From positions 490,648-554,647 of the forward strand of contig NC_089177.1 in assembly GCF_947507565.1 (NCBI RefSeq): a stretch of 64,000 bases of DNA, written 5' to 3'. A program made the position numbers and the translations under genes. This stretch comes from Oscarella lobularis. Taxonomy: Eukaryota. Of this stretch, positions 1 through 64,000 are shown one piece after another. The notes under the pieces were generated by a model, which was given only the letters and a program-made list of their open reading frames with translations, was not told where the DNA came from and made no database searches. Positions within the stretch are counted from its first letter, which is position 1. Every line of letters starts with the position of its first letter.

Positions 1-2622
<2,622 letters not shown>

Positions 2623-3712
2623 GTGACATTTTTTGTCTCCGTGCGTGCCCCTTCTGTGTACTGTATATACTTTGGTGGTCTGCGGTGCGTGGGCGCGCCT
2701 ACGTGTTGACGTCGGCGAAGAGGACCTCCGGGCGTCGAAACCTTAGCAACGCGAAAAATCCCGCCCCGATCGCCCGACTTCCTCTTCGCAATTACTGATA
2801 TTCCAATGAGAATTGACCTCCGCTCGCTTCCCTCCGACTAGGTTCCCTTCGGACAAGGATTCTATTTTTGTTCTCGTGCATACCCGCCCTTTGACTCCCT
2901 TTGACGGTGTTCGCTGCCCAGCGCAGCCCACTAAAGTTCACACGATGTTGTCCGAAGCGCACAATAGGCTTCTACGCTCCTTTTCCGGTGTACGAGAGAA
3001 CAATGGGTGTCGTCGCAGACTGCATTCACTGCACGTCGACGCCGCGAAACAGAAACCAGCTCCGAGCTTAGTAGCAGTTTCCAATAGCTAGCGCTTCGTG
3101 CAAGGCGGGCGGCCGACACGTGCGAAGGCGGCAGCGTTGTCGTATCGAGTTCCTACCTCTGCATAATCCAATTAGACTCTCCTCTGCGTCGTGCACACAA
3201 AGCTACCCAGCCTGATCGCCCGAATCGTTCGCATGGAGCTGGTCTCGTCCGTTCGATCGCTTCGAACGACCGACGTATTCGGAGCGAGCGCGGCGAAAGC
3301 GTAGCGCCTGTAGCGTCTATACGATGTCGTAATTAAGTGCCAGCAATTGCGATCAATTACGACGTGTTTTGAGTCAGTTCGGTCGAACCACAACATTGGT
3401 GCTCATCTCCACATTCCGTGCATCCTTGGATTAATTACGCGGAAGCAGTTGACGTTTGGCAAGTGTTGCCCTATTGGCTGTAAGTGGGTGCTCAAGTTAC
3501 ACTCCACGCATTGGCGTGGCGCACTGGCGCCACGGGGAGTGTTGGTAAACACTGATCATTTGCCTTATCTATCAACGACCACACACGCGAGATAATTTCC
3601 AAACCAACGACGCGATGATTCAATAGAGGTCCGACACCCGCGATTTGAAGCCCATCCGCTCGACGCCCGCCCTCATTCGCCGTCTCGTAAGCGCACGAGT
3701 AAGAACGTCGCG

Positions 3713-4498
3713 ATGGATTGGTCACCCTATTACGTTCCCTTCAACGTATCATCACTCTGCTCGAGCGCCTATCATCACCCTGCCTATCGTTATCACCCAT
3801 ACGCAGGCCACCCGGTCGTCTCGCCTACGGCTCATTCGTGGTCGACCGCCGCCGTCGCCGCAGCTGCCGCCGAACAAGCTGATCGCGACATCTACGCGCT
3901 ACTACGACCTCCCTACTCGTATAGCTCCCTGATCGCGCTAGCCATCCAATCGTCGTCGGAGAAGAAGATGACTCTGAGTGGCATCTACAATTTCATTATG
4001 GAAAAATTTCCCTACTACAAGAAGTGCAAGTCCGGCTGGCAGAATTCGATACGACACAATTTGTCGTTGAATGACTGCTTTCAAAAGGTCGCGCGCGAGG
4101 AGGGCGACCCGGGCAAAGGCAGCTATTGGACTATCGATCCCAATTGCGACAAGGCGTTCGAAAACGGCAGCTTTCGACGACGTCGCAAGAAGCGTGCTAA
4201 TAGTAGTCCGGCCCCTGAAAAACCCGCCGCCGCCGTCATCGGCGGCGAGAATGCGCGGAACGCCATCGAAGCCCTACCCCCGTATCTCTCAATGCCTGTC
4301 GCACCTGGACCCGTATCCGGTTACGGCACTGCCCACGGCGAGACGTCATCATCGAGCGACGCTTCCGATTCGGGTTGCGCGAGTCCCGTCTCGTCGCCGC
4401 GACTCGCCTACGGTGCGAGTTTGTCGGGACCGCCGCCAGCGGCGACGATTCAGTCGCGTCGGTACAGGACGTTTTCTGTCGCCGAATTGATGTCGTGA
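3713..4498 (+). CDS. Forkhead-box transcription factor (FoxL-like), single exon.
   Basis: Forkhead domain [15 protein letters not shown]...[76 protein letters not shown]. The subfamily assignment is tentative. Confidence 0.8.
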
Positions 4499-5100
4499 GT
4501 CGGTGTGAACGGAAGCCCTCACATTGTACAAAGACCCCCTTCCTTTTACTCAGATGAAAGTGCTTATATTTAATCGAACACGCTAATAAGACAATTTGCA
4601 TGGTTGAGCTGACCTTCTAACAGCATTTTGTGTACGAAAGGTTTCGACGAACAATAGTTTATTCAAATTTGAGCTTCCCTCTGACGCCAATCAGAGCGAT
4701 TACTAAGTGGCGAACTCTGCGTGCATTTTATATTGTGTTGTGGCAGCTGCGCTTGTCTAAGAAACCGAATTATCGATTATCAATTGACCGATATTTGATA
4801 AGGTCAGCCAAGGGGACCTCATCATTTGCGCGCGTGCTTGACACGCCACGGCCACGTGTGGCGCGCGCGGAAGGCGCACCCGCTGCGAGTCAGGAAGTCA
4901 TTGCGCGCGTAAAGAATCTAATACACTCGAAGCATCTCGCTTAAACAAACGATTTCCCGCGCAAAACAGTTATAACTACGTTCTCCAGTGGCTCCTTCGG
5001 ATATCTCCCGTGACCACCAAAGCTGCATTACGTCCAGCAGCTCCCATCACGCCGCCACCTGGATTATTCAAAACCAGATAATTAGGTCCAAATGCCACCC

Positions 5101-5101
5101 T

Positions 5102-5136
<35 letters not shown>
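5101..5136. repeat. (CA)n microsatellite
   Basis: cacacacacacacacacacacacacacacacaaacg. Confidence 0.95.
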
Positions 5137-5140
<4 letters not shown>

Positions 5141-5429
5141 ATGTCATGCTGTTTGTACCTGGGTGGGCTCCGCTGCCGCAGAGATAAAGCCCCTTCACGG
5201 GACACCGATAGGCCGGACGCGCGAAATAGAGCTGATCGAGCGACATGGCTCCGTGAAAAATATTCTATGCATGTAATGAATAAAACACTGGCACTTGTCT
5301 GTGACTTGAGGGGATCTCCTACTCCGCCTGTGAGGCCGAAGATGGCTTCGAGGTCGGGCGGTGTCAAAACCTCGCGACCCACAACGGAAGCGGTAAAGCC
5401 CGGCGCATAAACGTCGATCAGATCGAATA

Positions 5430-7768
5430 CTACAAAGAGAGGCGATAGGGTTGATATATGTACTGTATCTTCGTCAGACCTCTGTCTGCAAACGCGTTCT
5501 TCGTTTCGTCGGTCCACGTCGCCGCGTACGGCGTGTATTGAACGAAGAGCGACGCTACGTGTTTTCCCGGCGGAGCCAGCGTCGAATCGAGCACGGACGG
5601 AATCGTCATTTCGACGAGCGGCACCGTCGACGCGCGACCGCACTCGGCGTCGAGATAGGCGCCGTGGAGACTTGCCATCGTCTCGCAGCCCAGATGGATC
5701 GTGCAGGCGAGATGAGGCCCCGGTCGAGGAAGCGTCGCGAACGACGGCAGACGATCGAGAGCGACTAGGAGGGCAAAAAAAAGATGGGATTTCACCAACA
5801 AAAAGTATCATCAAAGGTACCGTTAATCTTCGTGACAGGTGAGCGATAATCAATGCCACTGATCTCCTTTCGAAAGCCTTCAGGCAACGCTTCCTAGACC
5901 AGTTACATTCCCTCCCCCGCCGAATTCCTGTCCTTTTTGTCTCGATTCACCTTTGCTACGAGTCTTCCGAACGTCACCTCCGGCGTCGCGTTAGACAAAA
6001 CAACGTTGGCCCTTATTTCCGTTCCATCTTCGAGCAACACCCCGCGCGCCGCACCGGTGCGATCATCCGTCAAAATCGACGTGACAGGCTTCAACGTCAT
6101 GTGCAGCAAAGGCGATGAATTAGACAAAAAAGAGCACCGCAATTCGCTGACTGACTGACCGCATTTGTTTTTATGGTTGCGCCGAGCGTCTCCGCCGCTT
6201 TGGCCAACGCCGCCGACAGGCCACCCATGCCACCCTCTACGAAGCCCCATGCGTTTCTAATACCGTCCACTTCGCCCGAGACGTGATGGAGCAGAACGTA
6301 TCTGAGAATTGAGACAATTCGTATTTCGGAAATTGAAAAACGCGTTCAGTCTTCATTTACCCCGTGCCCGCCGAGTATGGACTCAGCGACGCGCCTATGA
6401 CGGCGTCCGTTGCTAGCGTGCATTTTAGCGGCTCCGATTCAAACCACGAGTCTAAGAACTTTTTTTTTGCACGGTGACCCCCAATCTCTCCCAAGCGCTA
6501 CAGAACCCATAAACCTTTGCAGCTGGAGACGTCATCAATTTGTACAATTCGACCGAATCTTTTCCAAGGTTCCGAACTAAAAAAAGAAGCTAGTTCCACT
6601 TCCGGTTTTCACATCCGGTGCTCGTACTAACTCGCTCTAAATAGATTCGACGCTGAGGCGAGCGTTTCGAGCCGTTCAACCCAGCGCCCCGACGCCAATC
6701 GCGAGAAATCGGGAGGCGGCAGATCGACGAGAGGATCGAGAGAATCGACTGCGGGAGAAAAGAAAAAGGCGCGTCAGCTGTTCGTGGAATGCTCGCGTGG
6801 CCGGGAAGTGAAGAACGCGCGTGGTTAGCATTGTCAACAAATAAGTGGGGCGAGAACACCCGCGAAAATGAAAGAGACGCGCAGTAAAGTAAACGAACGA
6901 TAACGACAGCCCATCCCATACGAGGAAAGACTTTAGATGCGATCCGTTCAAGACCAACAAAGCGAAGGACAATTGACATATCCAATTAGCGTGCATTTCT
7001 CTCACCAAATCGCCTAAGGAGTTCCTCGTATCGATCATAAGCCTTCGAAAAGGGAACGACAAGAATGCGCGGCATTTGAATCGGTTAGGTTAGTTGCGTT
7101 TAGAGAGAGAGACGACGAACTTGGGCGTCGTTCGGCGAGAATTTCGCGATCTCGCGCGCGTTCGGCTCCGCGTCCAAGCCGAGTAGCAGATACTTCGTCG
7201 AGTCGGCGAGCGGCGTGAACGACGACGGATTACGAAGAAAGATCTTCAATCCGCATTCCTCCAATAAATAAATAAATAAATAAATAAATAGTATACCCCA
7301 TATCGCCGGTTCTGGTTACTTTGAGTCGAAGGTCGTTCACGATCTTAGGACGAAATAGACTGAGAAGGTACGATGCTCGGGAAAATTTAAAGCCTTTTTT
7401 TCAGGGTTATACGGTTCTGACGTGACTTTTATTTTTCTCTCTACCGGGTACGATTTCTTCAGTGACGGCCGCTCCTCCAACAATGTGCCGTTTTTCGAGT
7501 ACAGCGACGTTGATTCCCGCCTTTTGGAGGTATCCCGCCTTGAGAGGAAGAACCCGTAAGAGAAGGTGATGCTTCGCGGTTACGGCAACTTACAGCCACC
7601 AGACCGTTGTGACCTAAAGCACAGAAATGTACTAAAGCGAGCACTCTTCTATCCTATCTGCTGACCAGCTCCAACTACAACTGCGTCGTATTGACTCTTC
7701 AGTGGCGTTTCGTTGTAAGAAGCGCGACTGGAAAAGGCTCTGCATCGCTGAAGAAATCTCGACGACAT
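5430..7768 (-). CDS. PYROXD2: Pyridine nucleotide-disulfide oxidoreductase domain protein 2-like (PYROXD2), multi-exon.
   Basis: On the minus strand: [11 protein letters not shown] | GHNGLVAV | [31 protein letters not shown], then [43 protein letters not shown] and LFVQYTPY...W.DE.K. These are separated by short GT-AG introns. The in-frame ATG is at 7768-7766 and the stop at 5430-5432. Confidence 0.7.
7263..7291. repeat. (AAAT)n microsatellite inside a PYROXD2 intron
   Basis: aaataaataaataaataaataaataaata. Confidence 0.9.
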
Positions 7769-7817
7769 GAATAAGAGTTCCCGGATTATTTATGGAATAC
7801 GCCTCGTGAAAAACAGC

Positions 7818-9810
7818 ATGGTTCACACTCTCGTCGACATTTGCCTACGTTCGGTTGGCCAGTGCATTGGCATACTAAGCCAAGTGCGTCGTTTCTTGCC
7901 GTGGAAGGACAAGGAACGGCTGATCGAGCGAATGTGCAGCCATCGTCTCTTTACGCCCACTCTCCTGCCCTCCGTGACGTATCACCTATTCGCACCCGAG
8001 CTAAAAAGCGTCTGCTTGGAGTGGAACGATCAGGTGATCGACGGCGTTCTCGTGCAATTGAGCAAATGCGGTTGCCAGCTCCGTTATCTAAAAATCGACG
8101 GATGCAAGAAAATCACAGGCAAGACCGTAACGTCCAAGGTTTCTGATTTTCTATTTAATTCCTCAAACAGACGACGGCATCTCCGCTCTGTTGAAAAGCC
8201 AATTCGAACTCGTTCATCTCGAGTTGAAAAACCTCGCTTCCGGCCTGAAAATGATCGGGTTGAGAGAACTCCACGCGGAAAATCTCGCCTACGTCGAGTT
8301 GAAATCGCTTGACGCGCTCGCCGACGAGACGCTCAAATGCTTCACGGAAAATTGCCCCTGCATAAAGGTCCTTCTACTAAAGAACTGCAGAAAGGTTTCG
8401 TCACTCGGAATAGCAGCCGTCGCTGCCACACTAAAGGAGAGCCTTGTAAGAGATAAAGGGAGTCGACTAAACCTTAGTATATGCACTTTGGCACAGGAGT
8501 GTATAAATTTGACTGGAGTTCATGACGTTTCAGATGATGCTATATTGGCTTTGGCCGAGCATTGTCCTAATTTGACGAAGGCGTTATGTCATGGATGCAG
8601 CCGTGTGAGTGGATCAGCTTTTGTTAAGGTGAGCCTACAATCCTAAGATCTTTATCTTGTTATTATTTATTCATTTCTAAGCTTGTTGAAGCGACGAGCG
8701 TTGCGAGTATTGAGCTCTCGTTTTGCTTTGGGGTGTCTGACACCGACATCTTGTCACTGGCCAAATCGCCCGTCATTCGATCTCAACTAAAGTGCCTAGA
8801 ACTGTACGGTCTTCAGATTATGGAGTCGACGCTAATTCGAGCCTTGGGCGACGGCGGCTTGAACCGACTCGCTGAACTTCACTTGTCTAGCAGTGTGTCC
8901 GTAACGGATGCAGCCGTTGAGACAGTGAGTACTTCTTGGCAATTTTTGATTAATTTTAGTCGATTATTTTTAGATTGTTTCTCATTGTGGAGATCATTTG
9001 GCTGTGCTGGACCTGAGCACGTGCTCGCAGCTCACCGATCGCTGTTGCCAGCACGTATCTCGTCATTGTCGCGTCTTGCAGAATATCAACTTTTCTCTGT
9101 GCTCGGAAATTACGGCTATAGATCTGCTCCCGCTTATTCGAGATCGGGAGAGAGGAGAAAAAATTAAAGTGCTGACCTTTACTGGCTGCCGACGGGTAAG
9201 GAGAATTTAATCAATCAATTGATCAATGACTTCTCCTTTTTCACTAGATATGTTTGGAATTTATTAATGCTATAGCAGATCACTGTCCGTTTATTGAAGT
9301 TTTGTTGCTTGCTGGCGTTGCAGCAGTCGACGATGGGGCACTGCAAGGAATATCTCGCCACTGCAGACAGTTAAGATTTGTTGGCCTCAAGGGATGCACC
9401 CAGGTCTCTACGATTTTTTAAATCTGTGTAACGTCAAATATTTATTGTGTGTACAGGTGACTGACGAGGGTGTCTGCGCTCTTGCTCAGTACTGCCCGCT
9501 TCGTATGCTTGTCATCTCGGGCATTCACGCGCTTACGGATAAGGTGATCTTTTCTCTCGCCTCTCACTGCTGCTCAAGACTTGAAGAAATCTACATGGCT
9601 GGCTGTGCTCAGATTACCCCTGCTGCTGTCCGATATTTGCAGGTAAACGCTTGTACTCCCTCTCCAACCGCTGTACGTAGGTTTTTTTGTGGCTATTGCA
9701 GGATTGCTGCGTGAAGCGACCGTGGGTACATCACAAAATACCAAATGCGGCACCAGACCTACTAATGGCAAAAAACCTGGACACGGGAGAATTTTGTAAG
9801 GTCAGTAGCA
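7818..9810 (+). CDS. Leucine-rich-repeat protein, AMN1/FBXL-like, about 8 exons. Exon boundaries are approximate.
   Basis: The N-terminus MVHTLVDICLRSVGQCIG resembles the AMN1 start. Successive cysteine-containing LRRs follow: CGCQLRYLKIDGCKKITG, ITDDGISALL, CPCIKVLLLKNCRKVS, CPNLTKALCHGCSRVS, LDLSTCSQLTD, LVISGIHALTD, CSRLEEIYMAGCAQIT. The exons are carried by several ORFs in alternating frames. Confidence 0.6.
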
Positions 9811-9982
9811 GCTAGCTGTCCCTCGCGACTGACACTTGATACATACGATAGATAATAAATGTATAATTTAACATGGCAAAGAAAACTATTTGGTGAACAT
9901 ACACGTACAAGGCCAAATGGCAATGAAAAACAGTTCTAGCAAAGGACAACAACACAGTTACTACAGTAGTTCTTATATGGTA

Positions 9983-12900
9983 CTAATACTTCCTCCTCCT
10001 TTTGGGTATAAGCTTGTGTTCAACGACGTCGTTAAAGCTAATGGTCGTCGTTCGCTTGCGCTTGGGCCTTTCCGGGGTTACGTAGTAATTCTCCGGCGCT
10101 TTCAGTATTCCCTGATCGTTTTCATCATTCTTTTTCACCAGCCGTCGAGAGCTACGCTTGATATCCATCGCTACAGGAGCGGGATCAACGTTGACCTTCT
10201 TTCCCCGACGAGTTGACTTCGTGGCAGCCGGCATCAGCGCCGCCACATCCTGACCGGCAGCCGTTCGCGATCGAACTCTCGCGCTCCGCCTCAACGTCGG
10301 CGGATTCTCTTCAGCAGATTCCGGTGCAGCGGCCGCTCGCTTCGTCCTCCTCCTCGTCGTCGTCGTCACTTCAGCAGCCTGTTCCGCCATCGTCTCAACA
10401 GCTAGTGCCGCCGTTTGCTTTCTCGTTGTTCTCTTCTTCGTCACTTCAACAGCAACCGGTTTCGCATCAGCAACTGGTGCTTGCTTCTTCGTCGTTCTCT
10501 TTCTCGTTGTCACTTTGGCAGCAGGTTCGGGTACCGTCGCTACTTCAGGAGCTGGTGCGGCCCCTCGTCTCCTAGTCGCCCGCGTGACCCTCTGCGCCGT
10601 CGCTACTCGAACAGAAGGAGCCCGATTTCGCGCCGATCGTCTCAGGACCATTCCGCCGCCACAGTCCGGGATTGCAAAGAGCGCTGACTCAAAGTTCTTC
10701 TCCGGCGAGGCATCGTTCTTCATCTTTGGCATTCTGAACAATCGCGTCAGCCCATCAAACGCCGAAAGCGACTCTTTCTTCTCTTTCAACGGGCTCGGCC
10801 ACTTCGGCGTAGCAAACATAGTCGGGCAGAAATTTGCCTCGACGTCCTCTTGAGCGTTTTTACTCTTTCGCTGCGGCGTCTTGAACAAATTCGCCTCGTA
10901 CACGTCCTCAACGTTGATTTCCGTCGCGACGGCCTTTTCCTCGACGAGACAAGCTCGTTTTGCAACCGGCGACATAACAAAGTCCGAAGATTTGCGACCG
11001 GAAGCGCCGGTAAATCGAAAAACTGGCTTTGTCGTCGTCGTCGTCGTCGTCGTCGGCGGCGGCTTTTTCAATCGTCTCACACCCTTCAATACCTTTCGTC
11101 CGGCAATCTCCGCTTTCTTTCGCGACACCGTCGATCGCATGATCTCTGACCCGTCAACCGTTTCATTGAACGGAATTCTCTCCACCATCTTTACGCGCTC
11201 AATGGCCGCCGCTTTCTTCTGCGCCGCTCGTCGCAGCGTCATTCCGCCTTCGATCGCTTTACGCAGCGGCGTCTGCATCTTTCGTTTTGCGCGTCGCAAC
11301 AGAGACCGAGCCGCCACGCGGCCAATCTCCTCTCGAATCGGAGTAGCGAGACGTTTCTTCTTCTTCAACGATATCCCCGCTTTGATTTCGTTTCTCATTG
11401 GAGTCGCCATCTTTCTCTTCGTCGTCTTCAGTTGGAGTCCCTGTGCAATTGCCTTTCTCAACGGAGTGAGCATACGTTTCTTCTTTGTCTTCAATTCCAG
11501 TCCCTCTTCTATTTCTTTCCTCATTGGCGTATTCATTCGTTTCCTCGTCGGCTTCAAGTTGAAACCCTTTTGAATTTCCTTCCTCATTGGAGTCGCCAGT
11601 CTCTTCTTTGTCTTTCTCAAAGCAACCCCGGCCTTTATTTCTTTCCGAACGGGAGTAGCCATCTTCTGTTTCGTCTTTCTCAAGTCAAGCCCCTCTTCTA
11701 TTTCCTTCCTCATCGGAGTAGCCATTCTCTTCTTCGTCTGCTTCAAAGTCACCCCGGATTCAATTTCCGTTCTAACAGGAGTAGCCAATTTCTTTTTCGT
11801 TTTTCTCAATTCAATTCCCTCTTCTATTTCTTCTCGCATCGGAGTCTCCATTCTTTTCTTTGTTGGCCTCAGTTCAAGTCCTTCTTGAATTTCCTTTCTC
11901 ACGGGAGTAGCCAATCTCTTCTTTGTCTCCTTCAAAGTGATGCCAGCTTCTATTTCTTTCCTCACAGGAGTAGCCATCTTCTTCTTCGTCTCCCTCAATT
12001 CCGTCCCCTTTTCAATTTCCTTCCTCATGGGAGTAGCCATCCTTTTCTTTGTCTCCTTCAATGCAGTCCCTGACTCGATTTCTTTTCTCAGAGGAGTATA
12101 TAGTCTCTTCTTCGTTGGCCTCAATTCGACGCCCTCTTCTATTTCCTTTCTCACAGGCGTAGCCATCTTCATCTTCGTCTCCTTCAAAGGAACGCCCGAT
12201 TCAATTTCCTCGCGCATAGGCGTAGCCATTCTTTTCTTAGTCGCTTTCATTTCCAAACCCTCTTCGATCTCCTTTCTCATAGGAGTAGCCATTCTCTTTG
12301 GAACGGCGCTGCGATCAATTTTTGAGCTATCGGCTTCATCCATTTTCTCATCGTCAAAGTCGAGATGCGGAGGATCCAGCGTTTTCCGGCGAATCTGACT
12401 GCGCTTTGGCGTCTTCAAAAAGCCCGGAGACGATCGTCGGCGTCCATCTGGAGTCCGCCCCAGCTTCACGGGCATCTTCGGTGGAAGATGCTTATCAAAA
12501 TATTCGGGACTCAGCATGGGACCGAAACGAATACTCCGTCGCGGCTCGAAAGCACTTCCGGCATCGACATCATTTACTTGATTCGTGACGTCAACGCTAT
12601 CGGTCTCCATGGAAATGACGTCATCAGTCCCCTCCCCCTCTTCGCACAAGGGCGCAAGCGGACGAAACGAATTGGACGATTTCGGCTTCGGTTTTCTCGG
12701 CGGCGTCGGCGTGCGTCGCTTCTGCTTCGACGACGGTATTTCCTTCAGCGGCGACGCGACGGGGACGTTTTCTCCGGGATATTCGAATCGAAAGTAACGG
12801 TCGGCGATCTTGATCATGTCCTTGTGAGCGAGACGCGCGCGACCCGTCAACGGCTTGTCGTTGACGTACGTATCGTATGCGTTGCTGAGATTCTCGATAT

Positions 12901-13196
12901 CGAACTGAATAGAATCGGGTTTCGCGGTGTGTTACGTTGTGTGTGGGGGCGTGGTTTGCTTACCGTTTTCTCCGCGTTCGCAGTCAATTTTGCGTGCTCT
13001 TGCGCGACTTTTGGCAGTTGAACGCGTATGTCGCAGTCTCTGTCTCTAATGCGAGTAGGAAATCGTTTGCTAGAGAACGCATTGCGTTGTTATGTTCGAC
13101 CTACCTGCCGAATAAGCAGATGTCAGCCGAAATGGGGAAAGCGCGGCCATCTCGACCGTTGCGATGAATGATTACGACGTTTCCAATGACGGACAT
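9983..13196 (-). CDS. MKI67: Ki-67-like proliferation marker protein. Exons (minus strand): 13105-13196, 12964-13045, 9983-12904.
   Basis: Exon 1 starts at ATG 13196 and reads MSVIGNVVIIHRNGRDGRAFPISADICLFGR, like the Ki-67 FHA start MWPTRRLVTIKRSGVDGPHFPLSLSTCLFGR. Exon 2 reads DCDIRVQLPKVAQEHAKL. Exon 3 reads FDIENLSNAYDTYVNDKPLTGRARLAHKDMIKIADRYFRFEYP, followed by a long array of KKRMATPMRKEIEEG(L/V)ELK repeats that carry S/T-P-x-K/R CDK sites, and a basic C-terminus. Confidence 0.7.
11150..12300 (-). repeat. Coding tandem repeat array: about 24 copies of a 48-nt (16-aa) unit, T-K-K-R-M-A-T-P-M-R-K-E-I-E-E-G.
   Basis: The repeated peptide units are visible in the 955-aa ORF. The opposite strand shows shadow ORFs. 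Confidence 0.85.
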
Positions 13197-13338
13197 GCCG
13201 AGAATTTGGCGAGAAACAACTAGCAGACGCAGTTACTGCCAGTTAGTAGTTTGAATTGACGGCTGCGCGCTCGCTGGCGTCTGATTGGTCCGCTCGTCGG
13301 TGCTTCAACGCCCGTAGGCACGGGACTTGGGAAGCCAA

Positions 13339-14990
13339 GATGGCAGACGTACGAACTCTCGAACACGCGACTTTGAAGGTACAGCAAAGATTCTATTCAA
13401 CAAAACGCATTTAAAACACTACTCGAAACGCTTTGGAGTTCCTTTTATTCGAATTCGTCACGTTTCTAGGTTCCTTACGAACTTCTCAACAAAAAATTCC
13501 GCATGTCGCAACGCTCTATCGACCGCGAAATAACCTACGTAACGACAGCGGCTAACGAACTAACAGATCGGCTCATAAACGACGGGCGCAAGATGAGAAT
13601 TTCCGAAGCGAAGACCGCAATCACGGGCGTGGTGGAAAAACTTCAAAACCTCAAAAGAAAAGTACACACAGAAAGGACGCGCATGGCATAGAACGACGTG
13701 CCTTTGTTCGCGTAGGCGGAGGAGTGCTTCGATCAGGAAGACGAATGCCTTCGTCTGTGCAAAACGCGTATCAGTCATTTGGAGGAATATGCGTCTTCCG
13801 ATGGCGGTGTCACGGGCGTTTCGTCAAGCGACGTGCGAGCGTGGAAGGAAAAGAGAATCGATCGGATGCTCGTTGATCATTGTTTGAGATCGGGGTTTTA
13901 CGACACGGCGTCTCTATTGGCTAAAGAGGCTGATATTGAGGTGAGAGAGTGTGTGTTGGGGGCTATTGAAAATTTTTTCTTAGAATCTGGTTGATACGGA
14001 AGTGTTTATGGTGTCAAGAAAAGTTGAGGAGGCGCTGAGGAGACGGGAAACGGGACCCTGCTTGGCGTGGTGCTACGAGAATCGATACAAATTGAGAAAA
14101 ATAAAGGTGAGACTGACTATGAGGTAGTGGGAAAAATTGCTCCTCAAGACTCGTTTCCGCGCAGAGCACACTAGAATTCAATGTCAAAGTACAAGATTTT
14201 GTAGAGCTTGTTCGATCGAGGCGAACAGCAGATGCTTTAAAGTAATTAAATAACTGTATTAATTTTCTCAGCGATCAACTACATGTAGATACGCAAAGAA
14301 GTACTTCAGCTCAGTGGAGGAGAGTCTTCTAGGAGAAATGCAATCTGTCATGGCTCTTCTTGCATTTTCAGACAGCACTCAGTGTCCTCCATATAAGGTA
14401 TGATTACTTGCTATATTAGCTTATCATCGTTTCATACACGTAGAGACTGTTTGATGAAAGCAGATGGCGTCTTCTCATTGATCAATTCCGTCAGGACAAT
14501 TTTTCCTTGCATCAGCTCAACGGCCGCTCACTGCTCTCCGTAACGCTCCAGGCTGGATTGACAGCTCTCAAAACGAGGTAGCAAGTGCATGAAAGACAAC
14601 TTTTAGTGTATCACACGAGATCCATATCAGGCAATGCTACAAGGAACAGGAACGGAATCCCGAGTGTCCGGTCTGCATTGCACCGCTCAACGAATTGGCT
14701 CGTCCTCTTCCCTTTGCTCACTTCAGCCAATCCCGTCTCATTTGTGCCATAAGCGGGCAACGCATGGATGAGCACAATCCCCCCATAGTTCTTCCCAATG
14801 GTCAAGTGTACAGCAAAACGGTGATAACAGTCTAGCACTTGCCCACTTGACTTCCCTAGTCACTTGACTATATGTGTTCTCATAGGCTCTGGCTAGTGCT
14901 GCTGCTCATTCAAGTGAGAACAAGGTCACCTGCCCCAAAACGCAAGAACAATTTCACATCAACGATGCGAAAAAGTTATACATTATGTAG
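13339..14990 (+). CDS. MAEA: MAEA/GID9-like E3 ligase subunit (LisH-CTLH-RING-Gid). Exon 1 is 13339-13377 and exon 2 is 13470-13661. Further exons run to the stop TAG at 14988-14990.
   Basis: The spliced product reads [13 protein letters not shown]|[21 protein letters not shown]...[18 protein letters not shown]...[23 protein letters not shown]...[52 protein letters not shown]. Confidence 0.8.
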
Positions 14991-15227
14991 TTAACTGCAA
15001 ATACAACAAGAGATGTATAGTTAGATTACTGCTATTTTGTTCGTACGTCTACGTAGCTAGGTAGTTTTGGCTCGCAAAGGAATTGCGTTTCGTGTTTTGT
15101 CAAAGACGTAGTTGAATAGAGCGAGAACGCCATGACGTCGGCTTCGTTTGCCTGACAAGAGATTGTCACTTGGATCAAGGCTCACTGCAAAGAAACGGTA
15201 TGATAAAAACTAAAACTGCACTTTCTA

Positions 15228-15915
<688 letters not shown>

Positions 15916-16022
15916 TGACCTAGCGTGCGCTTCGTTTCGTCATGCTGACATCATGCTGACATCACACGAGCCAAAATATTGAATTCCCTACACGTGTTCT
16001 TCTCGTGCTACGGTTCAACTGG

Positions 16023-17579
16023 CATGAGCTCTTGCTGTTCTCCCGCGAAGAAGAACTGCCCGTCAGGGGCTTCCGTGACCGATTCGGTGAAGGAGTATTA
16101 CGGAAAACGGCTAACCGGATCGTCTGATCTGAAAACGAACGCGTGCACGACGTCGAACGTCGGAAAATGGCCCAAACACATTCGCGAAGCAATTTCACAG
16201 TGTCACGACGAAGTGCAAAGCAAGTAAACTGTCATTTAGCGCAAATAGATTTACGGCAGTCTGTGAGTACCATCGCACTTTGAACAGATACTATGGCTGC
16301 GGTTTGACAATTCCCGAGAGCTTGATTGGCGTGCATGTGCTTGATCTCGGCAGTGGATCTGGCCTCGACTGTTTCGTTTTGAGCAAATTGGTCGGAGAAG
16401 GGGGAAGCGTCGTTGGCATTGACATGACAGATGAACAGGTAAAAGCAAAGTCATTAGCGCAAATAATAACCCCTTTCTAAGCCGCATGTTCACTCCTTTT
16501 AGCTGGCTGTGGCAAACAAGCACGTTGATTATCACATGGAAAAATTTGGCTTGCCAAAGCCGAATGTCAGATTCGTTAAGGGCTATATCGAGCGACTAGG
16601 CGAAGCAGGCTTGGAGGACAATTCATTTGATATCGTAGTGTAAGAATGTTTTCTGATCAATGAACCCCTACTTACTTTGTTTCTAGATCCAACTGTGTGA
16701 TCAATTTGAGCCCCGATAAGAAGTCTGTGCTAAAAGAAGCGTTCAGAGTTCTAAAAGTGCGCATAGGTGCTCTCTTCTCGGGTTCTAATAATCATTTCTT
16801 GTTGGTTTCCAGTCCGGCGGGGAGCTCTATTTCAGCGACGTCTATTCTGATAGGGCTGTACCGGAAGAGGCTAAAAAAGATGAAGTCTTGTGGGGTGAAT
16901 GCGTATCGGGTGCAATGGTGTGGAGCGAGTTGGTGCAGTATGCGCAAGAGGTTGGCTTTGAGGAGCCGAGACTTGTCACCGCTTCGGGATATAGCATTGA
17001 AGATGAAAAGCTAAAGAAGATCCAGGAGAAATTAGGTAGAGAAATGACAGAGCTTATGGGTAAGAAGACACCGTTTGCGTGGTTTCTTAGGTGGAGCCCA
17101 GTTTTGCTCTGCAACGTATCGTATTGTAAAAATTGGTGACGACAAGGCAAGAGATGCCAAGCCAATGAAAGTAATCTATAAAGGTACGTTAGGTAGTCTT
17201 GGAAACTTATAGTCCGTGTGGGGGAAAAGTACAGGTTTCTTCTTTAGGCGACATTCTTGGTTTTGAAAAGCGTTTGGAGTTTGACGCTTTTAACGTCTTT
17301 GAGGCTGGAATTCCAAAGCAAGGTACTTGCATGAGGGGGAAAAGTGTAGTGTACGGGTTTCCAAATCCTCCCTATCCCTGTTGACAAAATCCCTGCACCC
17401 TAGTGGCGTCGCCTCTTGCAAAGATTCTCAAAGGTACTCGCTACGCTAATCATTTTAATTTTGAAAGCACCGACGGCGAAGAGAAGGAGACCAATGGAGC
17501 TAGCAAAGTATCTCTCGTCAATCCATTTCCTCATATTACAAAGACGCAGCCGCTTAGCAAAGGAGGTTGCTGCTCCTAA
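16023..17579 (+). CDS. AS3MT: Arsenite methyltransferase (AS3MT), multi-exon.
   Basis: Reads KEYYGKRLTGSSDLKTNACTTSNVGKWPKHIREA | YYGCGLTIPESLIGVHVLDLGSGSGLDCFVLSKLVGEGGSVVGIDMT | [48 protein letters not shown] | GGELYFSDVYSDRAVPEE...VLWGEC...LVTASGYSIEDEKL. It ends ...KGGCCS, stop at 17577-17579, like the human C-terminal GGCCG. Confidence 0.85.
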
Positions 17580-17774
17580 GCAAGAACCCATAGAACGTCG
17601 ACTTCGTGCATTTTTGCGGTAAAATAGGTAGAGCTCAGCTGGATATGTCTATCAGTTGTCAGACTCGTCGCTGATTGCACTAACTAGTATTTCTGTCACA
17701 CGATTATACTGAGTAGCAAAGAAACCGTTTGCTGGCCCCGGTAGTTTGACGTAGGCACTCCCCAATCCAATAGC

Positions 17775-19579
17775 CTATAGAAATAGCCGTTCTCTGCATG
17801 AAACCGCGTGATGATCATTTGTTCTTACCAAATCAACGAGGCAATCAATGTCTTCCAAGTCCGAAAACCCGAGAGCAATTTTCTCGTCCGTTGCGCTTGT
17901 GCTGAACGTGCGCGACAAGTGAGATACTGTTTGGAATTCGTTCCAGTTGTAGGAACGAACGACTGGCTGGATATCTTCCTGTGGTTCCGTTTCGGTCTCG
18001 CCCTCCTCACCTTGAGATGGGAGAGACGGGACGGTCATCTCATAGCTACAAAGTAGCGTGCATTTCTCGTTTAGACGCTCCCTCAGCTTAGTCCAACCAG
18101 CAACGTCCTAAAAAAACAAAGGTGTGCACATCTGATGGCTACATTTGTTTGAGCTAGTACTGATTTAGCTAGGGGATCTTCCAGAAGTTGAATGTGAGGC
18201 TTTTGAGCGATGAGATCGGCGTAGAAATTTATTAAATCGTCGGAGCTTTTCAACTGGCCAACAGTGAGTTCGTATTTATTCTTTTCCTATTAATAACGGG
18301 CTCATTCTCGTACTACTGCGCACAGTGTTTGCGTACCGTATTGAAGCACGTTTGAGCGTCGATATTTACGCCCAGGATTAGATGCGTGTCCCATTCGAGA
18401 TCAGCAGCGGTCAATGCATCTTGCATTAAATCTAGCGCCTGCTCAATTCTATCCAAGCTGGGAGCGTAGGATCCGTCCGGAAGAGTTGCTCTTGAACTAG
18501 GCTATGTATAAAGCCGAATTTATACCTCTACTGAGGTACGTAGTTCTATGAACTGACCCCGCTTTTCAGTGATAGCACGTTGCCCAAACTAGCGTGAAAT
18601 CGTAGAATGTATTGAAGCCCCTATGGTCATTGGTTAATAATTTAGCTCCCAAGGTACATACCTAACTAATTTTGTGACTTACCTTTTGACAGTCAACTTC
18701 CTTTGATGGCATTACATAAAATTGCCTTACTTTCAGTTTTCCGTTTGCGTGTCTCCCGCCGCTTAGTACTTTACTCATAACAATTGGGCAAATTGGGTCC
18801 CTTTCCTTGTTTTTGCTCACAATCGTTGCTAGCGGTTCTTTCCGCAATTGGCTTATGCTTTGAGCCAGAGCTAGAGAAACGGCCATTGTGGCCCTCTTGT
18901 TCCCTATTTCGGCACCACTATCTTCCACTTGTTTGTCTAGGTCTTCTAAGTTCGTCAATGGTTTTCCCATCAGAACTTTGGCTGCCTTGGCAATGACTTC
19001 CGCCACAGCCTCAGGTGTAACCGCGGGCGTTGGCGGTCGATCTACAGCCACTTCGCTGGAGGGTCTCGATTTATTGCGCTTCCCAAATGAAGAAGTGCTC
19101 TTTTCTGCTATGGGCTCAGGCGGCGGAGGCGGGGGACAGACGGAGGAGCCGATCACCTGAAAAATAGAAGATGCCTTTAGGTAAGTAAGCGACGTTCACT
19201 TGAGATACCTGTTGAATTCCATGAAGGACACAGTGCACCTCTACCTTCGATGTCTTTCCGTCCACGCAAGCCACACTTTCTACGGCTGTTACTACAGGCT
19301 CCTGAGCTAATTTTGCAAAGCTCCTTGCCTAAAGGTAGAAAATCAATTTCTTCTTTTTACGCTATATGTTTTTTATACAAGGAATCCGTAAAAATCGTCT
19401 GGTTTGACTCGACACGCTTCGTTGAGAACTTTCTCGCACTCAGCTTGTCCGCGGTTTTCGTTCAGATAAATCAGCGCTTTCTCCTTTTCTCTCTGACGCT
19501 CCAATCGCCGCCGCTCGAGGTCCGTACGACTTTCCATCATACGGGGGAGGATATCTGATTGTGTATTCGTGGCCGTCAT
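17775..19579 (-). CDS. ENO4: Divergent enolase-like protein (ENO4-like), multi-exon. The 3' limit is approximate.
   Basis: Enolase-like blocks: IGNKRATMAVSLALAQSISQLRKEPL...ICPIVMSKVLSGGRHANGKLKVRQFYVMP; SYAPSLDRIEQALDLMQDALTAADLEWDTHLILGVNIDAQTCFN; KNKYELTVGQLKSSDDLINFYADLIAQKPHIQLLEDP. The N-terminal extension is proline-rich. Confidence 0.55.
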
Positions 19580-19831
19580 AGAAACGCCGTCGTTAGGGAA
19601 ACGCTACGGGACCCCGACTGCACAAAGAAACAAAGATGGCAGTTAGTCTCTCTCTCTAGCGCTCCACGATGGCTCCAAACTGTGTTTCTAGGCGCAAGAA
19701 AGCAAAGACAAGCCGGCAATCGACGACACGCTATTCGAAAATATCGAAAAAGACTTCCAAGATGTCGGTTTTTCGCGTCGTTTCGTCCCCGCTCGTTTTT
19801 CACGTTCGAAACTAAGGTCCTATCGAATCTT

Positions 19832-22800
19832 ATGGGCGACAAGAGCTTCGAAAAGTTTCGCGTCGAGTACGAGAAGCTTCATCGGGCGCTGAAGAAGTCG
19901 CACGACAGCGAAAAACGTCTCATGCAACGATGTCGCGAGCTCAACGCCGAAATCGTCGCCAACGCGTCCAAAGTGAGCCAGGCGCTCAAGATATCGCAGG
20001 AAGATCAGAACACGATAACGCAATTGAAAAAAGTACGAAAAGGCGGGCGCGAATTGAAATGGAAAATTTGATTTTTTTTCCCAATAAAGGAAATCGATAA
20101 AGCTTGGAAAATGGTCGAGGCGTCGCACGACAAGGAGCAGCGCGCTCGCGAGACGATTCAGCATTTGAAGCAGGAGATACAGAATTTGACGCGACTCGTT
20201 GAACAGGGTGCCGGTTTGACGATGGGACAAGAACACAGCGTTCAGGAGCTGCTCAGACTCAAAGACGAATTGACGCAGGATAGAGATGAAAAGTTGGCCG
20301 AAGTTGTTCAGGTACCAGTATCACACTATGAGACCACCACTCATATTACATCGCATTTATTTCTATAGTTGAGACAGCAGCTTGGTGAAGTGACCGACAG
20401 GCAGAAATTCTTAGAGCAGGAGCGCGAAGACACTGAACTGAAAACGGCAGAGGTGGGGATTTTTTATAACCAGGGGTAGCTAAGCTTAGCTGTCATTCTG
20501 CAGCTGAAAGAGGAGATACAGAGGAGGCAGCACGAAGCGCAGAGGGAAATACGAAAGAAGGACAAGTTGGAACGCGAGCTCAAAGTGGCCAAAGTGGATC
20601 TCGATTCGAGAACCGGTGAAGTTAAAGCAAAGCAGTCGCAAGTCCAAAAGCTTCAAGATGACGTGACGAGACTGGAAATGGAATTGAAGGAATCAAAGGT
20701 AAGAAAAGAAGCGGTAAGGATACGTCATTCACAACAAACGCATTTCTTTGGCAGACTTTAAACGAAAGAGCTCAAAAGGACAACGATTCTCTGCATCAAA
20801 AATTAGCTCGAGTCCAGCAAGATTACGAACAGCAGCTACTCAATGCTGACTCTCTGGCTGGGGAAAACGCCCAGCGATTGGCTGAGCTCAAGGCAATGCA
20901 GCAACTTCTATTTTTAGTTGTATTTATTATTATTATTATTATTATTATTTTAGGCGAAGGAAGACGAAGTGTCTTCGATGAGACAGGAGACGAGTCGCGT
21001 TACAAGACAGAAAGAATCGTTGCAGAGAAACCTGAGACGAATCGACGAGCAAAAGATGGACGTTGAAAGAGATCGAGACAATTTGAAGGGCGTCATTCAA
21101 GCTCTCGAAAGAGGTAGATAACCATCCGACTCAACGCCTCTTGAAAAAAATCCACCAATTGGCGAATTTAGAACTGGAGCAAGCGAAGAAGCAAGCGGAA
21201 ATGGACCACAAGTCCTTCGACGATCTAATGAGAGAGAGAGACATATTGACTAAGGTAGCCGTTTTAGAGTGTACAATTGCAATGACGGCAACAGCAAAAG
21301 TCGATTTAGAATTTGAAAAAAGCGGAAGGCGCCACGGAGAAAGCGTCCAACATGGTGAAGCTTCACGAACAGGCTCGAAAGAATCTCGAACAGGAGATAC
21401 AGGTAGAAAAAAAATAAACGTAAGTTCTTTAGCCTCGGCTTCTAGAGTCGATTTCTTTTAGAACTACAAAGACGAGGCGGCGAAGCAACGCAAACTGATA
21501 CATCATCTGGAAAAGGAGCGCGATCGCTACATCAACGAAGCGAGCGACATGACGCAGAAGTGCCTGAAGAGCACGGAAGAGGTGAAGATGCGCGAAATGC
21601 GCATATTCGACTTCAAGAAAAAGATCGCCGAATCGGAGACGAAGTTGAAGCAGCAGCAGAACCTGTACGAAGCGGTGCGAAGCGATCGAAATCTCTACAG
21701 CAAGAATCTGATCGAGGCGCAAGACGAAATAGCCGAAATGAAGCGAAAGTTGAAGATAATGAATCATCAGATCGATCAGCTGAAGGAGGAGATAACGGCG
21801 AAGGAGGCGGCGCTCGTGAAAGAGCACATGGAGCATCAGCGCGTCGAGAAGGAGAAGGAATCGTTGAAGCAGGATCTGATGAAGATGAAGTTGGAGAAGG
21901 ATCGAACGAAGCAGTACATGGAGAGCCAGCAGGCGGAGGAGCGAAAACTCTTGAAGATCATCGCCGAAGCGGATTCGGAGAAGTTGCGACAGAAGAAGGA
22001 GCTCGATCAGGTGATCAACGAGAGGGACATATTGGGGACGCAGTTGATTCGACGAAACGACGAGCTGGCGTTGCTCTATGAGAAGATTAAGATTCAGCAG
22101 TCGACTTTGAACAAAGGTAGGATATATCGATTATTGAACCGGAGGCGCGAGTGAGAACTCTTCCTTATTTTCCAAGGTGAAATACAGTATCGTCAGCGAT
22201 TAGAAGATATACGCATATTGAAGCTTGAGATTAAGAAGCTTCGGAGAGAGAAGGCCATGCTGAGTCGGAGTGTATCCAATGCTGACGAACTCAGGTCTGT
22301 TTACTCTCTGTGTCTTATTAATGGCTATTATTTGCCTTGTTTTCTCAGACGCGAACTCTATCACGCTCAGCGAGAGTTGCTGCGCGAACGAACGCGTTGC
22401 AAGGCGCTGGAAGAGGAGCTTGAGAGCCCGATGAACATTCACAGATGGAGAAAATTGGAGGTGCGCAAAAAGACATGACTCTGTGTTCATATATAGAAAA
22501 TGAGCTTCGTACAATTCGCAGGGAAGTGATCCGAGCACTTTTGAAATGATACAGAAGGTGCAAACACTTCAGAAGCGCCTCATACAGAAGACGGAAGAGG
22601 CGAGACAGCGAAAATGAAACTCTTCACATCGTTATTTCTGATCGTACAGGTCGTCGAGAAAGAGTTGCTGATACAGGAGAAAGAAAAACTCTACGTGGAA
22701 CTAAAGCAAATCCTATCGCGACAACCGGGCCCCGAAGTCGCCGAACAGTTGCAAGTGTATCAGCAGACTCTGAAAGAGAAAACTCGACAGATGAAGGTAA

Positions 22801-23199
22801 GAGGCGGAAGGGACTCGGTATCACTTTCAAGCGGGGACTTGGGGACTCGTAGAGCATGGCCTCCGAGCTGAATATGTACGAGGCACAGGTGACCGACCAC
22901 AAGTACGAAATGGAGCGGCTCGCCAGGGAATTGCAAGACGTCAAGAAGAAGTACTTTCTCCAGAAACGGAAAGAGCAGCAAATACGGTAAGTGGCGCGGA
23001 TGTGCATGGCAACCGCGTTTTCACACTAATTCCGCGCTTTTCTCTCGGGAACTGTAGAGAGAAAGAGCGAGCGCTCGGCCACGTCGCTGCGGCGACCGAG
23101 CCGCCCATGATCCACGCCCAACGGTCGGCCGACGCGCCGCGATTCACGGGTGGCGGCTTCAATCTAAAGCAGCCGGCGAGCAGCAAAGTCGTAGCTTAG
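19832..23199 (+). CDS. CFAP58: CFAP58-like coiled-coil ciliary protein, multi-exon. The start is uncertain.
   Basis: GDKSFEKFRVEYEKLHRALKKSHDSEKRLMQRCRELNAEIVANASKVSQALKISQEDQNTITQLKK...EIDKAWKMVEASHDKEQRARETIQHLKQEI matches the CFAP58 N-terminal region. Coiled-coil exons continue to the stop at 23197-23199. AATAAA lies at 23225. Confidence 0.7.
20917..20950. repeat. (ATT)n microsatellite (intronic)
   Basis: tattattattattattattattattatttt. Confidence 0.9.
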
Positions 23200-23782
23200 G
23201 AACACAAAGAACTTGGTACTTATTCAATAAAAGTGGCAAGGGAGGTAAGATAGGTGTTTAGTGACTACTATCAGTCTTCCTTCTTTCATCGATTGTGACG
23301 TTACTTGGAAGTTCCACTTGAATCCGAGATGATTCAAGTGTTACGCCCTTTCCAGACTTTCCACGCGGTACCAAGCCTGCAGAGCCCTAGCAAGGAAAGT
23401 CATAGTTGGCGCTTCTTTGAACGATAATTCTAGCTACCTTTACGTAGATACCACCTGTTGATTTCTGAGCCCTCTTTCCCGTCTGCAAATAAGAGAATGT
23501 CATAGGATTCATTAGATATCGTCTCCTTCTACCGTTTCTCTCTGTTGCTTTGAACTGGGTGTCACGTCTTCTTGAAACATCAAGGAGTGAAGCTAGAAAA
23601 AAAAGAGAAAATGACGTACAGTCAAAACGAGCATTCCAACTGTACCCCTCGCCGAAGATGAGACAACTGGGACTCGTAGCTTCGATTCTGTCTCTGAAGC
23701 GCCTCAACTTCAGACAGCGCCGATCGCAATTCAACGTCCGCCTGCCGTCTTGCAGCAACAGCATCTCTCATCTACAATAAAG

Positions 23783-24868
23783 TCAACTTAGGTACTGACA
23801 CCGATATAAGAGCTCTCCTACTCTCTGCTTGAGTCTTTCAATGTTTTCAGTATTGGTACGCTCCTCTTGCTCATGTCTGTCCAAGACGGAGTTGAGCTGG
23901 TGCCGTGAGCCCTCCAATTCCAGCTTCACGTTGGCGAGTTGAGCCCGAAGAGCTTGGACTTCTCTTCTGGCCTCGTCTCGTTCGCGCTCCACCATGCTCG
24001 CCTTTGCCTCAGCGGCAATGATAGCGCGTCTGACGTCGTCAGAAGTATGTTGGCTTTCTTCTATTTGGCCTAGTTGAGCTTTGAGTTCATCAATTTTTGA
24101 ATTCTTTGTTGCTTCCATTTTCTTGTAATCCTCCTTCCACTTCTTGTTTACGTCAATGACCTAAGGTACCTTAGATTGATCTTTTTTTGTAGTCTATTTC
24201 TATAGCTACAAACCGTTCTCAAATGTTCTTGAAGTCGCGAGATTTCCTCTTGTAGAAATTTGACGTCATCTGACTTGATGGCTGCAGGGGGAGCACGTTG
24301 CATTGGAGTTGAATGCAAAGGTCTTGAAATGACGGACGACTGAAGAGTTGAATAGACAGAGGACTCGAGTGACGTTGACAGGTAGGAAGAATCAGCCATA
24401 GAAAGTTGGTCCTTGGAGAAAAATAAAGAACGTAATACAGATAACGAGGATGTGACAAATTGCTTATTACCATAGAAGAAAGAAGGCTTTCACACGCATT
24501 TTCTTGGAGAATAGCTCGGAGTTTGTCATCAGGAATTCCCAACTTGGCAATAATCATCTTGGTTTCCTGCAATTCTTTTGACAGAGAAGCGCAGGTAAGT
24601 TCTTTTGCCTCTAATTTCTCCTCCAATCGTTTGATTTCATCATTTTTCTCCTTTGAAAAGCAATCTCTTGAGTCACGTAGAAAGATCCTCACCAAATCAA
24701 TTTCACCTCAATGCACAGTCGAATTTCATCGTTAATCGTAGCAACAAACTCTTTAACTCGTTCCACAGAAGGCACGAGCTGCTCCAGAGCTTTGACTCTA
24801 CCCAAGACGTCACCACGTCCAGTTCCGGGTGAAGAAATTTGCACAGAACTGGTCGGTGTATCGGTCAT
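23783..24868 (-). CDS. Coiled-coil protein, family unassigned, multi-exon. It is convergent with CFAP58.
   Basis: ATG at 24868 reads MTDTPTSSVQISSPGTGRGDVLGRVKALEQLV. Heptad-rich exons follow: EKNDEIKRLEEKLEAKELTCASLSKELQETKMIIAKLGI and KIDELKAQLGQIEESQHTSDDVRRAIIAAEAKASMVERERDEARREVQALRAQLANVKLELE. The stop TGA is at 23783. Confidence 0.45.
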
Positions 24869-25682
24869 CTCCAGCAGGTAAAACTAAAAGTCAATGCAGA
24901 GGACTTCGGGTACAAATGACGCATGATGATCTAAGGTGTACGCCCCCACAAATTTCCCGAGGGACATGCCCCTTTAGTAACAGTACCCTTACGTAGTCGC
25001 GCTACGGTACTCGCGTACAGTGGACGAGTCGATTCACAGCAGAACGTGCGCCTGTCATTAGTTAACGTTTTTAGGTCGATGCTTTAGTTTCGTGCGAGCG
25101 CGTGCGTTAATTCTTCGCTCCTGTACGCGTAAGTGTACGCGTAGGGTCACTCTACTCTACCTTCGCAAGTCTTCAACATGTGCTCAATCTTGGAGCGGCG
25201 ATTGATTTCAGGCTTTGACAAGCGAAGACCTGCTCAGACTCGCCTCCGAAAATGGCGATGAGCAACTGGCACGGGGACTTCCCATTGTGTCATTTTTACT
25301 CTGATTGGCTACTCCTCACATTATGGGCAGAACAGCGGCAAAGCGAAGTAGGAAAAGATCCGGTATAGCGCGGAAGTTTTATCATTTCAGAGAAGTTCTC
25401 TTTAATTAATTAAAGAACTTCTCCTCTGATTTATCTGCTATGATAATATCAAGTTTGTTTTTCTTTACGACAGTGCGACTAAGCCGACAGGAATATTCCC
25501 AACGCTAGCATGGCTTTCTTTGATTTTTCCCCAACGAAATTTCTATTCGTTGGGACGAATTGTAGCGCACGATGCTCTCACGTGAGTCAAAAATTCACGT
25601 GGTGAACATCCGCCTTTCGCGCGTATGAGGCTGTATGACGTCGTCACGCGAAGTCACGACTCAACGATCGTCGTAGAAGCAA
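24869..25682. promoter_or_regulatory. Divergent (bidirectional) promoter region between the minus-strand coiled-coil gene and the plus-strand SLC26 gene. It contains a near-palindromic element at 25388-25425.
   Basis: Both flanking genes start here and point away from each other. The element is agaaGTTCtcttTAATTAATTAaagaacTTCtcc: tandem homeodomain TAAT cores flanked by inverted GAAnnTTC (HSE-like) half-sites. Confidence 0.4.
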
Positions 25683-27956
25683 ATGGAACTGAGACACATG
25701 CCCTCGCATCCGTCGGGCGGCCCCCGAACGATCATAGACCGTCCAACCTACAACGAAGACCAATTCCACAGCGGATTTCGACCAGCGCCGACACCGACAC
25801 CCAAAACTCTGATTCAACGCCTCAAATGCGCTCGTCCGAGTCGCGCCAGTTTGACTCGCTTTCTCCTAGCCCACTTCCCCATCGTCACAACCCTAATGAA
25901 TTACAAAATCAGCTGGAAAGACAAAATAATCGGCGATCTCGCCGGCGGCCTAACAACAGGCATCATGACAATACCTCAGGGTCTCGCTTACGCATCTCTA
26001 GCTAACGTCAATTCAGTCTACGGACTCTATACGGGAATATTTCCAGTTATCATCTACGTTCTCCTAGGCACATCGCAACACTTGTCTATGGGTGTCTTCG
26101 CCGTTGTGACGATCATGATCGGCGATGCTGTCCTAGCACAACTCCATGGAGCCAAATCTATTATTGCAAATGAGACTGCAGCTAATACATGTAATGGAAC
26201 CATCCTTACAGTTACTAATCTCACCAATAATGGAGCTATCCTCAATGGGACGATATCTGATGAAATTCCACTTCAGAAGGAGGATATTGCTATTGCTCTC
26301 ACTTTGGTGGTGGGCGTCGTTCAAATACTTTTCTACGTATTTCGACTTGGTTTTGTAACGCGATTCATGTCCGATGCAATGGTGAGCGGTTTCACGACGG
26401 GCGCCGCCTTTCACGTTGCCGCGTCGCAAATCCGTCACGTGTTCGGCTTGGAACTCAGCTATCGGAGCCCCTTCGTCGTACCCAAAACAATCTACGGCGT
26501 TTTCAAGAATATTGCCGATACGAACGCCGCCGCCTTTATTATTGCCGTCATCTCGATCGTCTTTCTTGTTATTGTGAAATACGTCAATCAGCGTTATCAG
26601 AAGAAACTTCGATTTCCCATACCCGGCGAACTCATCATCGTGATAATCGGAACTGGCGTCTCATACGGCGGAAAATTTGAAGAGAATTTCGACGTGAAAG
26701 TCGTCGCCGATTTGAGATCCGGCGTGCCGACTCCGCGCGCGCCGCGTTTTGACGTCATTGTGGACTTGCTTTCCACCTCGTATCCCTACGTGATTGCCGT
26801 CGTTTCGTTCGCCGTCAATATGTCCATAGCGAAATTGTTTGCAAAGAAGTTTCGTTATCAGATGAACAGCAACCAGGAACTACTCGCCTATGGAACGTCG
26901 AACATATTCGGCTCCTTTTTCAATTGTCTCGTTGCGAGCGGTTCGCTCTCGCGCTCGGCCGTCTACGCGTCGTGCGGCGGTCGAACGATAGTCGGAAGCT
27001 CGTTTTCGGCGCTTCTCATTCTCATCGTCGTTCTCGCTATCGCGCAGCTGTTCGCCGCCCTACCGAAGGCCGTGCTCGCCGCCGTCATTTTCGTCGGCCT
27101 TCGCGGTCTCTTCGTCCAATTTCGCGACGTAAAGCGTCTCTATCGACTCAGTCTCAGCGACATGTTCGTCTGGATTGTTACGTGGCTTGCGACTGCCGTC
27201 GTTTCCGTCGACATCGGTCTCGCCGTCGGGATCGGTTTCTCCCTACTCGTCATCATCTATCGAACGGCGTGGCCTCACCACACGCTTCTCGGTCGAATGT
27301 CCGATACGGATTTGTATCGCGAAGTGAGTCGCTATTACATGTGCGAAGAGGTCGACGGCATCAAGATATTTCGCTACGAGGCGTCGCTCTGTTTCGCCAA
27401 CGCCGAGTCGTTCAAAGCGGCCCTACTCAAGTCGCTGGGATCCATCAATTTGGATGACCCCGATTCTGCATTGGGGGAGAGCGTACAGACGACGCGTTCG
27501 AACGCCGTCAACGACGACGACGACGATTCTCCGCCCGAGTATAGACGCAATTTATCGGCAAGGGAATTAGCTCCTCAAAGGAAGTCTCCTATTCATACAG
27601 TTGTCGTCGATTGCACCGTTGTTACGTATTTGGACTCGCTTGGGGTTGGGCTGCTTATAGAGCTGACGAAGGATCTTGAGGAGGCCGGCTTGCAGATGCT
27701 CTTAGCCGGTTGCCGTTGGCGTGTAAGGCAGAGTCTCAAGCAAGGGCTCTATCTCGACAAAGTCGGGTCGGATCATCTTTTTGTCACGATTCATGATGCT
27801 GTAGTATTTGCTCAGACGGGGCTTAGACTGATGCGTAAGAGCGGCAGTGGTGAGGTGAGTTGTCAACCGGCTGACGAGGCTGGAGAAGGGTCTGGTGACA
27901 AGAGTTCCTCTATTTCTAGTACTCATAGCAATATTCTTTCCGAAACTTCTGTCTAG
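25683..27956 (+). CDS. SLC26/SulP-family anion transporter with a C-terminal STAS domain, single exon.
   Basis: 757-aa ORF with many TM helices: GDLAGGLTTGIMTIPQGLAYASLANV, GLYTGIFPVIIYVLLGTSQHLSMG. The STAS-like C-terminus reads HTVVVDCTVVTYLDSLGVGLLIELTKDLEEAGLQMLLAGC. Confidence 0.8.
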   Translation: MELRHMPSHPSGGPRTIIDRPTYNEDQFHSGFRPAPTPTPKTLIQRLKCARPSRASLTRFLLAHFPIVTTLMNYKISWKDKIIGDLAGGLTTGIMTIPQGLAYASLANVNSVYGLYTGIFPVIIYVLLGTSQHLSMGVFAVVTIMIGDAVLAQLHGAKSIIANETAANTCNGTILTVTNLTNNGAILNGTISDEIPLQKEDIAIALTLVVGVVQILFYVFRLGFVTRFMSDAMVSGFTTGAAFHVAASQIRHVFGLELSYRSPFVVPKTIYGVFKNIADTNAAAFIIAVISIVFLVIVKYVNQRYQKKLRFPIPGELIIVIIGTGVSYGGKFEENFDVKVVADLRSGVPTPRAPRFDVIVDLLSTSYPYVIAVVSFAVNMSIAKLFAKKFRYQMNSNQELLAYGTSNIFGSFFNCLVASGSLSRSAVYASCGGRTIVGSSFSALLILIVVLAIAQLFAALPKAVLAAVIFVGLRGLFVQFRDVKRLYRLSLSDMFVWIVTWLATAVVSVDIGLAVGIGFSLLVIIYRTAWPHHTLLGRMSDTDLYREVSRYYMCEEVDGIKIFRYEASLCFANAESFKAALLKSLGSINLDDPDSALGESVQTTRSNAVNDDDDDSPPEYRRNLSARELAPQRKSPIHTVVVDCTVVTYLDSLGVGLLIELTKDLEEAGLQMLLAGCRWRVRQSLKQGLYLDKVGSDHLFVTIHDAVVFAQTGLRLMRKSGSGEVSCQPADEAGEGSGDKSSSISSTHSNILSETSV

Positions 27957-28348
27957 ATTTTTTTGAATGTTCATGTTGTAGAAGAGAGTGGAGAAATAGG
28001 ATTGAAAATTTTTTCCAGTGGCGCAACTAGACAGGAATAAGCGGGGTCAGACCGGAGCGGTAAATAAACACACAATTCAATATCTAACTAATTGTTTTTG
28101 AGCACCCCGGCGGTTTATAACGGCTTGTGTGTCTTGGCGCATGCGCAATCGATGTTTGCTAGACTTTGAGTACTACTCGGAATCCCGTCCTACTTTAGCG
28201 ATCCTTCATTCTAGTTTCTTGCTCTATGATTTAAACTATAGTCGATTGACAATGTGGAAGGTTCGAGAGCTCGGCGACAAGATGTAAGCCGTTTTCGAAA
28301 CGCGTCACGCCCGAACGTCTTATCTCCCCCGCACATAGCGCCAACGTA

Positions 28349-30434
28349 GTGATGAACTACACCGAAGTCGAAGCGAAGGTTCGCGAGGCAACGAACGACG
28401 AAACGTGGGGTCCCCACGGCACGCTCATGCAAGAAATCGCGAAATTCACGTTCACGTACGAACACTTTCCCGAAGTCATGGCAATGCTCTGGAAACGAAT
28501 GCTCGAAAACAATCCCAAGCACTGGCGACGTTGCTACAAGGTACGAAATAGATCGTCGCTAGTTTTATCCAGGCCGAATGCCGGATCCTTCTCGAAGGCG
28601 CTTCTCCTATTGGCCTATTTGCTTCGAAACGGGAGCGAACGAGTCGTTTCGAGCGCACGCGATCATCTCTACGATATGCGACCTCTCGAAGACTTCCAGT
28701 ATCGCGACGATCGCGGCAAGGATCAGGGAATCAACGGTAAAGGGAACTACACGGTTTCGTGCCACGCCCCTCATTCATCTCTTGCAAATAGTGCGTCAAA
28801 AGGCGAGGGAGGTCGTTGGACTGCTGCAGGACGACGAGAAAATACGCGAAGAGCGAAAGAAGGCGAAAAAGTCGAGGGATAAATATGTTGGCGTTTCATC
28901 TGACCAATTCCAAAGGGGTTACGGTAAATTTTTAAATTAATTGATAGATGATAAATAGTGTTATAAATCGTTACTTTTAGGCGATTACGGCGATGAGCCC
29001 AGGCGACGCGGACGGGATCGTTACGATGAATATGATGACGAATTGAGACGGGATTCGAGTGGGTGGAAAAGTTCGCGAGATCGTCGCAATCGCTACAATG
29101 ACGACGATGACGACTACGATAGTGATTCCTACAGAGGTCGCCGGCAGCATAGAAAACCGTATAAAGATGAAGAATCGTATGTAGAGAAATGACAGTTCTT
29201 AGAGTTTTAAAGTTTTTTTCTTTAGTGGCGACGAGAATGATGCTGCTGCAACGCAGGAGGAGGAGGAGCCAAAGAAGCCAGTAGCAGCTCCAGCTCCCAG
29301 CGCAGCGCAGCCTCAGCCGCTGAAATTGGTTCAGCTAAGTGGAATCAAGCCGGCTGCTGAACCGGATGATCCCTTTGGGCAGTTCAGTGCCGGTAGAGCG
29401 GCTCAGCCCGCTGCACCTGCTCCCCCTGCAAGTTCGGGTAAACTTTACGATGGCTGGTGTTGATTAGTGATTGAGGTAAACTTAGGTGCTGGTGATTTTG
29501 CTGCTTTTCAGTCCGCTGCTCCGGTTCCTGCTCCTGCTCCAGCTCCAGCTGCTTCTTCCACTTTCAACGCTTTTGCTGACTTCCAGTCAGCTCCAGTTGC
29601 AGCGGCTCCCGCTCCCGTCCCAGTGCAGCCAGTAGCATCTCAGCAACCATCATCCGGCTTTGCAGATTTTGCGGGATTTCAATCAGCTCCTCCTGCTCCT
29701 GCTGCTCCAGCACAACCACTATCAGCCATTCAGATAATGCAACAGCAGCCACTTCTAATGGAGGCAAGGAAATCTTACTTTAGTTGGTTTTTTTGTCATT
29801 GCGCTATGTAATCGTTTTTTAGCCTGCTACTAGTCCGCCACCCCAGAAGCAAGCTGAGCCTTTACCTGCAATGTCAACAACGGTACGCCGGGACTAAGCA
29901 TTGATTTTATGTGTATGCATCTCTTTCTTTTAGCCGTCGCATTCCTCCAAATCGACGTTGTGGAGCGGTGCTAGCGTTGATATTAGCCTTGATAGTTTGA
30001 GCCCGAATGCAGCGAAAGGCAAAACCCAGTCGTCTCAGCCGAGCATGAATCAACTTGCTCAGCAATCGCAACCGCCGGCTCAGACAACCGTAACGGGCAT
30101 GATGTCAGGAATGTCGTTGGGAGGTGCAGGGATGTCGCCGCAACAGACCCCACCGCAGAGAATGGGAATGGGCATGGGTATGCCGATGATGGGAATGGGA
30201 GCGTCGCCTCAGATGATGGCGCCCGGAATGGCTGGCTATCGGCAGCCAATGGGAATGGGCATGGGAATGGGCATGGGAATGGGCATGGGAATGGGAATGG
30301 GAATGCAGGGCGGAGGAATGATGGGAGGCATGCCAGCTGGTGCCGGTGCCGGTATGATGTATCAGCAAGGGCGAATGGGCGCGCCGCAGACTTATCCCGG
30401 CGGCATGGGAGGCTATGGAGGCGGCTTTCAATGA
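28349..30434 (+). CDS. CLINT1: Clathrin interactor 1 / epsinR (ENTH-domain protein), multi-exon, with a Met/Gly-rich C-terminus.
   Basis: ENTH domain: NYTEVEAKVREATNDETWGPHGTLMQEIAKFTFTYEHFPEVMAMLWKRMLENNPKHWRRCYK | ALLLLAYLLRNGSERVVSSARDHLYDMRPLEDFQYRDDRGKDQGIN | QKAREVVGLLQDDEKIREERKKAKKSRDKYVG. The tail is P/A/Q-rich with (MG)n, ...PMGMGMGMGMGMGMGMGMQGGGMMGGM. Confidence 0.85.
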
Positions 30435-30648
30435 TTTTTTTTTCGATGTAGTGTATTATTCTTTGTCGAGCAAGTTGTGTACATGCTGACCCTTCCCCAA
30501 GCCCTTTTTGTTAGGCAGCCCCTTATCTTTTTTTCCTATGTCATGAATTAGCGTAGAAGGACGAAAAAGACCTGAAAACGAAATCGTGTCAATCTGCTTA
30601 CGGCATTTTGCGATATCAATTTGTCACGTGCTACTGCAGGGGCGGAAC

Positions 30649-33213
30649 ATGGCATCGGTGATCGGTCTAAAACCGCTCGAGTACGTTCACATATTGGACG
30701 TTAACACGAGCGTCTCGTATGTGGAAACTGGCCCTCAAACAATATCTCTGCAAGACAACGAACGACTGACGGCGGGCCCCCATCCGTTCGTCGTCGTGCC
30801 CCCGGGTCGTTTCTGCATCGTTGAAGATCCCATCGATGCTACGACGTACGAAAAAGGAAAGCAGCCGCGCGTGCGCTTCGGCTCGCTCGACGTGCGCTTC
30901 CACGGCGAGCCTTTCTTTCTCTATCCGGGAGAACGACTTCAAGGAGCACCCAATTTAGCCAATTACAAGCCGGCACTCAAACCGCTTCCAGTCATAAAAC
31001 CGAACCACGGCCTCCGCCTCCGCGCTCGACACGATCACGTCGACGAAAACGGAACGAAACACGTTGCAGGCGAAGAATGGCACCTGGAGGGTCCCCTCAC
31101 CTACAAACCGACTCCGGACGCGGAAATCGTCGACACGATTTCTCCCGCCATCGTCGGCCCAAATCAAGCGCTTCGCTTTCGCGCGCGCGAGCGTTTCGTC
31201 GATCGCACGGGCGCCGAACGCGTCACAGGCGAAGAGTGGCTCGTTCGCGAAGCGGGCGCCTACGTGCCGCACGTCAGCGAAGAAGTCGTCGGCGTCGAGT
31301 CGGCGCACACGCTCACGCGCGATCGGGCGCTGCACGTGCGCGCGCGCGTTACGATCGACGGCGACTCGGCTCTCGGAAGCGCGCGCAAAACCGGCGAGGA
31401 GTGGCCTGTCACGTGCGAAAACGTATCCACCTTTATACCGGACGTGACGGAGGAAGTCGTCAAAGTCGTCAACAAAACGATTCTGACGAATATTCAATAT
31501 TGCGTTGTCGTCAATCCGGTTATCGACGGGAAAAATCGTCTCAGTCAACGACAGCTGCGTCGAGGTCCCGCCGAGTTTTTCCTATCGCCCGGGGAACACC
31601 TGGAACGCGGCATTCAGTCGGCGTTCATACTCGCCGTCGACGAGGCGCTCGTTCTCCGCGCAACGGAGGCGTTCGTCGACGACGAAACGCATCGCGCGCC
31701 CGGCGATCGATGGATGATCGAAGGTCCGACGTCGTACGTGCCGCCGACTCAAGTCGTCGTCGAGCGTCAATCGAAAGCGATACCGCTGGGCGAGAACGAA
31801 GGCGTTTACGTGCAAGACACGCAGACGGGTGCAGTGATCGCCGTCATGGGACCCCAGTCCTATCTACTCAAAGAACACGAGCAGCTCTTTGAGAAAAAAC
31901 TACCGGACGACGTCGAGGAGATGCTGCGACGCGGCGGCGCCATCGGCGACGACGACATTCGCAAGGTCGCTTATTTCGAATCGTCGATCGATCCGAGTCT
32001 CGTTCGATCCGGTGCGCGCGACGCGACGCGCGTCGTTTCCTATCGTTGCCCGGGCAACGCAGCGGTGCAGGTATACGATTATCAGCGTCGCACGGCGCGC
32101 GTCGTTTTTGGCCCAGATATGGTCATATTGGGTCCCCACGAGGATTTCAATGTGTTGAGCTTGAGCGCTGGGAAGCCGAAGCGTGAGAATGCGCTTCGCT
32201 GTCTCGCGCTCATGCTCGGACCCGATTTCATCACCGACATCATCGTCGTGGAGACGGCGGATCACGCGCGTCTGCGCATCAAACTTGCGTTCAATAATTA
32301 TTTTGACGTGAATTGCGACGACGTGGCGGACGCGGCGAAGATTTTCGCCGTGCCGGATTTCATTGGATTCGCCTGTCGCGACGTCGGGAGTCGCATTCGA
32401 AGTGCCGTCGCGCAGACGCCGTTCGACGAGTTCCATCGGCACTCGTCGCGGATTATACGAGCGTCCGTTTTCGGGCTCGACGCTCGGGGCAAAGTGAAGA
32501 ACGAGTTGCGATTCGCCGCGAATAATCTCGTCGTGACGAACATCGACGTGCAGAGCATCGAGCCCGTCGATCGTCAGATGAGCGATAGTTTGAGCAAGAG
32601 CGTTCAAATGGCTATCGAGATTGCCACGCAGGCGATCGAGCGTCAGGCGTCGCAGGAGGCGCGGAGACGCGAGCAGGAAGCGCGCGGCGTCCTGGAGCGG
32701 GAGAAATTGAAGGGGGAAATGGACGCGGAACGCGCCCGCATGGAGCTCTATGAATTACAGGCGATCAGTGCGGCCGTGGAGTCGACCGGTCAAGCGCAGG
32801 CCGAAGCCCAAGCGCAGGCTGAACGGCTTCTCATCGAAGGCGAGAGTGCGATCGAGTCGACGAAGCTTTTCGCCGAGGCGCAGGATGTTGAACATTCGGC
32901 GCTTCTCGACGCGAAGAAGAGATCGAATGAGGGCGAGTTGGGTTACGTGCGCGCGACGAATGAGCTCGAGTTGGCGAAGGCGAAAGCGTTGGCTGGGATC
33001 GAGGTCGGGAAGTTTCGGTCAATGGTGAGCGCGTTGGGATCGGAGACGGTTGCGGCGATCGCCCGCGCTGGGCCCGAGTCGGACATGCGTTTGTTGAAGT
33101 CGCTGGGGCTGCAGTCAACGTTGCTGACGGATGGGAAGAGTCCTGTCAATCTGTTCAACGTCGCTGGGGGATTGGTTGGAGCCACGATGGCAACGTCAGG
33201 CGATGCCCAGTGA
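30649..33213 (+). CDS. MVP: Major vault protein, intronless.
   Basis: Single 875-aa ORF. The N-terminus MASVIGLKPLEYVHILDVNTSVSYVETGPQTISLQDNERL matches the MVP start [37 protein letters not shown]. MVP repeats, a shoulder and a coiled-coil cap-helix region follow. Confidence 0.9.
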   Translation: MASVIGLKPLEYVHILDVNTSVSYVETGPQTISLQDNERLTAGPHPFVVVPPGRFCIVEDPIDATTYEKGKQPRVRFGSLDVRFHGEPFFLYPGERLQGAPNLANYKPALKPLPVIKPNHGLRLRARHDHVDENGTKHVAGEEWHLEGPLTYKPTPDAEIVDTISPAIVGPNQALRFRARERFVDRTGAERVTGEEWLVREAGAYVPHVSEEVVGVESAHTLTRDRALHVRARVTIDGDSALGSARKTGEEWPVTCENVSTFIPDVTEEVVKVVNKTILTNIQYCVVVNPVIDGKNRLSQRQLRRGPAEFFLSPGEHLERGIQSAFILAVDEALVLRATEAFVDDETHRAPGDRWMIEGPTSYVPPTQVVVERQSKAIPLGENEGVYVQDTQTGAVIAVMGPQSYLLKEHEQLFEKKLPDDVEEMLRRGGAIGDDDIRKVAYFESSIDPSLVRSGARDATRVVSYRCPGNAAVQVYDYQRRTARVVFGPDMVILGPHEDFNVLSLSAGKPKRENALRCLALMLGPDFITDIIVVETADHARLRIKLAFNNYFDVNCDDVADAAKIFAVPDFIGFACRDVGSRIRSAVAQTPFDEFHRHSSRIIRASVFGLDARGKVKNELRFAANNLVVTNIDVQSIEPVDRQMSDSLSKSVQMAIEIATQAIERQASQEARRREQEARGVLEREKLKGEMDAERARMELYELQAISAAVESTGQAQAEAQAQAERLLIEGESAIESTKLFAEAQDVEHSALLDAKKRSNEGELGYVRATNELELAKAKALAGIEVGKFRSMVSALGSETVAAIARAGPESDMRLLKSLGLQSTLLTDGKSPVNLFNVAGGLVGATMATSGDAQ

Positions 33214-33428
33214 TTTTTTATTTCTAGCTGCTGCTGAATAATCAATATGCGTTTAACGGCTGTGCGCTTCTTGTGTTTTTTATTCCCTGCCTCTTTTTTG
33301 CTAAATGCTGGTGAGCACGTGATATGCAAGCATGTGATATGCGAGGACACCGTCATTTGTTGTTTGTGACGTCGGACTTTATTGAGCACGTGACCCCAAG
33401 TTTCCCAACGCGAGTTTGAACGACGACT

Positions 33429-35216
33429 TTGGGCGCCAATAGAGTTATGAGCGACTTCTATGAGGACTTTATTCGGCCCCAGCTAACGGAGCTGATGAAG
33501 AAAATTGACGTTACCGACCATCAAATGTTGAGCTACATGTACCAGGAAAAAATGATAACGGAGGACGACCAACACAATCTGGCAGCCACGTCGCAGATGT
33601 CACCCTCGGAGAAACAAAGATTGTTTTTTCAGACCATTCTAGCACGCGGGCTGGGCTCGGAAGCCAAATTCCGCACGTTTTGTACCGCTTTGACGAAACG
33701 ACGGGGAGCCCACATGGACGATTTGGCTCAGTTGCTTTTGGCCCACGCTAAGCTAGAAGGTAAGCTCATGAATGTGTTGTTCTAACAAGTTAGTGAGGCA
33801 TATCTGCTAGATAGAACACAGCACTCCATGACGTCACGAGGTACCTTACTCTTTTTTATCGCGCTTCGGTACGTGAGGAAACATGACCTGTTGTACAGTA
33901 GGTTTGAAGCGGTCCAGAGCACATGGCGAGTTGCAAACAGCAAAAAAATCAAAGGCTTCTTCACCTGCACCTGAAGGTACCGCAGGCCCGTCATTAGCTG
34001 CGGCGACCATGTTGAATTTAAATCTTTGAGTTTTTTTGTTGCAGATGAACCAGACGGGCCAAGCCGCCGTCGACGCATGAAGCGAAAAAATCCCAGTCGA
34101 AAAGCGATGCGAGAAGGTCGCCGTTCGCAAGAAGCGAAGCGAAAAATTCATCTCTTGGTAGTTTGTGCTCTACCAAAAGAGTTGGAAGCCGCAAAGGATG
34201 CTATAGGAGCACAAGAATGGGAAGAAATCAGGAGTGGAACAATGGGCTATCGCGTCTTTGTTGCTGATGTAACGTGGAAGAATCATTCAAAGAAAAACGA
34301 AATTCGTGTGACTGTAGGAGTTGTAGCTCAATCAAAATCAGGGGGTCAAGAGACTTCCAACTTGCTTGGATCTCTTAACAGTCAATTTGATGTCAATTTT
34401 CTTGCCATGACCGGCTGCTGCGCTGGTGTTGAAGACGTTGACTGCTACAGCGTTATAGTAGCGGATAAGACCACCGCTTTGGAAAGAGAAAAGCATCTCG
34501 AAAGCGCAGTTCAACATCAAGTGGGCCCTGGTGGTGATCTAGAGCACGAATTAATTCAAGCTGTGAATTCACTTCTGATGGATTTGAAGACGTCAGACTG
34601 GCTTGATCCAGAGGTTTCTAGCACTGCTCCACCAAGTCCTCGGCTAGTCCGCGAGTCATTGCTCAAAGCAATTGAGGACAGTGGGAAATCCAGCAAGGAC
34701 GCCATAGAAAAAGCCGTACAGGAGATAAAAAATGTCAACAAAGATATCTACCCAAACATCCTAAATAAGCTCGTCAAAGAAGGCTTGATAGAAAAGCGAG
34801 AAGAAAAAGAGCCTCAGATGCGAATCCTATACTGCCTGTCTGCCGAAGGTGCCAAACACGTTAGTGAGCTTCCCTTCGGTCTTCTATCGCCGGACAAAGA
34901 TCCTTCTGTGCGTGTAACGACACTGTTCACGTGTCAGGACGTTCTCGTCAATCTTAAGAGTGTTCTTCCGAAATTGAAGGAAGCCACAGGCCAACGAAAG
35001 ATAACCGGTGTTGACATGGAAGCTCATCATTTTATGGTGCAGGCAAAGCATTTTTTCCCCAAGTCTTCGTGCATTGTAATGAAAGGGGTTTCTGACCACG
35101 GATCGCCAGAATCAAAAGAAAAATACAATCAAGAGTATGCGTCCAAGTGTGCGACATTGTTTTTGAAGTATTTCTTGGAAAAGAACTTTGAGTATCTGGA
35201 GAAGAAAAAGAACTAA
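33429..35216 (+). CDS. CARD (death-fold) - PNP_UDP nucleoside-phosphorylase/nucleosidase fusion protein. Exons 33429-33759 and 34045-35216, joined by a 285-bp phase-1 GT-AG intron.
   Basis: Exon 1 is a CARD-like domain that is about 65% identical to the CARD of the CRADD-like gene at 37338: FYEDFIRPQLTELMKKIDVTDHQMLSYMYQEKMITEDDQHNL...FRTFCTALTKRRGAHMDDLAQLLL. Exon 2 is a PNP_UDP_1 domain: IHLLVVCALPKELEAAKD...VFVADV...VGVVAQSKSGG...FLAMTGCCAGVEDVDCYSVIVAD...ITGVDMEAHHFMVQAK...CIVMKGVSDHGS. MTAN-type catalytic E/E/D positions appear conserved. The splice frame was verified: G + at gives GAT. Confidence 0.7.
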
Positions 35217-35316
35217 TTTTTTTGACTTTTGATGTCTTTGCGTTTTTGCTTGCTCGTTGCACCTTGTTGCGCTCCCATTGGTACAGGTATGGATACAAGG
35301 CTGAGCATGCGCAAAG

Positions 35317-37233
35317 ATGGACGCTATTTTGAGAAAGAACTTCGTGTTTCTGCGTCGCAATCTTCGCCTGAAGAAGGAATTGTTAGCTTATATGTTTCAG
35401 GAACATTTAATCGATGACGAGGAATATGATCAGTTGGAAAACGAAGCCAAATCAGAGCCGGAAAGAGTTAGGTACTTCATTATGACGGCAATGAGAGGAA
35501 AAACGAAGTCCGATTTACGAAGACTCGTTCAAATGCTCAGAAAAACAAACCAAGAGCCAGTCGCTCACCGTCTCGAACGTGCAAACGTCAGAAAAAAGAA
35601 ATGGTCGAAACGACTGAGGAAAAGGGCGATGCCTTACCTTTCTAGTCTGGTAGTATTTGTGTTTGTACACAAGTTGCTCTGGCGTACGTACCAGGCGAAC
35701 AAACCGCACGTTGAAAAGGTCCTCAAAATAATCTTCGGTAAAAGGCCAGAAATTAAAGAAGGAATTATGCCGGAGAACTCCAATAGCGACACTTCTGACC
35801 CATCAAAAAACCACACACTTGAGATTAAGGAAAGAGTAAAACTGCGCTTTTATTTTCCAAATCTACCAAAAGACACCTACAAAATAGTGGAAGAAGGTCT
35901 CCGATCCAGTCTTTCACTTTCTCTGGATCTTCCCAGAGACCTCTTAGAGGTGTTTGCAAAACCGTTTTCGTCAGTTCTTGTCATTGTCATTCTACCTGGC
36001 GCTGCTGCGCTGAAATTGTTTTCCATTTTGTCTAAGCCTCTACCTAATTTTCTGTATGAAAAATACGGGCCAACTCGTCTTAAGATTGAGAGTTTGCGCC
36101 CAATGAATATTTTATTTGAGAAGGCTTTTGGTATGTAACTTGTCAGAAGATAGAGTATAACAGTACATTTTCTATTTCCTGTAGAGCGGAACTGGGGCTC
36201 ACGAGCTTGGATCCAAGGTCAAGTGGCCCGTCTAAACGAATGTAGGAAAAATTTTCATCAACTCAAGACTCAGTTATCTTACTGGCTACCCCCTCCGTGG
36301 TGGCAAAAAGCAACAAAAAACCGTTTCAGGAAATTTCAGAGTCAACTGGATCACGTTCAAGATGAAATGCAGGCCTTGAAGGACAGTTTCAGCAAGCTGA
36401 GTCTCCTGCCTAAACCCCAGGCTGTTGAAGTTTCTACGCAAACCGAATTACAAGAAGGTACAGGGAACGCCTAGTAGGTGCAATGATTGATTAATTAGTT
36501 ATTAATCCTAGACGATGGCAGATGGTCAGAGACAATAATGTTTCGGGAGTCTTTTTCTCCACAAAGCGGTTTTGCCCTAATAATTAACACCGTTTCACCT
36601 GAAAGTGAATTACATTCTCAAGCACAATCAGAGACAAATAGTCTTCTGTCTACGTTCAAAAAGTTGGGTCTTGTTTGCAAAACAGAAACAAGCGTTAAAT
36701 CAGGTGACGTGAGCGATACACTCGAAAATTTTGGCAATTGCGACTACGCAAAGTACGACTGGCTAGTGTGCTGTCTCCTGGTAGCCATGGAGAAGATGAA
36801 AACAGGCCGTGACTCAGCGGAAGACTGCTCGCCTCTGTGTCTTCACGACATTATGGCGCCGTTTAGAGAATCTAGATGCCCTACCCTTAGTGGAAAGCCT
36901 CGCGTTTTTATTATCATTTCGCCAGCTGGAAGGTCAATTGATGAAACTGGCGATATGCACGTGGAATTCAAAGACGATGAATGGACTTTGCGAGAGGGTT
37001 ATGTTCCCAAAGACTGCCTGCTGCTAGTGTTTCATTACCCCGCTCCAGAGGACAAGCGCTCTTCTTTCGCTACATCATTGCTTGATAATCTACAACAACA
37101 AGGTGGGCAGTTGAACGATGTGGAAGAACTGCTCTTTATGGCATATGATCAACTAATTGATAGTCTGCTTTGGTCTTCGGTGTGGAGTAAGAATACGTTG
37201 AGTAAGGCAATAGAGGTGGCTCTTGAGACTTGA
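35317..37233 (+). CDS. CARD - coiled-coil - caspase-like (peptidase C14 fold) protein that lacks the catalytic dyad, i.e. a pseudo-caspase. Exons 35317-36130, 36185-36457 and 36512-37233, all joined by about 54-bp phase-1 introns.
   Basis: N-terminal death-fold: ILRKNFVFLRRNLRLKKELLAYMFQEHLIDDEEYDQLENEAKSEPERVRYFIMTAMRGKTKSDLRRLVQMLRK. Middle exon is a coiled coil. Last exon aligns to caspase p20/p10: GFALIINTVSPESE...LLSTFKKLGLVC...YDWLVCCLLVAMEK (AME where caspases have SHG) ...RCPTLSGKPRVFIIISPAGRS (SPAG where caspases have QACRG). Donor, acceptor and phase were checked at each junction. Confidence 0.65.
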
Positions 37234-37337
37234 CAAGTTCTACATTTTTTTGCGCGATGATGTTTTATAGACTTTTTCAGACTTTTATTTTGCCCATTGG
37301 AGTTGAAGGGGAGCACACGTGATCTGCTGCGAGGACT

Positions 37338-37946
37338 ATGAGCCGCTACTACGAAAAGTGCATTCGGCCTCGACTAACGGAGCTGATGAAGAGAATCGAC
37401 GTTACTGATCATCAAATGCTGAGCTTCATGAACCAGGAAAAGATGCTGTCGGACAACGACCAACACAATCTGGAATCCACTTCCCTGATGCGACCCTCTG
37501 AGAAAGATAATCTATTCTTTCACACCATTCTAAGAACCGGACTGGCCACGGAAACTCAGTTCCGCGCGTTTTGCGCCGCTTTGACGAAACGACGAGGAGC
37601 CGAAAAGGACGATTTGGCTCAATCTCTTTTGAAAGGCGCCGGCCTCGAAAGTGAAAGCGCGTCGCGTACTTCGTTTGAAAGGAAGCCAACTTCTAAAGAG
37701 CTGAACAACTTATCGAAGCTAATAGCGAGCGACGACATGTGGAAGCCGCTCGGCAGATGTCTCGATGTTCCGGACTCGAAGTTGACCGAAATCGCAGCCA
37801 CGCATCATTCTCCTCGAGAACGAGCGTACCAAATGCTACAGTCGTGGGTCGAAAAGAACTCGAACGCCGCAACGGTGAAACTACTGTGCGAAGCACTCTG
37901 TGAAGAGGGTCGCGACGATACGGCAAAGGAAATTTTTGGCTGGTGA
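37338..37946 (+). CDS. CRADD: CRADD/RAIDD-like adaptor (CARD + death domain), single exon.
   Basis: 202 aa. The N-terminal CARD is a paralogue of the CARD at 33429. The C-terminal death domain reads ELNNLSKLIASDDMWKPLGRCLDVPDSKLTEIAATHHSPRERAYQMLQSWVEKNSNAATVKLLCEALCEEGRDDTAKEIFG. Size and architecture match human CRADD (199 aa). Confidence 0.65.
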   Translation: MSRYYEKCIRPRLTELMKRIDVTDHQMLSFMNQEKMLSDNDQHNLESTSLMRPSEKDNLFFHTILRTGLATETQFRAFCAALTKRRGAEKDDLAQSLLKGAGLESESASRTSFERKPTSKELNNLSKLIASDDMWKPLGRCLDVPDSKLTEIAATHHSPRERAYQMLQSWVEKNSNAATVKLLCEALCEEGRDDTAKEIFGW

Positions 37947-38158
37947 CGATCGAGCATGCAGACGCGGAATATCGCGGCTTCGTTTTGTGTGGTAGAATTC
38001 TAAGAAACGCTATCTGATGAGGGAAAAAAAAGGAAAAGAACGCACGCAGAACCCCAGGACAACCACATACATTACATAGAATAAGAACGGTAAGATTGAA
38101 GAACGGTAAGAAAAGTTGGTAGTCATAGTTCTTATACGAGTTTTGTTTTTCTCCGCGA

Positions 38159-40776
38159 TCAAGACGCCGTTTTTGTCCAGCTAGGAACTCCGTATGCCGG
38201 ATCGTCGACCGCACTCTGCTTCAGCCTATTTCCGGCCATCATATCGTCCGCCGTCACTTCGCTATACGCTTCGTCGTCCTCTTCACCGTCATTCGTAACA
38301 TTGATGTATCCAGGTTGATCCCTAGCCACATCCTCGTACGCTCCTAGACCTTCTTCCTCAGGAAAATCGACGTTGTGATACGGTATTCTTCCTCTTGCTC
38401 CTGCCGCCGCAGGAGCAATCGGTCTGTCCTCGGGATAGTTAACGTTGAAGTAAGGCGGATTATCGGCGGGCGGCATCTCGTACGGCGATTCCTGAGTGGC
38501 AAAACGTCTTGGCTTAGGAATCGTCGCGTCATCAATCGTCATTTCGTCCAAAATACTATCAATGACGTCAATTTCCTCCTTGCTAATCGTTAAGGTTTTG
38601 TTCGACGGCGTAATTTGTCGGGGCATCGGAACTGAAGCGGACGCCGCAATCGCCGCCGCAACCGCCGCTCGATCGGTACTCAGTTTTCGTTTACTTGTCG
38701 GAAACTCGTCCCTCGCTAATGTACTGTAAGGACTCATAGTGCGATTGGCATGTTCGGCCAGACCGGCCATTAGGTCGTCGAGCTCAGCGTCGTCATAAAG
38801 CGGGGCGTCATCGTCAGGAGCAACAGCGGCGACGGCAGCGGCGGCGACTTTCTCGTTCGGAAGAACCAATCGATCGTATCCGACAGATCCTCTCTTCGGT
38901 TTGGGAGGAACGACTTTTTCTTCTCTCGGTGGCAGCGGATTTTTCTTCGGCGGAGGAGGTTGATGCCGCGGCGGTGATTCCGCAATTGCAAATTTTCCGT
39001 CGCCAGCCGAAAAGAGAGTATCGTACGGCGTGACCGGCTTCACCGCACCGGCGTCAATCTGATCCTCCGTTTCGTAAAAGTGCTCTTCAGGATTTTCCGG
39101 AATCGACGTCGTCTCGTTGACCGTCACAGTCTGAACAAATCGCTGTTTGAGGGAACCGTGCGACGGCACCGCAGGCGGCTCCGTCACTGTACTTGAACGC
39201 GGTTTAGCTACAGGGGGAACGGGCTGCGGTGCTCTTGCACTCCCTGGTCGATTCGGTAGGGGATTTGCTGGCGTCGGCTGCGCTTGTACCATGTCGGCTT
39301 GGCGAAGGCTCGTGTGCTGTTGGGAGCCGATTAGTTTCACGTTGTTGTGCACGTGGTGAAAGATTTCGTTTCCCAGTCGGGTGCCGAAGTAGAAGACGCC
39401 CGGGCCCGTTTCGCATTTTCTGCCCGCTTCGAATGTGAATTTCGTGTAGTCGCGACCGTAGCGTCGCAGATACTTGAGCGGCCAAACGCAGATGATTTCG
39501 TTGGAGAGAACACTGGCAAGAGTTATGTTCAGTCCCGATATGACGAGATGGTATTCGCCGACCAGTTGCAGTGCCGTCGAAGCTTCAGTCGGGATAATCG
39601 ACACACGATAACGTTTTTCTGTAACAAAAAAGGCGTCATTTTGAGGTAAAAAATCTATCCCTGGCTATTTATAGGAAGTAAGTGTACATGTCATTTCTTT
39701 ATATTATTCTGTGCTAGAAACCCGTTCACAAGGGATCTCGTCTTCTTACCAAGCTCCATACTGCTATAAAGCGTGTTCTCCTGGACGCCCAGCGGCTGAT
39801 TGGGAACAAGAAACGGGTTTCCTTCGGGAGGCGGCATCGCCATTTGCGGTTGCGGCTGCACAAAAGGATTACCGGCACCTCCTTCCATTGCAAACGGCAT
39901 TGGTGCTTGCGACGGCGGCTGCAACGCCAACGGATAACCGGCGTCTCTTCCGCCCTGGATTGCAAACGGGGGCGGCGACAAAGGTGGCTTTCCTCCGAAA
40001 CCGTCGCTTGGAGAACCGAACGAACCGAACGAAGAATTCTGAGGTTCTGACATGTATGCGGGTGGCGGCGATCCCGGCGGAAGCGAACCGGCGTCGTCGC
40101 CGAAGGCGACTCGCGATATACCGTCGATCCAAACGTCGAGATCGCGTTGAGTCGGCAGAGCGAATCGATAGTGCAGCACGGGCGTGAGAAGGTCGAGAAC
40201 GAAGCTTTTCGATTTATGCGTCGTCTGATTGACGGCCGTCACTTCGCGCAGGGGAATGATTCGTCGGCTGTTCTGTCGACGAGCGTGGTTCATGTCGGGA
40301 TAGTACTCGAGTCGCGCGCTGCCTAACGAGCCGGCACTGCGCAATACGAACCACCTCTTGTTCCACGTCTATAAAGCGAAAACGTTATTTGTTTGCGGTG
40401 AGAGCCTTTTGATTTCGGGGAAGGACGCGCGGTGGGGGAGGAGTCGCGAGGATAAGATCTAGCTGACCCAAACGCTGCAAAAATGGCAGCATTTGGCTCT
40501 GAGTTTGTTGACTTTATACCCATACCAGAGACTCGGACTTAGTCAACGGACTGGGGGGACTGCGTTGTAATGGGAGGGGCTTCGTGCTTGCAAAACGATC
40601 TATATTTAGTTTTCATTCAGATCTCTTTTTAAGTTTTGCTACGATAGCAGTATTCTTCGGTTTGCTGCTGGAGTGCGCTTTCGCAGGGGATTAGATTTTC
40701 GTTGCCGTTTTACCTTGAAGGCTCCTGGTTGTTGAGGGCATTTTTCCATGTAGCCCTCTAATGCCACGTCGGTCAT
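38159..40776 (-). CDS. DOK/FRS-like docking protein (PH + IRS-type PTB). Exons (minus strand): 40714-40776, 39750-40368, 38159-39618.
   Basis: Exon 1 reads MTDVALEGYMEKCPQQPGAFK. Exon 2 reads TWNKRWFVLRSAGSLGSARLEYYPD...FALPTQRDLDVWIDGI and completes the PH domain. Exon 3 is the PTB: VGEYHLVISGLNITLASVLSNEIICVWPLKYLRRYGRDYTKFTFEAGRKCETGPGVFYFGTRLGNEIFHHV. A Pro/Tyr-rich tail follows. Introns are phase 0 then phase 1, GT-AG, verified. Confidence 0.65.
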
Positions 40777-40979
40777 TATTGAGTTGGACTTGTTACTCGC
40801 TTGAAAACTCGGTCGCCGACACGTCCAAGGGGGCGGCTGTTGTGTGCAAAAAATAACACAGCACGAGATTATGGACCACGCCTTCTCCAAATGTCATTAG
40901 GGGCGTCGTGCGTTAGTCGTCTCGAAGAGGTTGACGCAACCATTGTTCTTTCGTTTTCGAAGTCCCCTCATTGAAGCGA

Positions 40980-43900
40980 ATGGAAACTCTGGACGAAACT
41001 CTTGGACACGAGCGAGATTTCGCTAAAGGAAGGTAATGTTATTCTCAACGGCAGCGTCTAGGCGAACATCGCGCGTGTTTCGACAGAATATTCGTCAACA
41101 GAAGCCTCAATCTGCAGCGAATCAAATTCTTCGGCTTCGACATGGACTACACATTGGCCGGTAGGCCTAAAAAGAGCACTTCGACGAAGAAAAGAAGGAA
41201 AACTGTTTCTCTTCTACATCCGGTGATATAGAATATCGATCTCCCGAGTACGAGGAACTCGGGACCGAACTCGTAGTCGAACGACTCCTTTCTATTGGAT
41301 ATCCTCAAGTAGGAAGTTACAAGGAAACGATTTCATACTATTTATGAAATTAATTCAGGATCTGAAGGAAGCGAAGTACGACCCCACGTTTCCGACCAGG
41401 TAAGGTTTTGGTGGTTTTAATTAAATAGTAGCGTGTGATCTACAAATTATTTTCTCTTGACCATACACAGAGGCATGTTTTTTGACAAAGTTTATGGAAA
41501 TCTCTTGAAGGCACGGTCTTTTGTCTGTCTGCATGGATTCTTTATTAGAAGTAATAGATTAGGTGGATCAGTTTGGTAACATATTGGCGTGCTATCACGG
41601 CTTCAAACTCTACACAAGGCAAGTCGACTTTCATTTTTCTGTGCAAATGTCTGAGCTGAAATTCTCCAGCACCGAAGTACGAGACGTCTATCCGAATAAA
41701 AAAGTTCAAGTTTGTCTATTTCTCTGCAAATTAAAAAACGCGGTGGCTAGTCGTCTTTTGCATAGGCGTCGGAGCCTCGTTATTTTATATTGAATACTCT
41801 GTTCAATCTTCCTGGTACAGATTCTCTTTCTCTACTAGTCTTTGTCTTATCTTACCCCTAGAAACGTTTCTTATGGCATACCTCGTGAATTATTTTGACA
41901 CTCACGAAGATTATCGAGAGTACGTGACAGTAATAATTATGGACATCTCTCTCTCTCTCTTACGCTTGGACGTGATTTTAGGTTACCCACGCGAAAGGGA
42001 GTAGAGAGCGGCAACGTGCTCATCTCGTACAGCAGCATGCATCAGGACCTTCGTGGAGCCGTCGATTGGGTTCACATGAGAGTAAGAGGGATGTCTCAAG
42101 GAACGTGCTTTTATTCCCAAGTGTATAGGGAACAATGAAACAAATCACTCTCGACAATCTCGACAAATACGTAGTAAAAGACGTAAGGCAATAATAATTC
42201 GTCGTTTTTAGTCATTTCGTGTTGACCAGATTCTTGTGATTTTCTAGTCCAGACTTCCTCTGCTTCTTCGACGGTACGAGCCTCGCGCTCTCGCATCCTT
42301 TCTTTATACGTGCATCGATTCACAGGATGAGAGAGAATGAGAGAAAAGTATTTCTCATTACGAACAGCGACTACGACTACACGAACGCGAGTGACGACAC
42401 CAGACGTGCCGATCTCTTTCGAACGATTATTTTCTTTAGAAGCTAATGAAACATCTGCTCGATGACTCAGCGACACTACCTCCTCCCGGAACGGTGAGTC
42501 GGCACGTCTCTCCGCCACCGAACACACTCGGACGGGTATCCAAAAAATTTTTCATCAAGCGATCGTTTAGGAGCTAAACGATCGCTTGATTATGCCTTTG
42601 CACGTCGCGCGTCTGTAACCAGCTGGCAATAAGTATCCACACGCAAAGCTGCGACGGCCACCCGGCCTCTACTTGGAATGTCTGATATATACCTCTGGGG
42701 TGCATTGTTTTATAGGGAAGCGATTCCTTTGCCGGATGGAAGTCGTTTTTTGACTATATTGTCGTCGATGCGCGGAAGCCCTTGTTTTTTGGCGAAGGCA
42801 CCGTGCTTCGTCAGATCGATGAGGTGATTGGGGTGGGTAATTTGTCGCTTGCTTTTTTTTTATTTTTCTGCTGCGCTTCTCTAAGGCGACGGGTACGCCG
42901 AAAATCGGAACGTTCAAGGGTCAGATTGAGACTGGAAGCGTCTATACCGGAGGTTAGGACTAGTCAAATTAGCTGCTTCTGTACGTTTTATTGAATTATA
43001 AGGGAATTCGGAGCAGTTCTGTGACATGATTGGCGCCGCAGGAGAGGTAGGAAGGGACCCCTTCTGCGAGTGTTTTTGTTTTTGCCTACAATGTTTCCTT
43101 TCTCTCAGGATGTCCTCTACGTCGGCGATCACATTTTTGGCGATATACTAAAATCGAAGAAGCAACACGGATGGAGGTGGGCCATTCGAATGACGTTACT
43201 AGGAAATGACGCGGTATTTCCAGGACGTATCTGGTTGTACGAGAAGTTGACGAAGATCTACAGGTTCTCGTTGACAATGCAGGTGGGGTTGGGTGGGGTT
43301 CCGGGAATCCTTATCGCAGTCCGTTAGTCAGCATTGGGTATCTGTGACAATTAGATATTCAGCAGAAGATGACAGCATTGGAGGACGAACTCGATCATCT
43401 ATTCAGGTACGCATATGTTAGTACTGTACCACTTCCGAATCCTGTCCCAAGGCGAAATCAATTCGGGGGGCGGATGTTATAACTGTTCTCTGTATTAGGA
43501 GCTATAGTTGTCCGCTCTTAGAGGTGTCTCCCCTGTATTATAGATCCTTTTCTGGGCGCTGCTAGGGAGAGACAGAGACACACACTCCTTTGTGTTCACT
43601 CACGAAGGATTCCTCTTGAAAATTCTAATCCATATGGCACTTTTTCGTTTGATAGTGGACTCGACTCGCACCACACGGCTCGTCCAAACAGTCGCCCTAT
43701 CCTAGAAAAGCTGAAACGTCTCGCCTTTGATTTCGATTCCTGTTTTCCTTCGAAACAGGGAAGCATATTTCGAAGCGGTACACGTTACACACACGCATCG
43801 TCACGTTATATATACGCCGTTCCCTATATAGGATCGCGCCAGACCTTTTTCGCTATGCAGGCGGCTCGCTACGCCGACCTCTACGCGTCCTCGTGCACGA

Positions 43901-44214
43901 ACCTCATCAACTATCCCTTCAGCTTCTTTTTTCGAGCCAAAGCTCAATTGGTATGCGACCCAGATGTCTTCCTTTTTGTTCCCCTGCGAGTGGTCCCACG
44001 TGTGTGCCAGATGCCCCACGAATATGACGTCTCCCATCATGCCAACGTGTCCTCCGGACAAATGACGAGTACGCCGAGAGCGCTGCGTCGTTCTCCCGTT
44101 GCCGGCAAGGAGACGAGCAAAAGACGACCGTCGCCTTCGACGCAACTACGACGCTTTCAGTCGTTCGTCCACGACGAAGATGACGAAGACGTCTACGACG
44201 GCGAAAAGAAATAA
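40980..44214 (+). CDS. NT5C2: Cytosolic purine 5'-nucleotidase (NT5C2-like), about 12 exons, with an acidic C-terminal tail.
   Basis: Exons read [24 protein letters not shown]; [21 protein letters not shown]; [13 protein letters not shown]; [24 protein letters not shown]; [22 protein letters not shown]; [23 protein letters not shown]; GSIFRSG|[30 protein letters not shown]. It ends ...[14 protein letters not shown], stop at 44212-44214. Confidence 0.8.
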
Positions 44215-45158
44215 GTTCAGTTGAAAAAAAAACCTTTTCTTCTTTTCTTCGCTACCGTATTTTAGTGAGAGCACTCTAAATAAAATCACGCGTACGGATG
44301 CGTACGTTCCGCCGGAACCGTCCGCCAACGTATTTTTTAAAAACAGCGGCCTCTATTCTAGGTTTTTGTTTTTTTTTTCGCGTGCGCGCGGGAAGTCGAA
44401 TTGCGACTTGCTTTTTATTAGATTTCGACGCATGCCCTGGACACATGCGTGCAAAGAAAAGGTGGGCGGTGATTTCCGTAATAAAGACTAGCGCGCGACT
44501 CGCACCAACACACCTTGTTCTCACAGGGCCCTGCCTTGTTCAGGGCAGTTTCTCCGTCGTCGCTCGCCCTTATGGACGTTCGGGTTCGCTATCGCGGCAG
44601 CGTGGCCGTCGCCGCCGCGTCGAACGAAGGCGCTCGAGCCGCGAAGCTCGATTTAAACTTTCTCACGGCTATCGCAGCAACGGACGCAATTGTCGCCGTT
44701 CGCGACGAACGACTCGCAATTGGCGAAGCGATCGCGCTCTCCTACGATCGCATCACGAGCTGTCGAAGTCACGAGGCGGTCGTCGTCTTTCTCCTGCACG
44801 GAGCGCGACGAGAAGAAGGCGCGGCGACGATCGACGAGGAAGCGACGTGTCACATCGTGCAGTGTTCGACCGAAACGGAGGTAAGAGTTGATATAGATCG
44901 CACGAGAAAAGCTTGGCCGCGAAAGCCGAAGCGTCGCTTCCGTCCGTCGCATGGGGTCGTCGATTAGCATGCGCTATTCGTCAAGCGATATCCCATCCTC
45001 CTTTTACTTTTTATTAGGCTCGTCGCTTAGTCGTCGCCGTACGCGAGCGACTCGCTACGACTCGTGGGCGTGTCTACGGCTCTAGTGACGCACGTGTACG
45101 CCTCGTCACTCACGAAGCCGACGCCGACTCGGAAGCCATCGAAACGCGTCGTCCGGGA

Positions 45159-48100
45159 ATGAACGACTCGATCGACGACCCGTCCCTACTCGCCGTCGCC
45201 GACGGCGCGTGCGCGCGCTCGTCATCGTCGTCGTCTTCGGTCCGATCGGACACATACGTTCAAGATGGACCAAATATCGAAGAATCGGTGCCGTCGCCGC
45301 CGCCTCCGCCGCCGCCGCCGCCCGAGTCGCGATCCGTCGCCGCCGCCGCTTCGATCGACGTCGTCGCCCAATACGATCGTCTTCTCGACGGTATACGAAA
45401 TCGAGACTTGACGGCCGTCACGTCGCTGCTCAACGAAACTCCCGATCTATTGAAATCGCCGGCGGAGTTTCATTCGTCCAAAGACGACGTCAGCGCGCGG
45501 GGGCGCGGTCAAAACATGACAGCGGCACGTGCCTTGTCGGCGGCCATATGCGCGGATTCGTTTCACATGGTTAGCTTCCTTTTGGAAAGGGGAGCTCATC
45601 TGGTTCCGGATGCGAAACGTCCGCCCACGCCTATTGGGAGCGAAGAGAACGACGACGACGACGAAATGATCGATCCGTTGATATTGGCAACGCGTCGCGG
45701 CGACGGCGATCTCGTGCGACTTCTTCTGCGCGGCGGCGCGACGCCGATTGCGCGCGATCGTCAAGGACGCACGGCGATGCATTGGGCCGCCGAGCGACGC
45801 GCGCGCGACTGCGTCGTCGCGCTGCTCGAAGCCGGCGCGCCGATTCGCGTCGACGACGACGACGGCGTTCAAGCCGTCGATCTGATGCCCGACTTGGAAG
45901 CGCGACAATCTCGTCTCGTGCGCGATTCGCTCGAAATTTTCGAACAGAAGCAGACGTCGAAGGATCCGACGGCGTTGATACGGAAACGACGGCGCGGCAC
46001 GATTGGAATCGATTCGTTGATTTTTGCCGCCGTCGATCCGGCGTCGTCGCTTGGCGGCGGCGGCGGAAGCGCCGTTTCGGACGAGGTGAAAGCGTTGGAA
46101 ATTTTGACGGGACTTTCGCGAAACGACGAGTGTCTGCCGACGATCTTGGCCGGCCTGCCCGACTGCATACCGGGCATCATACTTCACTCGCAACTCAGCT
46201 GGGGATCGGATATGAGCGACGCCGTCACGAAATTCATGAGAAGTATACGCAAGGTACTATCGAACAGCTGGCCTCATTAACACATTTGACGTTGATTGGG
46301 TTTTTTTTTTGAAGGCGACTTTGAAGAGTCTCAATAATAATCAAGGTCTCTTGATGCAGTGCGCTTTGGAGTTCGTTCAAGGCGGTCAGGAAATGCAGGC
46401 GGAAGCGCTTTGCATTATCGACGATTTGATTGAAGCGAATCGAGCCGATTTTACGCCGTCATCGTCGCCGTCGTCGTCGTCGTCGTGCAACTTTCGTCTT
46501 CACGTCTCGCATCGTCCCGTCGAGGCCGTTCTCTCGTCCGCCTCGTCGTCGTCTACAGCGACGTCGTCGTCGTCGACGGCAACCGAACGTACGATGACGG
46601 CGACAGCGGAATGTCCGTCGTCGCCAATTGACGTTCTCTGCATGACCGATCCGTCGCCGCTTCTTCACGTCCTCTCCAGCGCGCTCGCGATTCACTTCCG
46701 ATCCGGTATCGGGGGACAGTGCGCCAAAGGAGTCAATTCCATGCAGCTAATCGTCGCAAAGGCTCTCGCCGTCGCCAGCCTATCGCCGACCATGCAAAGC
46801 CGACTCGCAAAAGATCATCACGCAAAGTCTTTATTGGAAGTGTTAGAGAAAGCGACGAATCCGGTAAGAACCAGTCTTAAAGAGACCACCTGTCTATTGT
46901 GATCGCTCTCGCTATTATTTTTATAGCGGTCGCAATAGGCAGCAATTTGACACTTCCACACTCTATTTCTCTCTCCCTCCCTCACGCAGGTTGTCATTGA
47001 CTTGACGCTCTGCATATTGGCCTCCCTCGTCGAAAATCCTCAGCATCACGAAGCGCTCGCGCGTCTCCAAGCGTCCGATCGCCTGCGCGCCTTTCTCCAA
47101 TCCGCCTCTCTTCGTGTTGGGGGCAGTGCGGATAGCGGCGCGCGCGCTCTCCTACCCCAACTCCGTCATCGCGTCGCCTATCTCCTCGTCGCGCTCGGCG
47201 CCGTCGCCACCGAAGCCGATCAACTCGACGGCGTCTATCTGTTCGCGTCGATGGTGAAAAAATCCCAAAGCGGAGTCAGCTGTTTTTCGATTCCCGAAGA
47301 CGACACCAACGTATTCAATCTGCGTCAACGATTCGGTTCCCAAGGAAACGGCGACGACGACGACGACGACGAAACGTCGAAACGATTCGTCGCCTCTCTA
47401 CCCAACGTTCTCGCCCCCGTTTCCATAATACGTCATTTGACGTCAAATTCCGAAATAGACACGGACGCCTTTTTGGACTTTTTTCTTGGCGTCGCCGTGA
47501 CGGCACTCCATCCGGTCATATTTCTTCGTCTTCTACGTCACAGTCTCTTCTCGCATCCCGCCTTCGTTCTGCTCCTTCGACCGTCGAGACGACGTTCGAG
47601 TCAGAATTCGTCGCTTCGAAGCGGACGCCGTAGCGTCGTGTCGCTGTCGTTGCCGTCCGGCGGCGGTGGCGACGACGCGTGGGAAGGCGTCGCGATGCCG
47701 GAGTTTCATCGGCGCGTTTTGCGAGTGTTGACCGAGTGGATGAAACGCTACGGGGCCGACGTGATGGACAGTTCGCTCGCCGCCGAAGAGATTAAGCATT
47801 TTATGTTGGATTTGCAGGCAGTCGGGTTTGGCTACGAAGTGTGGGTTGAGCACGTCAATTCTCTGCTCGTCGCTCAGGTGAGGGAATATTTGGCCACCAA
47901 AGTGAATAAATATATGATCATTTCTTTGTTTTTATTAGGATGTTCGATTGATTAAGAAAAAGTCGAGTTTGTGTTTGATGACGGAAGACGATCTACGAAG
48001 TCACTACGAGAAAGTAAGTGTCGTCGTATCTAAAAAGAAATAAAAAAAACACTATCTTCTTTTAGTTAAAAATTCAAATTCTTTCCGACGAATTACCGTG

Positions 48101-48881
48101 TCCGCCTGCGAGTGCGACCAAGCTGGCCAGTCTTCAAATGATCATCGAAACGATTGGATCGTCGAAGCCGAGCCAAGACGAAAAGAGTCGGTCACCGTCG
48201 CCCGGCGTCGCGCTTCGGCACAAGTCGATTCACGACATCGGATTCAGATTGTCGAAGGCGACGCTATTCAGCACCCTCGTCGGCGGCAACAAGGCCGACT
48301 ACACGACGGCGAAATTGAAAGCCTATCTGCCGAAAAATCTCGTATAATTGATCGTTGTTTTTCCTTATCGCTTATTTTTTGTTTTTTTTTTCTCTCTTTA
48401 GGCTCGAACTCGTCGCTGGCGCGAGGAAGTCGAAAAGCATCACAAACTCCTCGCGGCGACGTTCGCCGCCGATCCGGACGACACGGAACTCCGCGCGATG
48501 GAGCAGTACGTCGACGCGTGCGAACAGCTGCCCGCTTACGATTGCCAGCTCTTTCGCTTGAAACAGATAACGAAGAAACGCAAGGTAAGAAAAGAGGAAA
48601 TCGTAACTCTCCTTTTTTTTTATAAACGAGTTTTCAGGAATTGCGCGTTTTCGGTCTCGGCACCGATCAGGCGATCATTCTCAACGGTTCCGACTACAGC
48701 CTTCTCGCAACGCATCCCCTCTCGACTCTCGTCCTGCCGCGCCAACGCAAGGGCAGCGGCGGGACAAACGAGAGCGAAATACAAATCGAATTCAAATCCC
48801 AAGAAGTCTACGCCTTCACCTCATCCAAACCCGTCCTTAAATCTCTCCGCGAAGCCGTGCAGCTATGCATTCGGGATATCC

Positions 48882-48924
<43 letters not shown>

Positions 48925-49536
48925 CGGCGGGCGTTCCAGCAGCACTAGCGGCGTCGACGGCGAAGAAACCGACTCATTCGACGATACGGTCATGATGCGA
49001 ATGACGGCGGCGGCGGCGGCCGGAGCGGCCACGGCGGCGACAAGAAAGACGTTCAAGACGTCGTCGAACTCGTCGTTGCGATCGGTTCACGACGAATTCG
49101 CCTCGTCGAACGAGAGGCTCGCCAACTTGGCGTCGTTTATCGGTTTTCCTGAGGAAGTCGCGCGACGGTTGACGGAGCGCGAGGAGAAATTGTTTCGACT
49201 CGTTGCGCCCGCCGCCTACGTGCGACACGCGCTCATTGAACGAACGGAGTCGGCGCGACGATCGCGAACGTCGAAGAGTCATACGACCGTGTTGAATTTG
49301 GCGAAGCGTTTTGGAAATGTTCGTTGAAGGAGGAAAAAATGAAGGGGAGCGACTAATTCGTTTTTTTAGGTTAGTGGATGGGTGAGTCGGTTGGTTGCTT
49401 CTGCGGCGAAGGTGGGCGATCGTCGCGTTGCGATTTCGTCGCTGCTTCGCGTCGCCGCGGCCTGTCGCAATTTGGGAAATCTCATGGGAATGATGGAAGT
49501 TCTGACTGGACTAACGTACGTAGAATCATCTCTAAA

Positions 49537-49578
<42 letters not shown>

Positions 49579-52500
49579 TATATCGATTCCTTAGATCTCA
49601 ACACGAGGACGTTCTCAATTCGTCGCTCTCGCCCAAAGATCAAGAGCTTCTCGCCGGAATGATCAAACGATATCCCGTCGACGCCGAACTCGACGATCTG
49701 CTCGACGCAATGCAACGCACGCGCGAAATGAACGGCGGTCACGTCGTTCCCTACTACGGTTGGTTTCTCAAACGATTGAGGGACATCATGGCAAGCGTTC
49801 CGTCAATCGTATTGATTCCTTCGGGTAATAATATTAATAATTAGACGATAAGCGCTTACGCGTTATTCTTTTATTTCAGGAAACGAATCGCGCTCGTTGG
49901 AACGCACTATCAATGTCAATAAACTCAAGCGTCTACGCGAAGTCTTGAACAAAATCAGCCTATTCACCGGAGAAGCGAAAGACGATCTCACGTACGCACT
50001 CCACTCAATTCGCACAGCACATCACTTTTCACCCTCTCCTAGTTCTCCATCGGCGCTTCCCATCGACGAACACGCGGGACCCGATTTCGAAGAGTGCGAA
50101 GACTCGCACGTCTTTCTTCCCATCATCCCGTTCGCCTGCACGGGACTTCGTCCGCACGAGCATCGTCGTCTCCTCTTCGGCAGCACGTTCATTCGCTGGG
50201 AGGACGGCGGCCTTCGTTCGACGGCGAGCGTCCTCAAACTCTACAAGTGCAACTCGCGATTGAAATATTCGCCGGCGCGCTGGGCCGAAGAGAAGCCGCG
50301 CGGTCGCGACGAGCAAAACGACGTGAACAAGCCGGGAGACGACGATTCGTCGACCGGCGGAATGATATCCGTTTTTCACATCAAAGACATTCGTCTCGGC
50401 GTCGCGCCCAAAGACGAGAAGACGCTCGTTCGTCGTCACGGCATCAATTGGTTCAACGCCGTCGATTGCTGTCTGATGATCGTCTACGGCGCCGGCGGCG
50501 TCGCCGACGTCCACTACGCGAATTTCGTCGCGCCGGCGGCAATCGTGCGATTCTGGTACGACGCGTTGGCGCGTCTGCTCGACGCCGTACGCGCGCACGT
50601 TCAACGACCCGATCAGCGTCCGCTCTGGCTTCGAAAGACCTACTACGGTATCGAATCTCAGAAGAAGGGTTTGCCGACTGTGAGCGAGAGTTGCTTTGAG
50701 TTTGGCGGTCGCATTTGGGCTCGACCGGCTTTAACAGTTCAGGTATGGGTAGAAAAAATCGATTAATTATTAAAATTAATTCTTTATTTTTTTAGGAATC
50801 GTTTGACGGTGATAGTGAAGTCGATTTGTCGCGGCAGCTTCGCAAGCGCTACACGTCGTCTACTTCCTGGCGTGCGGTTGCCTCCGCTATCGCCGACGGC
50901 GACGCGAACGGGAGTCGTCGCACGTTTCGAAAGACCGACATGCGTCGAGTCGTTTTGCCGGCGCTCGCCGAGTTGGGCGACGAATTCTCGCCCGATCGGG
51001 AACTCGATTTCGCGTCGTTTTGCCGACTCTACGAAAGCCTCTCGGCGCTACATCGTCCCGACGTGCGACGTCTCTTCGATCTCTTCGCCTCCGTCGATTT
51101 GAACGACAAAGGTGACAGCGGCGGTAGCGAGAACGGCGACGAGTCAAAACGACACATGGGTCTTCAACGAAAACAAGCCGTCATCAGAATGATGACGTCG
51201 TCGGCGACGATGACGACGACGGGAACCGGTTCCGTGGCTACGTTGCCGACTCCAGGGAGAAAATTGAGCCGAGGCGCCGTTGGGTCTTCGTCGCCGACGA
51301 CGAGTAGCAAATCGAAAGGGAGTTCCGGTTTTAGTTTGCTCTCCGTCGTGCAAATGGCGATGTCGTCGCCGACGATGCGTTCTCGAGCGGAGACGGGGGG
51401 CGTGACGGGGGCGTCCGACGCGCGGCAGAAGTGGAAAATGGCGGCGATAGCGAAGAGGGGCGGCAGCGGGAGGAATTCGGCGGCAGTGCACGTTCGAAGT
51501 GGATCGGAGCCGGATACGAGCGAATTGGACGATGGCGTTAGCGCGGCGGCTGCAGCTGCGGCTGCAGCTGCAGCGGCCAAGTTGAAGCGGATGAAAATGA
51601 ATGGCAGAGATCTGGTACGTTTTATGAAGTGCGAGCAGTGCGAGACATTGACAGAAAAAGAGGCCGAAGAAAAGATAAAGGTGAGAGAAATTGACGCAGA
51701 GAGTTGAACAAAAGAATTAACATTTTTTGTAAAGAAATACGAAACGGATAAGGATCTGGTCGAGAAAAAGTTGCTTTCTTACGAAGGCTTCATGCGGTAA
51801 GTAAGAGCTGATTGTTTTTATTCGTTCTTATAAACTTCGCTGTTAGAATGATGTTGTCTGATGAAAATTATGCATATGAAGTTGAGAAATCGATTGTAAA
51901 TGAAGACGTACGTTAATTGATTATTATATCAATCTTTGTCATTCTATACTCTCGTTTCGTAGGAAATGACTCATCCCCTGTCGCACTATTATATCTCCTC
52001 GTCGCACAATACTTACCTTACAGGCTATCAGCTCCGCGGCGAGTCATCCGTAGAGATATACAGACAGGTAAAAAATCACATATACGGTATTAATTGAAAG
52101 TCATTACGTATTTAATTTTTTAGATACTGCTCTCCGGCTGCCGCTGTATCGAACTCGACTGCTGGGACGGCGATGACGGCTATCCCATCATCACGCACGG
52201 GCACACGTGGACGACGAAGATTAAATTCAAAGTCAGTCAATAGATATTGTGAAACGTTAGAAAACGAGATCGTGTTTTTTAATTAAGGACGTCATTTACG
52301 CAATCAACGAGACGGCGTTCGTGACGTCGCCCTATCCGGTAATACTTTCGTTCGAAAATCACTGCTCCATACCGAAGCAGCAAGAAATGGCTAGAATATG
52401 CGAAGTAGGATAAAAGAATTGCACTCTTTTGATTCAAAATTTAACGTTTCCTCTGGTTGAAGGACGTCTTCGGCAGCAAACTCGTCAAAAGTTGTCTCTT

Positions 52501-54796
52501 CGACGCCGACTATCAGCCTGATCCGCGACTGCCCTCGCCCGAGCAGCTCAAGTACAAGATCCTCATCAAAAACAAGAAAAAGCCGCCGGATGCGTTTTCG
52601 CAGCAACAACTGTTAGCACGAAACGTTGAACCGGACTTTGATGACATCGAGGAAGAACTCGGCGACGACGGCGACGGTAAGTCGCTTGCATTCTTGTTTA
52701 TAATTATAACCCCATAATGCATGCAGACACTCAAGGCAAATACGGAACGCTCTCAAGACGTCAAAATCCGTCTGGAAGCGGTCTTCTTGACGACGACAGC
52801 GGCGGCGCGACGGAAGGCACCGGCACGCTATCTCGCATGAGAGGTCTCGATTTTCGAATGTCATTGGACCGTGCGAGCTACGACGCCGCCGCCGATCCCA
52901 TGGGCGTCGGCGGCAATCTCATGTCGCCTGAACCGACGTACAAACGGCAAAAGGAGACGAACAAAATCGCCGACGAACTATCTCGTCTCGTCATCTACAC
53001 GCAGGCGATCAAATTCACCGGTTTATCGTCCGGACTTCCAACGTCTATTTCCTTTCCCGGCGGCACGAGCGGTGCGAGCGGTGTGAGCACGACTATGCTC
53101 AGCTCTTTGCTCGAAGACCAATCGTCGTATACTCCGCCGTCGCGACGCTCCTCGTTTGCCGTGCCGCCGCCGACGCAGCGACCGCGTGCCGCCTCGGAGG
53201 TTAATCCGGCGACGATCAGTCTGATTTCGCGCAAGGCGAGCGATCGGAAATTGTCGTCGCCCGAACCGCTGCCCACGTGGTCGTCGCCGGGGCAACGACG
53301 ACCGTCGATTTGCAGTCGAGCGTCGTCGATGAATTCGTCGACTGCAAGTAGCTGCGGCTACGATGGACTCGTCGCGTTTCGGCTCTCCGGTTCGGGCTCC
53401 GCGCCCGGATCTTCGTACGATTTGGCGAGAATGAGTGAAACGCCGCGCGCCTTTCAAATGTCGTCCGTCGGCGAAAGCACGGGAAAGAAATTGGTTAAGA
53501 AGCAGTCGAATGAGCTTATCGTGTAAGATAAAGGACGTTTCGCGTTGGGACGCAATTCCACTTGTGATCGATCCCTTGTTTATAATTGTTCTCTTTTTAT
53601 CTGTAGTCACACTGAGCTGCAGCTGATGCGCGTTTATCCGGCAGCGAAACGCATCGACTCGTCGAATTTTAATCCGCTTCAGTTTTGGCTGTGCGGACTG
53701 CAATTTGTCGCTTTGAATTATCAGACTGAGGGTACGTCGATTTTATTAATTAATGTATTCGTTGTTGAGTGTTCCTTAGATTCGGCTATGCAACTAAATC
53801 GCTCCATGTTCAGTCAGAACGGCGGCTGCGGTTACGTTCTGAAACCGTATGTCTACTGGAGTCACTCGGCTCCATTTACGACGTTCAATCCTTTTGAAAC
53901 CGAACAGCCAAACGTCGCCCCGTTGACAGTTACCGTAAAGGTAAATAGGAACATCTACATGAAAAGAGAATAGGCACACGACGCTTTTTCTTTATAGGTT
54001 GTATCTGGTCAGCGGCTAAGTTCCAATTTTACCACGAGCGTTTCGGTTGAGGTGGAATTGACGGGCATCCCCTCGGATTACAACAAACACAAAACGAAAC
54101 AGTCTAACCGAAATGCGTTGAATCCCGTGTGGGACGAAACGTTCGTCTATAAGGTAAAGAGAGATCTCGCGTTGCTTGCTGCAAAAGGGCACGTGCAATT
54201 CTTTTTTTCAGGTGGCCTTCCGTGAGCTTGCTTTTGTTCGATTTACCGTGTGGGAGTCGAATTCTCAGACACTGCTTGCCCAGCGAGTCGTTCCTTTGCG
54301 GCATCTCAGACAAGGTTTGAAGAGAAATAAATAGCTATAGTGTAGTTACATGTATATTAAACGCTCTCTTTTTTTTTTCCCCCTATAGGATATAGACACC
54401 TTCGGTTGCACTCAGCACAGGACAGTCCCCTGGAGGTTGCAACGCTTTTTATTGCTACTCGAATGACAGAAGATTACGAAGAAAGCGACGACGGCACCTG
54501 CACTGGCGGGTGGGATTATCAGCGTTTACATCACGAAATTTGGCGTGAAAAAAATGTGCCGGTAAGTTGTTCGAGCGTCTGCGTGCGCTCCGCCTTTTAC
54601 GCCGCGTGTCTTCATGCAGACTTGTCCGGAAGAGCGACGCAGTTCCGCAGATAGCATTGATTGTGAGCGAGTCACTGAGGAGGAAAAAGGAACGTCGGAA
54701 GGTACCAGTAACGACAAAAACAAAAACAAGAATTCGAACTCCGAAACGGACAGTTGGACTCGAAAGGAATTTAACATTGTAAGGTACGACGTGTAA
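45159..54796 (+). CDS. PLCE1: PLC-epsilon-like phosphoinositide phospholipase C with an N-terminal ankyrin-repeat region. Architecture: ANK - RasGEF(CDC25) - PH - EF - X - Y - C2. Many exons.
   Basis: ANK: [59 protein letters not shown]25-like: [34 protein letters not shown]...[20 protein letters not shown]: [17 protein letters not shown]...[14 protein letters not shown]: [35 protein letters not shown] / [36 protein letters not shown] / [12 protein letters not shown]: [42 protein letters not shown]...[10 protein letters not shown]2: ...[11 protein letters not shown]...GYRHLRLHS. No RA domains follow the C2. Confidence 0.7.
48889..48935 (+). repeat. (GGC)n coding microsatellite (poly-Gly) inside the PLC-like gene
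   Basis: ggcggcggcggcggc... Confidence 0.9.
49531..49575. repeat. (GA)n microsatellite, intronic
   Basis: agagagagagagagagagagagag. Confidence 0.9.
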
Positions 54797-54990
54797 AACT
54801 GAGATTAATTCGACACCTATTTTTAATTGTACTTGAACATGTTTAAATAAGTAAGTAATTAATCGATTAATTAAGCATTGTAATTGAAATGAACACTGGC
54901 AGTTTCGAAATTGCCACGCTCGCGTTGAATACCCTATTAGCGTAGATTACGTGACGACGTTACGGACTGCCGTATCGTTCTTTACTCACA

Positions 54991-57302
54991 ATGGCCGTCA
55001 ATCTTTCCAAGTACGGCAAAGAACTCAAAGCGGCGTACGAAGACGTCATCAGCAACTCGTCGGACACCGACTGGTATTGAAACAGGGACGACGTCGCTTT
55101 CGCACGTCCAATTTGCATGTGCAGGGCTCTTTTCGGCTACGACAAGCAGTCGAACGACCTGAAAGTCGTCTCGACGGGCGGTAAGACCTGGAAAGAGTGC
55201 AAGAACCCAAGGAGATCCTCCGCTTTAGACGGCGGATTCGACGAGCTCGTCGACGAAGTAAACGGCTCTAAAGTTCAGTATGCCTGGTGCAAAGTGACCG
55301 ACCCGAACACGAATCTACCGAAATTCGTTCTCGTCAATTGGGTGAGCGTATCGTGCACCCAAAAGGGGGCCCCTTCTCTATTTCTCCTCGCAGTTCGCCG
55401 AAGGAGCGCCGAGTTCGCGACTGGGCGTGTGTCAGAGACACGTTCGCGACGTGGCGTCGTTTTTACGCGTACGTGGGTGCCCGTGCCGTCGATTTTCGCA
55501 TTTCCTCTCGATTCCGCTTTCTAGGGGGCCCACGTCACGATCAACGCGCGAAACGAAGGCGATCTCGACTCGGACGTGATCGTCGACAAAGTTTCGAAGT
55601 CGTCCGGGTCGAATTACAGCTTCCACAAGGAGAAAGCTCGACCCGTCGAGCCCCAAGGACCCGTGGTAAGAAATTCCTAATTTTCAATTAATTAATCAAA
55701 AAGTTAATTAAAGCAGTGCCTAAAACGTTTTATGACGTCATAATTCAGCAATGACCCTCACATGTTTCGTTTTTCAGGGTTCTGTGTATAAGAAGGCAGA
55801 CGCCCGGACTGATATCGTTCCAGAGAAAAGAGATGAGTTCTGGGCTGCGCAAGATGTTGGGATTTTTAAAAATTGACGTTGACTTGTGAGAGACTATTCA
55901 GTCTTTTGATATAGAAAGCCGAGGAGCAGAGAAGAGTGGCTGATCGTAAGGCTCAAGCTGAGGCGACTCGAAGAAAGGAGGCGGAACGAAAAGAACGCGA
56001 GGTCAGACCTAGGCTCATCTATAGTCCTCTTTGCAAGAGGAGTGTCATCTGACCTATTCTGTGTTTTTTAGGTCCAAGAGACTGCTCGTCGTGATCAGAG
56101 AGTTGCTGAACGGGCTCAAGCAGTTGAAACGCAGAGGCAATACATTTCTATTCTCGAATTTCACTGTACTACCATAACAATTGGACGTGCGTTTCTTCAG
56201 AAAGAAAGAGAGGGAGGAATTGAAGAGGCGACAGGAGGATGAGAAGGCTCACTACAAGGCCAGAATGGAGGAACTGGACGCAGAGACGGAAAGAGACAAG
56301 AGACGAGCAGAGGAATCGCGGCGACGTCAGAGAGAAGAGGTAAGAAAACCAAGACAAAAAACATACATACAAGTCAATACTGAAATCTCTTTGTGTCTAA
56401 AAGGAACGTCAAGCCATTGGAGCTGCAGTTCGTCAGACGAAGGAAACGGTCGCCGAACGGCAGGCCGAAGCGCGCGAGGCTCAAGATGAAGCCGAACGAG
56501 CCAGACAGGCCGCCGAAGATGCGAGGAGAGCCGTAGACGAGGCCCGTCGACAGAGGGACGCCGAAGCGGAAGCGGAAGTAAGTGGCCCTGAGAACGAATC
56601 TTAGAGCGTTTGGAATATATGTATTAGGCCGAAGCGGAAGCTGCGGCGGCTGAAGAGGCTGCTCGCGAAGCGGAAGAAGCGGCAGCTCAGGCGGAGGAAG
56701 CAGCCCAGCAGGCAGAAGAAGAACTGGTTAATTAAACATGCGTTTACGGTATATATCTATATATCTATATGTATTGTAGGAAGCAGAACCTGAACCTGAA
56801 GCTGAACCTGAACCTGAACCCGAACCGGAGCCAGAGCCAGAGCCGGACGAGGCTATGTACGGAAACGTTGAACCAGAAGCCGCTGCAGTTCCAGCTGATG
56901 AACCTGAAGAGGCTCTTTACGATGACGTAGATGAGCAGCAGCCCGTTCAGCAAGAAGCAGACGATGGCCTGTACGATACAGTTGAACCGAAAGAAGAAGG
57001 AGGAGGAGGAGGAGGAGACGAAAGCCAAGTGAGTGGATACAGATATTCTATATAATAGATTTATCTCTTTGTTTTAGTCTGCTCGGGCTGTTTATGATTA
57101 CCAAGCTAGTATGGAATCTTTTCTCTGGTAATTCTCGTTGGTTACTTTGCGTTGCTTTTTTCTAGCCGATGACACCGAGATCTCGTTTGATCCTGATGAT
57201 GTCATAACGGAAATTGAACAAATTGATGAAGGTTGGTGGAAGGGCCGTGCCCCTGATGGATCTTTTGGGATGTTTCCGGCCAACTACGTCGAGCTTATTT
57301 GA
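54991..57302 (+). CDS. DBNL: Drebrin-like / Abp1 actin-binding protein (ADF-H domain, charged coiled region, C-terminal SH3), multi-exon.
   Basis: [19 protein letters not shown] | [27 protein letters not shown]...[25 protein letters not shown] | ...[15 protein letters not shown]|[36 protein letters not shown]. An E/R-rich exon and EPEPEP hexanucleotide repeats follow. SH3: [35 protein letters not shown], stop at 57300-57302. Confidence 0.8.
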
Positions 57303-58282
57303 TTCGACAACCAAAAAACGTCGGACGTTCTTTTTTCATTTCAATGTCTTTCTTTTGCATAGTGGAGTCATTCATTTGTCACAAGCTACACCATAGCGCC
57401 CTCGTGCTCATAATTTGTGACGTCATATTTTTGCTTTGGTACACGTCGCGAAATAATTTGAAGTTCACGCCATGAAAATAAGGTCAGAAAAGCTGTGTTT
57501 CGCCTTATCTAATCTAGGTAGCGCACGCTCAGCCACGCTGTTTTCAAGCACGGAACGAAACGAAGGCGAACGTAGGCCAACAGAAGCCCGATCGGTGCTC
57601 AAAAAGACGACTTCTTGTACTCCGGCTGATTTGCAGGGAAAGGGATTCGAGCGGGGGCCCTCGAACCATCAAACTTTGTTCCAGGGTCGCGTTCATGCTT
57701 TTGCGCGTTATCCTAGCCTCCAATTCACGACAGAGGGGGCTACAGTTGTCCGTATGATTCCTTGCGGTCTCAAATTGGCCTCAAATAGTAAATTTTGGCA
57801 TTTTGTAGATCCACCTGACTGGAACTGAATGAAGGTGATTATCGTTCCAACTCCTTTTCTCTCTTTGGTGTGAAGAAGAGGTTGACCGCGGTTCCAACGT
57901 CCTCGGCAGGACGGGTCGGTCCAACTACCGGATCGCGGTGATTTGTAGCTCAATTATAGCTGCAATCACCTTAAACTGCCTGTATGCCTCCTTTTGGTAT
58001 GAGGCAATAACGTCTAAACGGCCAACGTCTCCTGGGCAGGCCTATATCAATTGCTGAAGCGATTGTGCGGCCCAGAGCAGAAAAACTGCCTAATTTCACG
58101 GCGTGAATCTCCACGGAGAGACTACATCCTTATTGTAGTCTTCCTAGGAGAATGACGCCCAAATCGAAAACGTGCCTGCACTCGTTTCAGATGACAGTGC
58201 AGACACACATCAGTCTCAGTCTCTCCATCCAAGGATTTCTCTGGTAAGCAAATTCATTGCCTCCTATTGGGCTAACTGTTTC

Positions 58283-58582
58283 TTTTCAGGATTGGGGTCC
58301 TGGGCATGACCCCGTCATTAAAAACTGCTGCATCGGGGTCCTGGGCAAGACCCCGTCATCAAAAACTGCCTCACAGGGGGTCCTGGGCATGACCCCGTCA
58401 AAACTGCCCATGCATGAAACGCGAAGGGAAACTCTGTGCATTTTTTTCAAATTTATTAAATAAATTGACCGTCCCTCCCCTTCAATTTACGAGCAGTTTT
58501 TGATCACGGGGTCATGCTCAGGACCCCGGGCGAGAGCAGTTTTTACCTACGGGGTCATGCTCAGGACCCCGACTCCTAAAAA
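58283..58582. repeat. Inverted-repeat / hairpin cluster. Three direct copies of a 35-bp unit (GGGGTCCTGGGCATGACCCCGTCAttAAAAACTGC) are followed about 95 bp later by two copies in the opposite orientation. It could be a foldback or MITE-like element.
   Basis: 58292-58400 versus 58493-58580 are reverse complements (ggggtcctgggcatgaccccgt / acggggtcatgctcaggacccc). Each unit is itself an imperfect hairpin, GGGGTC-N8-GACCCC. Confidence 0.6.
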
Positions 58583-58924
58583 AACGAACGTTAATAACAA
58601 ACAATGCTGTCTATTGTCTAATATGGCTACCTGATGGTCGAACGCTGATGCGGTGGAACACTTCGCGCGCGAAAGAATTCCGAAGTCTCACGACAGGCTG
58701 CTTTTGTCTCCACTAGTTCTGGAGATCAAAAGCGCATGCAAGCAAGTCTACTTTCGCGAAAAAAAACAAAAAACAAACATGCAACTGAAATAAAGTTCTC
58801 TTCTTCCTCGCCATCATTGTCTTCGACGCCGACGACGCCGACGAAAATGACGTGAGACGTCGGCGCAAGGCTCGCTGTGCTGCATGGAGTCGAGTCGCGG
58901 CGTGACGAATTGGCAGAACTTCGG

Positions 58925-59012
58925 CTTGCGTCCCTTTAGATCTGTGCTCGAAACAAGAAACAAAACGATTTTTTTCCCTTTAGATCTGTGCGCGAAACAA
59001 GAAACAAAACGA
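58925..59012. repeat. Direct tandem duplication of a 44-bp unit
   Basis: cctttagatctgtgc(t/g)cgaaacaagaaacaaaacgattt appears twice back to back. Confidence 0.8.
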
Positions 59013-60159
59013 TTTCGCGACGACGCTTTCTACGTCGTTTACACTGCAAATGCCACGAACGCCATATGCCGTTGTTGAGTCGAAGTCGCTCGTTTCGCTC
59101 TGGAACGTCGTCATGTTCTTCCAGTGTTTCCATTTGCGGATGAACGAGCCCCGTGCTGCCAAGACGACGACGTCAGAGGCGACGAAACGCGACGCAATTC
59201 GCTTGCCTGCAAGTAGCTCCGGCGATTCAGAATGCAATCGGGACGCTCTGTATTTCCATGAGCCCCTTCCTCAAGGACGTCGCGCACATGCGATGTCAGA
59301 GAAACTCGACACTCAAAACGGCCGAGGTCCCCTAAGGGGAAACGAGCGGAGAAAAACGCTACAAAGGCTTGCGAAGAAGGAAGACTCCAGATACCTTGGA
59401 CTCAAGCTTGGCACGGCTTCCGAACAGCGAAGAGCAACCTCTTGCAACAGCGAACAGCCGCATGCTCGCTCGAGCGCAATCTAAAAAGAGCTTCATGCTA
59501 AACTGGATGCGTCAGTGTGTAGAAAACGAACCCGAATGAGCCGAGGAGTCTCCGGTATCGATGAGGAGCGTTCGAGAGAAATCTCCTGCTCGAGGCGTCG
59601 AAGCAGCTACAGTACGGGACGTGAAGCACGTGATCAGAGTACATGTAATAGGACTGCATCAGCAGCTCCCGTACAAGTAAATTTGCTGCAGTACTTGGTG
59701 TTCAGATTTCTTTCTTTAGACATTTATTTTTTCCCCCGAGGGGATGCACCGAGCCCGGAGGTAGTGCAAAACCGGGACGATGCGCGAGAGAGGCGCAGCA
59801 AGCTGCATTCCTCATCTCTAATTCCAAAGATTAAGTTAATCTTGGAGCCGGGCGATGCCCGGCGTCTCAGAGATTAAACTGAGAAGAACAGATACTACAC
59901 TTGATCTTAGCCAAAAGGCCGAGAAGCGATAACGATGACTGCTTCGCGCTCGGTTATATACCCTTTCTAGGGTTACTTCAATTGTTGAGGATGGCGCACA
60001 AAAGTGATTCTAACGCAGCCGTAAGCACCAGATTCTATCTATATCTTTCATCTGTGCACAACGCTGTTTCGCTTTGGCTTATCTTTCGCCTGCTTCTTAC
60101 GTTCAGCTGACGACGTTCTGAGAGGAACGTTCTAACGTACTCGATTGTCACGTGATAAG

Positions 60160-62101
60160 ATGGGCTGGACATTGCTACTTCTGTTCCTCGTTTTCGGCGC
60201 TTCCGGCGCGTCTGAATGCCACGGAAAGGTGAATTCTATCTGTTAGCGACGTTTTGCAACGTCTTCGTTGTTGCAGCCGTCGCCGACGGCGCGTCCTAAT
60301 TCGAATCCGATACAAACCGGAGCGCCGCGCTTCGTTCGGAGCGTGAAAAATGCCAAGCTGTATAGCGTCGGCGAACAAGACGAAGAAACGGCTCTGGTGC
60401 ATCTGTGGGGTAGGAAAAAGAGTGAAAACCGCGGTCACAAAATATTCCGCCGTCATCAGGAACTCCTTACGAGATGGGCGTAGCTCAAGGCACGCTCATG
60501 AAGGAAGAGGTGTCGTCGTTTTTTGCTGCAGTATGGGCCTACATGGAAGAGCAAGTGGTAAACGAAAGAACTAGAATAAAAAGTAATGATATCATTAATT
60601 AATTAATTAATTAGGAGGAGGCAGTCAATTCGTCAGTGCCGAGTTTAAAATTGCAATCGTGGTTTTTGAAAGACGTTGCTAATCTAGGGTAAGCAGCATG
60701 CTGAAACGCCACAAAAACTCGAGTCGCCTGTCTTTAGCTTGGAAGCTGCGCTTGACTTGGAAATTGTAGCGACCAAACGTTTTACAGGTACTAAGCAACT
60801 TTTCTTCTCACGTACTATGATGACACGGGCTTCTTTAGGAAAATATTTTTATGAGGAACTGCAGGGATTGGCCGACAGTTCAGGAGTCGACGTCAAGGTC
60901 ATAATCGACTTTGACTACTAACTGACAAAACCTTTGAGAAATTCTTTCCTTAGACATTGGAAAGAATTCACATGATTGGGGAACTAACGTAGGATTGGCA
61001 AAATCAAATGCTGAAAAAAGAGTACCTGATTTTGGCAGGAAAGGTCACTGCTCCATGTTTGGCGCGTGGGGAGCAGCTGTAGCTAATACTCCGTCAAAGC
61101 TTCTCCAGCTCAGAGCTCTGGACTGGAACATCGATGGTATATTGACATGTATCCAGATGAATTGAATTGAATTTCTTTTCTTACAGGCCCTTTTAGAAAT
61201 CATCCTCAGATCACCGTTTACCATCCGACACCTGGATCGGGAAACGGTTATGACTTTGTCAATGTTGGCTGGACTGGCTGGATTGGATCGATTACGGGAA
61301 TTTCAGCCAATCAAATGGCCATATCGGAAATTGGCGTCTCTTTTCCGGACGACTCCTTTGGCTCCGACTCAAGATTTGGCGTTCCATTCACAGTACATGC
61401 ATATCTAAAATTTTAGTTATTCTTTCATTTAGTTGGTTCTCTAGTACTTCTTGAGAGATATCCTTCAGTTTGAGAAAGACTTGGCCGGCGCAATGAATAG
61501 GACTTCAAGCGTTGAACGCACGTGTTCTCTGATCCTAGGATATGGAGACGGAAAGGTGATTAGATATACGCTATTTAGTGTTGGCTTTCGCTAATTTTCG
61601 CGCAGTCATCTGAATTTCGAGGAGTTGAATACTCGGCTTCCGTGGCAAACTTTTACACGGACACAAATCTGAAACCTGAAGCAGATTGGCATCCAAAGAT
61701 TGAAAATATTGTTTACTGGGGTACAAAGATAAATACTGGTAGTACTAAATCAGTATTTTGATTGTGATCAAGGAATGGATTGGCTGTGTCCTGGCTATAC
61801 CCAAGTCTTAGGAGAACAGTTGAAGAAGTTTCATGGCAACATCAGCGCCGATGTCACAATTCACGAAATTCTTCCCGTCGTTCAATCGGGCGATACCCAC
61901 GTTGCCGTCTACGATTTGACAAATATGATGCTCTACGTTTCGAATGCAAAGGGCGACAGTGAAAAGGGGCCTCCTTTCGCTTACGACAGGTAAACTGCAT
62001 AACTCTGGGGAATAGCGAATGGGACTAACTGAGATGTTCAATTTAGACCGTTCATTCAAATGAATGTGACGGAATTGTTTTCTGTATCGCCTTCTGTTTA
62101 A
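60160..62101 (+). CDS. Secreted Ntn-hydrolase-type protein (peptidase C45 / Tan- / acyltransferase-like), multi-exon. Family assignment is tentative.
   Basis: Signal peptide MGWTLLLLFLVFGASGA. A putative autoprocessing nucleophile sits in GHCSMFGAWGAAVANTPSKLLQLRALDWNIDG, followed by NHPQITVYHPTPGSGNGYDFVNVGWTGWIGSITGISANQMAISEIG. Further exons run to the stop at 62099-62101. Confidence 0.4.
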
Positions 62102-62261
62102 ATAACAACTAAGACGATTTTTTTGAGTGGGTGCATCTATGTATCTGGTGCACGTTTTTTTATGTTATGTTACCTGATTGCTGCAGCGAAAGTTGCTGTC
62201 CGCCGAGTCCACTGAAAAGCACAGGAACACCGTAGTCTACGTAAGCAGTACCTTCGAGGTT

Positions 62262-63578
62262 TTATTCCCACCAAAAACTTACCGAAAAGCTGACGCTCAA
62301 TGATTTTACAAAGTGCCAGCACATCGGCGGTATGTACAACATCTCGCCCTCCTTTAGCACACCATCCCAATAGACAGCATCGCAGAACAAAGGATGCTCT
62401 GCTACGTCAACGCACTCCACGTCGACTTGACTCGTATTCTTCAACATATCCGACCGATGAGCATATAAGAAGTCCGTCTGCGATTTCTCGTACAGTCGCA
62501 CATACTTGGACCCCACGACCTGAGCCAACAGATTCCGCTTGGGATCATAGTGAAGTGGCGATACCGTTCCCTGGGGACCAAACCAAGCGTTGACGTCGAC
62601 GTCATCGTCGCTACTACTGATACAGCAATAATCCGGTATACATATATCTCTTTTGAGTTCGGGAATTTGATCGAATAGACGATGCTGAGCCAAGTAGCCC
62701 TTTTCCACGGACTCTCCACCGGCTACGTATTTATCAATAAACTCATTCATCGTTATTAGTGATTGTCCCCACGTTTCGTCGGTATATCGAGCGCCCAATT
62801 CGACGGGAACAGTACGCGAACCGGCAACGCGTTTTATATAGTCCAGCGTCCATCGGCGATCGTTGGGGGCGGGCCTAAGTGCCGGCCAGTGAGTCATAGC
62901 ACCCTCGACGATGATTGGCTGCTCTCGATTCATATATCGCGTTTGAAACGAGTGCAACGAGGGCACGCGAATTCGTTCGAGAGTCGATCCTTTTCCTTGG
63001 TATCCGATCGACGCCGGCTCGGCGTTTCGATCTCCTTCGTCGAGCCTATAGCGTTTCGATTCGCTCGTCTCGCTTGCGCGTATGAATGCGTTGAGTCTCG
63101 ATGCTACTTTGGTGAGCAGATCGTCCTGAATGGGAGCTCCCATCAATAAGCCGCGATCGCACGCTTCTAACGCCTTCCGAATCGATTCCAATTCGACGAC
63201 GATGGCGTTTACGCACGTGGTCATCGTTCGTAGTAGGCTCGCGTGAGAATAGGCGATTCGCCATCCCATTTCGACGTCTTTCCAATAGCCCGTGTTCAGC
63301 TTTTCCCAGATGAAATCGAGCGCCGCGTCAACGCGAGTCGACGCCTCGTCGAGATTTTGCTTCGTCTTCACTAAGCGAGCGGCTTCGTCTAGGAGATGAA
63401 GGAGGGGTTTTGAGCCCGGGAGACGATCGATTTTCGCTCTGTCGTCGTCTTGGAGCTGTAATTGAACTTTTAGGTCAGCGAAAATGTCTTCGAGATGGTA
63501 GGTAAGTGAGCTGGATCCCGATGGAGTCTCCCTTGCCATCCCTAAAAGACTTTTAAACTCCAACGATGTCCCGGACAA
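62262..63578 (-). CDS. KDM8: JmjC-domain lysine demethylase/hydroxylase KDM8 (JMJD5), single exon.
   Basis: 438 aa. FIWEKLNTGYWKDVEMGWRIAY...RTVPVELGARYTDETWGQSLITMNEFIDKY...GYLAQHRLFDQIPELKRDICIPDYC...AWFGPQGTVSPLHYDPKRNLLAQVVGSKYVRLY...NTSQVDVE...FSVSFWWE is near-collinear with human KDM8. Confidence 0.9.
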   Translation of the reverse strand: MSGTSLEFKSLLGMARETPSGSSSLTYHLEDIFADLKVQLQLQDDDRAKIDRLPGSKPLLHLLDEAARLVKTKQNLDEASTRVDAALDFIWEKLNTGYWKDVEMGWRIAYSHASLLRTMTTCVNAIVVELESIRKALEACDRGLLMGAPIQDDLLTKVASRLNAFIRASETSESKRYRLDEGDRNAEPASIGYQGKGSTLERIRVPSLHSFQTRYMNREQPIIVEGAMTHWPALRPAPNDRRWTLDYIKRVAGSRTVPVELGARYTDETWGQSLITMNEFIDKYVAGGESVEKGYLAQHRLFDQIPELKRDICIPDYCCISSSDDDVDVNAWFGPQGTVSPLHYDPKRNLLAQVVGSKYVRLYEKSQTDFLYAHRSDMLKNTSQVDVECVDVAEHPLFCDAVYWDGVLKEGEMLYIPPMCWHFVKSLSVSFSVSFWWE

Positions 63579-63722
63579 CGTATGTCAACCGATATAGATA
63601 CTTCAACAACTCTGAGTATATTGTACATGCAGAATCTAGTCATCTACTTGCTTTCCAGAACTGTAAGCAGCTCGTTGCTCTCTTTGAGTTCCTGTGAAAC
63701 AATCTAGACCTAGCCAGTTGCT

Positions 63723-64000
63723 TTATCTTATGTTTTTATTAACCTTCACAATGTCTAGTCCACCAATCAGCTCGCCTTTGATGTAGAGCTGTGGATACGA
63801 TGGCCAATCGGAGTATTTCTTTAATCCTTGTCGAACCTCTTCATCTTGCAAAATATCAAACGTACTGTACTTCACACTAAAAGAATTGACTTTATATAAA
63901 GTTAAATGATATCGATCTGACTTTGTACCCAGTCTCATTGAGAATACCACAAATAGTCTTACTAAATCCACACCGAGGAGCCTATCAAAATACAGCAATT
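63723..64000 (-). CDS. Monothiol glutaredoxin (GLRX5/GLRX3-like), 3' exon(s) only. The gene runs past the window end.
   Basis: ...[44 protein letters not shown], followed by a gttaat donor. The CGFS active site would lie beyond 64000. Confidence 0.6.

Follow-up and report, generated by a model that had tools for sequence, protein, structure and literature searches.

Few proliferation markers are used as widely as Ki-67, a protein that was regarded for decades as restricted to vertebrates. The family is associated with proliferation-linked expression peaking in G2/M, with a place at the periphery of mitotic chromosomes and in the nucleolus, and with chromosome dispersal. The repeat domains of vertebrate Ki-67 are phospho-regulated (PMC9106583), and its dephosphorylation exposes a conserved basic patch that drives RNA-dependent condensation (bioRxiv 10.1101/2023.11.23.568026), while PP2A-B55 counteracts Ki-67 phosphorylation (PMC11290319). 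For its transcription, human MKI67 relies on two CHR elements together with a CDE (PMC8629999). Outside vertebrates, Ki-67-like proteins have been described in a preprint that includes Amphimedon queenslandica A0A1X7VPY3, Monosiga brevicollis and Hydra T2MFQ8; its Table 1 gives 'repeats yes (23x19aa)' for Amphimedon and '21x21+' for Monosiga (bioRxiv 10.64898/2026.06.18.733134). Phosphorylation reverses the charge of human Ki-67, and the Amphimedon protein stays positive, going from +168 to +96; in the view of these authors, non-vertebrate homologues have nothing in common beyond an FHA domain and biophysical features, and the IDRs in particular show 'extremely low sequence homology' (bioRxiv 10.64898/2026.06.18.733134).

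Here we analyse a Ki-67-like gene of the sponge Oscarella lobularis within a window of 64,000 nucleotides. Existing annotation names the gene correctly, and the Ki-67-like class, sponges included, has already been described (June 2026 preprint). The present analysis concerns mainly the tandem repeat of the encoded protein, its unit, and the conservation of this unit among relatives.

Gene structure and identity

Translation and a splice-site gene model place the coding sequence on the minus strand from 13196 to 9983, in 3 exons encoding a product of 1031 aa (Table 1). The gene span of 9983-13196 given in a preliminary description of this DNA is exact, and exon 1 encodes precisely the first residues that it had read, MSVIGNVVIIHRNGRDGRAFPISADICLFGR. 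Over its full length the protein is 100% identical to the RefSeq entry 'proliferation marker protein Ki-67-like [Oscarella lobularis]'.

The protein begins with an FHA domain of the Ki-67 subtype. Pfam FHA PF00498 matches aa 28-91 with an E of 1.1e-11, and the best sequence matches among solved structures are human Ki-67 FHA 2aff/1r21 at E 7e-19, the next family following at E 2.5e-4. The domain is 50% identical to the fish Ki-67 FHA (BLAST) and is predicted by AF2 with a pLDDT of 82-96; in Foldseek, the predicted fold lies on 2aff with a TM of 0.90, an rmsd of 1.3 A and 42% identity, four orders of magnitude ahead of every other FHA. One deviation from this subtype is Ala44, at the position where an SxxH motif would have its phosphate-contacting Ser. 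Hence the Ki-67 identity proposed in the preliminary description, which had been staked on an FHA-profile match, is borne out by that match, by human Ki-67 as the best hit in both sequence and fold, and by the NCBI name. Of the two ends that it had suggested aligning to MKI67, the FHA domain aligns to the human and fish proteins, and the C-terminal LR domain, the part of Ki-67 that binds chromatin and DNA, aligns to nothing.

A second Ki-67 hallmark, absent from the preliminary description, lies downstream of the FHA domain in the form of a Ki-67/RepoMan-type PP1-docking region. Its sequence, RSIRFGPMLSPEYFDKHLPPKMPVKLG, matches PF15276 with E 5.7e-8 and 33.3 bits against a cutoff of 27, and its RVxF motif RSIRF (aa 181-185, nt 12524-12538) fits [RK]-x(0,1)-[VI]-{P}-[FW]. 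The region also matches the human Ki-67 peptide of PP1 complex 5j28 at E 2.3e-5, and more weakly the RepoMan chains 5ioh/5inb at E about 2e-3 (1.7e-3). In the family alignment, invariant columns are found only inside this region.

The FHA domain and the PP1-docking motif (RSIRF and its extension) are followed by the repeat array (17 x 21 residues), a decayed remnant of a Ki-67-repeat core and a very basic tail. By composition, the whole protein has a pI of 10.5 and a net charge of +114, and 24 of its 30 [ST]P sites are full CDK consensus sites, [ST]Px[KR]. The AF2 pLDDT is <50 everywhere except in the FHA domain and the array, and the chain is largely disordered. The protein therefore has the family feature of a large, basic and mostly disordered chain with internal repeats and many CDK sites.

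Table 1. Features of the Oscarella Ki-67 locus, with positions counted from the first letter of the window.
Feature	Position (nt)	Strand	Basis
Intergenic region of 143 bp, common to the Ki-67 gene and a divergent gene	13197..13339	.	motif scan
E2F-like TTTGGCG; CHR TTTGAA; CCAAT box ATTGG (GACCAATCAG on the gene's strand)	13205; 13250; 13284 (within 13197..13339)		
CDS exon 1 (aa 1-31, start ATG 13196-13194)	13105..13196	-	translation and GT donor
CDS exon 2 (FHA middle)	12964..13045	-	GT..AG boundaries; frame restores FHA alignment to human Ki-67
CDS exon 3 (aa 59-1031 and stop codon 9985-9983)	9983..12904	-	single 955-codon ORF, gene model
Two introns, 59 nt each, GT..AG	13046-13104 and 12905-12963	-	flank exon 2
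FHA domain, aa 1-100	12779..13196 (both introns inside span)	-	Pfam, PDB sequence, AF2, Foldseek, BLAST
PP1-docking region, aa 180-232	12383..12541	-	Pfam PP1_bind PF15276, PDB sequence matches
Tandem array, 17 units of 21 aa (63 nt), aa 259-617	11228..12304	-	TRF, unit table, lag identity
Poly-threonine run T8, aa 674-681, (GTC)8 on + strand	11030..11053	-	TRF period 3 at 11031-11055, translation
Vestigial Ki-67-repeat core, aa 729-791, NLFKTPQRK...EDVEANF..MFATPK...DGLTRLFRMPKMK	10706..10894	-	BLAST to relatives
Basic C-terminal tail, aa 801-1031, pI 11.5, net +34, a single [ST]P	9986..10678	-	composition
Three [RK]RS[SA]R motifs in tail	10622-10648, 10271-10297, 10133-10165	-	motif scan

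Tandem array of 21-residue units

The array, the sole large tandem repeat within the window, has the consensus TKKRMATPMRKEIEEGLELKx; 15 of its units are 21 aa long, one is 20 aa and one 24 aa. Tandem Repeats Finder (TRF) reported periods of 63, 126 and 189 with scores of 379-540 and none of 48, and protein self-identity is 54% at lag 21 vs 3.8% at lag 16. A period of 48 nt or 16 aa, as stated in the preliminary description, was therefore rejected in favour of 63 nt or 21 aa; the '16' was a miscount, because the unit as it was written, TKKRMATPMRKEIEEG(L)ELK, already comes to about 20 residues. Similarly, the unit table holds 17 copies rather than about 24, a figure that corresponds to the count of full CDK sites in the whole protein. 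The T-P-x-R/K motif that had been ascribed to every unit is indeed present, as TPxR, in 17/17.

Units earlier called 'very regular' are so in protein and not in DNA, where identity between units is 46-81% (mean 68%) and the longest common exact word is 18 nt; the assembly-collapse risk that had been attached to this regularity is accordingly low. The invariant T, P, R, I and G use two to five different synonymous codons, and among the 14 in-register units the invariant Pro and Gly each occur with all four codons and the invariant Arg with five. Divergence in DNA together with varied synonymous codons therefore reflects selection on the protein and not recent duplication, and the array unit is under purifying selection. 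A chance origin is excluded by the TRF scores and by the 955-codon open frame that runs through the array.

Each unit is built of a 10-residue basic patch, KKR-M-A-T-P-M-R-K, with the Thr of a full CDK consensus at its centre, and then an acidic/helical part, E-I-E-E-G-L-E-L-K. From these consensus sites, we infer that the array may be phospho-regulated. If all 17 Thr were phosphorylated, the calculated net charge of the array would fall from +60 to +26 and the share of strongly basic 9-residue windows within it from 38% to 19%, and the whole protein would stay positive, going from +114 to +54. A simple blockiness measure is not raised by phosphorylation (window SD 2.18 to 2.15). AF2 begins a helix at each Thr-Pro, with an array pLDDT of only 56-78 in the full-length context; a folded solenoid is not supported by AF2 of six isolated units with in-register alignment (pLDDT 46.6, pTM 0.14).

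Conservation of the unit among relatives

The 21-residue period is kept in 45/51 homologues, in which a unit HMM trained on Oscarella units found 3-23 units (12-23 in the closest relatives), and the consensus of the unit is TKKxMATPLRKEIxxGxxLRx. An exhaustive search with the unit profile gave 117 matches among 1.84 billion representative proteins, and among the 39 new representatives with a length of 600 aa or more, 23 have a Ki-67-type FHA domain and/or PP1 motif. Carriers of the unit come from choanoflagellates, sponges and cnidarians; they include Mylnosiga, Barroeca, Ephydatia, Geodia, Corticium, Hydra and Sanderia, as well as a EukProt record labelled GoldUCD, probably Aurelia. In 578 distinct units, T7 is conserved in 99% (an overestimate, as the HMM used for detection had itself been made from units with TP), P8 in 98%, R/K10 in 95%, I13 in 97% and L19 in 88%; positions 5 and 9 are hydrophobic, G16 or P17 is present in 86%, and Thr-Pro accounts for 97% and Ser-Pro for 0.5%. 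We define the 21-residue TP repeat by T7-P8, R/K10, I13, G16 or P17, L19 and basic positions 2-4, and the 17-unit Oscarella array fits this definition. Among choanoflagellates, sponges and cnidarians, the Ki-67-like proteins align over the unit and preserve its 21-residue period. The core LATP[LVM][RK]xxI also turns up in FHA proteins from Rhodelphis and from a mucoromycete fungus, where it is spaced differently.

The unit HMM gave no match above shuffled controls in the fish and tunicate (Styela) Ki-67 examined. Human Ki-67 repeats, which we treat as a lead only, presumably also lack the 21-aa unit. Descent of the vertebrate repeat from this unit was rejected, since the HMM did not rise above shuffles in any of these. 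A repeat-only profile searched against a 5.8-billion word-indexed database returned 8000 candidates and none significant, the prefilter being swamped by low-complexity words. Comparison of the unit with solved structures and Pfam families gave no significant match, and motif strings such as ATPLRK had no occurrence in a text search of 8 million papers.

Downstream region and promoter

The vestigial core has BLAST matches of E about 1e-7 to GLKRLMKTPK...F.TP regions of three relatives (P0008, P0040 and P0070), and an HMM made from the cores of fish, tunicate and P0023, a JGI metatranscriptome protein, scores it at only 3.4 bits, a value that the best among 500 shuffles also reached. A comparison of chordate with sponge/cnidarian core windows by hhalign was significant and was discarded as circular, because both sets came from the same regular expression. 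The Ki-67 repeat K167R PF08065 has no Pfam match in the Oscarella protein even at E 10, which agrees with the preliminary description, where the array stood in place of vertebrate 122-aa repeats; a PF08065 match is likewise absent in the tunicate Styela and in P0023. The Ki-67 repeat (K167R, about 110-122 aa, FKELF core) marks vertebrate Ki-67 and not the wider family.

The basic C-terminal tail, a presumed chromatin anchor, has a pLDDT of <50 in AF2 and no BLAST similarity to any relative, Corticium included. Its [RK]RS[SA]R motifs recur in C-terminal regions across the family, at the extreme C-terminus in 13 relatives, and we assume them to resemble the HMGN RRSARLSA and human Ki-67 LRSAR motifs.

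Upstream of the gene, the three motif types listed in Table 1 would fit cell-cycle transcription of Oscarella Ki-67, and all three occur together in only 0.6% of 143-bp windows of this 64-kb sequence. The divergent neighbour gene has a sub-threshold LisH match and is presumably MAEA-like.

Discussion

Our data indicate that in Oscarella lobularis, a homoscleromorph sponge, this gene is quite probably the Ki-67 orthologue, with a proposed surfactant-type mechanism. Orthology rests on the N-terminal 235 residues and on overall architecture, because PF08065 is missing and the LR domain is unalignable. According to this model, the protein would act like vertebrate Ki-67 as a surfactant of the chromosome surface, with the basic tail anchoring it on chromatin. 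In mitosis, CDK1 would phosphorylate the 17 array Thr and thereby split and half-neutralise each basic patch, the calculated array charge falling from +60 to +26; the phosphorylated array would then let go of RNA and chromatin and project as a brush. At mitotic exit, docked PP1 and PP2A-B55 would strip the phosphates, and the basic patches, exposed again, would promote coalescence that depends on RNA as well as association with the nucleolus or heterochromatin. Both phosphatases favour pThr with basic neighbours, and this selectivity would account for the units relying almost solely on Thr. Since blockiness stays flat upon phosphorylation, the 'charge-block gain' model of PMC9106583 is not directly transferable to this protein. 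Moreover, strict conservation of M5, I13, G16/P17 and L19 goes beyond the needs of bulk electrostatics and points to a specific partner. Phospho-masking of basic patches, as proposed here, bears on how Ki-67 switches between chromosome repellent and attractant, and with 17 identical sites vs about 90 scattered ones the proposed mechanism would be simple to mutate.

Such a partner is central to another possible, though tentative, reading that is compatible with the surfactant model, in which the array is a multivalent docking platform and each unit a stereospecific motif for one conserved protein or RNA. The unit would then be an amphipathic helix capped by Thr-Pro and ending at Gly/Pro, followed by L-[KR]-x-T-K-K, with the cap Thr as a CDK on/off gate and charge secondary. 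The most conserved positions are indeed uncharged ones (I13, L19, hydrophobic 5 and 9, G16/P17), the period is exactly 21 in 45 proteins from three phyla and choanoflagellates, the LATP[LVM][RK]xxI core occurs at other spacings in the Rhodelphis and mucoromycete FHA proteins, AF2 starts a helix at each Thr-Pro, and the family is extremely narrow, with 117 of 1.84e9 representatives. However, the partner is still hypothetical, the unit has no significant structure or Pfam match, AF2 confidence is 56-78 in context and <50 for six isolated units, and chordate Ki-67 has lost the unit yet performs its known functions. We would extend this reading, with equal reserve, to evolution: the unit may be an ancient sequence-specific, CDK-gated Ki-67 binding module with the core [KR][KR]x[LM]xTP[LVM][RK]xxI, pre-animal in origin, given its occurrence in choanoflagellates and, more loosely, in a fungus and in Rhodelphis, then retained at a fixed spacing by sponges and cnidarians but lost by chordates, so that ancestral Ki-67 may have worked through multivalent contacts with a putative partner. 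If true, the disordered region of an 'unalignable' Ki-67 has a conserved linear motif after all.

Other identities for the units or the protein seem less probable. FHA domains bind pThr and not pSer, and the domain co-occurs with the array in the family; with Thr nearly exclusive in the units (97% TP vs 0.5% SP), phosphorylated units could be ligands of the protein's own FHA domain and cross-link the coat into a network by intermolecular contacts. We consider this unlikely, as the Oscarella FHA has Ala for the phosphate-contacting Ser and the phosphatase selectivity discussed above accounts equally for the Thr preference. The known Ki-67 FHA ligand NIFK is, furthermore, bound through an extended beta-strand interface (bioRxiv 10.64898/2026.06.18.733134). 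An assembly artefact of the array or its copy number, by collapse or expansion, is very unlikely. Tandem arrays are a classic source of misassembly, and the sole independent record is the RefSeq model, presumably from the same assembly (a one-member cluster), but units of 46-81% identity with no common word beyond 18 nt would be placed uniquely even by short reads, the frame is open across all 17 units, and comparable arrays are found in relatives from independent assemblies and transcriptomes. A 17-valent, CDK-gated chromosomal actin binder made of WH2-like actin-monomer-binding motifs (a helix, then G-x-x-L-K-K-[VT]) is extremely unlikely. The unit does resemble the WH2 motif PF02205 in similar length, tandem arrangement and the pattern h-x-x-x-I-x-x-G-x-x-L-[KR]-x-[TV]; its profile's top PDB match is the N-WASP tandem WH2 construct 3m3n_W, in register on I-x-x-G-x-x-L-[KR]-K (E 0.15), and Pfam WH2 matches 11/32 six-unit segments from relatives (best E 2e-7). 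Against this, neither the Oscarella array nor any full-length relative scanned reaches the WH2 gathering score, the best full protein (Sanderia) having 17.9 bits vs a cutoff of 23.1; the whole 359-aa Oscarella array and its first six-unit segment gave no match, and the second segment only 9.8 bits (E 0.87). The alignment is limited to HMM positions 11-22, an invariant Arg of the unit takes the place of the second hydrophobic residue in the WH2 helix, and the Oscarella protein is nuclear/chromosomal in context. Unrelated families (RLMM_N, COMPASS-Shg1 and Asp23) score similarly or better via repeat summation, and the lead was dropped as sub-threshold and no better than obviously spurious families. 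There is next to no likelihood that the protein is another FHA-plus-PP1-binding protein, such as a relative of NIPP1 (PPP1R8), rather than Ki-67. NIPP1 also has an N-terminal FHA and an RVxF motif about 100 residues downstream, but no NIPP1 chain appears in the PDB sequence matches up to E 1, where the Ki-67 FHA stands at 7e-19; the PP1 region follows the Ki-67/RepoMan-specific PF15276 and the 5j28 peptide well past the RVxF motif, and a protein of 1031 aa with repeats and a basic tail suits Ki-67 and not the 351-aa NIPP1.

As the quite probable Ki-67 orthologue, the Oscarella locus is a clean early-branching example of this gene, and it could serve as a proliferation marker in sponge cell biology. 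It also offers a sequence-level handle, namely a short alignable repeat with one CDK-consensus Thr in the middle of a basic patch.

The Oscarella protein and vertebrate Ki-67 have in common an N-terminal FHA of the same subtype, followed by the same PP1-docking motif in its extended form, then a body that is long, basic and disordered and whose internal repeats are rich in CDK sites, a basic C-terminal tail, and promoter motifs of the CHR/CCAAT/E2F type. Unlike vertebrate Ki-67, the Oscarella protein is one third the size, lacks 122-aa K167R repeats apart from a 60-residue core vestige, and has 17 x 21-aa units that could not be detected in fish or tunicate Ki-67 and presumably are missing from the human protein too; its net charge would stay positive with every CDK site phosphorylated, its C-terminus is unalignable, and the SxxH Ser of its FHA is Ala. 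RepoMan (CDCA2) likewise contains the PF15276 PP1-docking region, and it is not known to have an FHA domain or these repeats; the Oscarella PP1 region is nearer to the Ki-67 peptide (2.3e-5 vs 1.7e-3). The non-vertebrate proteins of the preprint, a study from which Oscarella is absent, belong to the same class, with their N-terminal FHA, PP1 motif, basic IDR, short repeats and many S/T-P sites. In contrast to the low homology emphasised there, the repeat unit itself can be aligned here from choanoflagellates through sponges to cnidarians, with a fixed period of 21 residues.

Gene model and Ki-67 identity

A single minus-strand gene with its start ATG at 13196 occupies 9983-13196, where the preliminary description had placed it, and its three exons are separated by two introns of 59 nt each, both with GT..AG boundaries. 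The assembled protein of 1031 aa shows 100% identity, from end to end, with the NCBI entry 'proliferation marker protein Ki-67-like [Oscarella lobularis]', so the gene model here is the RefSeq model and the window comes from this homoscleromorph sponge; the N-terminal peptide quoted in the preliminary description is the exact translation of exon 1. The gene has been annotated before, and its class, Ki-67-like proteins of sponges and other non-vertebrates, has also been described before.

The Ki-67 interpretation, originally drawn from the FHA N-terminus, is supported. Pfam placed an FHA domain at aa 28-91 (E 1.1e-11) and PP1_bind (PF15276) at aa 180-232, with 33.3 bits vs a cutoff of 27. Human Ki-67 FHA structures (2aff/1r21, E 7e-19) were the best PDB sequence matches, and the third-ranked one was the PP1-bound human Ki-67 peptide 5j28_C (E 2.3e-5), followed by the RepoMan PP1 peptide, and no NIPP1 chain occurred among the PDB sequence matches. 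A full-length AlphaFold2 model that drew on 29 homologues gave pLDDT 82-96 for the FHA domain, and Foldseek aligned this domain with 2aff at 42% identity (TM 0.90, rmsd 1.3 A), with an E-value four orders of magnitude ahead of the next-best FHA domain. By BLAST, it is 50% identical to the FHA domain of fish Ki-67. The phosphothreonine-binding residues of the Ki-67 FHA are given as G-R-S-H-N-N (bioRxiv 10.64898/2026.06.18.733134). In Oscarella, the Ser of the SxxH phosphate-binding motif is replaced by Ala44; the same position is Ser in Corticium, the choanoflagellate Mylnosiga, fish and the tunicate Styela, and Glu in P0023, a JGI metatranscriptome protein.

Coordinates of features within and around the Ki-67-like gene
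Feature	Position	Strand	Remark
Exon 1	13196-13105	-	GT donor at end
Exon 2	13045-12964	-	GT..AG intron boundaries
Exon 3	12904-9983	-	GT..AG intron boundary
Ala44 codon	13067-13069		exon 2; conserved phosphate-contacting Ser of SxxH replaced
Tandem array	11385-12298		span of the Tandem Repeats Finder periods 63, 126 and 189 nt; the 17 units cover 11228-12304
T8 poly-threonine run	11030-11053		perfect (GTC)8 microsatellite within CDS
[RK]RS[SA]R motifs of the tail	10622-10648, 10271-10297, 10133-10165
Intergenic region	13197-13339		143 bp, putative bidirectional promoter
E2F-like TTTGGCG	13205		within the intergenic region
CHR TTTGAA	13250		within the intergenic region
CCAAT box	13284		within the intergenic region
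ATG of divergent neighbour	13340
Exon of divergent neighbour	13779-13994		sub-threshold LisH match
ORFs of convergent neighbour	~8700-9800	+	FBXL-like
Further E2F-like/CHR/CCAAT sites	15495-15592, 45887-45939, 52809-52853, 53354-53453		all three within 143 bp
Small unrelated repeats	30248-30305, 48882-48930, 58294-58400, 58931-59015		(AATGGG)n, (GCG)16, two 41-44-nt duplications

The tandem array

The array of this gene is the sole large tandem array of the 64-kb window. About 24 units of 16 residues (48 nt) had been proposed, and this part of the preliminary description did not hold: Tandem Repeats Finder scored periods of 63, 126 and 189 nt at up to 540 and reported no 48-nt period in the array, and protein self-identity within it was 54% at lag 21 vs 3.8% at lag 16. 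In this assembly, we counted 17 units at aa 259-617, together 1077 bp (21 residues in 15 of them, 20 and 24 in the other two); the figure of 24 is what one gets by counting full CDK consensus sites over the entire protein. The claim of a CDK-type motif in each unit was correct, TP[MVLI]R being present in 17/17. The observation is therefore partly confirmed, with gene, coordinates, array and CDK sites right and the size and number of units wrong.

Nucleotide identity between units is 46-81%, with a mean of 68%, and no exact word of more than 18 nt is common to any two of them. In the 14 units that lie in register, invariant Pro and Gly use all four codons and invariant Arg five; third codon positions vary most. 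Low nucleotide identity, short shared words and synonymous codon diversity mark the array as old and kept by selection on the protein, rather than a recent, collapse-prone amplification, and the risk of assembly collapse suspected earlier is low. The poly-threonine run encoded by the (GTC)8 microsatellite could vary in length between individuals.

The 21-residue unit in other lineages

A unit HMM built from the Oscarella units detected arrays at 21-residue spacing in 45 of 51 recovered homologues, including Corticium candelabrum (23 units) and Geodia barretti. In the choanoflagellate Mylnosiga fluctuans, the unit array is combined with FHA, PP1_bind and SAP domains in one protein. Neither of two fish Ki-67 proteins gave a unit match with this HMM, nor did the Ki-67-like protein of Styela. 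An exhaustive search of 1.84 billion representative proteins with a profile of three consecutive units returned just 117 proteins at the cutoff of E 1e-3, 45 of them at <= 1e-30. With our own HMMs, a Ki-67-type FHA and/or PP1 motif was found in 23/39 new representatives of >= 600 aa, and most of the rest look like fragments beginning within the array. Members of the unit profile include Hydra vulgaris XP_012558509.2 (FHA, PP1 motif and 19 units), Sanderia malayensis, Ephydatia muelleri, the choanoflagellate Barroeca monosierra and a EukProt record labelled GoldUCD, which we take to be probably Aurelia. Among the weaker matches, LATP[LVM][RK]xxI repeats at other spacings occur in proteins with a Ki-67-type FHA from Rhodelphis marinus and from the fungus Jimgerdemannia flammicorona.

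Across 578 distinct units, T7 is kept in 99%, P8 in 98%, R/K10 in 95%, I13 in 97%, L19 in 88% and G16 or P17 in 86%, and Ser-Pro occurs in 0.5%, frequencies that carry an ascertainment bias since the detecting HMM was derived from TP-containing units. The unit motif strings did not occur in the literature searched. Repeats are also recorded for Amphimedon (23 x 19 aa), Monosiga (21 x 21+) and Hydra in a June 2026 preprint on Ki-67 outside the vertebrates, which describes the disordered regions as having biophysical properties alone in common (bioRxiv 10.64898/2026.06.18.733134). What our analysis adds is a 21-residue TP unit conserved across lineages and absent from the chordate proteins tested.

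Several records deserve separate mention. The Hydra RefSeq isoform P0193 (XP_065677257.1), with FHA, PP1 and 21-aa repeats, bears the title 'kinesin-like protein KIF20B isoform X1'; it shares a 90% cluster with the Hydra relative P0094, and its sister isoforms go under 'uncharacterized protein LOC100205951'. The KIF20B label was probably given in error to the Ki-67 homologue of Hydra. P0043 (Mylnosiga fluctuans) and another relative, P0051, both from unicellular lineages, have SAP domains at the end of the protein (PF02037, with E 4e-17 for P0043) where a basic tail would otherwise be; this ending would be another way of anchoring to chromatin, attached to an otherwise shared FHA/PP1/repeat architecture. 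P0046 (1723 aa, ENA) has a mid-protein run of 21-aa units between long Ser/Pro-rich flanks, with no FHA and no PP1 motif; its gene model may be fused or mispredicted, or the unit may occur in a second architecture.

Repeat-core vestige and C-terminal tail

The preliminary description held that vertebrate-type Ki-67 repeats are missing, and Pfam PF08065 indeed gave no match to the protein even at E 10. Residues 729-791 (NLFKTPQRKSKNAQEDVEANFCPTMFATPK...DGLTRLFRMPKMK) align at E ~1e-7 with regions of relatives bearing clear GLKRLMKTPK...F.TP cores, a type also present in fish and tunicate Ki-67; on this alignment, Oscarella appears to retain a mere vestige of the Ki-67-repeat core module. The last 231 residues (pI 11.5, net +34, one [ST]P site) had no BLAST match to anything, relatives included. 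This tail contains three [RK]RS[SA]R motifs, which are found family-wide in C-terminal regions (P0011, P0027-P0045, P0094 and P0049 among the relatives), with six in Hydra and four in Styela; VRRSSRLRK-COOH or a close variant forms the extreme C-terminus in 13 relatives. The motif would seem to resemble the nucleosome acidic-patch motif RRSARLSA of the HMGN nucleosome-binding core, as well as the LRSAR motifs in the LR domain of human Ki-67.

Putative promoter and neighbouring genes

The divergent neighbour is presumably MAEA-like, a sub-threshold LisH match being its only one. The region between both genes, a putative bidirectional promoter, holds E2F-like, CHR and CCAAT elements, which occur together in just 0.6% of 143-bp windows of this 64-kb sequence. 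Human MKI67 transcription relies on CHR and CDE elements (PMC8629999), and the motif set would fit proliferation-linked expression of the Ki-67-like gene. The four further sites with all three elements may be promoters of other cell-cycle genes. On the other side, the ORFs of the convergent neighbour resemble exons of a leucine-rich-repeat/F-box (FBXL) protein; its 3' end lies ~130-180 bp from the Ki-67 stop codon, and the single exon submitted had no Pfam match.

Array structure, charge and proposed mechanism

The full-length model renders the array as a row of predicted helices, each of which begins at a Thr-Pro and often breaks at Gly16 (pLDDT 56-78). A stable fold is unsupported, because a separate model of six units, run on an in-register alignment, gave pLDDT 46.6 and pTM 0.14, and the array is best treated as predicted disorder with helical propensity. 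Uncharged positions and the precise 21-residue period are strongly conserved, which suggests that the units also bind a specific partner on top of charge effects, a reading we consider less likely than not. WH2-like actin binding was examined as one such idea, since an N-WASP WH2 construct is the top PDB match of the unit profile and Pfam WH2 matches 11/32 segments; these hits stay below threshold and do not outscore those of spurious families. Self-association of the FHA domain with phosphothreonines of the units is plausible in principle, but is weakened by Ala44 in the Oscarella FHA.

Each unit consists of a ten-residue basic patch (K2-K11, charge ~+5) that has the CDK Thr in its middle, followed by an acidic stretch. 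On full phosphorylation, the computed net charge of the array falls from +60 to +26 and strongly basic 9-residue windows from 38% to 19%, with no rise in a simple blockiness measure; whole-protein net charge falls from +114 to +54 without reversal of sign. One vertebrate precedent is that phosphorylation creates charge blocks (PMC9106583). Another is that dephosphorylation exposes a conserved basic patch and leads to RNA-dependent condensation at mitotic exit (bioRxiv 10.1101/2023.11.23.568026), and Ki-67 phosphorylation is counteracted by PP2A-B55 (PMC11290319). Because neither blockiness rises nor net charge reverses, basic-patch exposure by dephosphorylation, and not charge-block creation, would be the best-fitting vertebrate precedent.

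According to this basic-patch model, phosphates on the array would be taken off by PP2A-B55 and by PP1 docked on the Ki-67-like protein itself, and re-exposed basic patches would then drive RNA-dependent condensation at mitotic exit. PP2A-B55 and PP1 prefer Thr with basic flanks as substrate, and the near-exclusive Thr with basic flanks in the units seems to fit this preference. With hardly any CDK site, the tail would retain the protein on chromatin, and this would give the amphiphilic arrangement of the surfactant model. In Table 1 of the preprint, the charge of the sponge Amphimedon protein is likewise not reversed, whereas that of human Ki-67 is (bioRxiv 10.64898/2026.06.18.733134). Like Amphimedon and unlike human Ki-67, the Oscarella protein keeps a positive net charge after full phosphorylation.

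Follow-up and report, generated by a model that had tools for sequence, protein, structure and literature searches.

The window, by which we mean the whole 64,000-nt stretch of Oscarella lobularis DNA analysed here, carries a gene in which a death-fold domain, most likely a CARD, precedes a nucleosidase of the PNP superfamily whose catalytic acidic residues are kept, the architecture that the original prediction had put forward. As judged from its sequence, this is a real, single, four-exon gene of a homoscleromorph sponge. We consider it reasonably probable that its product is a death-fold-recruited, ATP-depleting effector of immunity or cell death, similar to Cap17 and DtcC, and with the enzyme domain split by an insertion. 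The gene is new; its design is not, as a death-fold-PNP protein was already demonstrated in another sponge (Amphimedon) in 2023, and thus the novelty first claimed for this combination was overstated (sponge fusions of death-like domains with PNPases are described in Kaur et al. 2021, PMC8195603, and in Rousset et al. 2023).

The CARD-like and PNP-type exons are joined in the RefSeq gene model

Both open reading frames on which the prediction was built are present in the window (33429..33785, with the true ATG at 33447, and 34026..35216). They had been proposed to be separated by a single intron of 285 bp. The sites themselves hold: the donor AAG/GTAAGC after 33759 and the acceptor TTGCAG/AT before 34045 are both of phase 1, follow the GT-AG rule, enclose 285 nt and leave an open frame of 494 aa. 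What does not hold is the number of introns, since RefSeq places two phase-1 micro-exons inside this interval, giving a product of 529/530 aa rather than 494 aa. RefSeq protein XP_065828229.1 (isoform X2, 529 aa) is reproduced exactly from the window once all four exons are joined (Table 1). Isoform X1 has 530 aa, due to a tandem NAGNAG acceptor at 33899, 3 nt upstream, that adds one extra Val. The introns are of 51, 61 (58 in X1) and 68 nt, every one GT-AG and of phase 1. A direct 33759/34045 junction would be an unannotated isoform in which both micro-exons are skipped and the frame is kept. Residue numbers used throughout (E150, E430, D455 etc.) follow the 494-aa join of exon 1 to the PNP exon.

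Table 1. Features of the CARD-PNP gene and of the two neighbouring death-fold genes in the window.
Feature	Position	Strand	Description
Exon 1	33447..33759	+	start codon, CARD-like death-fold domain (aa 1-104) and first base of codon 105; translation agrees with XP_065828229.1
Micro-exon 2	33811..33840	+	30 nt, phase 1-1; RTQHSMTSR and parts of the adjoining codons; needed for the 529-aa RefSeq protein
Micro-exon 3	33902..33976	+	75 nt, phase 1-1; basic Ser-rich linker LKRSRAHGELQTAKKSKASSPAPE
Last exon, start	34045..34136	+	basic linker DEPDGPSRRRRMKRKNPSRKAMREGRRSQEAK, 41% K/R
PNP/MTAN-type domain, N-terminal half	34137..34496	+	aa 136-255; E150 (34179-34181), AMTGCCAG motif
Insertion within PNP fold	34497..34901	+	~125-135 aa (aa ~256-390), winged-helix-like, PPSPR...LL motif
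PNP/MTAN-type domain, C-terminal half	34902..35216	+	aa 391-494 and stop; M429/E430 (35019-35021), D455 (35094-35096)
Gene B, 5' part	35317..35601	+	second divergent CARD-like domain; Pfam CARD E 0.0012, 19.2 bits, below cutoff
Gene B, 3' ORF	36538..37233	+	caspase-like without catalytic dyad (pseudocaspase); Pfam Peptidase_C14 E 4.7e-10
Gene C	37338..37946	+	single exon, 202 aa; CARD-like and Death domains (CRADD/RAIDD-like); 2 kb downstream

Micro-exon 2 is bordered by CTAG/ and /GTACCT. These sites are kept in a related contig (L001), where micro-exon 3 is longer by an in-frame insertion of 6 nt. With introns about 98% identical as well, exon/intron conservation against L001 is uninformative, and this in-frame indel together with the kept splice sites are the only useful signals of that comparison. 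The linker between the CARD-like and PNP domains, derived partly from the two micro-exons, is probably disordered, and at the start of the last exon we infer a resemblance to a nuclear localisation signal.

Our acceptance of the fusion is based on the RefSeq model and on the fit of splice sites to the ends of the ORFs. An alternative is that there are two separate genes, one for a small CARD-only protein (33447..33785, ending at the stop inside the intron) and one for a stand-alone PNP initiated at an internal Met (e.g. MREGRR...), so that the fusion would be an artefact of prediction. The ORF calls of the ENA assembly do divide the locus into products of 99-112 and 375-379 aa, two in-frame Met residues upstream of the PNP domain (M115 and M126) could in principle serve as starts of a stand-alone PNP product, and the homologues from Corticium have PNP at the N terminus and no CARD. 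However, the ENA calls are prokaryote-style ORFs in which introns are ignored, both RefSeq isoforms connect the CARD-like exon to the PNP exon, the consecutive phase-1 GT-AG junctions (four in our count) preserve the frame with ORF stops no more than 6-8 codons away from the splice sites, and an uninterrupted ORF of another organism (P0026) encodes CARD and PNP together. Two separate genes are therefore, in our opinion, very improbable. Bacterial contamination was ruled out by the spliceosomal introns and by the conserved synteny of the region, in which the gene lies between the MVP, SLC26 and IRS-PTB genes.

The enzyme domain is homologous to MTAN-type nucleosidases

The assignment to the PNP_UDP group was borne out by sequence profile and by predicted fold, and failed for the sequence itself in Pfam, as PF01048 gave no match to the 494-aa protein at E<=1; for this reason we turned to profile and fold evidence. 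While a first, word-indexed homologue search returned only 2 matches, phmmer against 1.84 billion representatives returned 111 at E<=1e-3. PF01048 was matched by 28 of the 47 aligned proteins (the query and top phmmer hits; best value 1.7e-21) and was present in 22 of the 23 profile matches outside Oscarella. The profile (A3) aligned to MTAN/PNP structures with a best E of 3.2e-16, and its second aligned stretch corresponds to MTAN residues 135-227, including the DMEA and KGVSD motifs. The predicted structure has the NP-I alpha/beta fold, and a Foldseek search of the PDB gave 387 matches at E<=1e-3, the best 50 of these 387 being PNP, UP or MTAN. The model used here was built with a 20-sequence alignment; the AlphaFold2 model made from the single 494-aa sequence had a mean pLDDT of 39.

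The motifs LPKELE, GVDMEA and VSDHG had been proposed to carry the catalytic acids of MTAN, and the alignment agrees with this: E150 (LPKELE) corresponds to E12, E430 (DMEA) to E174 and D455 (VSDHG) to D197 in E. coli numbering. All three are near-invariant across the family alignments, and D455 also aligns with D353 of DtcC, whose mutation (D353A) abolishes DtcC defence. The widely conserved LGD motif that precedes a beta-strand reads CYS here (the sponge clade has S/C/T in place of Asp), and it is possible that this change alters activity or substrate.

A winged-helix-like insertion divides the PNP fold

The insertion (Table 1) is lacking in MTAN, DtcC and DDAN, the Death-domain-PNP protein of Amphimedon, and is kept in sponge and bacterial homologues. 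Pfam gave only weak winged-helix matches (PadR at 5.7e-4, MarR, F-93 WHD and HxlR), and the best PDB matches of the insertion profile were nearly all winged-helix proteins, with E between 0.016 and 0.5; confidence of the model is low in this part (pLDDT 35-56). The part of it aligned in A7 (116 aa) has a net charge of -4, which disfavours plain DNA binding. Rousset et al. (2023, bioRxiv 10.1101/2023.01.24.525353) describe Z-alpha-PNP proteins in arthropods and nematodes. A Z-alpha or DNA-binding sensor, considered as a candidate for the insertion, was not supported, as the winged-helix matches are weak, the charge is negative, and Z-alpha was absent from the Pfam and PDB profile matches (weak PadR, MarR, Fur and DtxR-type only), a comparison made with profiles rather than with CG12065 or H14E04.2 themselves. 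A probable role of the insertion is to regulate the enzyme or to bind a partner.

The PNP family scores nearer to proven ATP nucleosidases than to MtnN

The comparison with MTAN, DtcC and the fungal NLR domain that the original prediction had proposed, performed here as a family-level profile test and not with a single sequence, gave 110 bits for DtcC, 86 for Amphimedon DDAN, 75 for fungal NLRN and 48 for E. coli MtnN. By these scores, the PNP family is nearer to the proven ATP nucleosidases, which DtcC, DDAN and NLRN are, than to housekeeping MtnN; cleavage of ATP/dATP by DDAN was shown in vitro, as was its toxicity in E. coli, and ATP depletion by Cap17-like PNP domains was proposed to be an immune strategy common to bacteria, fungi and animals (Rousset et al., bioRxiv 10.1101/2023.01.24.525353). 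The homologues bear NB-ARC/TPR, Roc-COR-LRR, ZU5, EAD8, CARD or an adjacent Death domain. In a tree made by neighbour joining, which carries no support values, the protein of the window groups with sponge sequences; the sister of this sponge group consists of database hits, most of them of unknown source, and contains DtcC and a single Ktedonobacteraceae protein, and both DDAN and NLRN lie outside these two groups.

One of the closest counterparts in design is DDAN (UniProt A0A1X7TVA9), also a sponge protein in which a death-fold adaptor domain stands before a C-terminal Cap17-like PNP, with the catalytic motifs DMEG/DMEA and K-x-V-x-D common to both. Its adaptor is a Death domain, whereas that of the Oscarella protein is CARD-like, and its PNP is compact (~270 aa, no inserted domain), with ~54 residues where the ~350-aa Oscarella domain has the winged-helix-like insertion of ~125 aa; moreover, the Oscarella protein escapes PF01048 and its ATP cleavage is only predicted. 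Orthology of the two was rejected, as DDAN falls outside the Oscarella/Corticium clade in the rough tree and its N-terminal Death domain is absent here. DtcC of the Detocs system, the best-scoring characterised relative, shares the catalytic Asp with the window protein, as well as the motif AM(S/T)G(I/C)CAG, but is devoid of the winged-helix insertion. DtcC and Cap17 of type III CBASS resemble the Oscarella protein in that a module for signal reception is attached to the effector domain; activation is, however, through a phospho-receiver (DtcC) or a nucleotide-sensing SLOG-type domain (Cap17), the place of which is taken in Oscarella by a death-fold domain. Like the Oscarella domain, NLRN of Hyaloscypha variabilis is a eukaryotic immune-type PNP, and it shares the K/R-G-(V/I)-(S/C)-D-Y-x-D-x-x-K...YAA motif. 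In fungal NLRs the PNP is fused to NACHT/NB-ARC and repeats within one polypeptide, whereas the Oscarella PNP, with an adaptor domain as its fusion partner, would depend on sensors and adaptors that are proteins of their own. Finally, the Amphimedon death-like/TRADD-N-PNPase and bacterial bDLD3-PNPase proteins (Kaur et al. 2021) also combine a death-superfamily adaptor with a PNPase effector in conflict/apoptosis systems, but the Oscarella protein has no TRADD-N match in Pfam, comes from another class (Homoscleromorpha) and represents another PNP subfamily.

The enzyme domain evolves fast

Measured against a closely related assembly, dN is 0.058 and dN/dS 0.75 in the PNP exon, a ratio which is also compatible with relaxed constraint, while flanking housekeeping genes have dN of 0.001-0.003 and dN/dS of 0.1-0.2. 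This bears on two other explanations of the enzyme. The first is that we deal with a housekeeping enzyme of nucleoside or methionine salvage that acquired an extra N-terminal domain. Superfamily and fold are indeed common to it and to MtnN and DeoD. On the other hand, its dN is 20-50 times that of the neighbouring housekeeping genes, the architectures of its relatives are immune-type, the gene is located in a death-fold cluster, and it does not closely resemble the canonical MTAP or PNP of animals. MtnN/Pfs itself (PDB 1zos, 4l0m, 1jys) scores below the immune enzymes and is a stand-alone protein of ~230 aa with neither insertion nor adaptor. We find this explanation hardly credible.

The second accepts the fusion, but has its PNP-like domain act on another substrate (MTA/SAH, AMP, an NAD-related compound or a signalling nucleotide) or serve as a non-catalytic binding or scaffold domain. 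We consider this unlikely. The closest solved folds to our model are MTA/SAH nucleosidases, the LGD motif is replaced, a large insertion sits inside the fold, the dN/dS is high, and alignments of the kind used here cannot reveal substrate specificity. Against this, the three catalytic acids are kept in both Oscarella variants despite 15% divergence, the proven ATP nucleosidases score above MtnN with the family profile, and all immune-type PNPs assayed to date prefer ATP/dATP (Rousset et al., bioRxiv 10.1101/2023.01.24.525353).

The N-terminal domain is probably a divergent CARD

The CARD proposed for exon 1 fares differently depending on the method: it is the sole Pfam family listed for the N-terminal domain and is favoured by hhalign, but the Pfam cutoff is not reached. 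CARD (PF00619) scores 17.1 bits with E 0.0056, below the cutoff of 23.9, and covers profile positions 3-74 of 85, while Pfam gave no Death domain (PF00531) match in this region. With hhalign, the domain aligns with 12 human CARDs, references which were verified against the PDB, at P 5.5e-4 over 70 columns, whereas other death folds are weaker (DD 0.037, PYD 0.11, DED 0.2); with gene B added, the P for CARD is 3.5e-5, and the hhalign probability lies between 30 and 72% across comparisons.

One may still argue that this is not a CARD, but a different subtype of death fold, or else an unrelated bundle of helices that plays no part in homotypic recruitment. In favour of this speak the unreached Pfam gathering score and the complete lack of a Pfam match for the copy of the domain in gene C, an hhalign probability that is at its lowest only 30%, and a PDB profile search that retrieved no CARD structures and only a spurious augmin match. 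A word-indexed homologue search with the CARD alignment gave zero matches, and phmmer over the 1.84 billion representatives found no CARD relatives except the paralogue. Fold searches of the full-length model list PNP-fold matches only and are silent on the CARD. The AlphaFold model of the N-terminal domain has pLDDT of just 55-68, yet it consists of six helices of the right lengths (2-20, 24-33, 39-50, 53-68, 72-85 and 91-100). Besides, the hhalign alignment follows the pattern of CARD helices with CARD well ahead of the other folds, the paralogue is followed immediately by a bona fide Death domain, an order also seen in CRADD, and a further CARD-like domain and a caspase-like one belong to the same cluster. 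A domain other than CARD seems to us improbable, and a divergent CARD-type death fold remains the probable assignment.

Two neighbouring genes may provide partners for the CARD-PNP protein

Exon 1 of the PNP gene and the CARD of gene C have 68% identity in tblastn (E 6e-41). Their DNA is alike as well, with 79% nucleotide identity between 33446-33740 and the CARD-coding stretch of gene C (37337-37631). It looks, from this similarity, as though the CARD exon were a local duplication joined to an enzyme exon. The Death domain of gene C is recognised by Pfam with E 1.4e-15 and has PDB matches on the death domains of RIPK1, THOC1 and TRADD. We propose that gene C may encode a docking partner of the CARD-PNP protein, a CARD-CARD pairing suggested solely by paralogy and proximity. 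Such an arrangement is what one would expect for homotypic recruitment of an effector, and it is reminiscent of CRADD/RAIDD and caspase-2 in the PIDDosome, a likeness of gene C to CRADD at the level of architecture. In contrast to the PIDDosome, a nucleosidase would take the place of the caspase as the effector that is recruited, and the adjoining caspase-like ORF is without catalytic residues.

Gene B lies between the CARD-PNP gene and gene C. Its CARD-like domain aligns with CARDs in hhalign at P 7e-5, and in an alignment of its caspase-like part with caspase-3, SHG is replaced by VA-M and QACRG by ISPAGR. The CARD-like and caspase-like ORFs are probably spliced into one gene.

A putative CARD-gated, ATP-depleting effector

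According to the reading that we favour, the enzyme would hydrolyse the N-glycosidic bond of ATP/dATP with release of adenine, like DtcC, Cap17, DDAN and NLRN do. The nucleosidase would be inactive until CARD-CARD contacts gather several copies of it, the likeliest partners being the CRADD-like adaptor encoded nearby, the CARD-pseudocaspase or both. Since PNP/MTAN enzymes function as oligomers, clustering through the CARD would build the active oligomer. The outcome would be depletion of ATP as part of a cell-autonomous response in immunity or cell death.

A bolder version, which we regard as rather doubtful, is that the three adjacent genes form a self-contained, PIDDosome-like module in an animal of an early-branching lineage, with a gated, ATP-destroying nucleosidase in place of a protease as the executioner. 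The Death domain of the adaptor would take an upstream signal, and its CARD, a presumed recent duplicate of that of the effector, would nucleate a filament leading to the active PNP oligomer, with the pseudocaspase as a FLIP-like competitor. The winged-helix insertion, common to bacterial homologues, would gate the active site through binding of a ligand or partner, and diversification driven by pathogens or allorecognition would account for the raised dN and dS seen in the effector genes.

As to how animal Cap17-like enzymes may be activated, the locus supplies a concrete pairing, in which the CARD of the effector is a near-copy of that of an adjacent CARD+Death adaptor, and the paired genes are separated by a CARD-like ORF and, next downstream of it, a caspase-like ORF that is catalytically dead. 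The branch of the family with the winged-helix-like insertion, whose members are sponge proteins (Oscarella, Corticium) and a protein from Chloroflexota (Ktedonobacteraceae), evades in its eukaryotic part the Pfam model on which published surveys were based, and therefore the animal repertoire has probably been under-counted. If the CARD was indeed duplicated and joined to an enzyme exon, this would be a clean case of exon shuffling making a new death-fold effector.

The CARD-PNP gene model has four exons, two of them micro-exons

The original prediction joined two ORFs, a CARD-like exon and a PNP_UDP nucleosidase domain, through a single intron. Both ORFs and the junction are borne out in the window sequence: segments 33447-33759 and 34045-35216, separated by a 285-nt GT-AG gap in phase 1, give an open frame of 494 aa. 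However, the single intron proved to contain two micro-exons. A homology search retrieved RefSeq XP_065828229.1 (O. lobularis 'uncharacterized protein isoform X2', 529 aa), which is identical to this frame except for 35 additional residues at the junction, and splicing of four exons reproduces it exactly, which assigns the window to O. lobularis, a homoscleromorph sponge. In isoform X1 (530 aa) splicing goes to a tandem acceptor lying 3 nt further upstream. The presumed intron is in fact three introns of 51, 61 (58 in X1) and 68 nt. The CARD-PNP fusion is an annotated RefSeq model and the feature is real; ORF-style gene calls in ENA assemblies, which disregard introns, cut the locus in two.

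Features of the CARD-PNP locus and its surroundings, with substitution rates against a closely related assembly
Feature	Position	Strand	Content or basis	dN	dS	dN/dS
SLC26 sulfate transporter with STAS	25683-27956		ordinary animal gene
ORF 1 of CARD-PNP locus	33429..33785	+	ORF scan
Micro-exon 2	33811-33840	+	inside predicted intron; part of the 35 additional residues
Micro-exon 3	33902-33976	+	inside predicted intron; part of the 35 additional residues
ORF 2 of CARD-PNP locus	34026..35216	+	ORF scan
PNP exon (last exon), compared segment	34089-35216	+	versus L001 10001-11128	0.058	0.077	0.75
Gene B, CARD-like (first) ORF	35317-36138	+	Pfam CARD E 0.0012; between CARD-PNP gene and gene C; versus L001 11234-12067	0.0625	0.093	0.67
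Gene B, caspase-like ORF	36538-37233	+	Peptidase_C14 E 4.7e-10; 3' of CARD-like ORF
Gene C	37338-37946	+	single exon, 202 aa; N-terminal CARD copy, C-terminal Death domain E 1.4e-15	0.019	0.054	0.36
IRS-type PTB protein	38159-39604	-	ordinary animal gene
Ankyrin-repeat protein	45159-46280		ordinary animal gene
JmjC/KDM8-like protein	62262-63578	-	ordinary animal gene
MVP, SLC26, IRS-PTB (housekeeping neighbours)				0.001-0.003	0.005-0.03	0.1-0.2

The C-terminal domain has a PNP fold with conserved catalytic residues

Pfam gives no PNP_UDP_1 match at E<=1 in the CARD-PNP sequence itself, but profile and fold searches both lead to PNP/MTAN enzymes. A phmmer search of 1.84 billion representatives found 111 proteins at E<=1e-3, many aligning across aa 136-485 in one stretch, and PF01048 is matched by 28 of the 47 aligned proteins (query and top hits; best 1.7e-21). 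A profile of 26 family members, the window's domain included, has matches outside Oscarella of which 22 of 23 carry PF01048, and it also picks up MTA/SAH nucleosidases of solved structure (E 3.2e-16), aligning as two segments with an insertion between them. The AlphaFold2 model (20-sequence alignment) shows a PNP fold at pLDDT 75-92 in the N-terminal half and 58-89 in the C-terminal half; the best 50 of its 387 Foldseek matches in PDB at E<=1e-3 are all PNP, UP or MTAN. The MTAN-type catalytic acidic residues are kept, with E150, E430 and D455 lining up with MTAN E12, E174 and D197. D455 also lines up with D353 of DtcC, the bacterial Detocs effector, whose mutation abolishes Detocs defence (Rousset et al. 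2023, 10.1101/2023.01.24.525353).

Around MTAN residues 135-140 the fold is broken by an insertion of ~125 aa (about aa 256-390), which DtcC lacks and in place of which DDAN, the Amphimedon Death-domain-PNP, has only about 54 residues. It is kept in sponge sequences and in bacterial-looking homologues, one named Ktedonobacteraceae, which share the motif RP-S-x3-QR-x-WLL (PSPR in sponges). Pfam matches are weak (PadR 5.7e-4, MarR, F-93 WHD, HxlR), as are those of the insertion profile in PDB (Fur, PadR, SlyA, IdeR, eS19; E 0.016-0.5), and nearly all are winged helix-turn-helix proteins; Z-alpha is absent from both sets. The insertion carries a net negative charge and is modelled with low confidence. 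Our tentative reading is a winged-helix-like module that regulates the enzyme or binds a partner.

The best-scoring characterized relatives are ATP nucleosidases

The family profile scored DtcC at 110 bits, DDAN at 86, the fungal NLR PNP domain (NLRN) at 75 and E. coli MtnN at 48. The first three sequences were those of the purified enzymes in the supplement of Rousset et al. 2023 (10.1101/2023.01.24.525353), where they are demonstrated ATP/dATP nucleosidases. Because DDAN falls outside the window's group in a rough neighbour-joining tree, as does NLRN, we rejected its orthology to the Oscarella gene; the group comprises Corticium, O. pearsei and several further sequences.

Partner domains in relatives of the Oscarella PNP are typical of conflict systems: NB-ARC/TPR, Roc-COR-LRR, EAD8, AAA_35 and, in one protein (P0010), ZU5. 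Another (P0026) combines a CARD at the Pfam threshold with PNP in a single 562-aa ORF on 1.9-kb contigs. A eukaryotic contig (L003, ENA ERZ21742408) bears a PNP ORF with the insertion (P0013, 6001-7140) and, starting 62 nt beyond it in the same orientation, an ORF with a clear Death domain (7203-7466, E 1.4e-11); the pair probably represents a PNP-Death fusion whose adaptor is C-terminal. Corticium candelabrum homologues XP_062515817 and XP_062515551 have C-terminal extensions of ~110-130 aa with faint Death-domain likeness (hhalign P 0.002). From the transcriptome of Oscarella pearsei (EukProt) comes P0028, a paralogous PNP domain that has the insertion and is fused at its N terminus to a C2H2 zinc finger of dsRNA-binding type (zf-met E 3.6e-7, zf-C2H2_jaz E 9e-6); it recalls the arthropod and nematode proteins reported to couple a nucleic-acid sensor to PNP.

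The N-terminal domain is very probably a CARD, and its neighbours carry related domains

CARD is the sole family that Pfam reports for the N-terminal domain, but at 17.1 bits it stays below the 23.9 threshold, and no CARD came up when PDB sequences were searched by profile. In hhalign, CARD is the best class: against 12 human CARDs, 11 of them confirmed against PDB chains, P was 5.5e-4 over 70 columns (DD 0.037, PYD 0.11, DED 0.2), reaching 3.5e-5 with the gene B domain added. The AlphaFold2 model has six helices (pLDDT 55-68). The genes B and C downstream add weight to the assignment, and we call the domain, with high confidence, a probable CARD.

A tblastn search revealed a 68%-identical copy of the exon 1 CARD at 37338-37655, in gene C, whose CARD+Death architecture is that of CRADD/RAIDD. 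Nucleotide identity (79%, 33446-33740 versus 37337-37631) runs from the ATG to just short of the exon 1 donor, and these bounds suggest that the CARD coding segment alone was duplicated, by exon-level duplication or shuffling. The two gene B ORFs together look like a putative CARD-pseudocaspase, reminiscent of FLIP-type regulators. In the caspase-like one neither catalytic residue is preserved: VA-M stands in place of SHG, with loss of the His, and ISPAGR in place of QACRG, with loss of the Cys.

The gene upstream of CARD-PNP (30586-33213, +), ending 234 nt short of its start codon and transcribed in the same direction, encodes the major vault protein (Vault repeats, MVP shoulder) and lacks introns. 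The vault component TEP1 has been tied to a bacterial-immunity NADase domain (2026 preprint, 10.64898/2026.09.04.749371); the adjacency may be coincidence. Many other window genes show up as long single ORFs, consistent with a compact, intron-poor Oscarella genome.

Rapid evolution of the PNP exon and gene B's first ORF

Against the closely related assembly ENA ERZ18545485 (contigs L001 and L002), where gene order is the same, dN/dS is far higher in the PNP exon and in gene B's first ORF than in housekeeping neighbours, and dS is also elevated in both. The PNP exon differs by three in-frame indels, with catalytic residues unchanged. For an immune-type gene, diversifying or balancing selection would be in keeping with such rates, but they could also come from gene conversion or from relaxed constraint.

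A probable death-fold-linked nucleosidase in Homoscleromorpha

The principle of death-fold-PNP fusion is already published: PNPase is among the effector domains joined to Death-like/TRADD-N units in Amphimedon and bacteria (Kaur et al. 2021, PMC8195603), and PNP-Death domain fusions in eukaryotes are known, with ATP nucleosidase activity demonstrated for Amphimedon DDAN (Rousset et al. 2023, 10.1101/2023.01.24.525353). Our literature search, incomplete in coverage, found no paper on this Oscarella gene or cluster. What appears to be new is an adaptor of CARD type instead of a Death domain, the occurrence in Homoscleromorpha, the tandem clustering with a putative CARD-pseudocaspase and with a CRADD-like adaptor that shares the CARD, and a PNP subfamily that carries a winged-helix-like insertion and escapes the Pfam model, so that PF01048-based surveys would not gather it.

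We propose that the enzyme would act as an ATP/dATP N-glycosidase and that clustering through the CARD would switch it on, a plausible route since enzymes of the PNP/MTAN superfamily act as oligomers. Gene C and/or gene B may supply its partners, the insertion may be regulatory, and the linker ahead of the PNP domain (41% K/R) might serve nuclear targeting. The original reading, a death-fold domain on a PNP-type nucleosidase, is essentially right once its splice model is corrected and with a CARD call that stays below threshold, and the protein would be an immune-type effector.

Follow-up and report, generated by a model that had tools for sequence, protein, structure and literature searches.

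Three intact genes, referred to here as g1, g2 and g3, were found head-to-tail on the same strand of the genome of Oscarella lobularis, a homoscleromorph sponge, between positions 33447 and 37946 of the 64-kb stretch of DNA that was analysed (hereafter the window; Table 1). The distances from stop codon to ATG are 100 bp (g1 to g2) and 104 bp (g2 to g3), in agreement with the spacing of about 100 bp given in a preliminary description of the locus. The architectures proposed there were also essentially those found: a CARD with a PNP domain, a CARD with helical and pseudocaspase regions, and a CARD with a Death domain (DD). Every intron in the cassette is phase 1. Neither AATAAA nor ATTAAA is present in the two spacers, and a scan with a sigma-70 promoter model, which is irrelevant to a eukaryote, returned counts at chance level.

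Table 1. Features of the CARD gene cassette, in window coordinates
Feature	Position	Strand	Description
g1 exon 1	33447..33759	+	CARD-like death-fold head (aa 1-104); ends at phase-1 splice donor
g1 optional mini-exons, phase 1	33811-33840 and 33902-33976	+	Add 35-aa basic linker in NCBI isoform X2
g1 last exon	34045..35216	+	Basic NLS-like linker, then predicted MTAN/PNP-fold nucleosidase
Spacer g1-g2, 100 bp	35217..35316	+	Contains CCCATTGG
g2 exon 1	35317..36130	+	CARD-like head (35317-35589), basic stretch, hydrophobic or alpha/beta middle
g2 exon 2	36185..36457	+	Helical, coiled-coil-like
g2 exon 3	36512..37233	+	Caspase-fold domain without catalytic dyad
Spacer g2-g3, 104 bp	37234..37337	+	Contains CCCATTGG and GAGCACACGTGATC
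g3, single exon, 202 aa	37338..37946	+	CARD (37338-37649) and Death domain (about 37704-37937)
Polymorphism island	33000..38500		Comparison of two O. lobularis assemblies

The neighbouring genes in the window encode major vault protein (MVP), an IRS-type PTB protein, and SLC26, ENTH, ankyrin, RasGEF, Forkhead and KDM8-like proteins, accompanied by a weak PH-like ORF that scores below threshold. Neither a PIDD-like gene (LRR-ZU5-UPA-DD) nor a further death-fold gene was found in the 64 kb, and no STAND-type NTPase or comparable sensor lies among the cassette's neighbours there. In a second assembly (ENA ERZ18545485, loci L001 and L002), the order MVP-g1-g2-g3-PTB gene is the same as in the window; hence the cassette is real, and the assembly duplication that had been entertained as a source of the local similarity can be excluded.

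A CARD-headed nucleosidase

The g1 product is 494 aa long, or 529 aa in isoform X2 (P0010), which includes both mini-exons and maps onto the letters of the window with GT/AG borders at each of them. Although the Pfam PNP match is below threshold (E = 0.039), homologues and structural modelling establish the predicted C-terminal part as an MTAN/PNP-fold nucleosidase, into which a PadR/MarR-type winged helix is inserted (approximately 34632-34868). The putative catalytic residues E150, E430 (in DMEA) and D455 (in KGVSD) occupy invariant or near-invariant columns of the family and align to the VEME and AMSD motifs of MTAN, the catalytic residues of which we take to be the Glu of the ME motif and the Asp of the SD motif.

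In bacteria, homologues of this unit of PNP domain and winged helix are fused to TIR, NB-ARC, the Cap15 cyclic-dinucleotide receptor, Response_reg, bacterial Death-like domain 3 (bDLD3) and EAD2. All the significant relatives found for g1 by sequence search are multi-domain proteins with immune-type partners, ZU5 and CARD also being among these, and PADLOC effector models match g1. Other heads found on the same PNP family include a CARD at the Pfam threshold, preceding a PNP domain with winged helix (P0028), ZU5 (P0013) and, in Oscarella pearsei, a dsRNA-type zinc finger (P0031); in further paralogues from homoscleromorphs the PNP domain is N-terminal and a C-terminal tail follows it. By analogy with characterised members of this group, g1 is probably an ATP-destroying nucleosidase, a candidate function whose substrate specificity is not readable from sequence.

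A pseudocaspase and a CARD-Death adaptor

The 602 aa product of g2 matches XP_065828206.1 of O. lobularis exactly, confirming the splice model. The middle of the protein has a Kyte-Doolittle peak at aa 220-238 (nt 35974-36030), and exon 2 gave weak Pfam matches of the coiled-coil type only. The C-terminal domain matches Peptidase_C14 (PF00656) with an E value of 4.7e-10 (40 bits; the threshold is 21.4), and a phmmer search of the PDB retrieved the p20 subunits of caspase-3 and caspase-8 (E = 2e-7 to 1e-5). In these alignments the catalytic His is replaced by Ala454 (36784-36786; LLVA-MEK opposite LLSHGDEG) and the catalytic Cys by Pro500 (36922-36924; IISPAGR opposite IQACRG), whilst the other allele of g2 reads IIAPAGR, again without the Cys. 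As neither residue of the dyad is kept, g2 is, judged from these alignments, a pseudocaspase. NCBI models several spliced isoforms of both g1 and g2; isoform X2 of g2 (P0002; 367 aa), which uses an alternative acceptor at exon 3, lacks the caspase-fold domain altogether.

The third gene has the CRADD-type order of an N-terminal CARD and a C-terminal Death domain in around 200 aa. Its Death domain (aa 123-200; Pfam E = 1.4e-15) has THOC1, RIPK1, NRADD and TRADD as its closest solved relatives, and no CRADD chain appeared among the solved structures matched at E <= 10. The exact g3 sequence is not present among NCBI proteins, and g3 is hence a predicted gene. A word-indexed search of protein sequences yielded no close homologues outside Oscarella.

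Relationship between the CARD heads

The heads are six-helix death-fold bundles for which solved CARDs are the closest resemblance, six helices being evident in the AF2 model of the g1 head. Profile searches bore out the death-fold assignment of the preliminary description in part: CARD was the sole Pfam family matched by the heads of g1 (E = 0.008, 16.6 bits) and g2 (E = 0.011, 16.2 bits), but the curated threshold of PF00619 (23.9 bits) is reached by none of the three, and that of g3, CARD-like by death-fold assignment, had no Pfam CARD match. A profile of six heads matched nothing relevant among PDB sequences.

Pairwise alignment separates the three clearly, with g1 and g3 close, as had been described, and g2 remote. 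The heads of g1 and g3, which lie 3.9 kb apart, are 68-69% identical over 95-104 aa and 78-79% identical over 285-300 nt, in the register 33447 to 37338; the earlier estimate of about 65% for the protein was thus near the mark, but that of 85% for the DNA was too high, and the coordinates given for the repeat were shifted from this register by about 12 nt. The likeness stops at the boundary of g1 exon 1, and the DNA upstream of the two genes is dissimilar (27.5% identity). When g1 residues 1-112 were searched with phmmer against 1.84 billion representatives, g3 alone was retrieved, with no further close relative. The g2 head is a remote relative of the other two (29% identity over 59 aa, BLASTP E = 3e-4; hhalign probability 77%, E = 2e-5), being 24-29% identical to the CARD of g3. 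These alignments identify the CARDs of g1 and g3 as recent paralogues, upholding the duplication originally proposed. As the likeness ends at an exon boundary and all the introns are phase 1, the arrangement fits exon shuffling, whereby one recruitment domain would have been placed on different partners. Strong similarity between CARDs is not itself proof of pairing, known partners such as CRADD and caspase-2 being quite divergent.

Polymorphism and selection

Comparison of the two O. lobularis haplotypes represented by the two assemblies revealed a feature of the cassette that is new here: it is a polymorphism island, coinciding with the three genes. Identity per 500 bp is 87-96% in the island, against 99-100% in most flanking bins. 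The exons of g1 and g2 differ by 4.8-7.7% between alleles, compared with 0-1% in the flanks and 2.2-2.5% in the g1 intron and g1-g2 spacer. Despite 89 substitutions in g1 and 109 in g2, all three ORFs are open in both alleles, and the indels are in frame overall; when the observed numbers of substitutions were placed at random in simulations, the ORF stayed open in 2.8% (g1) and 0.9% (g2) of trials.

Values of dN/dS between alleles are 0.85 for g1, 0.67 for g2 and 0.36 for g3, relative to 0.19 for MVP; within g3, the CARD has a dN/dS of 0.28, indicative of purifying selection. A value near 0.85 equally fits relaxed constraint, a counterpoint to the interpretation favoured below. Differences in g1 exon 1 are concentrated in the first 60 nt, which are 70% identical between alleles, against 98% in the rest of the exon. 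Consequently 9 of the first 21 residues differ in helix 1 of the g1 CARD, including the charge swaps E6D7 to KK and K18K19 to DS. The CARD of g2 differs at 23/95 residues, and the g3 adaptor is conserved. One and the same allele is present on the two contigs of the second assembly. Together with the private CARD common to g1 and g3, the high divergence of the cassette relative to its flanks would suit a linked module of innate immunity or cell death.

Similarity to known systems

The closest precedents for this arrangement are of two kinds. The first is DDAN, the Death-domain-associated ATP nucleosidase (Death-PNP) of Amphimedon queenslandica. The PNP domain of this protein shows cleavage of both ATP and dATP in vitro, as well as toxicity in E. 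coli (Rousset et al. 2023, bioRxiv 10.1101/2023.01.24.525353). Like g1, DDAN and the Cap17/DtcC clade have a C-terminal nucleosidase of the PNP_UDP_1 superfamily with the MTAN/nucleoside phosphorylase-I fold that retains the catalytic Glu and Asp (D353 in DtcC), and in the sponge DDAN this likewise lies behind a death-fold domain. The likeness is drawn at the level of architecture, fold and catalytic residues, and the head of DDAN is a Death domain where that of g1 is a CARD; g1 also differs in having as neighbours a pseudocaspase gene and the gene for an adaptor that shares its CARD.

The second is the effector-associated-domain (EAD) principle of prokaryotic systems, in which an effector and the product of an adjacent gene carry one small adaptor domain in common, a signature of functional coupling that implies homotypic contact (Kaur, Iyer, Burroughs, Aravind 2021, PMC8195603). 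The cassette resembles EAD and bDLD3-PNPase systems in having an adaptor domain common to a PNPase effector and its neighbour, and bDLD3-PNP fusions are among the bacterial homologues of g1. It differs in belonging to an animal genome, with introns, separate genes, a eukaryotic CARD and no STAND NTPase or sensor in its neighbourhood.

Resemblance to animal apoptotic complexes is more partial. The CARD-DD order and size of g3 recall CRADD/RAIDD, and a CARD-headed caspase-fold gene lies adjacent; however, the affinity of g3 stops at the level of domain families, the caspase-fold partner is dead, the paralogue of the adaptor's CARD is on a nucleosidase, and the window lacks a detectable PIDD-like component of the PIDDosome (PIDD1-CRADD-caspase-2). 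The g2 product is similar to cFLIP(L) and other pseudocaspases in its death-fold head, its caspase fold without catalytic residues and its shorter isoform without the caspase-like domain. It has a single CARD-like head, however, in place of tandem DEDs, and an additional hydrophobic and helical middle of approximately 270 aa. DDAN and the EAD rule are a better analogy than the PIDDosome.

Discussion

We favour, with a probability of roughly 0.5, the interpretation of the cassette as a compact three-gene death-fold module, in which g3 would recruit g1 through their shared CARD and g2 would act as a modulator.

The strongest of the alternatives, though we consider it rather unlikely, is that the linkage is a functionless accident of history, tandem CARD copies having been captured by neighbouring effector exons to give three proteins that now act in unrelated pathways. 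An origin in local shuffling is clear from the exon boundary and intron phases, and neither the closest PNP relatives in Corticium, around which no comparable gene cluster was found, nor the second PNP gene of O. lobularis, located elsewhere, has such neighbours. Against this, the g1 and g3 CARDs have been kept at 68% identity, with that of g3 under purifying selection; one polymorphism island spans all three genes, suggesting co-inherited haplotypes; and an adaptor shared between neighbours is a recognised coupling signature in prokaryotic systems (PMC8195603).

The divergent haplotypes might instead be maintained by balancing selection, the cassette being a supergene for self/non-self discrimination (allorecognition) or for an arms race with pathogens, in which variants of the CARD surface would set the pairing of adaptor and effector. 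Such a role, which would refine the favoured interpretation rather than exclude it, would accord with the coincidence of the island with the cassette (5-8% divergence, against 0-1% in the flanks), with the altered charges of the g1 CARD and with a variable g2 CARD beside a conserved adaptor. We nonetheless regard it as improbable: the comparison involves two haplotypes only, a single allele occupies both contigs of the second assembly, and the sponge allorecognition genes known to us so far are of other kinds.

Similarly doubtful is the suggestion that these are lineage-specific genes drifting towards loss under relaxed constraint. This would account for the allelic divergence, the dN/dS of g1 and g2, the loss of catalysis by g2 and the result of the word-indexed search, but it sits poorly with open frames in both alleles (simulated frequencies of 0.028 and 0.009), in-frame indels, the presence of E150, E430 and D455 in both alleles of g1 and the several modelled isoforms, and with g1 and g2 exons that diverge more than the adjacent intron and spacer, contrary to neutral expectation.

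As for the PIDDosome-like apoptosis module of the preliminary description, in which g3 would bridge a PIDD-like Death-domain sensor to g2, as CRADD bridges PIDD1 to caspase-2, with g1 as a side branch, it retains its architectural basis (adjoining genes, the CRADD domain order of g3, and a CARD-like head with a genuine caspase fold in g2), but we find it hard to credit, since proximity-induced proteolysis by g2 is impossible with the catalytic His and Cys replaced, the g3 CARD is 68% identical to the head of g1 and far less so to that of g2, the g3 Death domain has no special affinity with CRADD, and the 64-kb window yielded no PIDD-like gene.

Under the favoured interpretation as a three-gene module, the CARD-coding segment would have been duplicated locally, and phase-1 introns would have linked it to the exons of different effectors. 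A Death-domain sensor or receptor encoded elsewhere may oligomerise the Death domain of g3, whereupon the clustered g3 CARDs would nucleate, or co-polymerise with, the near-identical CARD of g1. The resulting proximity or oligomerisation would activate the g1 nucleosidase, which, if it acts as Cap17, DtcC and the sponge DDAN do, may release adenine from ATP and dATP, thereby causing cell death or arrest. Being unable to cleave, g2 would serve as a regulator or scaffold with a cFLIP-like logic, acting either on the CARD assembly via its own distant CARD or on true caspases via the dimer surface of its caspase fold, and its isoform without this fold may adjust the regulation. Hence, by analogy with these systems, it is likely that the nucleosidase g1, rather than a caspase, would be the executioner of this sponge cassette.

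Organisation of the cassette

The host is a eukaryote, the homoscleromorph sponge Oscarella lobularis, as established by an exact-sequence look-up of the open reading frame (ORF) upstream of the cassette, which encodes the major vault protein (MVP; XP_065828200.1). The cassette itself consists of three genes lying head to tail on the same strand: g1, encoding a CARD joined to a nucleosidase of the MTAN/PNP fold; g2, with a CARD-like head and a caspase-like tail; and g3, encoding a CARD and a Death domain. The tandem arrangement proposed in the preliminary description, with spacers of around 100 bp, is borne out by intact models of all three genes, separated from stop codon to ATG by 100 bp (g1-g2) and 104 bp (g2-g3). 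The ORFs are spliced at GT/AG sites, and every intron of the cassette genes is in phase 1. NCBI models exist for both g1 and g2; g3 in its exact protein form is found only in ENA-derived gene calls and is absent among NCBI proteins. As a separately expressed gene g3 is thus putative, and the reference annotation may lack it or place it inside the UTR of a neighbouring gene. The order MVP-g1-g2-g3-PTB gene recurs in a second O. lobularis assembly (ENA ERZ18545485, loci L001 and L002), and an assembly duplication, originally named as the finding that would undo the description, is therefore ruled out. No further copies of any cassette domain were found in the 64-kb window, and a tRNA scan of it found no tRNA.

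Elsewhere in the window, about 11 copies of a 63-nt (21-aa) tandem repeat, with higher-order periods of 126 and 189, form an array that coincides with a region of strong GC and AT skew. The array lies in an ORF of 955 aa that carries a PP1-binding motif. Marked strand asymmetry is also seen in a separate interval (GC skew +0.195, AT skew +0.308).

Coordinates of features in the window, and divergence between the two O. lobularis assemblies
Feature	Window coordinates	Description	Divergence
ORF containing the 63-nt repeats	9983-12850	minus strand
Region of strong GC and AT skew	10001-12000
63-nt tandem repeat array	11385-12298
Interval of marked strand asymmetry	20001-22000
MVP gene	30649-33213	upstream of cassette; intronless single ORF, 854 aa	1.05%
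Polymorphism island	33000-38500	aligned to L001 5635-10858
Motifs upstream of genes	33313-33393, 35274-35281, 37293-37323
g1	33447-33759 + 34045-35216	494 aa; GT/AG splicing
g1, first 60 nt	33447-33506	CARD helix 1
g1 exon 1			7.7%
g1 intron			2.5%
g1 PNP exon			5.6%
g1 isoform X2, mini-exons	33811-33840, 33902-33976	NCBI protein P0010; g1 model plus these exons, 529 aa
g1 winged-helix insert	34632-34868
g1-g2 spacer			2.2%
g2	35317-36130 + 36185-36457 + 36512-37233	602 aa; identical to XP_065828206.1	4.8-6.4% (exons)
g2 middle region	35590-36457	aa 92-362
g3	37338-37946	202 aa; intronless	2.6%
PTB gene			0.76%
Farther flanks			0-0.15%

Relationship of the CARD heads

Pairwise alignment of the N-terminal heads places g1 and g3 close together, as first described, with g2 as a remote relative (29% over 59 aa; hhalign probability 77%, E 2e-5). 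A gapless alignment of the g1 head with the g3 head, beginning at each ATG, gives 68-69% protein identity across 95-104 aa and 78-79% DNA identity across 285-300 nt; the likeness reported earlier is thus real, but its nucleotide figure of 85% was too high and its coordinates were slightly off. The pair is private: in an exhaustive phmmer search of 1.84 billion representatives, residues 1-112 of g1 matched g3 alone. With g1 and g3 as queries, word-indexed protein searches returned allelic copies only, a profile of six CARD-like heads gave only chance matches against PDB sequences, Foldseek of a CARD-only model gave nothing significant (the top-ranked structures being the MAVS and RIG-I CARDs), and none of 353 pattern matches from a metagenome scan with the CARD alignment was confirmed.

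The g1/g3 likeness falls off at the boundary of g1 exon 1, with none upstream of the genes, which, together with the order kept in two assemblies, upholds the proposal of domain shuffling among linked genes. Such local shuffling could have left products that are functionally unlinked, and genes resembling g2 and g3 are indeed absent around the closest PNP homologue in Corticium candelabrum; we consider this reading unlikely.

The Death domain and the pseudocaspase

Pfam identifies the tail of g3 as a Death domain (E 1.4e-15) and that of g2 as a caspase fold (4.7e-10), the latter alignable to the p20 of caspase-3 and caspase-8. Because Ala454 and Pro500 replace the catalytic His and Cys, g2 is a pseudocaspase; its NCBI isoform X2 (367 aa) drops the caspase fold. 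The original interpretation of the cassette as a PIDDosome-like module fits in outline, but the nearest solved relatives of the g3 Death domain are those of THOC1, RIPK1, NRADD and TRADD, not CRADD, and g2 is without the catalytic dyad, leaving a PIDDosome very unlikely.

The part of g2 between head and caspase fold comprises a stretch of basic residues, a segment of strong hydrophobicity and then an exon of helical character. This middle region (aa 92-362) gave no family match; the hydrophobic segment (aa 220-238, VLVIVILPGAAALKLFSIL) sits in an apparent beta-alpha-beta-beta-alpha-beta pattern, and the region may form either a membrane anchor or a small domain of alpha/beta type (RRM/TRADD-N-like).

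The nucleosidase and its relatives

The g1 nucleosidase retains catalytic-type residues and is matched by PADLOC effector models. Its nearest relatives are all homoscleromorph (three C. candelabrum and two Oscarella pearsei proteins, and the product of another O. lobularis gene, XP_065844439.1), and the homoscleromorph effectors combining PNP with a winged helix form a small family (protein sequences P0242, which is XP_065844439.1, P0235, P0237, P0239 and P0031) in which partner domains and orders vary. Some relatives begin with PNP followed by a C-terminal tail, and P0031 has a dsRNA-type zinc finger with PNP; another protein, P0013, joins ZU5 to PNP. Among PNP-plus-winged-helix proteins from identified sponge species found here, g1 alone has an N-terminal CARD; one unplaced protein, P0028, combines a threshold-level CARD with PNP and a winged helix. 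In the other homoscleromorph PNP proteins the tail at the C-terminus resembles a Death domain by eye, but it gave no Pfam match and aligned to the g3 Death domain with an hhalign probability of only 9%. The only match of g1 in a phmmer search of PDB sequences, to Talin, was judged to be chance.

The winged helix, of PadR/MarR type, is inserted in the nucleosidase fold of g1 and is also present in its sponge and bacterial relatives. In view of this insert and of the basic, NLS-like linker of g1 (aa 110-138), one may ask if the enzyme is controlled by binding to nucleic acids.

Bacterial PNP-plus-winged-helix relatives are fused to TIR, NB-ARC, Cap15 cyclic-dinucleotide receptor, Response_reg, bacterial Death-like domain 3 (bDLD3) and EAD2 domains; bDLD3-PNPase fusions have been described by Kaur et al. 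(PMC8195603). The PNP domains of Cap17 and DtcC cleave ATP and dATP in phage defence, as does that of the Amphimedon Death-PNP protein DDAN in vitro (Rousset et al., 10.1101/2023.01.24.525353).

A polymorphism island over the cassette

Between the window and the second assembly, treated here as two alleles, identity across the island is 87-96% per 500 bp, against 99-100% in most flanking bins. The island sits exactly over the three genes, and this sharp coincidence suggests ongoing selection. The g1 intron and the g1-g2 spacer are less diverged than the exons of g1 and g2. In the 3' half of MVP, leading into the island, allelic divergence is already raised (approximately 1-2%).

Values of dN/dS between the alleles are 0.85 for g1, 0.67 for g2 (0.85 in the CARD and 0.94 in the caspase fold), 0.36 for g3 and 0.19 for MVP. 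Within the g1 CARD exon, variation is concentrated in the first 60 nt, where allelic identity is 70%, as against 98% for the remainder. Of the 21 N-terminal residues nine are altered, and the alterations include charge swaps (MSDFYEDFIRPQLTELMKKID versus MSSYFKKCIRPRLMELMDSID). A clean gene-conversion tract between g3 and g1 was rejected, the variable 60 nt being a mosaic that matches g3 at seven versus eight sites in the two alleles.

Drawn from two haplotypes only, this pattern speaks for selection of a diversifying or balancing kind. A supergene for allorecognition or an arms race would be in keeping with it, and would refine the adaptor-nucleosidase model set out below, not replace it; the chance of this is slight. 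Decay of the cassette genes might also raise dN/dS, but is highly improbable: all ORFs are open in both alleles, indels are in frame overall, and random substitutions simulated at the observed numbers leave the ORFs open in 2.8% (g1) and 0.9% (g2) of cases.

Spacers and transcription

Both spacers are shorter than a 3' UTR, promoter and 5' UTR of usual size and contain neither AATAAA nor ATTAAA, features that would fit transcripts that overlap or read through but are no proof of them. The E-box core GAGCACGTGA occurs twice upstream of g1 (two of 100 shuffles reach two matches), and the inverted CCAAT CCCATTGG in both spacers (three matches in the window versus 0.93 expected); these recurring upstream motifs have a frequency near chance. 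A near copy of GAGCACGTGA, GAGCACACGTGATC, lies upstream of g3. A sigma-70 promoter and terminator scan, inapplicable to a eukaryote, gave counts no higher than expected from shuffling and was set aside.

A proposed mechanism and its significance

Death-fold adaptors are usually viewed as feeding caspases or kinases. In the model that we prefer, with a probability of about 0.5, g3 would instead be an adaptor that recruits the g1 nucleosidase; the interactions, substrate, trigger and role of g2 are all ones that we infer. A Death-domain sensor encoded elsewhere would engage the g3 Death domain, and the g3 CARD would nucleate the near-identical CARD of g1, the induced oligomerisation switching on the nucleosidase and depleting ATP and dATP, with g2 as a putative non-catalytic modulator.

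A bolder version, which we hold to be quite unlikely, would make the cassette the animal equivalent of a defence island in bacteria: a co-inherited unit of adaptor, effector and regulator, built on the rule that neighbouring genes with one common adaptor domain are functionally coupled (Kaur et al., PMC8195603). Its haplotypes would be kept by balancing or arms-race selection, the charge swaps in helix 1 of the g1 CARD and the g2 CARD variants setting pairing specificity or evading pathogen inhibitors, and cells would die through ATP depletion, not caspase proteolysis. If true, a CARD death pathway independent of caspases would exist at the base of the animals.

Death-fold-PNP fusions, CARD-Death domain adaptors and pseudocaspases are already known kinds, and the advance therefore lies in their combination and evolutionary signature, not in a new principle. 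Among death-fold-PNP effectors g1 is a CARD-headed member, and the polymorphic cassette described here unites it with a matching adaptor and with a pseudocaspase. A CARD-Death domain adaptor is thereby linked, in an early-branching animal, to a nucleosidase with the same CARD, from a family with ATP-destroying bacterial and sponge members. For population or allorecognition work on sponges, the polymorphism island offers an entry point. If the g1/g3 pairing is real, the three genes would provide a system in which to ask whether CARDs in animals trigger ATP depletion as a means of killing cells or countering viruses, and whether the bacterial shared-adaptor rule for neighbouring genes survives in metazoan genomes.

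Follow-up and report, generated by a model that had tools for sequence, protein, structure and literature searches.

A CARD-containing pseudo-caspase in the sponge Oscarella lobularis as a candidate non-catalytic component of CARD signaling

In vertebrate cell death, pseudo-caspases act as key switches, with cFLIP deciding between apoptosis, necroptosis, and survival. To our knowledge, such regulators have hardly been described in early-branching animals. A gene in a 64-kb stretch of the genome of the homoscleromorph sponge Oscarella lobularis (the whole stretch that was analyzed, hereafter the window) raises the question of whether a sponge encodes a caspase-like protein that has lost its active site and, if so, what such a protein might do. 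An earlier note on this DNA had described the gene product as a CARD-containing caspase-like protein devoid of both catalytic residues and had likened it to cFLIP.

The gene comprises three exons, is delimited by its start and stop codons, and has GT..AG boundaries at both introns as read from the sequence (Table 1). Its spliced translation of 602 amino acids is identical to NCBI XP_065828206.1 (P0002), an O. lobularis “uncharacterized protein.” In addition to this isoform (X1), NCBI predicts an isoform X2 (P0001) of 367 amino acids that ends in LQEDGQRQ and lacks the caspase-like domain. Exact look-ups of P0002 and P0001 yielded no record of an annotated locus. Comparison of P0001 with the window sequence places the difference at an alternative acceptor 10 nt downstream of the main acceptor of exon 3, and both the alternative AG and the TAA stop codon that follows the frame shift are conserved in L001, an orthologous, syntenic locus with the same introns. 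The predicted short isoform retains the CARD, the middle region, and the coiled coil.

Table 1. Positions of the pseudo-caspase gene, its parts, and its neighbors in the window.
Feature	Position	Strand	Residues or content	Basis
Gene A, upstream neighbor	33447..35216	+	CARD + linker + nucleosidase/phosphorylase-like effector	Splice from sequence; NCBI P0154
Pseudo-caspase gene (gene B)	35317..37233	+	Three exons; start codon to stop codon	Read from sequence
Exon 1	35317..36130	+	Residues 1-271 + first base of codon 272; CARD, basic/hydrophobic block, most of middle region; GT donor at 36131
CARD	35317..35601	+	Residues 1-95	Profile match, AF2 model, Foldseek
Basic run, then hydrophobic helix	35593..35754	+	Residues 93-146; RKKKWSKRLRKR then AMPYLSSLVVFVFVHKLLW	Orthologue comparison, hydropathy
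Middle region	35602..36130	+	Residues 96-271, on to ~290 in exon 2	Searches, AF2, hydropathy
Intron 1	36131..36184	+	GT..AG, 54 nt
Exon 2	36185..36457	+	Residues 272-362
Coiled coil	36199..36405	+	Residues ~277-345	AF2 helices, heptad score
Intron 2	36458..36511	+	GT..AG, 54 nt
Exon 3	36512..37233	+	Residues 363-602 + stop codon
Alternative acceptor and stop (predicted isoform X2)	36520..36538	+	AG 36520-36521, frame shift, stop TAA 36536-36538	P0001 vs window sequence
Caspase-like (pseudo-caspase) domain	36556..37218	+	Residues 378-598	Pfam, PDB, HMM, Foldseek
Position of catalytic His (caspase-3 His121)	36784..36786	+	Ala454, codon GCC	Three alignments
Position of catalytic Cys (caspase-3 Cys163)	36922..36924	+	Pro500, codon CCA	Alignments
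Inter-subunit linker	36931..36978	+	Residues 503-518, SIDETGDMHVEFKDDE	Aligns with caspase-3 IETD linker
Gene C, downstream neighbor	37338..37946	+	CARD-like + Death domain	Pfam Death 1.4e-15

The proposed N-terminal CARD was borne out by profile and structural comparisons. A single-sequence search against Pfam gave a weak CARD match (PF00619; 14.9 bits, cut-off 23.9). A profile built from the domain and related sequences matched, in the PDB, the CARDs of CED-3 (1.3e-7), caspase-9 (1.4e-5), Apaf-1 (2.7e-3), and RAIDD (3.5e-3). The AF2 model of the domain (pLDDT 76-90) is a six-helix bundle in which helix 1 is broken in two (residues 2-7 and 9-15) and is followed by helices at residues 20-28, 34-42, 47-59, 64-76, and 80 onwards. 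Foldseek superposed this model on the CARDs of Apaf-1 and caspase-9 with TM of 0.80-0.82 and rmsd of 1.6-1.9 Å, the Apaf-1 superposition having a TM of 0.82 and an rmsd of 1.6 Å. No DED match was detected at the N-terminus by Pfam, by profile searches against the PDB, or by Foldseek; the protein instead carries a single CARD. Membership in the CARD9/CARMA group was also considered and was ruled out by the type of CARD and by the position of the coiled coil, ~180 residues past the CARD; in the profile search against the PDB, the CARD of CARD9 was a marginal match only (E = 0.33, compared to 1e-7 for CED-3).

The last exon follows the caspase p20/p10 fold, as had been claimed, with a domain that spans p20, a short linker, and p10 up to the last strand (NTLSKAIEV). 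When searched in isolation, the domain matched the caspase family (MEROPS C14A) profile, Pfam Peptidase_C14 (PF00656), with 39.8 bits (E = 5.4e-10, cut-off 21.4 bits), whereas a Pfam scan of the full-length protein did not report Peptidase_C14. A phmmer search of the PDB returned zebrafish caspase-3a (E = 2e-7) followed by caspase-8, -3, and -6, and a custom caspase HMM built from the matches gave 118 bits, with an alignment covering positions 13-204 of 249. Fold determinants such as CPTLSGKPRVFII are kept. The AF2 core of the domain has a pLDDT > 90, and the best 50 Foldseek matches in the PDB were all caspases, with TM of 0.6-0.8 over ~240 columns, although the AF2 model was built with a caspase-rich alignment, and the fold match therefore does not count as evidence separate from the sequence match. 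A non-caspase fold, which the earlier note had named as a possible refutation, thus receives no support from the best 50 fold matches. Paracaspase or metacaspase identity was rejected as well, as all 60 listed PDB sequence matches and the best 50 fold matches were animal caspases. PADLOC returned no match for the protein.

The catalytic positions were placed by three independent alignments, and the numbering of the caspase-3 reference sequence was confirmed at H121, C163, R64, Q161, and R207. The catalytic His column, occupied by His in 143 of 168 aligned caspase domains, falls on Ala454, and Met455 stands where caspase-3 has Gly122, such that S-H-G aligns to V453-A454-M455. The catalytic Cys column falls on Pro500, such that QACRG aligns to I498-S499-P500-A501-G502 (IAPAG in the other two Oscarella genomes). 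The loss of both catalytic residues reported in the earlier note is confirmed by these alignments. Its readings of AME at SHG and SPAGR at QACRG correctly recognized that there is no catalytic His or Cys, but each was one residue out of register; since neither register gives a His or Cys at the dyad, the conclusion does not change. At the S1 pocket, Arg64 is replaced by His397 and Gln161 by Ile498, and the Ser-Trp-Arg207 loop, part of L3, is deleted. The protein therefore lacks both dyad residues, the oxyanion Gly, three S1-pocket residues, and part of loop L3. As judged from these substitutions, the pseudo-caspase cannot cleave after Asp or hold an Asp at P1 as caspases do, and hence cannot be a caspase-type protease, as had been supposed. 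That it is still a protease by way of a His/Cys pair elsewhere is very improbable: the domain contains further His (397, 474, 512, and 537) and Cys (418, 439, 449, 450, 468, 472, 485, and 531), but in each of the three alignments all of these are more than two residues away from the dyad columns, Cys449/450 and Cys485 align with conserved non-catalytic Cys of caspases, and the S1 Arg, Gln, and Arg are all missing from a domain with a shortened L3. Residues 503-515 of the inter-subunit linker are predicted to be disordered (AF2 pLDDT < 50). Asp506 and Asp511 of the linker are conserved in all three Oscarella genomes, and cleavage of the linker by a partner caspase would therefore be possible.

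A central coiled coil had also been proposed, and this claim holds. AF2 predicts helices at residues 277-303 and 309-343 (pLDDT 56-76), interrupted by LPPPWW, and the best heptad run (residues 316-345) scored 15.6 on a home-made heptad score, where the best of 200 shuffles reached 11.6. The CARD is separated from the coiled coil by a region of ~190 residues (96-290) that was absent from the earlier description. At its start, residues 93-146 form the most conserved block of the protein, with 100% identity in the orthologue and a Kyte-Doolittle hydropathy of 1.5 over residues 104-122; the basic stretch after the CARD is shared with the paralogous CARD protein P0075. A second hydrophobic stretch occupies residues 217-239 (VLVIVILPGAAALKLFSIL) and has a hydropathy of 2.45. 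An exhaustive search of 1.84e9 representatives with residues 96-365 returned nothing outside of Oscarella, the middle region had no Pfam or Foldseek match, and its AF2 pLDDT was < 50 in models of both the full-length protein and residues 1-372. The dN/dS of the middle region, 0.35, is the lowest in the gene. A single-pass membrane topology via residues 217-239 was considered and was not adopted because a membrane would then separate the CARD from the caspase-like domain.

Intact copies of the gene, with the active site lost at the same positions, are also present in two further Oscarella genomes. The exhaustive search (1.84e9 representatives) identified no active caspase closer than ~32% identity, in a library that, given that P0001 and P0002 belong to the same collection, we infer to contain the O. 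lobularis proteome. Word-index searches with either the complete protein or the isolated domain returned Oscarella copies only, a tblastn search with the domain detected no second caspase-like domain in the window, and none of the 20 matches that were named, out of 143, was from Oscarella. On the basis of these comparisons, the gene is a lineage-restricted pseudo-caspase found in Oscarella genomes only. Its dead state is, by the same sequence comparisons, old, because the nearest active caspases are at most ~32% identical. The retention of core motifs and of an AF2 core above 90 despite this divergence fits long-term selection on the caspase-like fold.

The gene lies between two other CARD genes (Table 1). 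The product of gene A, upstream, matched PDC-M60C (2.7e-17) and a PN-superfamily effector (2.9e-8) in PADLOC and CARD (0.008) and PNP_UDP_1 (0.04) in Pfam; its effector domain is of a type seen in bacterial defense systems, and a homologue search recovered only the protein itself and its orthologue. Gene C, downstream, has an architecture like that of CRADD/RAIDD, with an N-terminal domain that shares 66% identity with the CARD of gene A. The CARD of the pseudo-caspase shares only ~30% identity with the CARDs of genes A and C, and its closest CARD paralogue is P0075, which adjoins a GT4-conflict glycosyltransferase at a paralogous locus (L003). A CCCATTGG motif is present ~40 nt upstream of both the pseudo-caspase gene and gene C, with a count in the window that is not significant. 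Judging from these neighbors, an immune-type CARD-effector cluster is a more likely setting than a classical apoptosome or PIDDosome.

Collectively, these observations are, in our view, best explained by a protein that descends from a CARD caspase and acts without catalysis in CARD signaling, by tuning caspases in a manner like that of cFLIP, an explanation that we give about an even chance of being right. The ancestor would most likely have been a CARD (initiator-type) caspase, and the present role would be non-catalytic, in CARD-driven death or immune signaling. The CARD would recruit the protein to a CARD platform or adaptor, candidates being the adjoining CRADD-like and CARD-effector proteins or an Apaf-1/NLR-type protein. 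The coiled coil would render the protein dimeric or oligomeric, and the conserved p10 dimer face would pair the caspase-like domain with itself or with an active caspase. Such pairing may block or tune the activation of the latter, much as cFLIP-L acts on caspase-8, whereas the predicted short isoform would compete for the platform only, as do cFLIP-S and CARD-only proteins. A decoy or regulator function is, by this analogy, plausible, and the earlier likening to a CARD-type cFLIP would be extended by a predicted isoform that stops before the caspase-like domain. This explanation is supported by the domain identities, the loss of all active-site residues in three genomes, the maintained reading frame, the CARD cluster, and the predicted short isoform. 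Weak recent constraint on the caspase-like domain (dN/dS 0.68-0.88, P = 0.15 for its open frame, and an insertion in one genome, L004) counts against it. The cFLIP-like model also leaves the most constrained part of the protein, the middle region with its two hydrophobic stretches, unaccounted for.

The weak constraint could alternatively indicate that the caspase-like domain is a decaying remnant, with exon 3 drifting neutrally and selection acting on the N-terminal part that makes up isoform X2; we regard this as unlikely, albeit worth serious consideration. Across three pairwise comparisons, the domain (residues 366-597) has a dN/dS of 0.68-0.88 that is not significantly below 1 (p ~0.3) and a dN similar to the divergence of introns and UTRs, as would be expected of drift, and the selection on the middle region is in keeping with constraint on the N-terminal part. 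The probability of encountering no stop codons after the 114 substitutions observed, if placed at random, is P = 0.008 for the whole CDS; the corresponding value for the caspase-like domain alone, P = 0.15, is not compelling. Decay would further be consistent with a 4-nt insertion in L004, a 3'-terminal frameshift that rewrites the last four residues, and with conservation of the acceptor that removes the domain. However, the domain is intact in three genomes. All four exon indels in L001 are multiples of 3, including both of those in the caspase-like domain, and intron 1, which is kept in L001, has a 5-nt indel that is not a multiple of 3. In addition, identities of ≤32% to the nearest active relatives imply a history since the parent caspase that is too long for a neutral ORF to survive, and the core motifs are still caspase-like by both the Pfam score and pLDDT. 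Finally, the effector-type domain of gene A has an equally high dN/dS (0.75), which argues that a high ratio is a property of the cluster and is not evidence of decay.

Somewhat less probable still is a role as a scaffold or adaptor that self-associates within an immune-type CARD network and does not regulate caspases. The dead fold would then be a dimerization or binding module that unites CARD-effectors such as the product of gene A and the CARD-glycosyltransferase paralogue. The tandem arrangement with a CARD-nucleosidase-like gene and a CARD-Death gene, the glycosyltransferase beside P0075, and the coiled coil that precedes the caspase-like domain are all in line with such a role, as is the fast evolution of the gene, which is usual for immune genes. 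However, the CARDs of genes A and C resemble each other far more (66%) than either resembles that of the pseudo-caspase, and the ~30% identity of the latter therefore does not imply co-assembly with these proteins.

Two further readings are, in our estimation, improbable. One, which is wholly speculative, holds that the protein is a bait or tripwire, a caspase mimic bound by microbial caspase-targeting factors (inhibitors or modifying enzymes) whose engagement would be reported via the CARD. Sponges live with dense microbial communities, and a gene that keeps its frame, lies among defense-type effector genes, and has a dN/dS near 0.8-0.9 in its CARD as well as in its caspase-like domain would be indirectly consistent with this; yet the substrate groove has been destroyed through the loss of S1 residues and the deletion in L3, and substrate-mimicking inhibitors would therefore bind poorly. 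The other, to which we assign a similarly small chance, makes the pseudo-caspase part of an immune module, specific to sponges and wired through CARDs, that would link sensors to interchangeable outputs or baits by means of the CARD. The outputs of such a module might, with comparably low probability, comprise the nucleosidase-like effector of gene A, the GT4 “conflict” glycosyltransferase of L003, the Death adaptor of gene C, and the caspase mimic. That the mimic would serve this module as a bait for microbial caspase-attacking factors, or as a brake on host caspases, is just as much a long shot. If true, the module would parallel integrated decoys and cFLIP in an early-branching animal lineage, having evolved independently of both.

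Under our preferred explanation of cFLIP-like tuning, a dead CARD caspase with a predicted short isoform in a homoscleromorph sponge would mean that regulation of platforms by non-catalytic look-alikes arose more than once, with one such case standing near the base of animals. Its place between a gene for a CARD protein with a defense-type effector and a CRADD-like gene hints at a sponge CARD immune/death cluster. This significance is bounded by the occurrence of the gene in one genus, its near-neutral rate of evolution, and the candidate status of its function.

CARD pseudo-caspases are already known as a kind, and the sponge protein is not the first. Mammalian caspase-12 keeps the dyad residues and a direct CARD-p20 arrangement. 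It combines a CARD with a caspase domain, has little or no proteolytic role, and has been proposed to modulate CARD caspases (PMC11121540). The sponge protein differs in that the dyad and S1 pocket are lost and ~270 extra residues lie between the CARD and p20. Among mollusks, Mytilus Mg2-like (PMC7836458) and two Haliotis proteins (XP_071084111 and XP_071115293) combine a CARD with a Peptidase_C14 domain whose active site is altered, with the His and/or Cys missing at the dyad. The Haliotis proteins are similar in length (598-604 amino acids) and are among the better sequence matches to the sponge domain. However, the molluskan p20 is only 32% identical, the regions that precede the caspase domain are different, the proteins are equally uncharacterized, and the loss of their catalytic residues is independent of the loss in Oscarella.

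CSP-3 and CSP-2 of Caenorhabditis elegans and CASPS18 of Aedes aegypti (for CASPS18, see PMC3141678) are non-catalytic paralogues that bind an active paralogue and either restrain or enhance it. Neither a CARD nor a coiled coil is present in these proteins, CSP-3 consists of the small subunit only, and each diverged recently from an active caspase that can be identified, unlike the sponge protein. The best sequence matches, with E down to 2e-15, are amphioxus TNFR-TM-coiled-coil-caspase proteins (XP_035699598 and relatives). They share a coiled coil directly upstream of the caspase domain but have a TNFR-type ectodomain and a transmembrane helix in place of a CARD, and most are catalytically intact. 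A further match with the same architecture, P0019, reads QASQG.

The sponge protein also resembles cFLIP-L (CFLAR), in which a death-fold recruitment module likewise precedes a complete caspase fold that retains neither catalytic residue. The long isoform of cFLIP contains the pseudo-caspase domain, which its short isoform lacks (PMC11121540, PMC7586951). Nevertheless, cFLIP has two DEDs where the sponge protein has one CARD, and it lacks the middle region and coiled coil of the latter. cFLIP is also a close paralogue of caspase-8 and adjoins it, whereas no parent caspase was detected for the sponge protein (≤32% identity) and the 64-kb window contains no caspase neighbor. The two proteins are not orthologous, and any functional likeness between them would therefore be convergent.

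The earlier note had placed a CARD protein with an inactive caspase domain at positions 35317-37233. These coordinates mark the start and stop codons of an annotated but unnamed gene, because spliced translation of the three exons read from the DNA, which are separated by two introns of 54 nt each with GT..AG ends, is identical to isoform X1. The only close database matches of the product are its own Oscarella lobularis isoforms, XP_065828206.1 (X1, 602 aa) and XP_065828209.1 (X2, 367 aa), both named "uncharacterized protein" by NCBI.

Features of the pseudo-caspase gene, its neighbors, and the paralogous CARD locus (L001, orthologous locus in the second Oscarella assembly)
Feature	Position	Strand	Remark
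Forkhead transcription factor	3713-4498	+	
SLC26-type sulfate permease	25683-27956	+	with STAS
Major vault protein	30649-33213	+	single exon
Gene A (P0154)	33447-35216	+	529 aa, "uncharacterized"; CARD + nucleosidase/phosphorylase-like domain
Exon 1	35317-36130	+	read from DNA
First hydrophobic stretch	35593-35754		residues 93-146; follows eight basic residues; identical in orthologue
Second hydrophobic stretch	35965-36033		residues 217-239; Kyte-Doolittle hydropathy 2.45 over 19 residues
Exon 2	36185-36457	+	read from DNA
Exon 3	36512-37233	+	read from DNA
X2 alternative acceptor (predicted)	36520-36521	+	10 nt downstream; conserved in L001
X2 stop codon (predicted)	36536-36538	+	conserved in L001
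Gene C	37338-37946	+	202 aa; CARD-like + Death (Pfam 1.4e-15)
IRS-type PTB-domain protein	38159-39604	-	
JmjC/KDM8-like protein	62262-63578	-	
P0075 locus	6001-8506 of L003		ERZ18545485, contig ptg000081l; 442-aa ORF ~800 bp downstream of P0075, Pfam GT4-conflict 4.9e-77

The proposed caspase fold in the last exon was borne out by several searches. Compared with all PDB sequences, the full protein matched caspases only, led by zebrafish caspase-3a (E = 2e-7) and followed by caspase-8, -3, and -6. Pfam Peptidase_C14 matched the isolated C-terminal 240 residues (36512-37233) at 39.8 bits (E = 5.4e-10; curated cut-off 21.4 bits) but did not appear at E ≤ 1 when all 602 residues were scanned together, which suggests that whole-protein domain scans could miss this gene. 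When 1.84 billion representatives were searched exhaustively with phmmer, 143 matches came back, nearly all on residues ~372-520, and every one whose name was looked up was an animal caspase or caspase-like protein. The domain scored 118 bits against a caspase HMM built from these matches (model positions 13-204 of 249). An AlphaFold2 (AF2) model had pLDDT > 90 in the p20 core and 66-84 in p10, and its best 50 Foldseek matches in the PDB were all caspases (caspase-7, procaspase-8, caspase-3, -1, and -9; target-normalized TM 0.6-0.8 over about 240 columns). Neither paracaspases nor metacaspases occurred among the 60 PDB sequence matches listed or these 50 structural matches. The fold assignment stands, with the caveat that the model was computed from the caspase-rich alignment of phmmer matches and is thus not independent of the sequence match.

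Catalytic columns were located in three concordant alignments (HMMER pairwise, profile, and MAFFT), numbered by human caspase-3, whose key positions were checked. His121 is replaced by Ala454, Gly122 by Met455, Gln161 by Ile498, Cys163 by Pro500, Arg164 by Ala501, and Arg64 by His397; Gly165 corresponds to Gly502, and Ser205-Trp206-Arg207 of loop L3 are deleted. The motifs read earlier as AME and SPAGR were each one residue out of register (the aligned residues are V-A-M and I-S-P-A-G), but the loss of the dyad holds, with no His or Cys at these positions in either register. Since the dyad and the entire Asp-binding S1 pocket are absent, the protein is not a protease of caspase type, nor is it a "dead" enzyme of the usual kind that still binds substrate. 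A protein that scores above the Pfam threshold for the caspase homology family yet has none of the catalytic features is by definition a pseudo-caspase.

The N-terminal CARD scored 14.9 bits against Pfam as a single sequence, below the 23.9 cut-off. A profile in which the domain was combined with its orthologue and three relatives matched the CARDs of CED-3 (1.3e-7), caspase-9 (1.4e-5), Apaf-1 (2.7e-3), and RAIDD (3.5e-3). A second AF2 job (residues 1-372) modeled it as a bundle of six helices, the first of them broken (pLDDT 76-90); superposition of this bundle on the CARDs of Apaf-1 and caspase-9 (TM 0.80-0.82, rmsd 1.6-1.9 Å) supports the assignment. The central coiled coil is real but short, with AF2 helices at residues 277-303 and 309-343 and a simple heptad score that peaks at residues 316-345, far above shuffled sequences. 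Between the two lie about 190 residues that the earlier note had passed over. They gave no Pfam match, no homologue beyond Oscarella among the 1.84 billion representatives, and no confident structure in two AF2 jobs. A basic run followed by a hydrophobic helix occupies residues 93-122, and the two hydrophobic stretches of this region may be membrane-associated or form a buried core.

The protein combines a recruitment domain (CARD), an oligomerization element (coiled coil), and a complete caspase fold that is dead to both catalysis and substrate. The dead-caspase CARD architecture of the proposed cFLIP-like decoy is in place, which supports that reading in part, and the regulatory role is suggested by analogy. 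CARD-CARD contacts would recruit the protein to a death or immune platform, where its caspase dimer face could engage a second copy of the protein or an active caspase and damp or re-tune activation, as cFLIP-L does on caspase-8. Competition for the platform would be the sole effect of the predicted short isoform, in the manner of cFLIP-S or CARD-only proteins (PMC11121540). An exposed linker, SIDETGD (residues 503-511), is conserved across three genomes, aligns with the caspase-3 IETD site, and may be a cleavage site for a partner caspase. We hold this regulator model, taken as a whole, with moderate confidence.

A syntenic locus in a second Oscarella assembly (ENA ERZ18545485, loci L001 and L002) carries, in order, the sulfate permease, ENTH, major vault protein, gene A, pseudo-caspase, CARD-Death, and IRS-type genes. 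The orthologous coding sequence in L001 is intact (605 aa) with unchanged splice sites; each of its four indels has a length divisible by three, whereas intron 1 carries a further indel of 5 nt. In Logan contig L004 (96.9% identical), from a third genome, the frame is also open, and a 4-nt insertion alters only the last four residues. All three share the dead active site (VAM; II[S/A]PAG). Pairwise Nei-Gojobori dN/dS against L001 was 0.89 for the CARD, 0.35 for the middle region, 0.47 for the coiled coil, 0.82 for the caspase-like domain, 0.75 for the effector exon of gene A, and 0.36 for the CARD-Death gene. The surrounding genes are ordinary, and the major vault protein (0.19) and IRS-type protein (0.08) are under strong purifying selection. 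The pseudo-caspase gene is genus-restricted and evolves at a near-neutral rate. Its caspase-like domain had dN/dS of 0.68-0.88 across all three genome pairs, never significantly below 1, and a stop-free frame under simulated random substitutions was improbable for the whole coding sequence (P = 0.008) but not for this domain (P = 0.15), so recent constraint on it is not demonstrated. Yet its identity to active caspases does not exceed 32% (the library searched is inferred to include the O. lobularis proteome), and it still keeps the fold-defining motifs; a neutral reading frame would not survive such divergence, which indirectly suggests long-term constraint. It is unlikely, though worth keeping in view, that the domain is a drifting remnant and that function sits in the N-terminal part.

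Three CARD genes lie on the same strand ~100 nt apart (gaps 35217-35316 and 37234-37337), with the pseudo-caspase gene in the middle. The second domain of gene A matched the PADLOC anti-phage models PDC-M60C (2.7e-17) and "PN-superfamily" effector (2.9e-8), and Pfam PNP_UDP_1 weakly; by these matches, gene A resembles a fusion between an animal CARD and a nucleosidase/phosphorylase-like effector domain of bacterial-defense type. Gene C has the same domain architecture as CRADD/RAIDD. The CARDs of genes A and C are 66% identical, which suggests that exons were duplicated and domains shuffled within the cluster; each shares only about 30% with the pseudo-caspase CARD. P0075, the CARD paralogue closest to the pseudo-caspase, lies at a separate locus beside a GT4-conflict glycosyltransferase ORF, and the two may belong to one CARD-glycosyltransferase gene, judging by the small proline-rich linker exons that separate them. 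A reversed CCAAT box, CCCATTGG, lies 36-43 nt before the start codons of the pseudo-caspase gene (35274) and gene C (37293); its enrichment in the window is not significant (3 observed, 0.93 expected). No second caspase-like domain was found elsewhere in the 64-kb window. A scaffold of a CARD-effector immune network that has no caspase partner is a doubtful reading of the protein. That it serves as bait for microbial anti-caspase factors seems very improbable, and an unorthodox active protease is scarcely credible, every His and Cys elsewhere in the domain aligning with non-catalytic positions.

As a putative regulator, the protein would offer a useful way to approach how cell death and immunity are regulated in an early-branching animal, and its CARD gene neighborhood merits separate attention. 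Identity as cFLIP itself was rejected: cFLIP has two DEDs in place of the CARD, the two are not orthologous, and the sponge gene has no adjacent parent caspase. The sponge protein resembles caspase-12, likewise CARD-bearing and counted among the pseudo-caspases (PMC11121540), Mytilus Mg2-like, an invertebrate CARD caspase homologue that has lost the dyad (PMC7836458), and two Haliotis proteins with Pfam CARD and Peptidase_C14 and altered sites. Dead caspase copies are common in invertebrates: leaving aside the pseudo-caspase and its orthologue, the dyad columns are without His or Cys in 23 of 166 caspase domains of matched proteins. Among the database matches, P0012 (Branchiostoma) and P0019 are single-chain proteins in which TNFR-type cysteine-rich repeats and a transmembrane helix are combined with a coiled coil and a caspase domain, P0019 with Ser in place of the catalytic Cys (QASQG); P0008 (Branchiostoma) lacks a TNFR match and carries the coiled-coil plus caspase unit twice. 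The sponge protein is distinguished by its host, by an S1 pocket that is lost completely, by an insert of 270 residues (an uncharacterized region plus the coiled coil) between CARD and p20, and by its location in a CARD gene cluster with unusual effector domains.

Follow-up and report, generated by a model that had tools for sequence, protein, structure and literature searches.

Background

Exon shuffling of class 1-1 is best documented for modules of the extracellular matrix and of adhesion and, among sponges, in the aggregation-factor (AF) allorecognition genes. Vertebrate NLR/NLRP-type genes likewise consist of PYD/CARD, NACHT and LRR exons separated by introns of the same phase. For the NLR genes of zebrafish exon shuffling has been invoked, the phases not being given (PMC4852459), and in the AF genes of Amphimedon queenslandica 154 of 155 introns are in phase 1 (PMC5400394), so that a phase-1 bias together with shuffling is already on record for sponges. 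DDAN of A. queenslandica, a Death-domain-PNP ATP nucleosidase, has been assayed biochemically, and Cap17 and DtcC are bacterial PNP effectors (bioRxiv 10.1101/2023.01.24.525353). In invertebrates, GT4-conflict glycosyltransferases occur fused to death-like or TRADD-N adaptors (Kaur et al. 2021, PMC8195603).

The window analysed here, a stretch of 64,000 nt from the homoscleromorph sponge Oscarella lobularis, contains a head-to-tail tandem array of three genes, g1, g2 and g3, all on the + strand and each with an N-terminal CARD (Table 1). They are compact death-fold genes of cell-death or immune type, and because a search of the window by tblastn, with every CARD and Death sequence as query, turned up no additional death-fold exon, the CARD cluster comprises these three genes. 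The exon-phase pattern of g1 and g2 is a genuine but small-sample case of an already known exon-shuffling gene layout, and what the three genes encode (CARD-PNP, CARD-pseudocaspase, CRADD-like) is arguably of greater interest than their intron phases.

With the AF genes, which represent class 1-1 of the Patthy model, the array has in common domain-sized exons, short introns that are all in phase 1 and symmetric internal exons, and both are gene families of self/non-self or immune type. AF proteins, however, are extracellular (Calx-beta, VWA, Wreath) and encoded in tens of exons, whereas the modules of the array are intracellular death-fold domains and enzymatic effectors, with five introns only and two domain junctions that have no intron. 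The vertebrate NLR/NLRP genes resemble the array in joining a death-fold adaptor exon to varied downstream modules, in immune families that diversify by exon exchange, but the array has neither NACHT nor LRR, and its effectors are PNP, pseudocaspase, Death and GT4.

Table 1. Array genes and local control gene in the window (positions counted from its first letter; L001, orthologous locus)
Feature	Position	Strand	Description	Basis
CFAP58-like gene (local control)	19636..23199	+	17 exons, 16 introns of 50-71 nt	RefSeq XP_065828199 mapped exactly
g1 exon 1	33447..33759	+	313 nt; start codon and whole CARD (residues 1-104); ends in phase 1	exact mapping of RefSeq XP_065828228/9
g1 intron 1	33760..33810	+	51 nt, GT-AG, phase 1	RefSeq mapping; splice sites kept in L001
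g1 mini-exon 2	33811..33840	+	30 nt, symmetric 1-1; linker DRTQHSMTSR	RefSeq isoforms X1 and X2
g1 intron 2	33841..33901	+	61 nt, phase 1; 58 nt in isoform X1	
g1 mini-exon 3	33902..33976	+	75 nt, symmetric 1-1; basic linker; isoform X1 starts it at 33899 (78 nt)	
g1 intron 3	33977..34044	+	68 nt, GT-AG, phase 1	RefSeq mapping
g1 exon 4	34045..35216	+	1172 nt; ~30 residues of basic linker, then PNP-type nucleosidase domain	
g2 exon 1	35317..36130	+	814 nt; CARD (~residues 1-95) and ~175 further residues; ends in phase 1	
g2 intron 1	36131..36184	+	54 nt, GT-AG, phase 1; in-frame stop inside; 59 nt in L001	
g2 exon 2	36185..36457	+	273 nt, symmetric 1-1; two predicted long helices (coiled-coil-like) and short linker	
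g2 intron 2	36458..36511	+	54 nt, GT-AG, phase 1	
g2 exon 3	36512..37233	+	722 nt; complete caspase-like domain, starting ~9 residues past junction	
g3	37338..37946	+	single 202-codon ORF; CARD and Death domain (CRADD/RAIDD-like)	

Gene structures and domain content

The product of g1 consists of a CARD, a disordered basic linker and a PNP-type (Cap17/DDAN-like) nucleosidase domain. A first-pass annotation of the DNA had read 33760-34044 as one intron at the CARD-PNP boundary. Its placement was right, all three g1 introns lying inside the 66-residue linker between CARD and PNP domain, but not its count: RefSeq XP_065828228 and XP_065828229 have three introns here (51, 58/61 and 68 nt) with two mini-exons between them. 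The mini-exons encode low-complexity linker, measure 30 and 75 nt and share one 285-nt interval; both can be skipped together with the frame preserved. Of the tandem acceptor CAGTAG (NAGNAG) at intron 2, isoform X1 uses the CAG.

The PNP effector domain of g1 is contained in one exon. Its C-terminal region matches the PADLOC models PDC-M60C (1.4e-17) and CBASS 'Effector PN-superfamily' (8.8e-8). The domain is split by a helical insert of ~100 residues that has weak PadR / winged-helix similarity, and only after removal of this insert does Pfam PNP_UDP_1 match (6.7e-4, profile positions 3-227 of 233), with a score of 19.6 bits that is even then under the gathering threshold of 25.1. Since phmmer with the PNP region against PDB sequences returned a spurious talin match only and no solved-structure match, the PNP assignment is based on the PADLOC and Pfam profiles. 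Like DDAN, g1 combines a death-fold domain with a C-terminal PNP-type domain that matches bacterial defence-effector models; unlike DDAN, it has a CARD as adaptor instead of a Death domain, it carries the helical insert in its PNP domain, and its nucleosidase activity is predicted only.

In g2 the order is CARD, a middle region without detectable relatives, a helical segment and a catalytically dead caspase domain. The spliced product (35317-36130 / 36185-36457 / 36512-37233) has 602 aa and is identical to O. lobularis RefSeq XP_065828206-8, so the introns proposed at 36131-36184 and 36458-36511 were placed exactly, with junctions identical to those of XP_065828206. The second of them does separate the coiled-coil-like helices from the caspase-like domain, whose fold begins ~9 residues later. 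The first had been put at a boundary between CARD and coiled coil, and there the annotation erred: this intron splits codon 272, ~175 residues past a CARD that ends near residue 95, and the junction of CARD and middle region itself has no intron. Residues 96-271 had no homologue other than the orthologue among 1.84 billion representatives. The region of exon 1 past the CARD is constrained (dN/dS 0.37), and within it residues 217-239 are, by hydropathy, strongly hydrophobic. Helices at 279-305 and 309-343 are predicted by a low-confidence AlphaFold model (AlphaFold2, single sequence, mean pLDDT 38.8), too poor for a fold search and used for secondary-structure hints only.

The C-terminus of g2 is a caspase homologue, with 143 matches at E <= 1e-3 among 1.84 billion representatives (best 2e-15) and Peptidase_C14 (PF00656) present in 36 of 39 aligned homologues. 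In the alignment both catalytic residues are replaced, His with the change of SHG to AME and Cys with that of QACxG to ISPAG, and the domain is a pseudocaspase and not an active family member. Isoform X2 uses an alternative acceptor 10 nt downstream (exon start 36522), which shifts the frame and yields a product without the caspase-like domain. An N-terminal death-fold recruitment domain followed by a C-terminal caspase fold is a feature that g2 shares with the CARD-caspases (caspase-2, caspase-9, CED-3) and with cFLIP, and the absence of catalytic Cys and His is shared with cFLIP. It differs from cFLIP in having a CARD in place of tandem DEDs, and from cFLIP-type pseudocaspases and CARD-caspases alike in the ~270 residues (hydrophobic-containing region and helices) between CARD and caspase fold and in a caspase-like domain encoded in one exon.

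The Death domain of g3 occupies residues 122-199 (Pfam Death, 1.4e-15). A CARD + Death adaptor of ~200 residues is also what CRADD/RAIDD is, a likeness in domain content to which is added that, among solved structures, the CARD profile matches the RAIDD CARD best; unlike CRADD/RAIDD, g3 has no intron at its CARD-Death junction.

An orthologous locus (L001) is ~95% identical and keeps every splice site. Its exonic indels are all multiples of 3, among them an in-frame 6-nt insertion in g1 mini-exon 3, its intronic indels measure 5 nt (g2 intron 1) and 1 nt (g1 intron 3), and its g3 ORF is intact and free of indels. Beyond the array genes themselves and this orthologue, homologue searches with full-length g2, g1 and the CARD profile recovered two paralogue ORFs only.

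Relationships among the CARDs

A profile of the array CARDs and their paralogues matches the RAIDD CARD (3crd) at 2.7e-5, CED-3 at 0.006 and caspase-9 CARDs at 0.04-0.08, while single array CARD sequences fall under the Pfam gathering threshold (12.5 and 14.9 bits vs 23.9). The RAIDD match, together with the caspase homologue and the PNP-type PADLOC matches described above, bears out the domain labels of the first-pass annotation. Its proposal that a CARD exon was recombined with different effector exons cannot stand in so far as it supposes one CARD exon for the array: the CARDs of g1 and g3 share 68% identity, but that of g2 shares only ~22% with either of them, so there is no single common CARD exon. 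At the DNA level g1 and g3 are homologous only within the coding portion of the CARD (33446-33740), and with a four-fold-site distance of 0.44 the breakpoints of this homology cannot tell exon shuffling from an old gene duplication. That this homology ends at the g1 exon 1 boundary was considered as proof of an intronic breakpoint and rejected: the homology also begins exactly at the ATG, and at a distance of 0.44 neutral flanks would be unalignable anyway, which makes the end point uninformative.

In two CARD-CARD-GT4 paralogues (L003 and L004), located in a sister assembly and outside the window, a pair of CARDs is fused to a GT4-conflict domain of full length (Pfam, 1.7e-76), comparable to the fusions of GT4-conflict with death-like or TRADD-N adaptors in invertebrates. 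Both fit a five-exon model with intact ORFs: CARD-a, CARD-b (318 nt, 1-1), 81 nt, 123 nt and GT4-conflict. An ORF that stays open in both copies is obtained solely from splice models with phase-1 junctions, four in number and predicted from genomic sequence, and the introns so predicted lie 0-4 residues from Pfam domain ends. By these junctions the layout of the two paralogues would be identical to that of the array. CARD-a resembles the g1/g3 CARD and CARD-b the g2 CARD, each in its own predicted exon, so that the same two CARD types are found with four different partners.

Intron phases

The coding introns of the array are five short GT-AG introns of 51-68 nt. The three intervals of the first-pass annotation run from GT to AG, each after the first base of a codon, and its phase arithmetic was correct; its statement that all introns of the CARD cluster are in phase 1 turns out stronger than it could see, the RefSeq models giving 5/5 (three in g1, two in g2). 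Symmetry of all internal exons follows from this shared phase, and the 1-1 exons that had been claimed number 3/3 (30, 75/78 and 273 nt). The further claim that every boundary falls between modules is true of the g1 introns and of g2 intron 2, which lie in inter-domain linkers and leave the PNP and caspase-like domains in a single exon each, and untrue of g2 intron 1.

The CFAP58-like gene of the same window, whose first 6-nt exon was read by eye, has introns in phases 0/1/2 in the numbers 12/2/2. Comparison of 5/5 in the array with its 2/16 in phase 1 gives a one-sided Fisher p of 21/20349, or ~0.001 (hand calculation). Genome-wide, 36% of introns are in phase 1 in a sponge other than Oscarella (PMC5400394), and at this base rate of another sponge the chance of 3/3 is ~0.05 and that of 5/5 is 0.36^5, ~0.006. 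The mini-exon introns are non-independent events, however, and if as few as 2-3 intron events were independent, p rises to ~0.05-0.13.

Discussion

From the observed junctions, their phases, the symmetry of the exons, the identities of the domains and the contrast with the neighbouring gene, we put the probability that g1 and g2 represent a genuine class 1-1 modular layout, with domain-sized exons joined via same-phase introns, at about 0.5. With introns of one phase, the frame would survive recombination within introns as well as the duplication, insertion or skipping of exons. CARD modules could thereby be combined with different effector exons, and in-frame variants of the linker would be permitted, of which the cassette mini-exons and the NAGNAG site are examples. 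An origin of this layout by shuffling rather than by later intron gain is plausible, and the timing and direction in which modules moved are matters that we infer.

The alternative that survives best, unlikely but credible, is composition-driven intron gain, in which introns were inserted independently at proto-splice sites (MAG/R, the slash marking the junction) in acidic or charged linkers. Phase 1 and linker position would then mark where introns were gained and tolerated, and not shuffling. In acidic linkers, GAA-GAN (Glu-Asp) dicodons create a proto-splice site after the first codon base, and three of the five array junctions are indeed GAA G/../AY (Glu/Asp), with exons ending in AG/ at 4/5. 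Moreover, phase 1 accounts for 44-50% of the [AC]AG/[AG] sites that the CDSs of g1 and g2 contain, which is what makes intron gain in acidic linkers a live alternative that could create much of the bias; in the CFAP58-like gene such sites are 26% phase 1 and 66% phase 0, mirroring its own introns, 12/16 of which are in phase 0. The two intron-free domain junctions (CARD and middle region in g2, CARD and Death in g3) also fit intron gain better. Even so, at 0.47 per intron the expectation for 5/5 is only ~0.02 (0.47^5), and for 9/9 including the paralogues ~0.001. Intron gain moreover leaves unexplained that the PNP, caspase-like, GT4 and CARD-b domains are each held in full by a single exon whose limits lie within 0-9 residues of those of the domain, and that CARDs of the same types reappear beside different partners.

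A rather unlikely reading is chance compounded by non-independence, according to which only two or three introns are truly independent and the pattern carries little information. The others would belong to mini-exons that were exonised in an existing phase-1 intron, as g2 exon 2 may also have been, and exons arising in this way must be 1-1 to preserve the frame. The crowding of two low-complexity mini-exons into one short interval of g1 and the preservation of the frame when both are skipped are as this reading expects, and the 3/3 originally noted reaches only ~0.05 against the 36% base rate. It does not account for the neighbouring CFAP58-like gene, with 2/16 in phase 1, nor for the four further phase-1 junctions predicted in the CARD-CARD-GT4 paralogues, one of them between two CARDs.

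Selection for in-frame alternative splicing, with symmetry kept because skipping of linker or coiled-coil cassettes gives functional isoforms however the genes were assembled, we regard as highly improbable: RefSeq isoforms exist in both genes (the NAGNAG variant of g1, the alternative acceptor of g2), every internal exon is skippable in frame, and symmetric exons coding for disordered regions are a known trend (PMC3632108), yet 0-0 or 2-2 exons would be equally symmetric, so that phase 1 specifically is not accounted for, the only documented g2 variant is a frameshifting acceptor and not an exon skip, and no exon-skipping isoform is annotated.

If the class 1-1 pattern of g1 and g2 proves to be genome-wide, 1-1 exon shuffling would be seen to reach genes for intracellular death-fold and effector proteins in an animal that branched early, and there would be a concrete way for immune effectors of bacterial type (PNP nucleosidase, GT4) to have been coupled to animal adaptor domains. 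A much bolder proposal, which we hold only tentatively and think doubtful as it stands, is that Oscarella, and perhaps sponges at large, build intracellular death-fold immune genes from phase 1-1 cassettes, with prokaryote-type effectors (PNP ATP nucleosidase, GT4-conflict glycosyltransferase) captured as intron-free single exons that exon shuffling then linked to CARD adaptors. The three genes might then form one functional CARD network similar to a eukaryotic defence-island module, made up of a CRADD-like adaptor, a CARD-nucleosidase executioner, the CARDs of these two being the 68% identical pair, and a CARD-pseudocaspase that would act as decoy or regulator.

Two candidate splice sites were set aside. 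In g3, a possible cryptic intron of 48 nt that would keep the frame, homologous in position to the g1 donor (GAAA/GTGAAA ... CTAAAG/), has no polypyrimidine tract and no support. For CARD-b of L004, a donor at 10314 (AC/GTCAAA) was discarded because the same site gives TAA at the junction in the paralogue L003. When all GT/GC-AG pairs were enumerated, donor 10296 with acceptor 10397 proved to be of GT-AG type and to leave an uninterrupted ORF in each of the two paralogues, and any donor compatible with the polypyrimidine acceptor 10397 is in phase 1.

Gene models and intron phases

Exactly three CARD-bearing genes are found in the window by tblastn with three CARD sequences, all on the plus strand and spaced only ~100 nt apart. 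The first-pass annotation had assigned two introns to g2 and one, at 33760-34044, to g1; all three intervals do start with GT, end with AG and fall after the first base of a codon (phase 1), and RefSeq confirms the g2 pair, the proposed splice product being identical across all 602 residues to XP_065828206/7/8 ("uncharacterized protein isoform X1" of the homoscleromorph sponge Oscarella lobularis). The g1 interval, by contrast, is not a single intron. The RefSeq proteins XP_065828228 (530 aa) and XP_065828229 (529 aa) exceed the 494-residue model first proposed by 35-36 residues, and their exact mapping places two mini-exons within the interval, which therefore holds three introns (51, 61/58 and 68 nt), all phase 1. 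The longer form of the second mini-exon uses the first of the two AGs in a tandem acceptor (CAGTAG), and we infer that this NAGNAG isoform pair reflects transcript evidence. Skipping both mini-exons, as first modeled, preserves the frame but is absent among the annotated isoforms. The phase-1 pattern is largely correct and somewhat stronger once corrected, with 5/5 coding introns of the array in phase 1 and 3/3 internal exons symmetric (1-1).

Gene and exon models of the CARD array and of the CARD-CARD-GT4 paralogues (L003, L004)
Feature	Position	Strand	Remarks
g1 (CARD, linker, PNP-type nucleosidase)	33447-35216	+	
g1 mini-exon	33811-33840	+	30 nt; exact mapping of RefSeq proteins
g1 second mini-exon	33902-33976	+	75 nt, or 78 nt from 33899; exact mapping of RefSeq proteins
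g2 (CARD, middle region, helical segment, caspase-like domain)	35317-37233	+	
g2 exons	35317-36130, 36185-36457, 36512-37233	+	RefSeq model
g2 introns		+	two, 54 nt each, phase 1; RefSeq model
g3 (CARD, Death)	37338-37946	+	one uninterrupted ORF
L003/L004 CARD-a exon			271 nt
L003/L004 CARD-b exon			318 nt in L004, symmetric
L003/L004 mini-exon			81 nt
L003/L004 linker exon			123 nt, acidic/NLS
L003/L004 GT4-conflict exon			single exon

A second g2 isoform of 367 aa, X2 (XP_065828209), splices to an acceptor lying 10 nt further downstream (AG at 36520-36521, window 36512-36538); the resulting frame shift and stop after DGQRQ leave a CARD-middle-helical product that lacks the pseudocaspase domain and may be a CARD-only-type regulator.

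In ENA assembly ERZ18545485 a syntenic locus (L001/L002, ~95% nucleotide identity) shares the gene order (sulfate transporter, ENTH, major vault protein, g1, g2, g3, IRS-domain gene) and keeps all donors and acceptors of the array. Each of the nine exonic indels has a length divisible by three, among them a 6-nt insertion in the second g1 mini-exon; the introns carry only two, one of 5 nt in g2 intron 1 and one of 1 nt in g1 intron 3. Between window 33447-37946 and L001 9330-13873, dN/dS is 0.79 for g1, 0.66 for g2 and 0.36 for g3 (CARDs 0.78-0.89, pseudocaspase 0.77); g1 and g2 are fast-evolving relative to the sister assembly. Identity to L001 is 98% for the three g1 introns, above that of the g1 exons (92-97%) and of synonymous sites (dS 0.075).

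Domain identities and their boundaries

The domain labels first given to these genes prove correct. Pfam alone finds the CARDs weakly (E 0.16 and 0.028, below threshold), but a profile built from the array CARDs and two paralogues matches first the RAIDD CARD structure (2.7e-5) and then the CARDs of CED-3 and caspase-9. Searched exhaustively with HMMER, 1.84 billion representatives yield 143 matches for g2, the best at E 2e-15; almost all fall on residues ~375-510, in its C-terminus, and 36 of 39 aligned homologues carry Peptidase_C14; because the caspase motifs SHG and QACxG read AME and ISPAG as aligned in g2, this C-terminus is a pseudocaspase. The g1 C-terminus has no Pfam match while its ~100-residue insert (residues 324-425) is present; with the insert removed it matches PNP_UDP_1 at 6.7e-4, across positions 3-227 of the 233 in the profile, which does not reach the gathering score. 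Clear matches come from the PADLOC models PDC-M60C (1.4e-17) and the CBASS "Effector PN-superfamily" (8.8e-8). In g3, Pfam reports a Death domain at 1.4e-15. The insert splitting the PNP-type domain is helical (numbered on the 529-aa isoform; window ~34500-34830), with weak PadR, MarR and winged-helix similarity (E 0.005-0.05).

The claim that introns bracket whole domains survives in part. It holds for all three g1 introns, which lie inside a 66-residue linker between the CARD (end ~residue 100) and the PNP core (start ~residue 170), and for g2 intron 2, which splits codon 363 some 9 residues before the caspase fold. It fails for g2 intron 1, and two domain junctions, CARD/middle region in g2 and CARD/Death in g3, have no intron at all. 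The boundary formerly read as CARD/coiled coil is wrong, since intron 1 splits codon 272, ~175 residues beyond the CARD end, and exon 1 also encodes a region (residues 96-271, window 35602-36130) with no detectable relatives except the orthologue among the 1.84 billion representatives. No other part of the protein is as constrained as this region (dN/dS 0.37). Its residues 217-239 (FSSVLVIVILPGAAALKLFSILS) are strongly hydrophobic (Kyte-Doolittle mean 2.45), and it is possibly a novel or membrane-associated domain that separates CARD and pseudocaspase. Exon 2 is predicted to be helical (helices 279-305 and 309-343) in a low-confidence AlphaFold model (pLDDT 38.8 overall).

Possible origins: exon shuffling or composition-driven intron gain

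Same-phase introns around domain exons are a textbook signature of exon shuffling. Another gene of the window, CFAP58-like (XP_065828199), contains 16 introns, 50-71 nt long and divided 12/2/2 among phases 0/1/2; by this comparison the CARD-gene introns are typical of the genome in size and atypical in phase (5/5 vs 2/16 phase 1, one-sided Fisher p = 21/20349, ~0.001, calculated by hand). At the genome-wide phases of another sponge, Amphimedon (44/36/20%; PMC5400394), chance would yield 3/3 at ~0.05 and 5/5 at ~0.006. However, the frame survives only if an exon born in or inserted into a phase-1 intron is itself 1-1, so the independent events may number only two or three.

Composition-driven intron gain in acidic linkers is a credible rival. 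Within the coding sequences of g1 and g2, 44-50% of [AC]AG/[AG] proto-splice sites are in phase 1, 3/5 array junctions read GAA G/../AY (Glu/Asp), and such gain would be expected to give 5/5 phase 1 at p ~0.02. The proto-splice sites of the CFAP58-like gene (26% phase 1, 66% phase 0) mirror its own introns. That gene (window 19636-23199) has a first coding exon of only 6 nt, and two of its introns appear to be of the GC-AG type (donor GCAATG at 20893 and GCGAGA at 22600).

Exon shuffling nevertheless remains a plausible origin of the layout, and paralogues help. Two ORFs that resemble the g2 CARD (P0082, P0089) lie on another contig of the sister assembly, where a five-exon model gives an intact ORF at both loci and all four junctions are predicted to be phase 1. 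For the least certain intron we enumerated all GT/GC-AG pairs: every donor that fits the polypyrimidine acceptor falls in phase 1, and pairing that acceptor with GT donor 10296 leaves the ORF open in both paralogues. In the model, Pfam CARD spans residues 17-90 and exon 1 ends at residue 90, while GT4-conflict spans residues 269-657 and the last exon begins at codon 265. Given that CARD-a resembles the g1/g3 CARD and CARD-b the g2 CARD, the array's two CARD types would appear to recur, as separate exons, with a fourth effector.

The two loci (L003 9560-12126, L004 9565-12506; ERZ18545485 ptg000081l) are recently duplicated CARD-CARD-GT4-conflict glycosyltransferase genes ~44 kb apart on one contig. 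Each has opposite-strand neighbours, namely Ank/Roc ORFs and a Death-like match (L003 19379-19534, L004 15075-15218). L004 has a 380-nt insertion (~10640-11020) that includes a decayed copy of the linker exon and its acceptor.

The array was proposed to have arisen by joining one CARD exon to different effectors. The CARDs of g1 and g3 share 68% protein and 79% DNA identity; the g2 CARD shares only ~22% identity with these and so belongs to a different lineage. Together with the missing introns, the two CARD lineages contradict the shuffling account in detail. DNA of g1 and g3 can be aligned from the ATG (33446) up to ~33740-33759, where g1 exon 1 ends. Homology also starts exactly at the start codon, and at a four-fold-site distance of 0.44 neutral flanks would no longer be alignable; hence the match between homology end and exon end cannot separate intronic recombination from old gene duplication. 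The g1-g3 difference may reflect intron loss in g3 or gain in g1. At the g3 site homologous to the g1 exon 1 donor (GAAG/GTAAGC), g3 reads GAAA GTGAAAGC (37641-37700), followed by an in-frame 48-nt GT..AG interval lacking a polypyrimidine tract; this may be coincidental or the remnant of an intron since lost.

Known systems and genomic neighbourhood

In the AF allorecognition genes of Amphimedon, 154/155 introns are phase 1 and were read as exon shuffling (PMC5400394), and symmetric exons coding for disordered linkers are a general trend (PMC3632108). Amphimedon DDAN, a Death-domain-PNP fusion, has ATP nucleosidase activity in vitro (bioRxiv 10.1101/2023.01.24.525353), and PNPase, caspase and GT4 effectors on death-like adaptors are catalogued in bacteria and invertebrates (PMC8195603). 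A literature search found no published report of intron phases for sponge CARD or Death genes; novelty is limited to gene class and lineage.

Intergenic spacers are tiny (233, 100 and 104 nt), with no AATAAA between the genes. An E-box (GCACGTGA) occurs twice upstream of g1 (33315, 33386), AGCACACGTGA lies at 37312-37322, 26 nt upstream of the g3 ATG, and the only two copies of inverted CCAAT (CCCATTGG) in 64 kb precede the start codons of g2 (at 35274, by 43 nt) and g3 (at 37293, by 45 nt), which suggests that the array's promoters are shared and compact. The major vault protein gene (30586-33213), apparently one ORF of ~875 codons, ends 233 nt upstream of g1, an adjacency also seen in the sister assembly. 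At 9983-12850, a minus-strand ORF of 955 codons with many overlapping plus-strand ORFs coincides with strongly skewed composition at 10-12 kb (GC skew -0.21, AT skew -0.32); this region is probably low-complexity or repetitive coding sequence.
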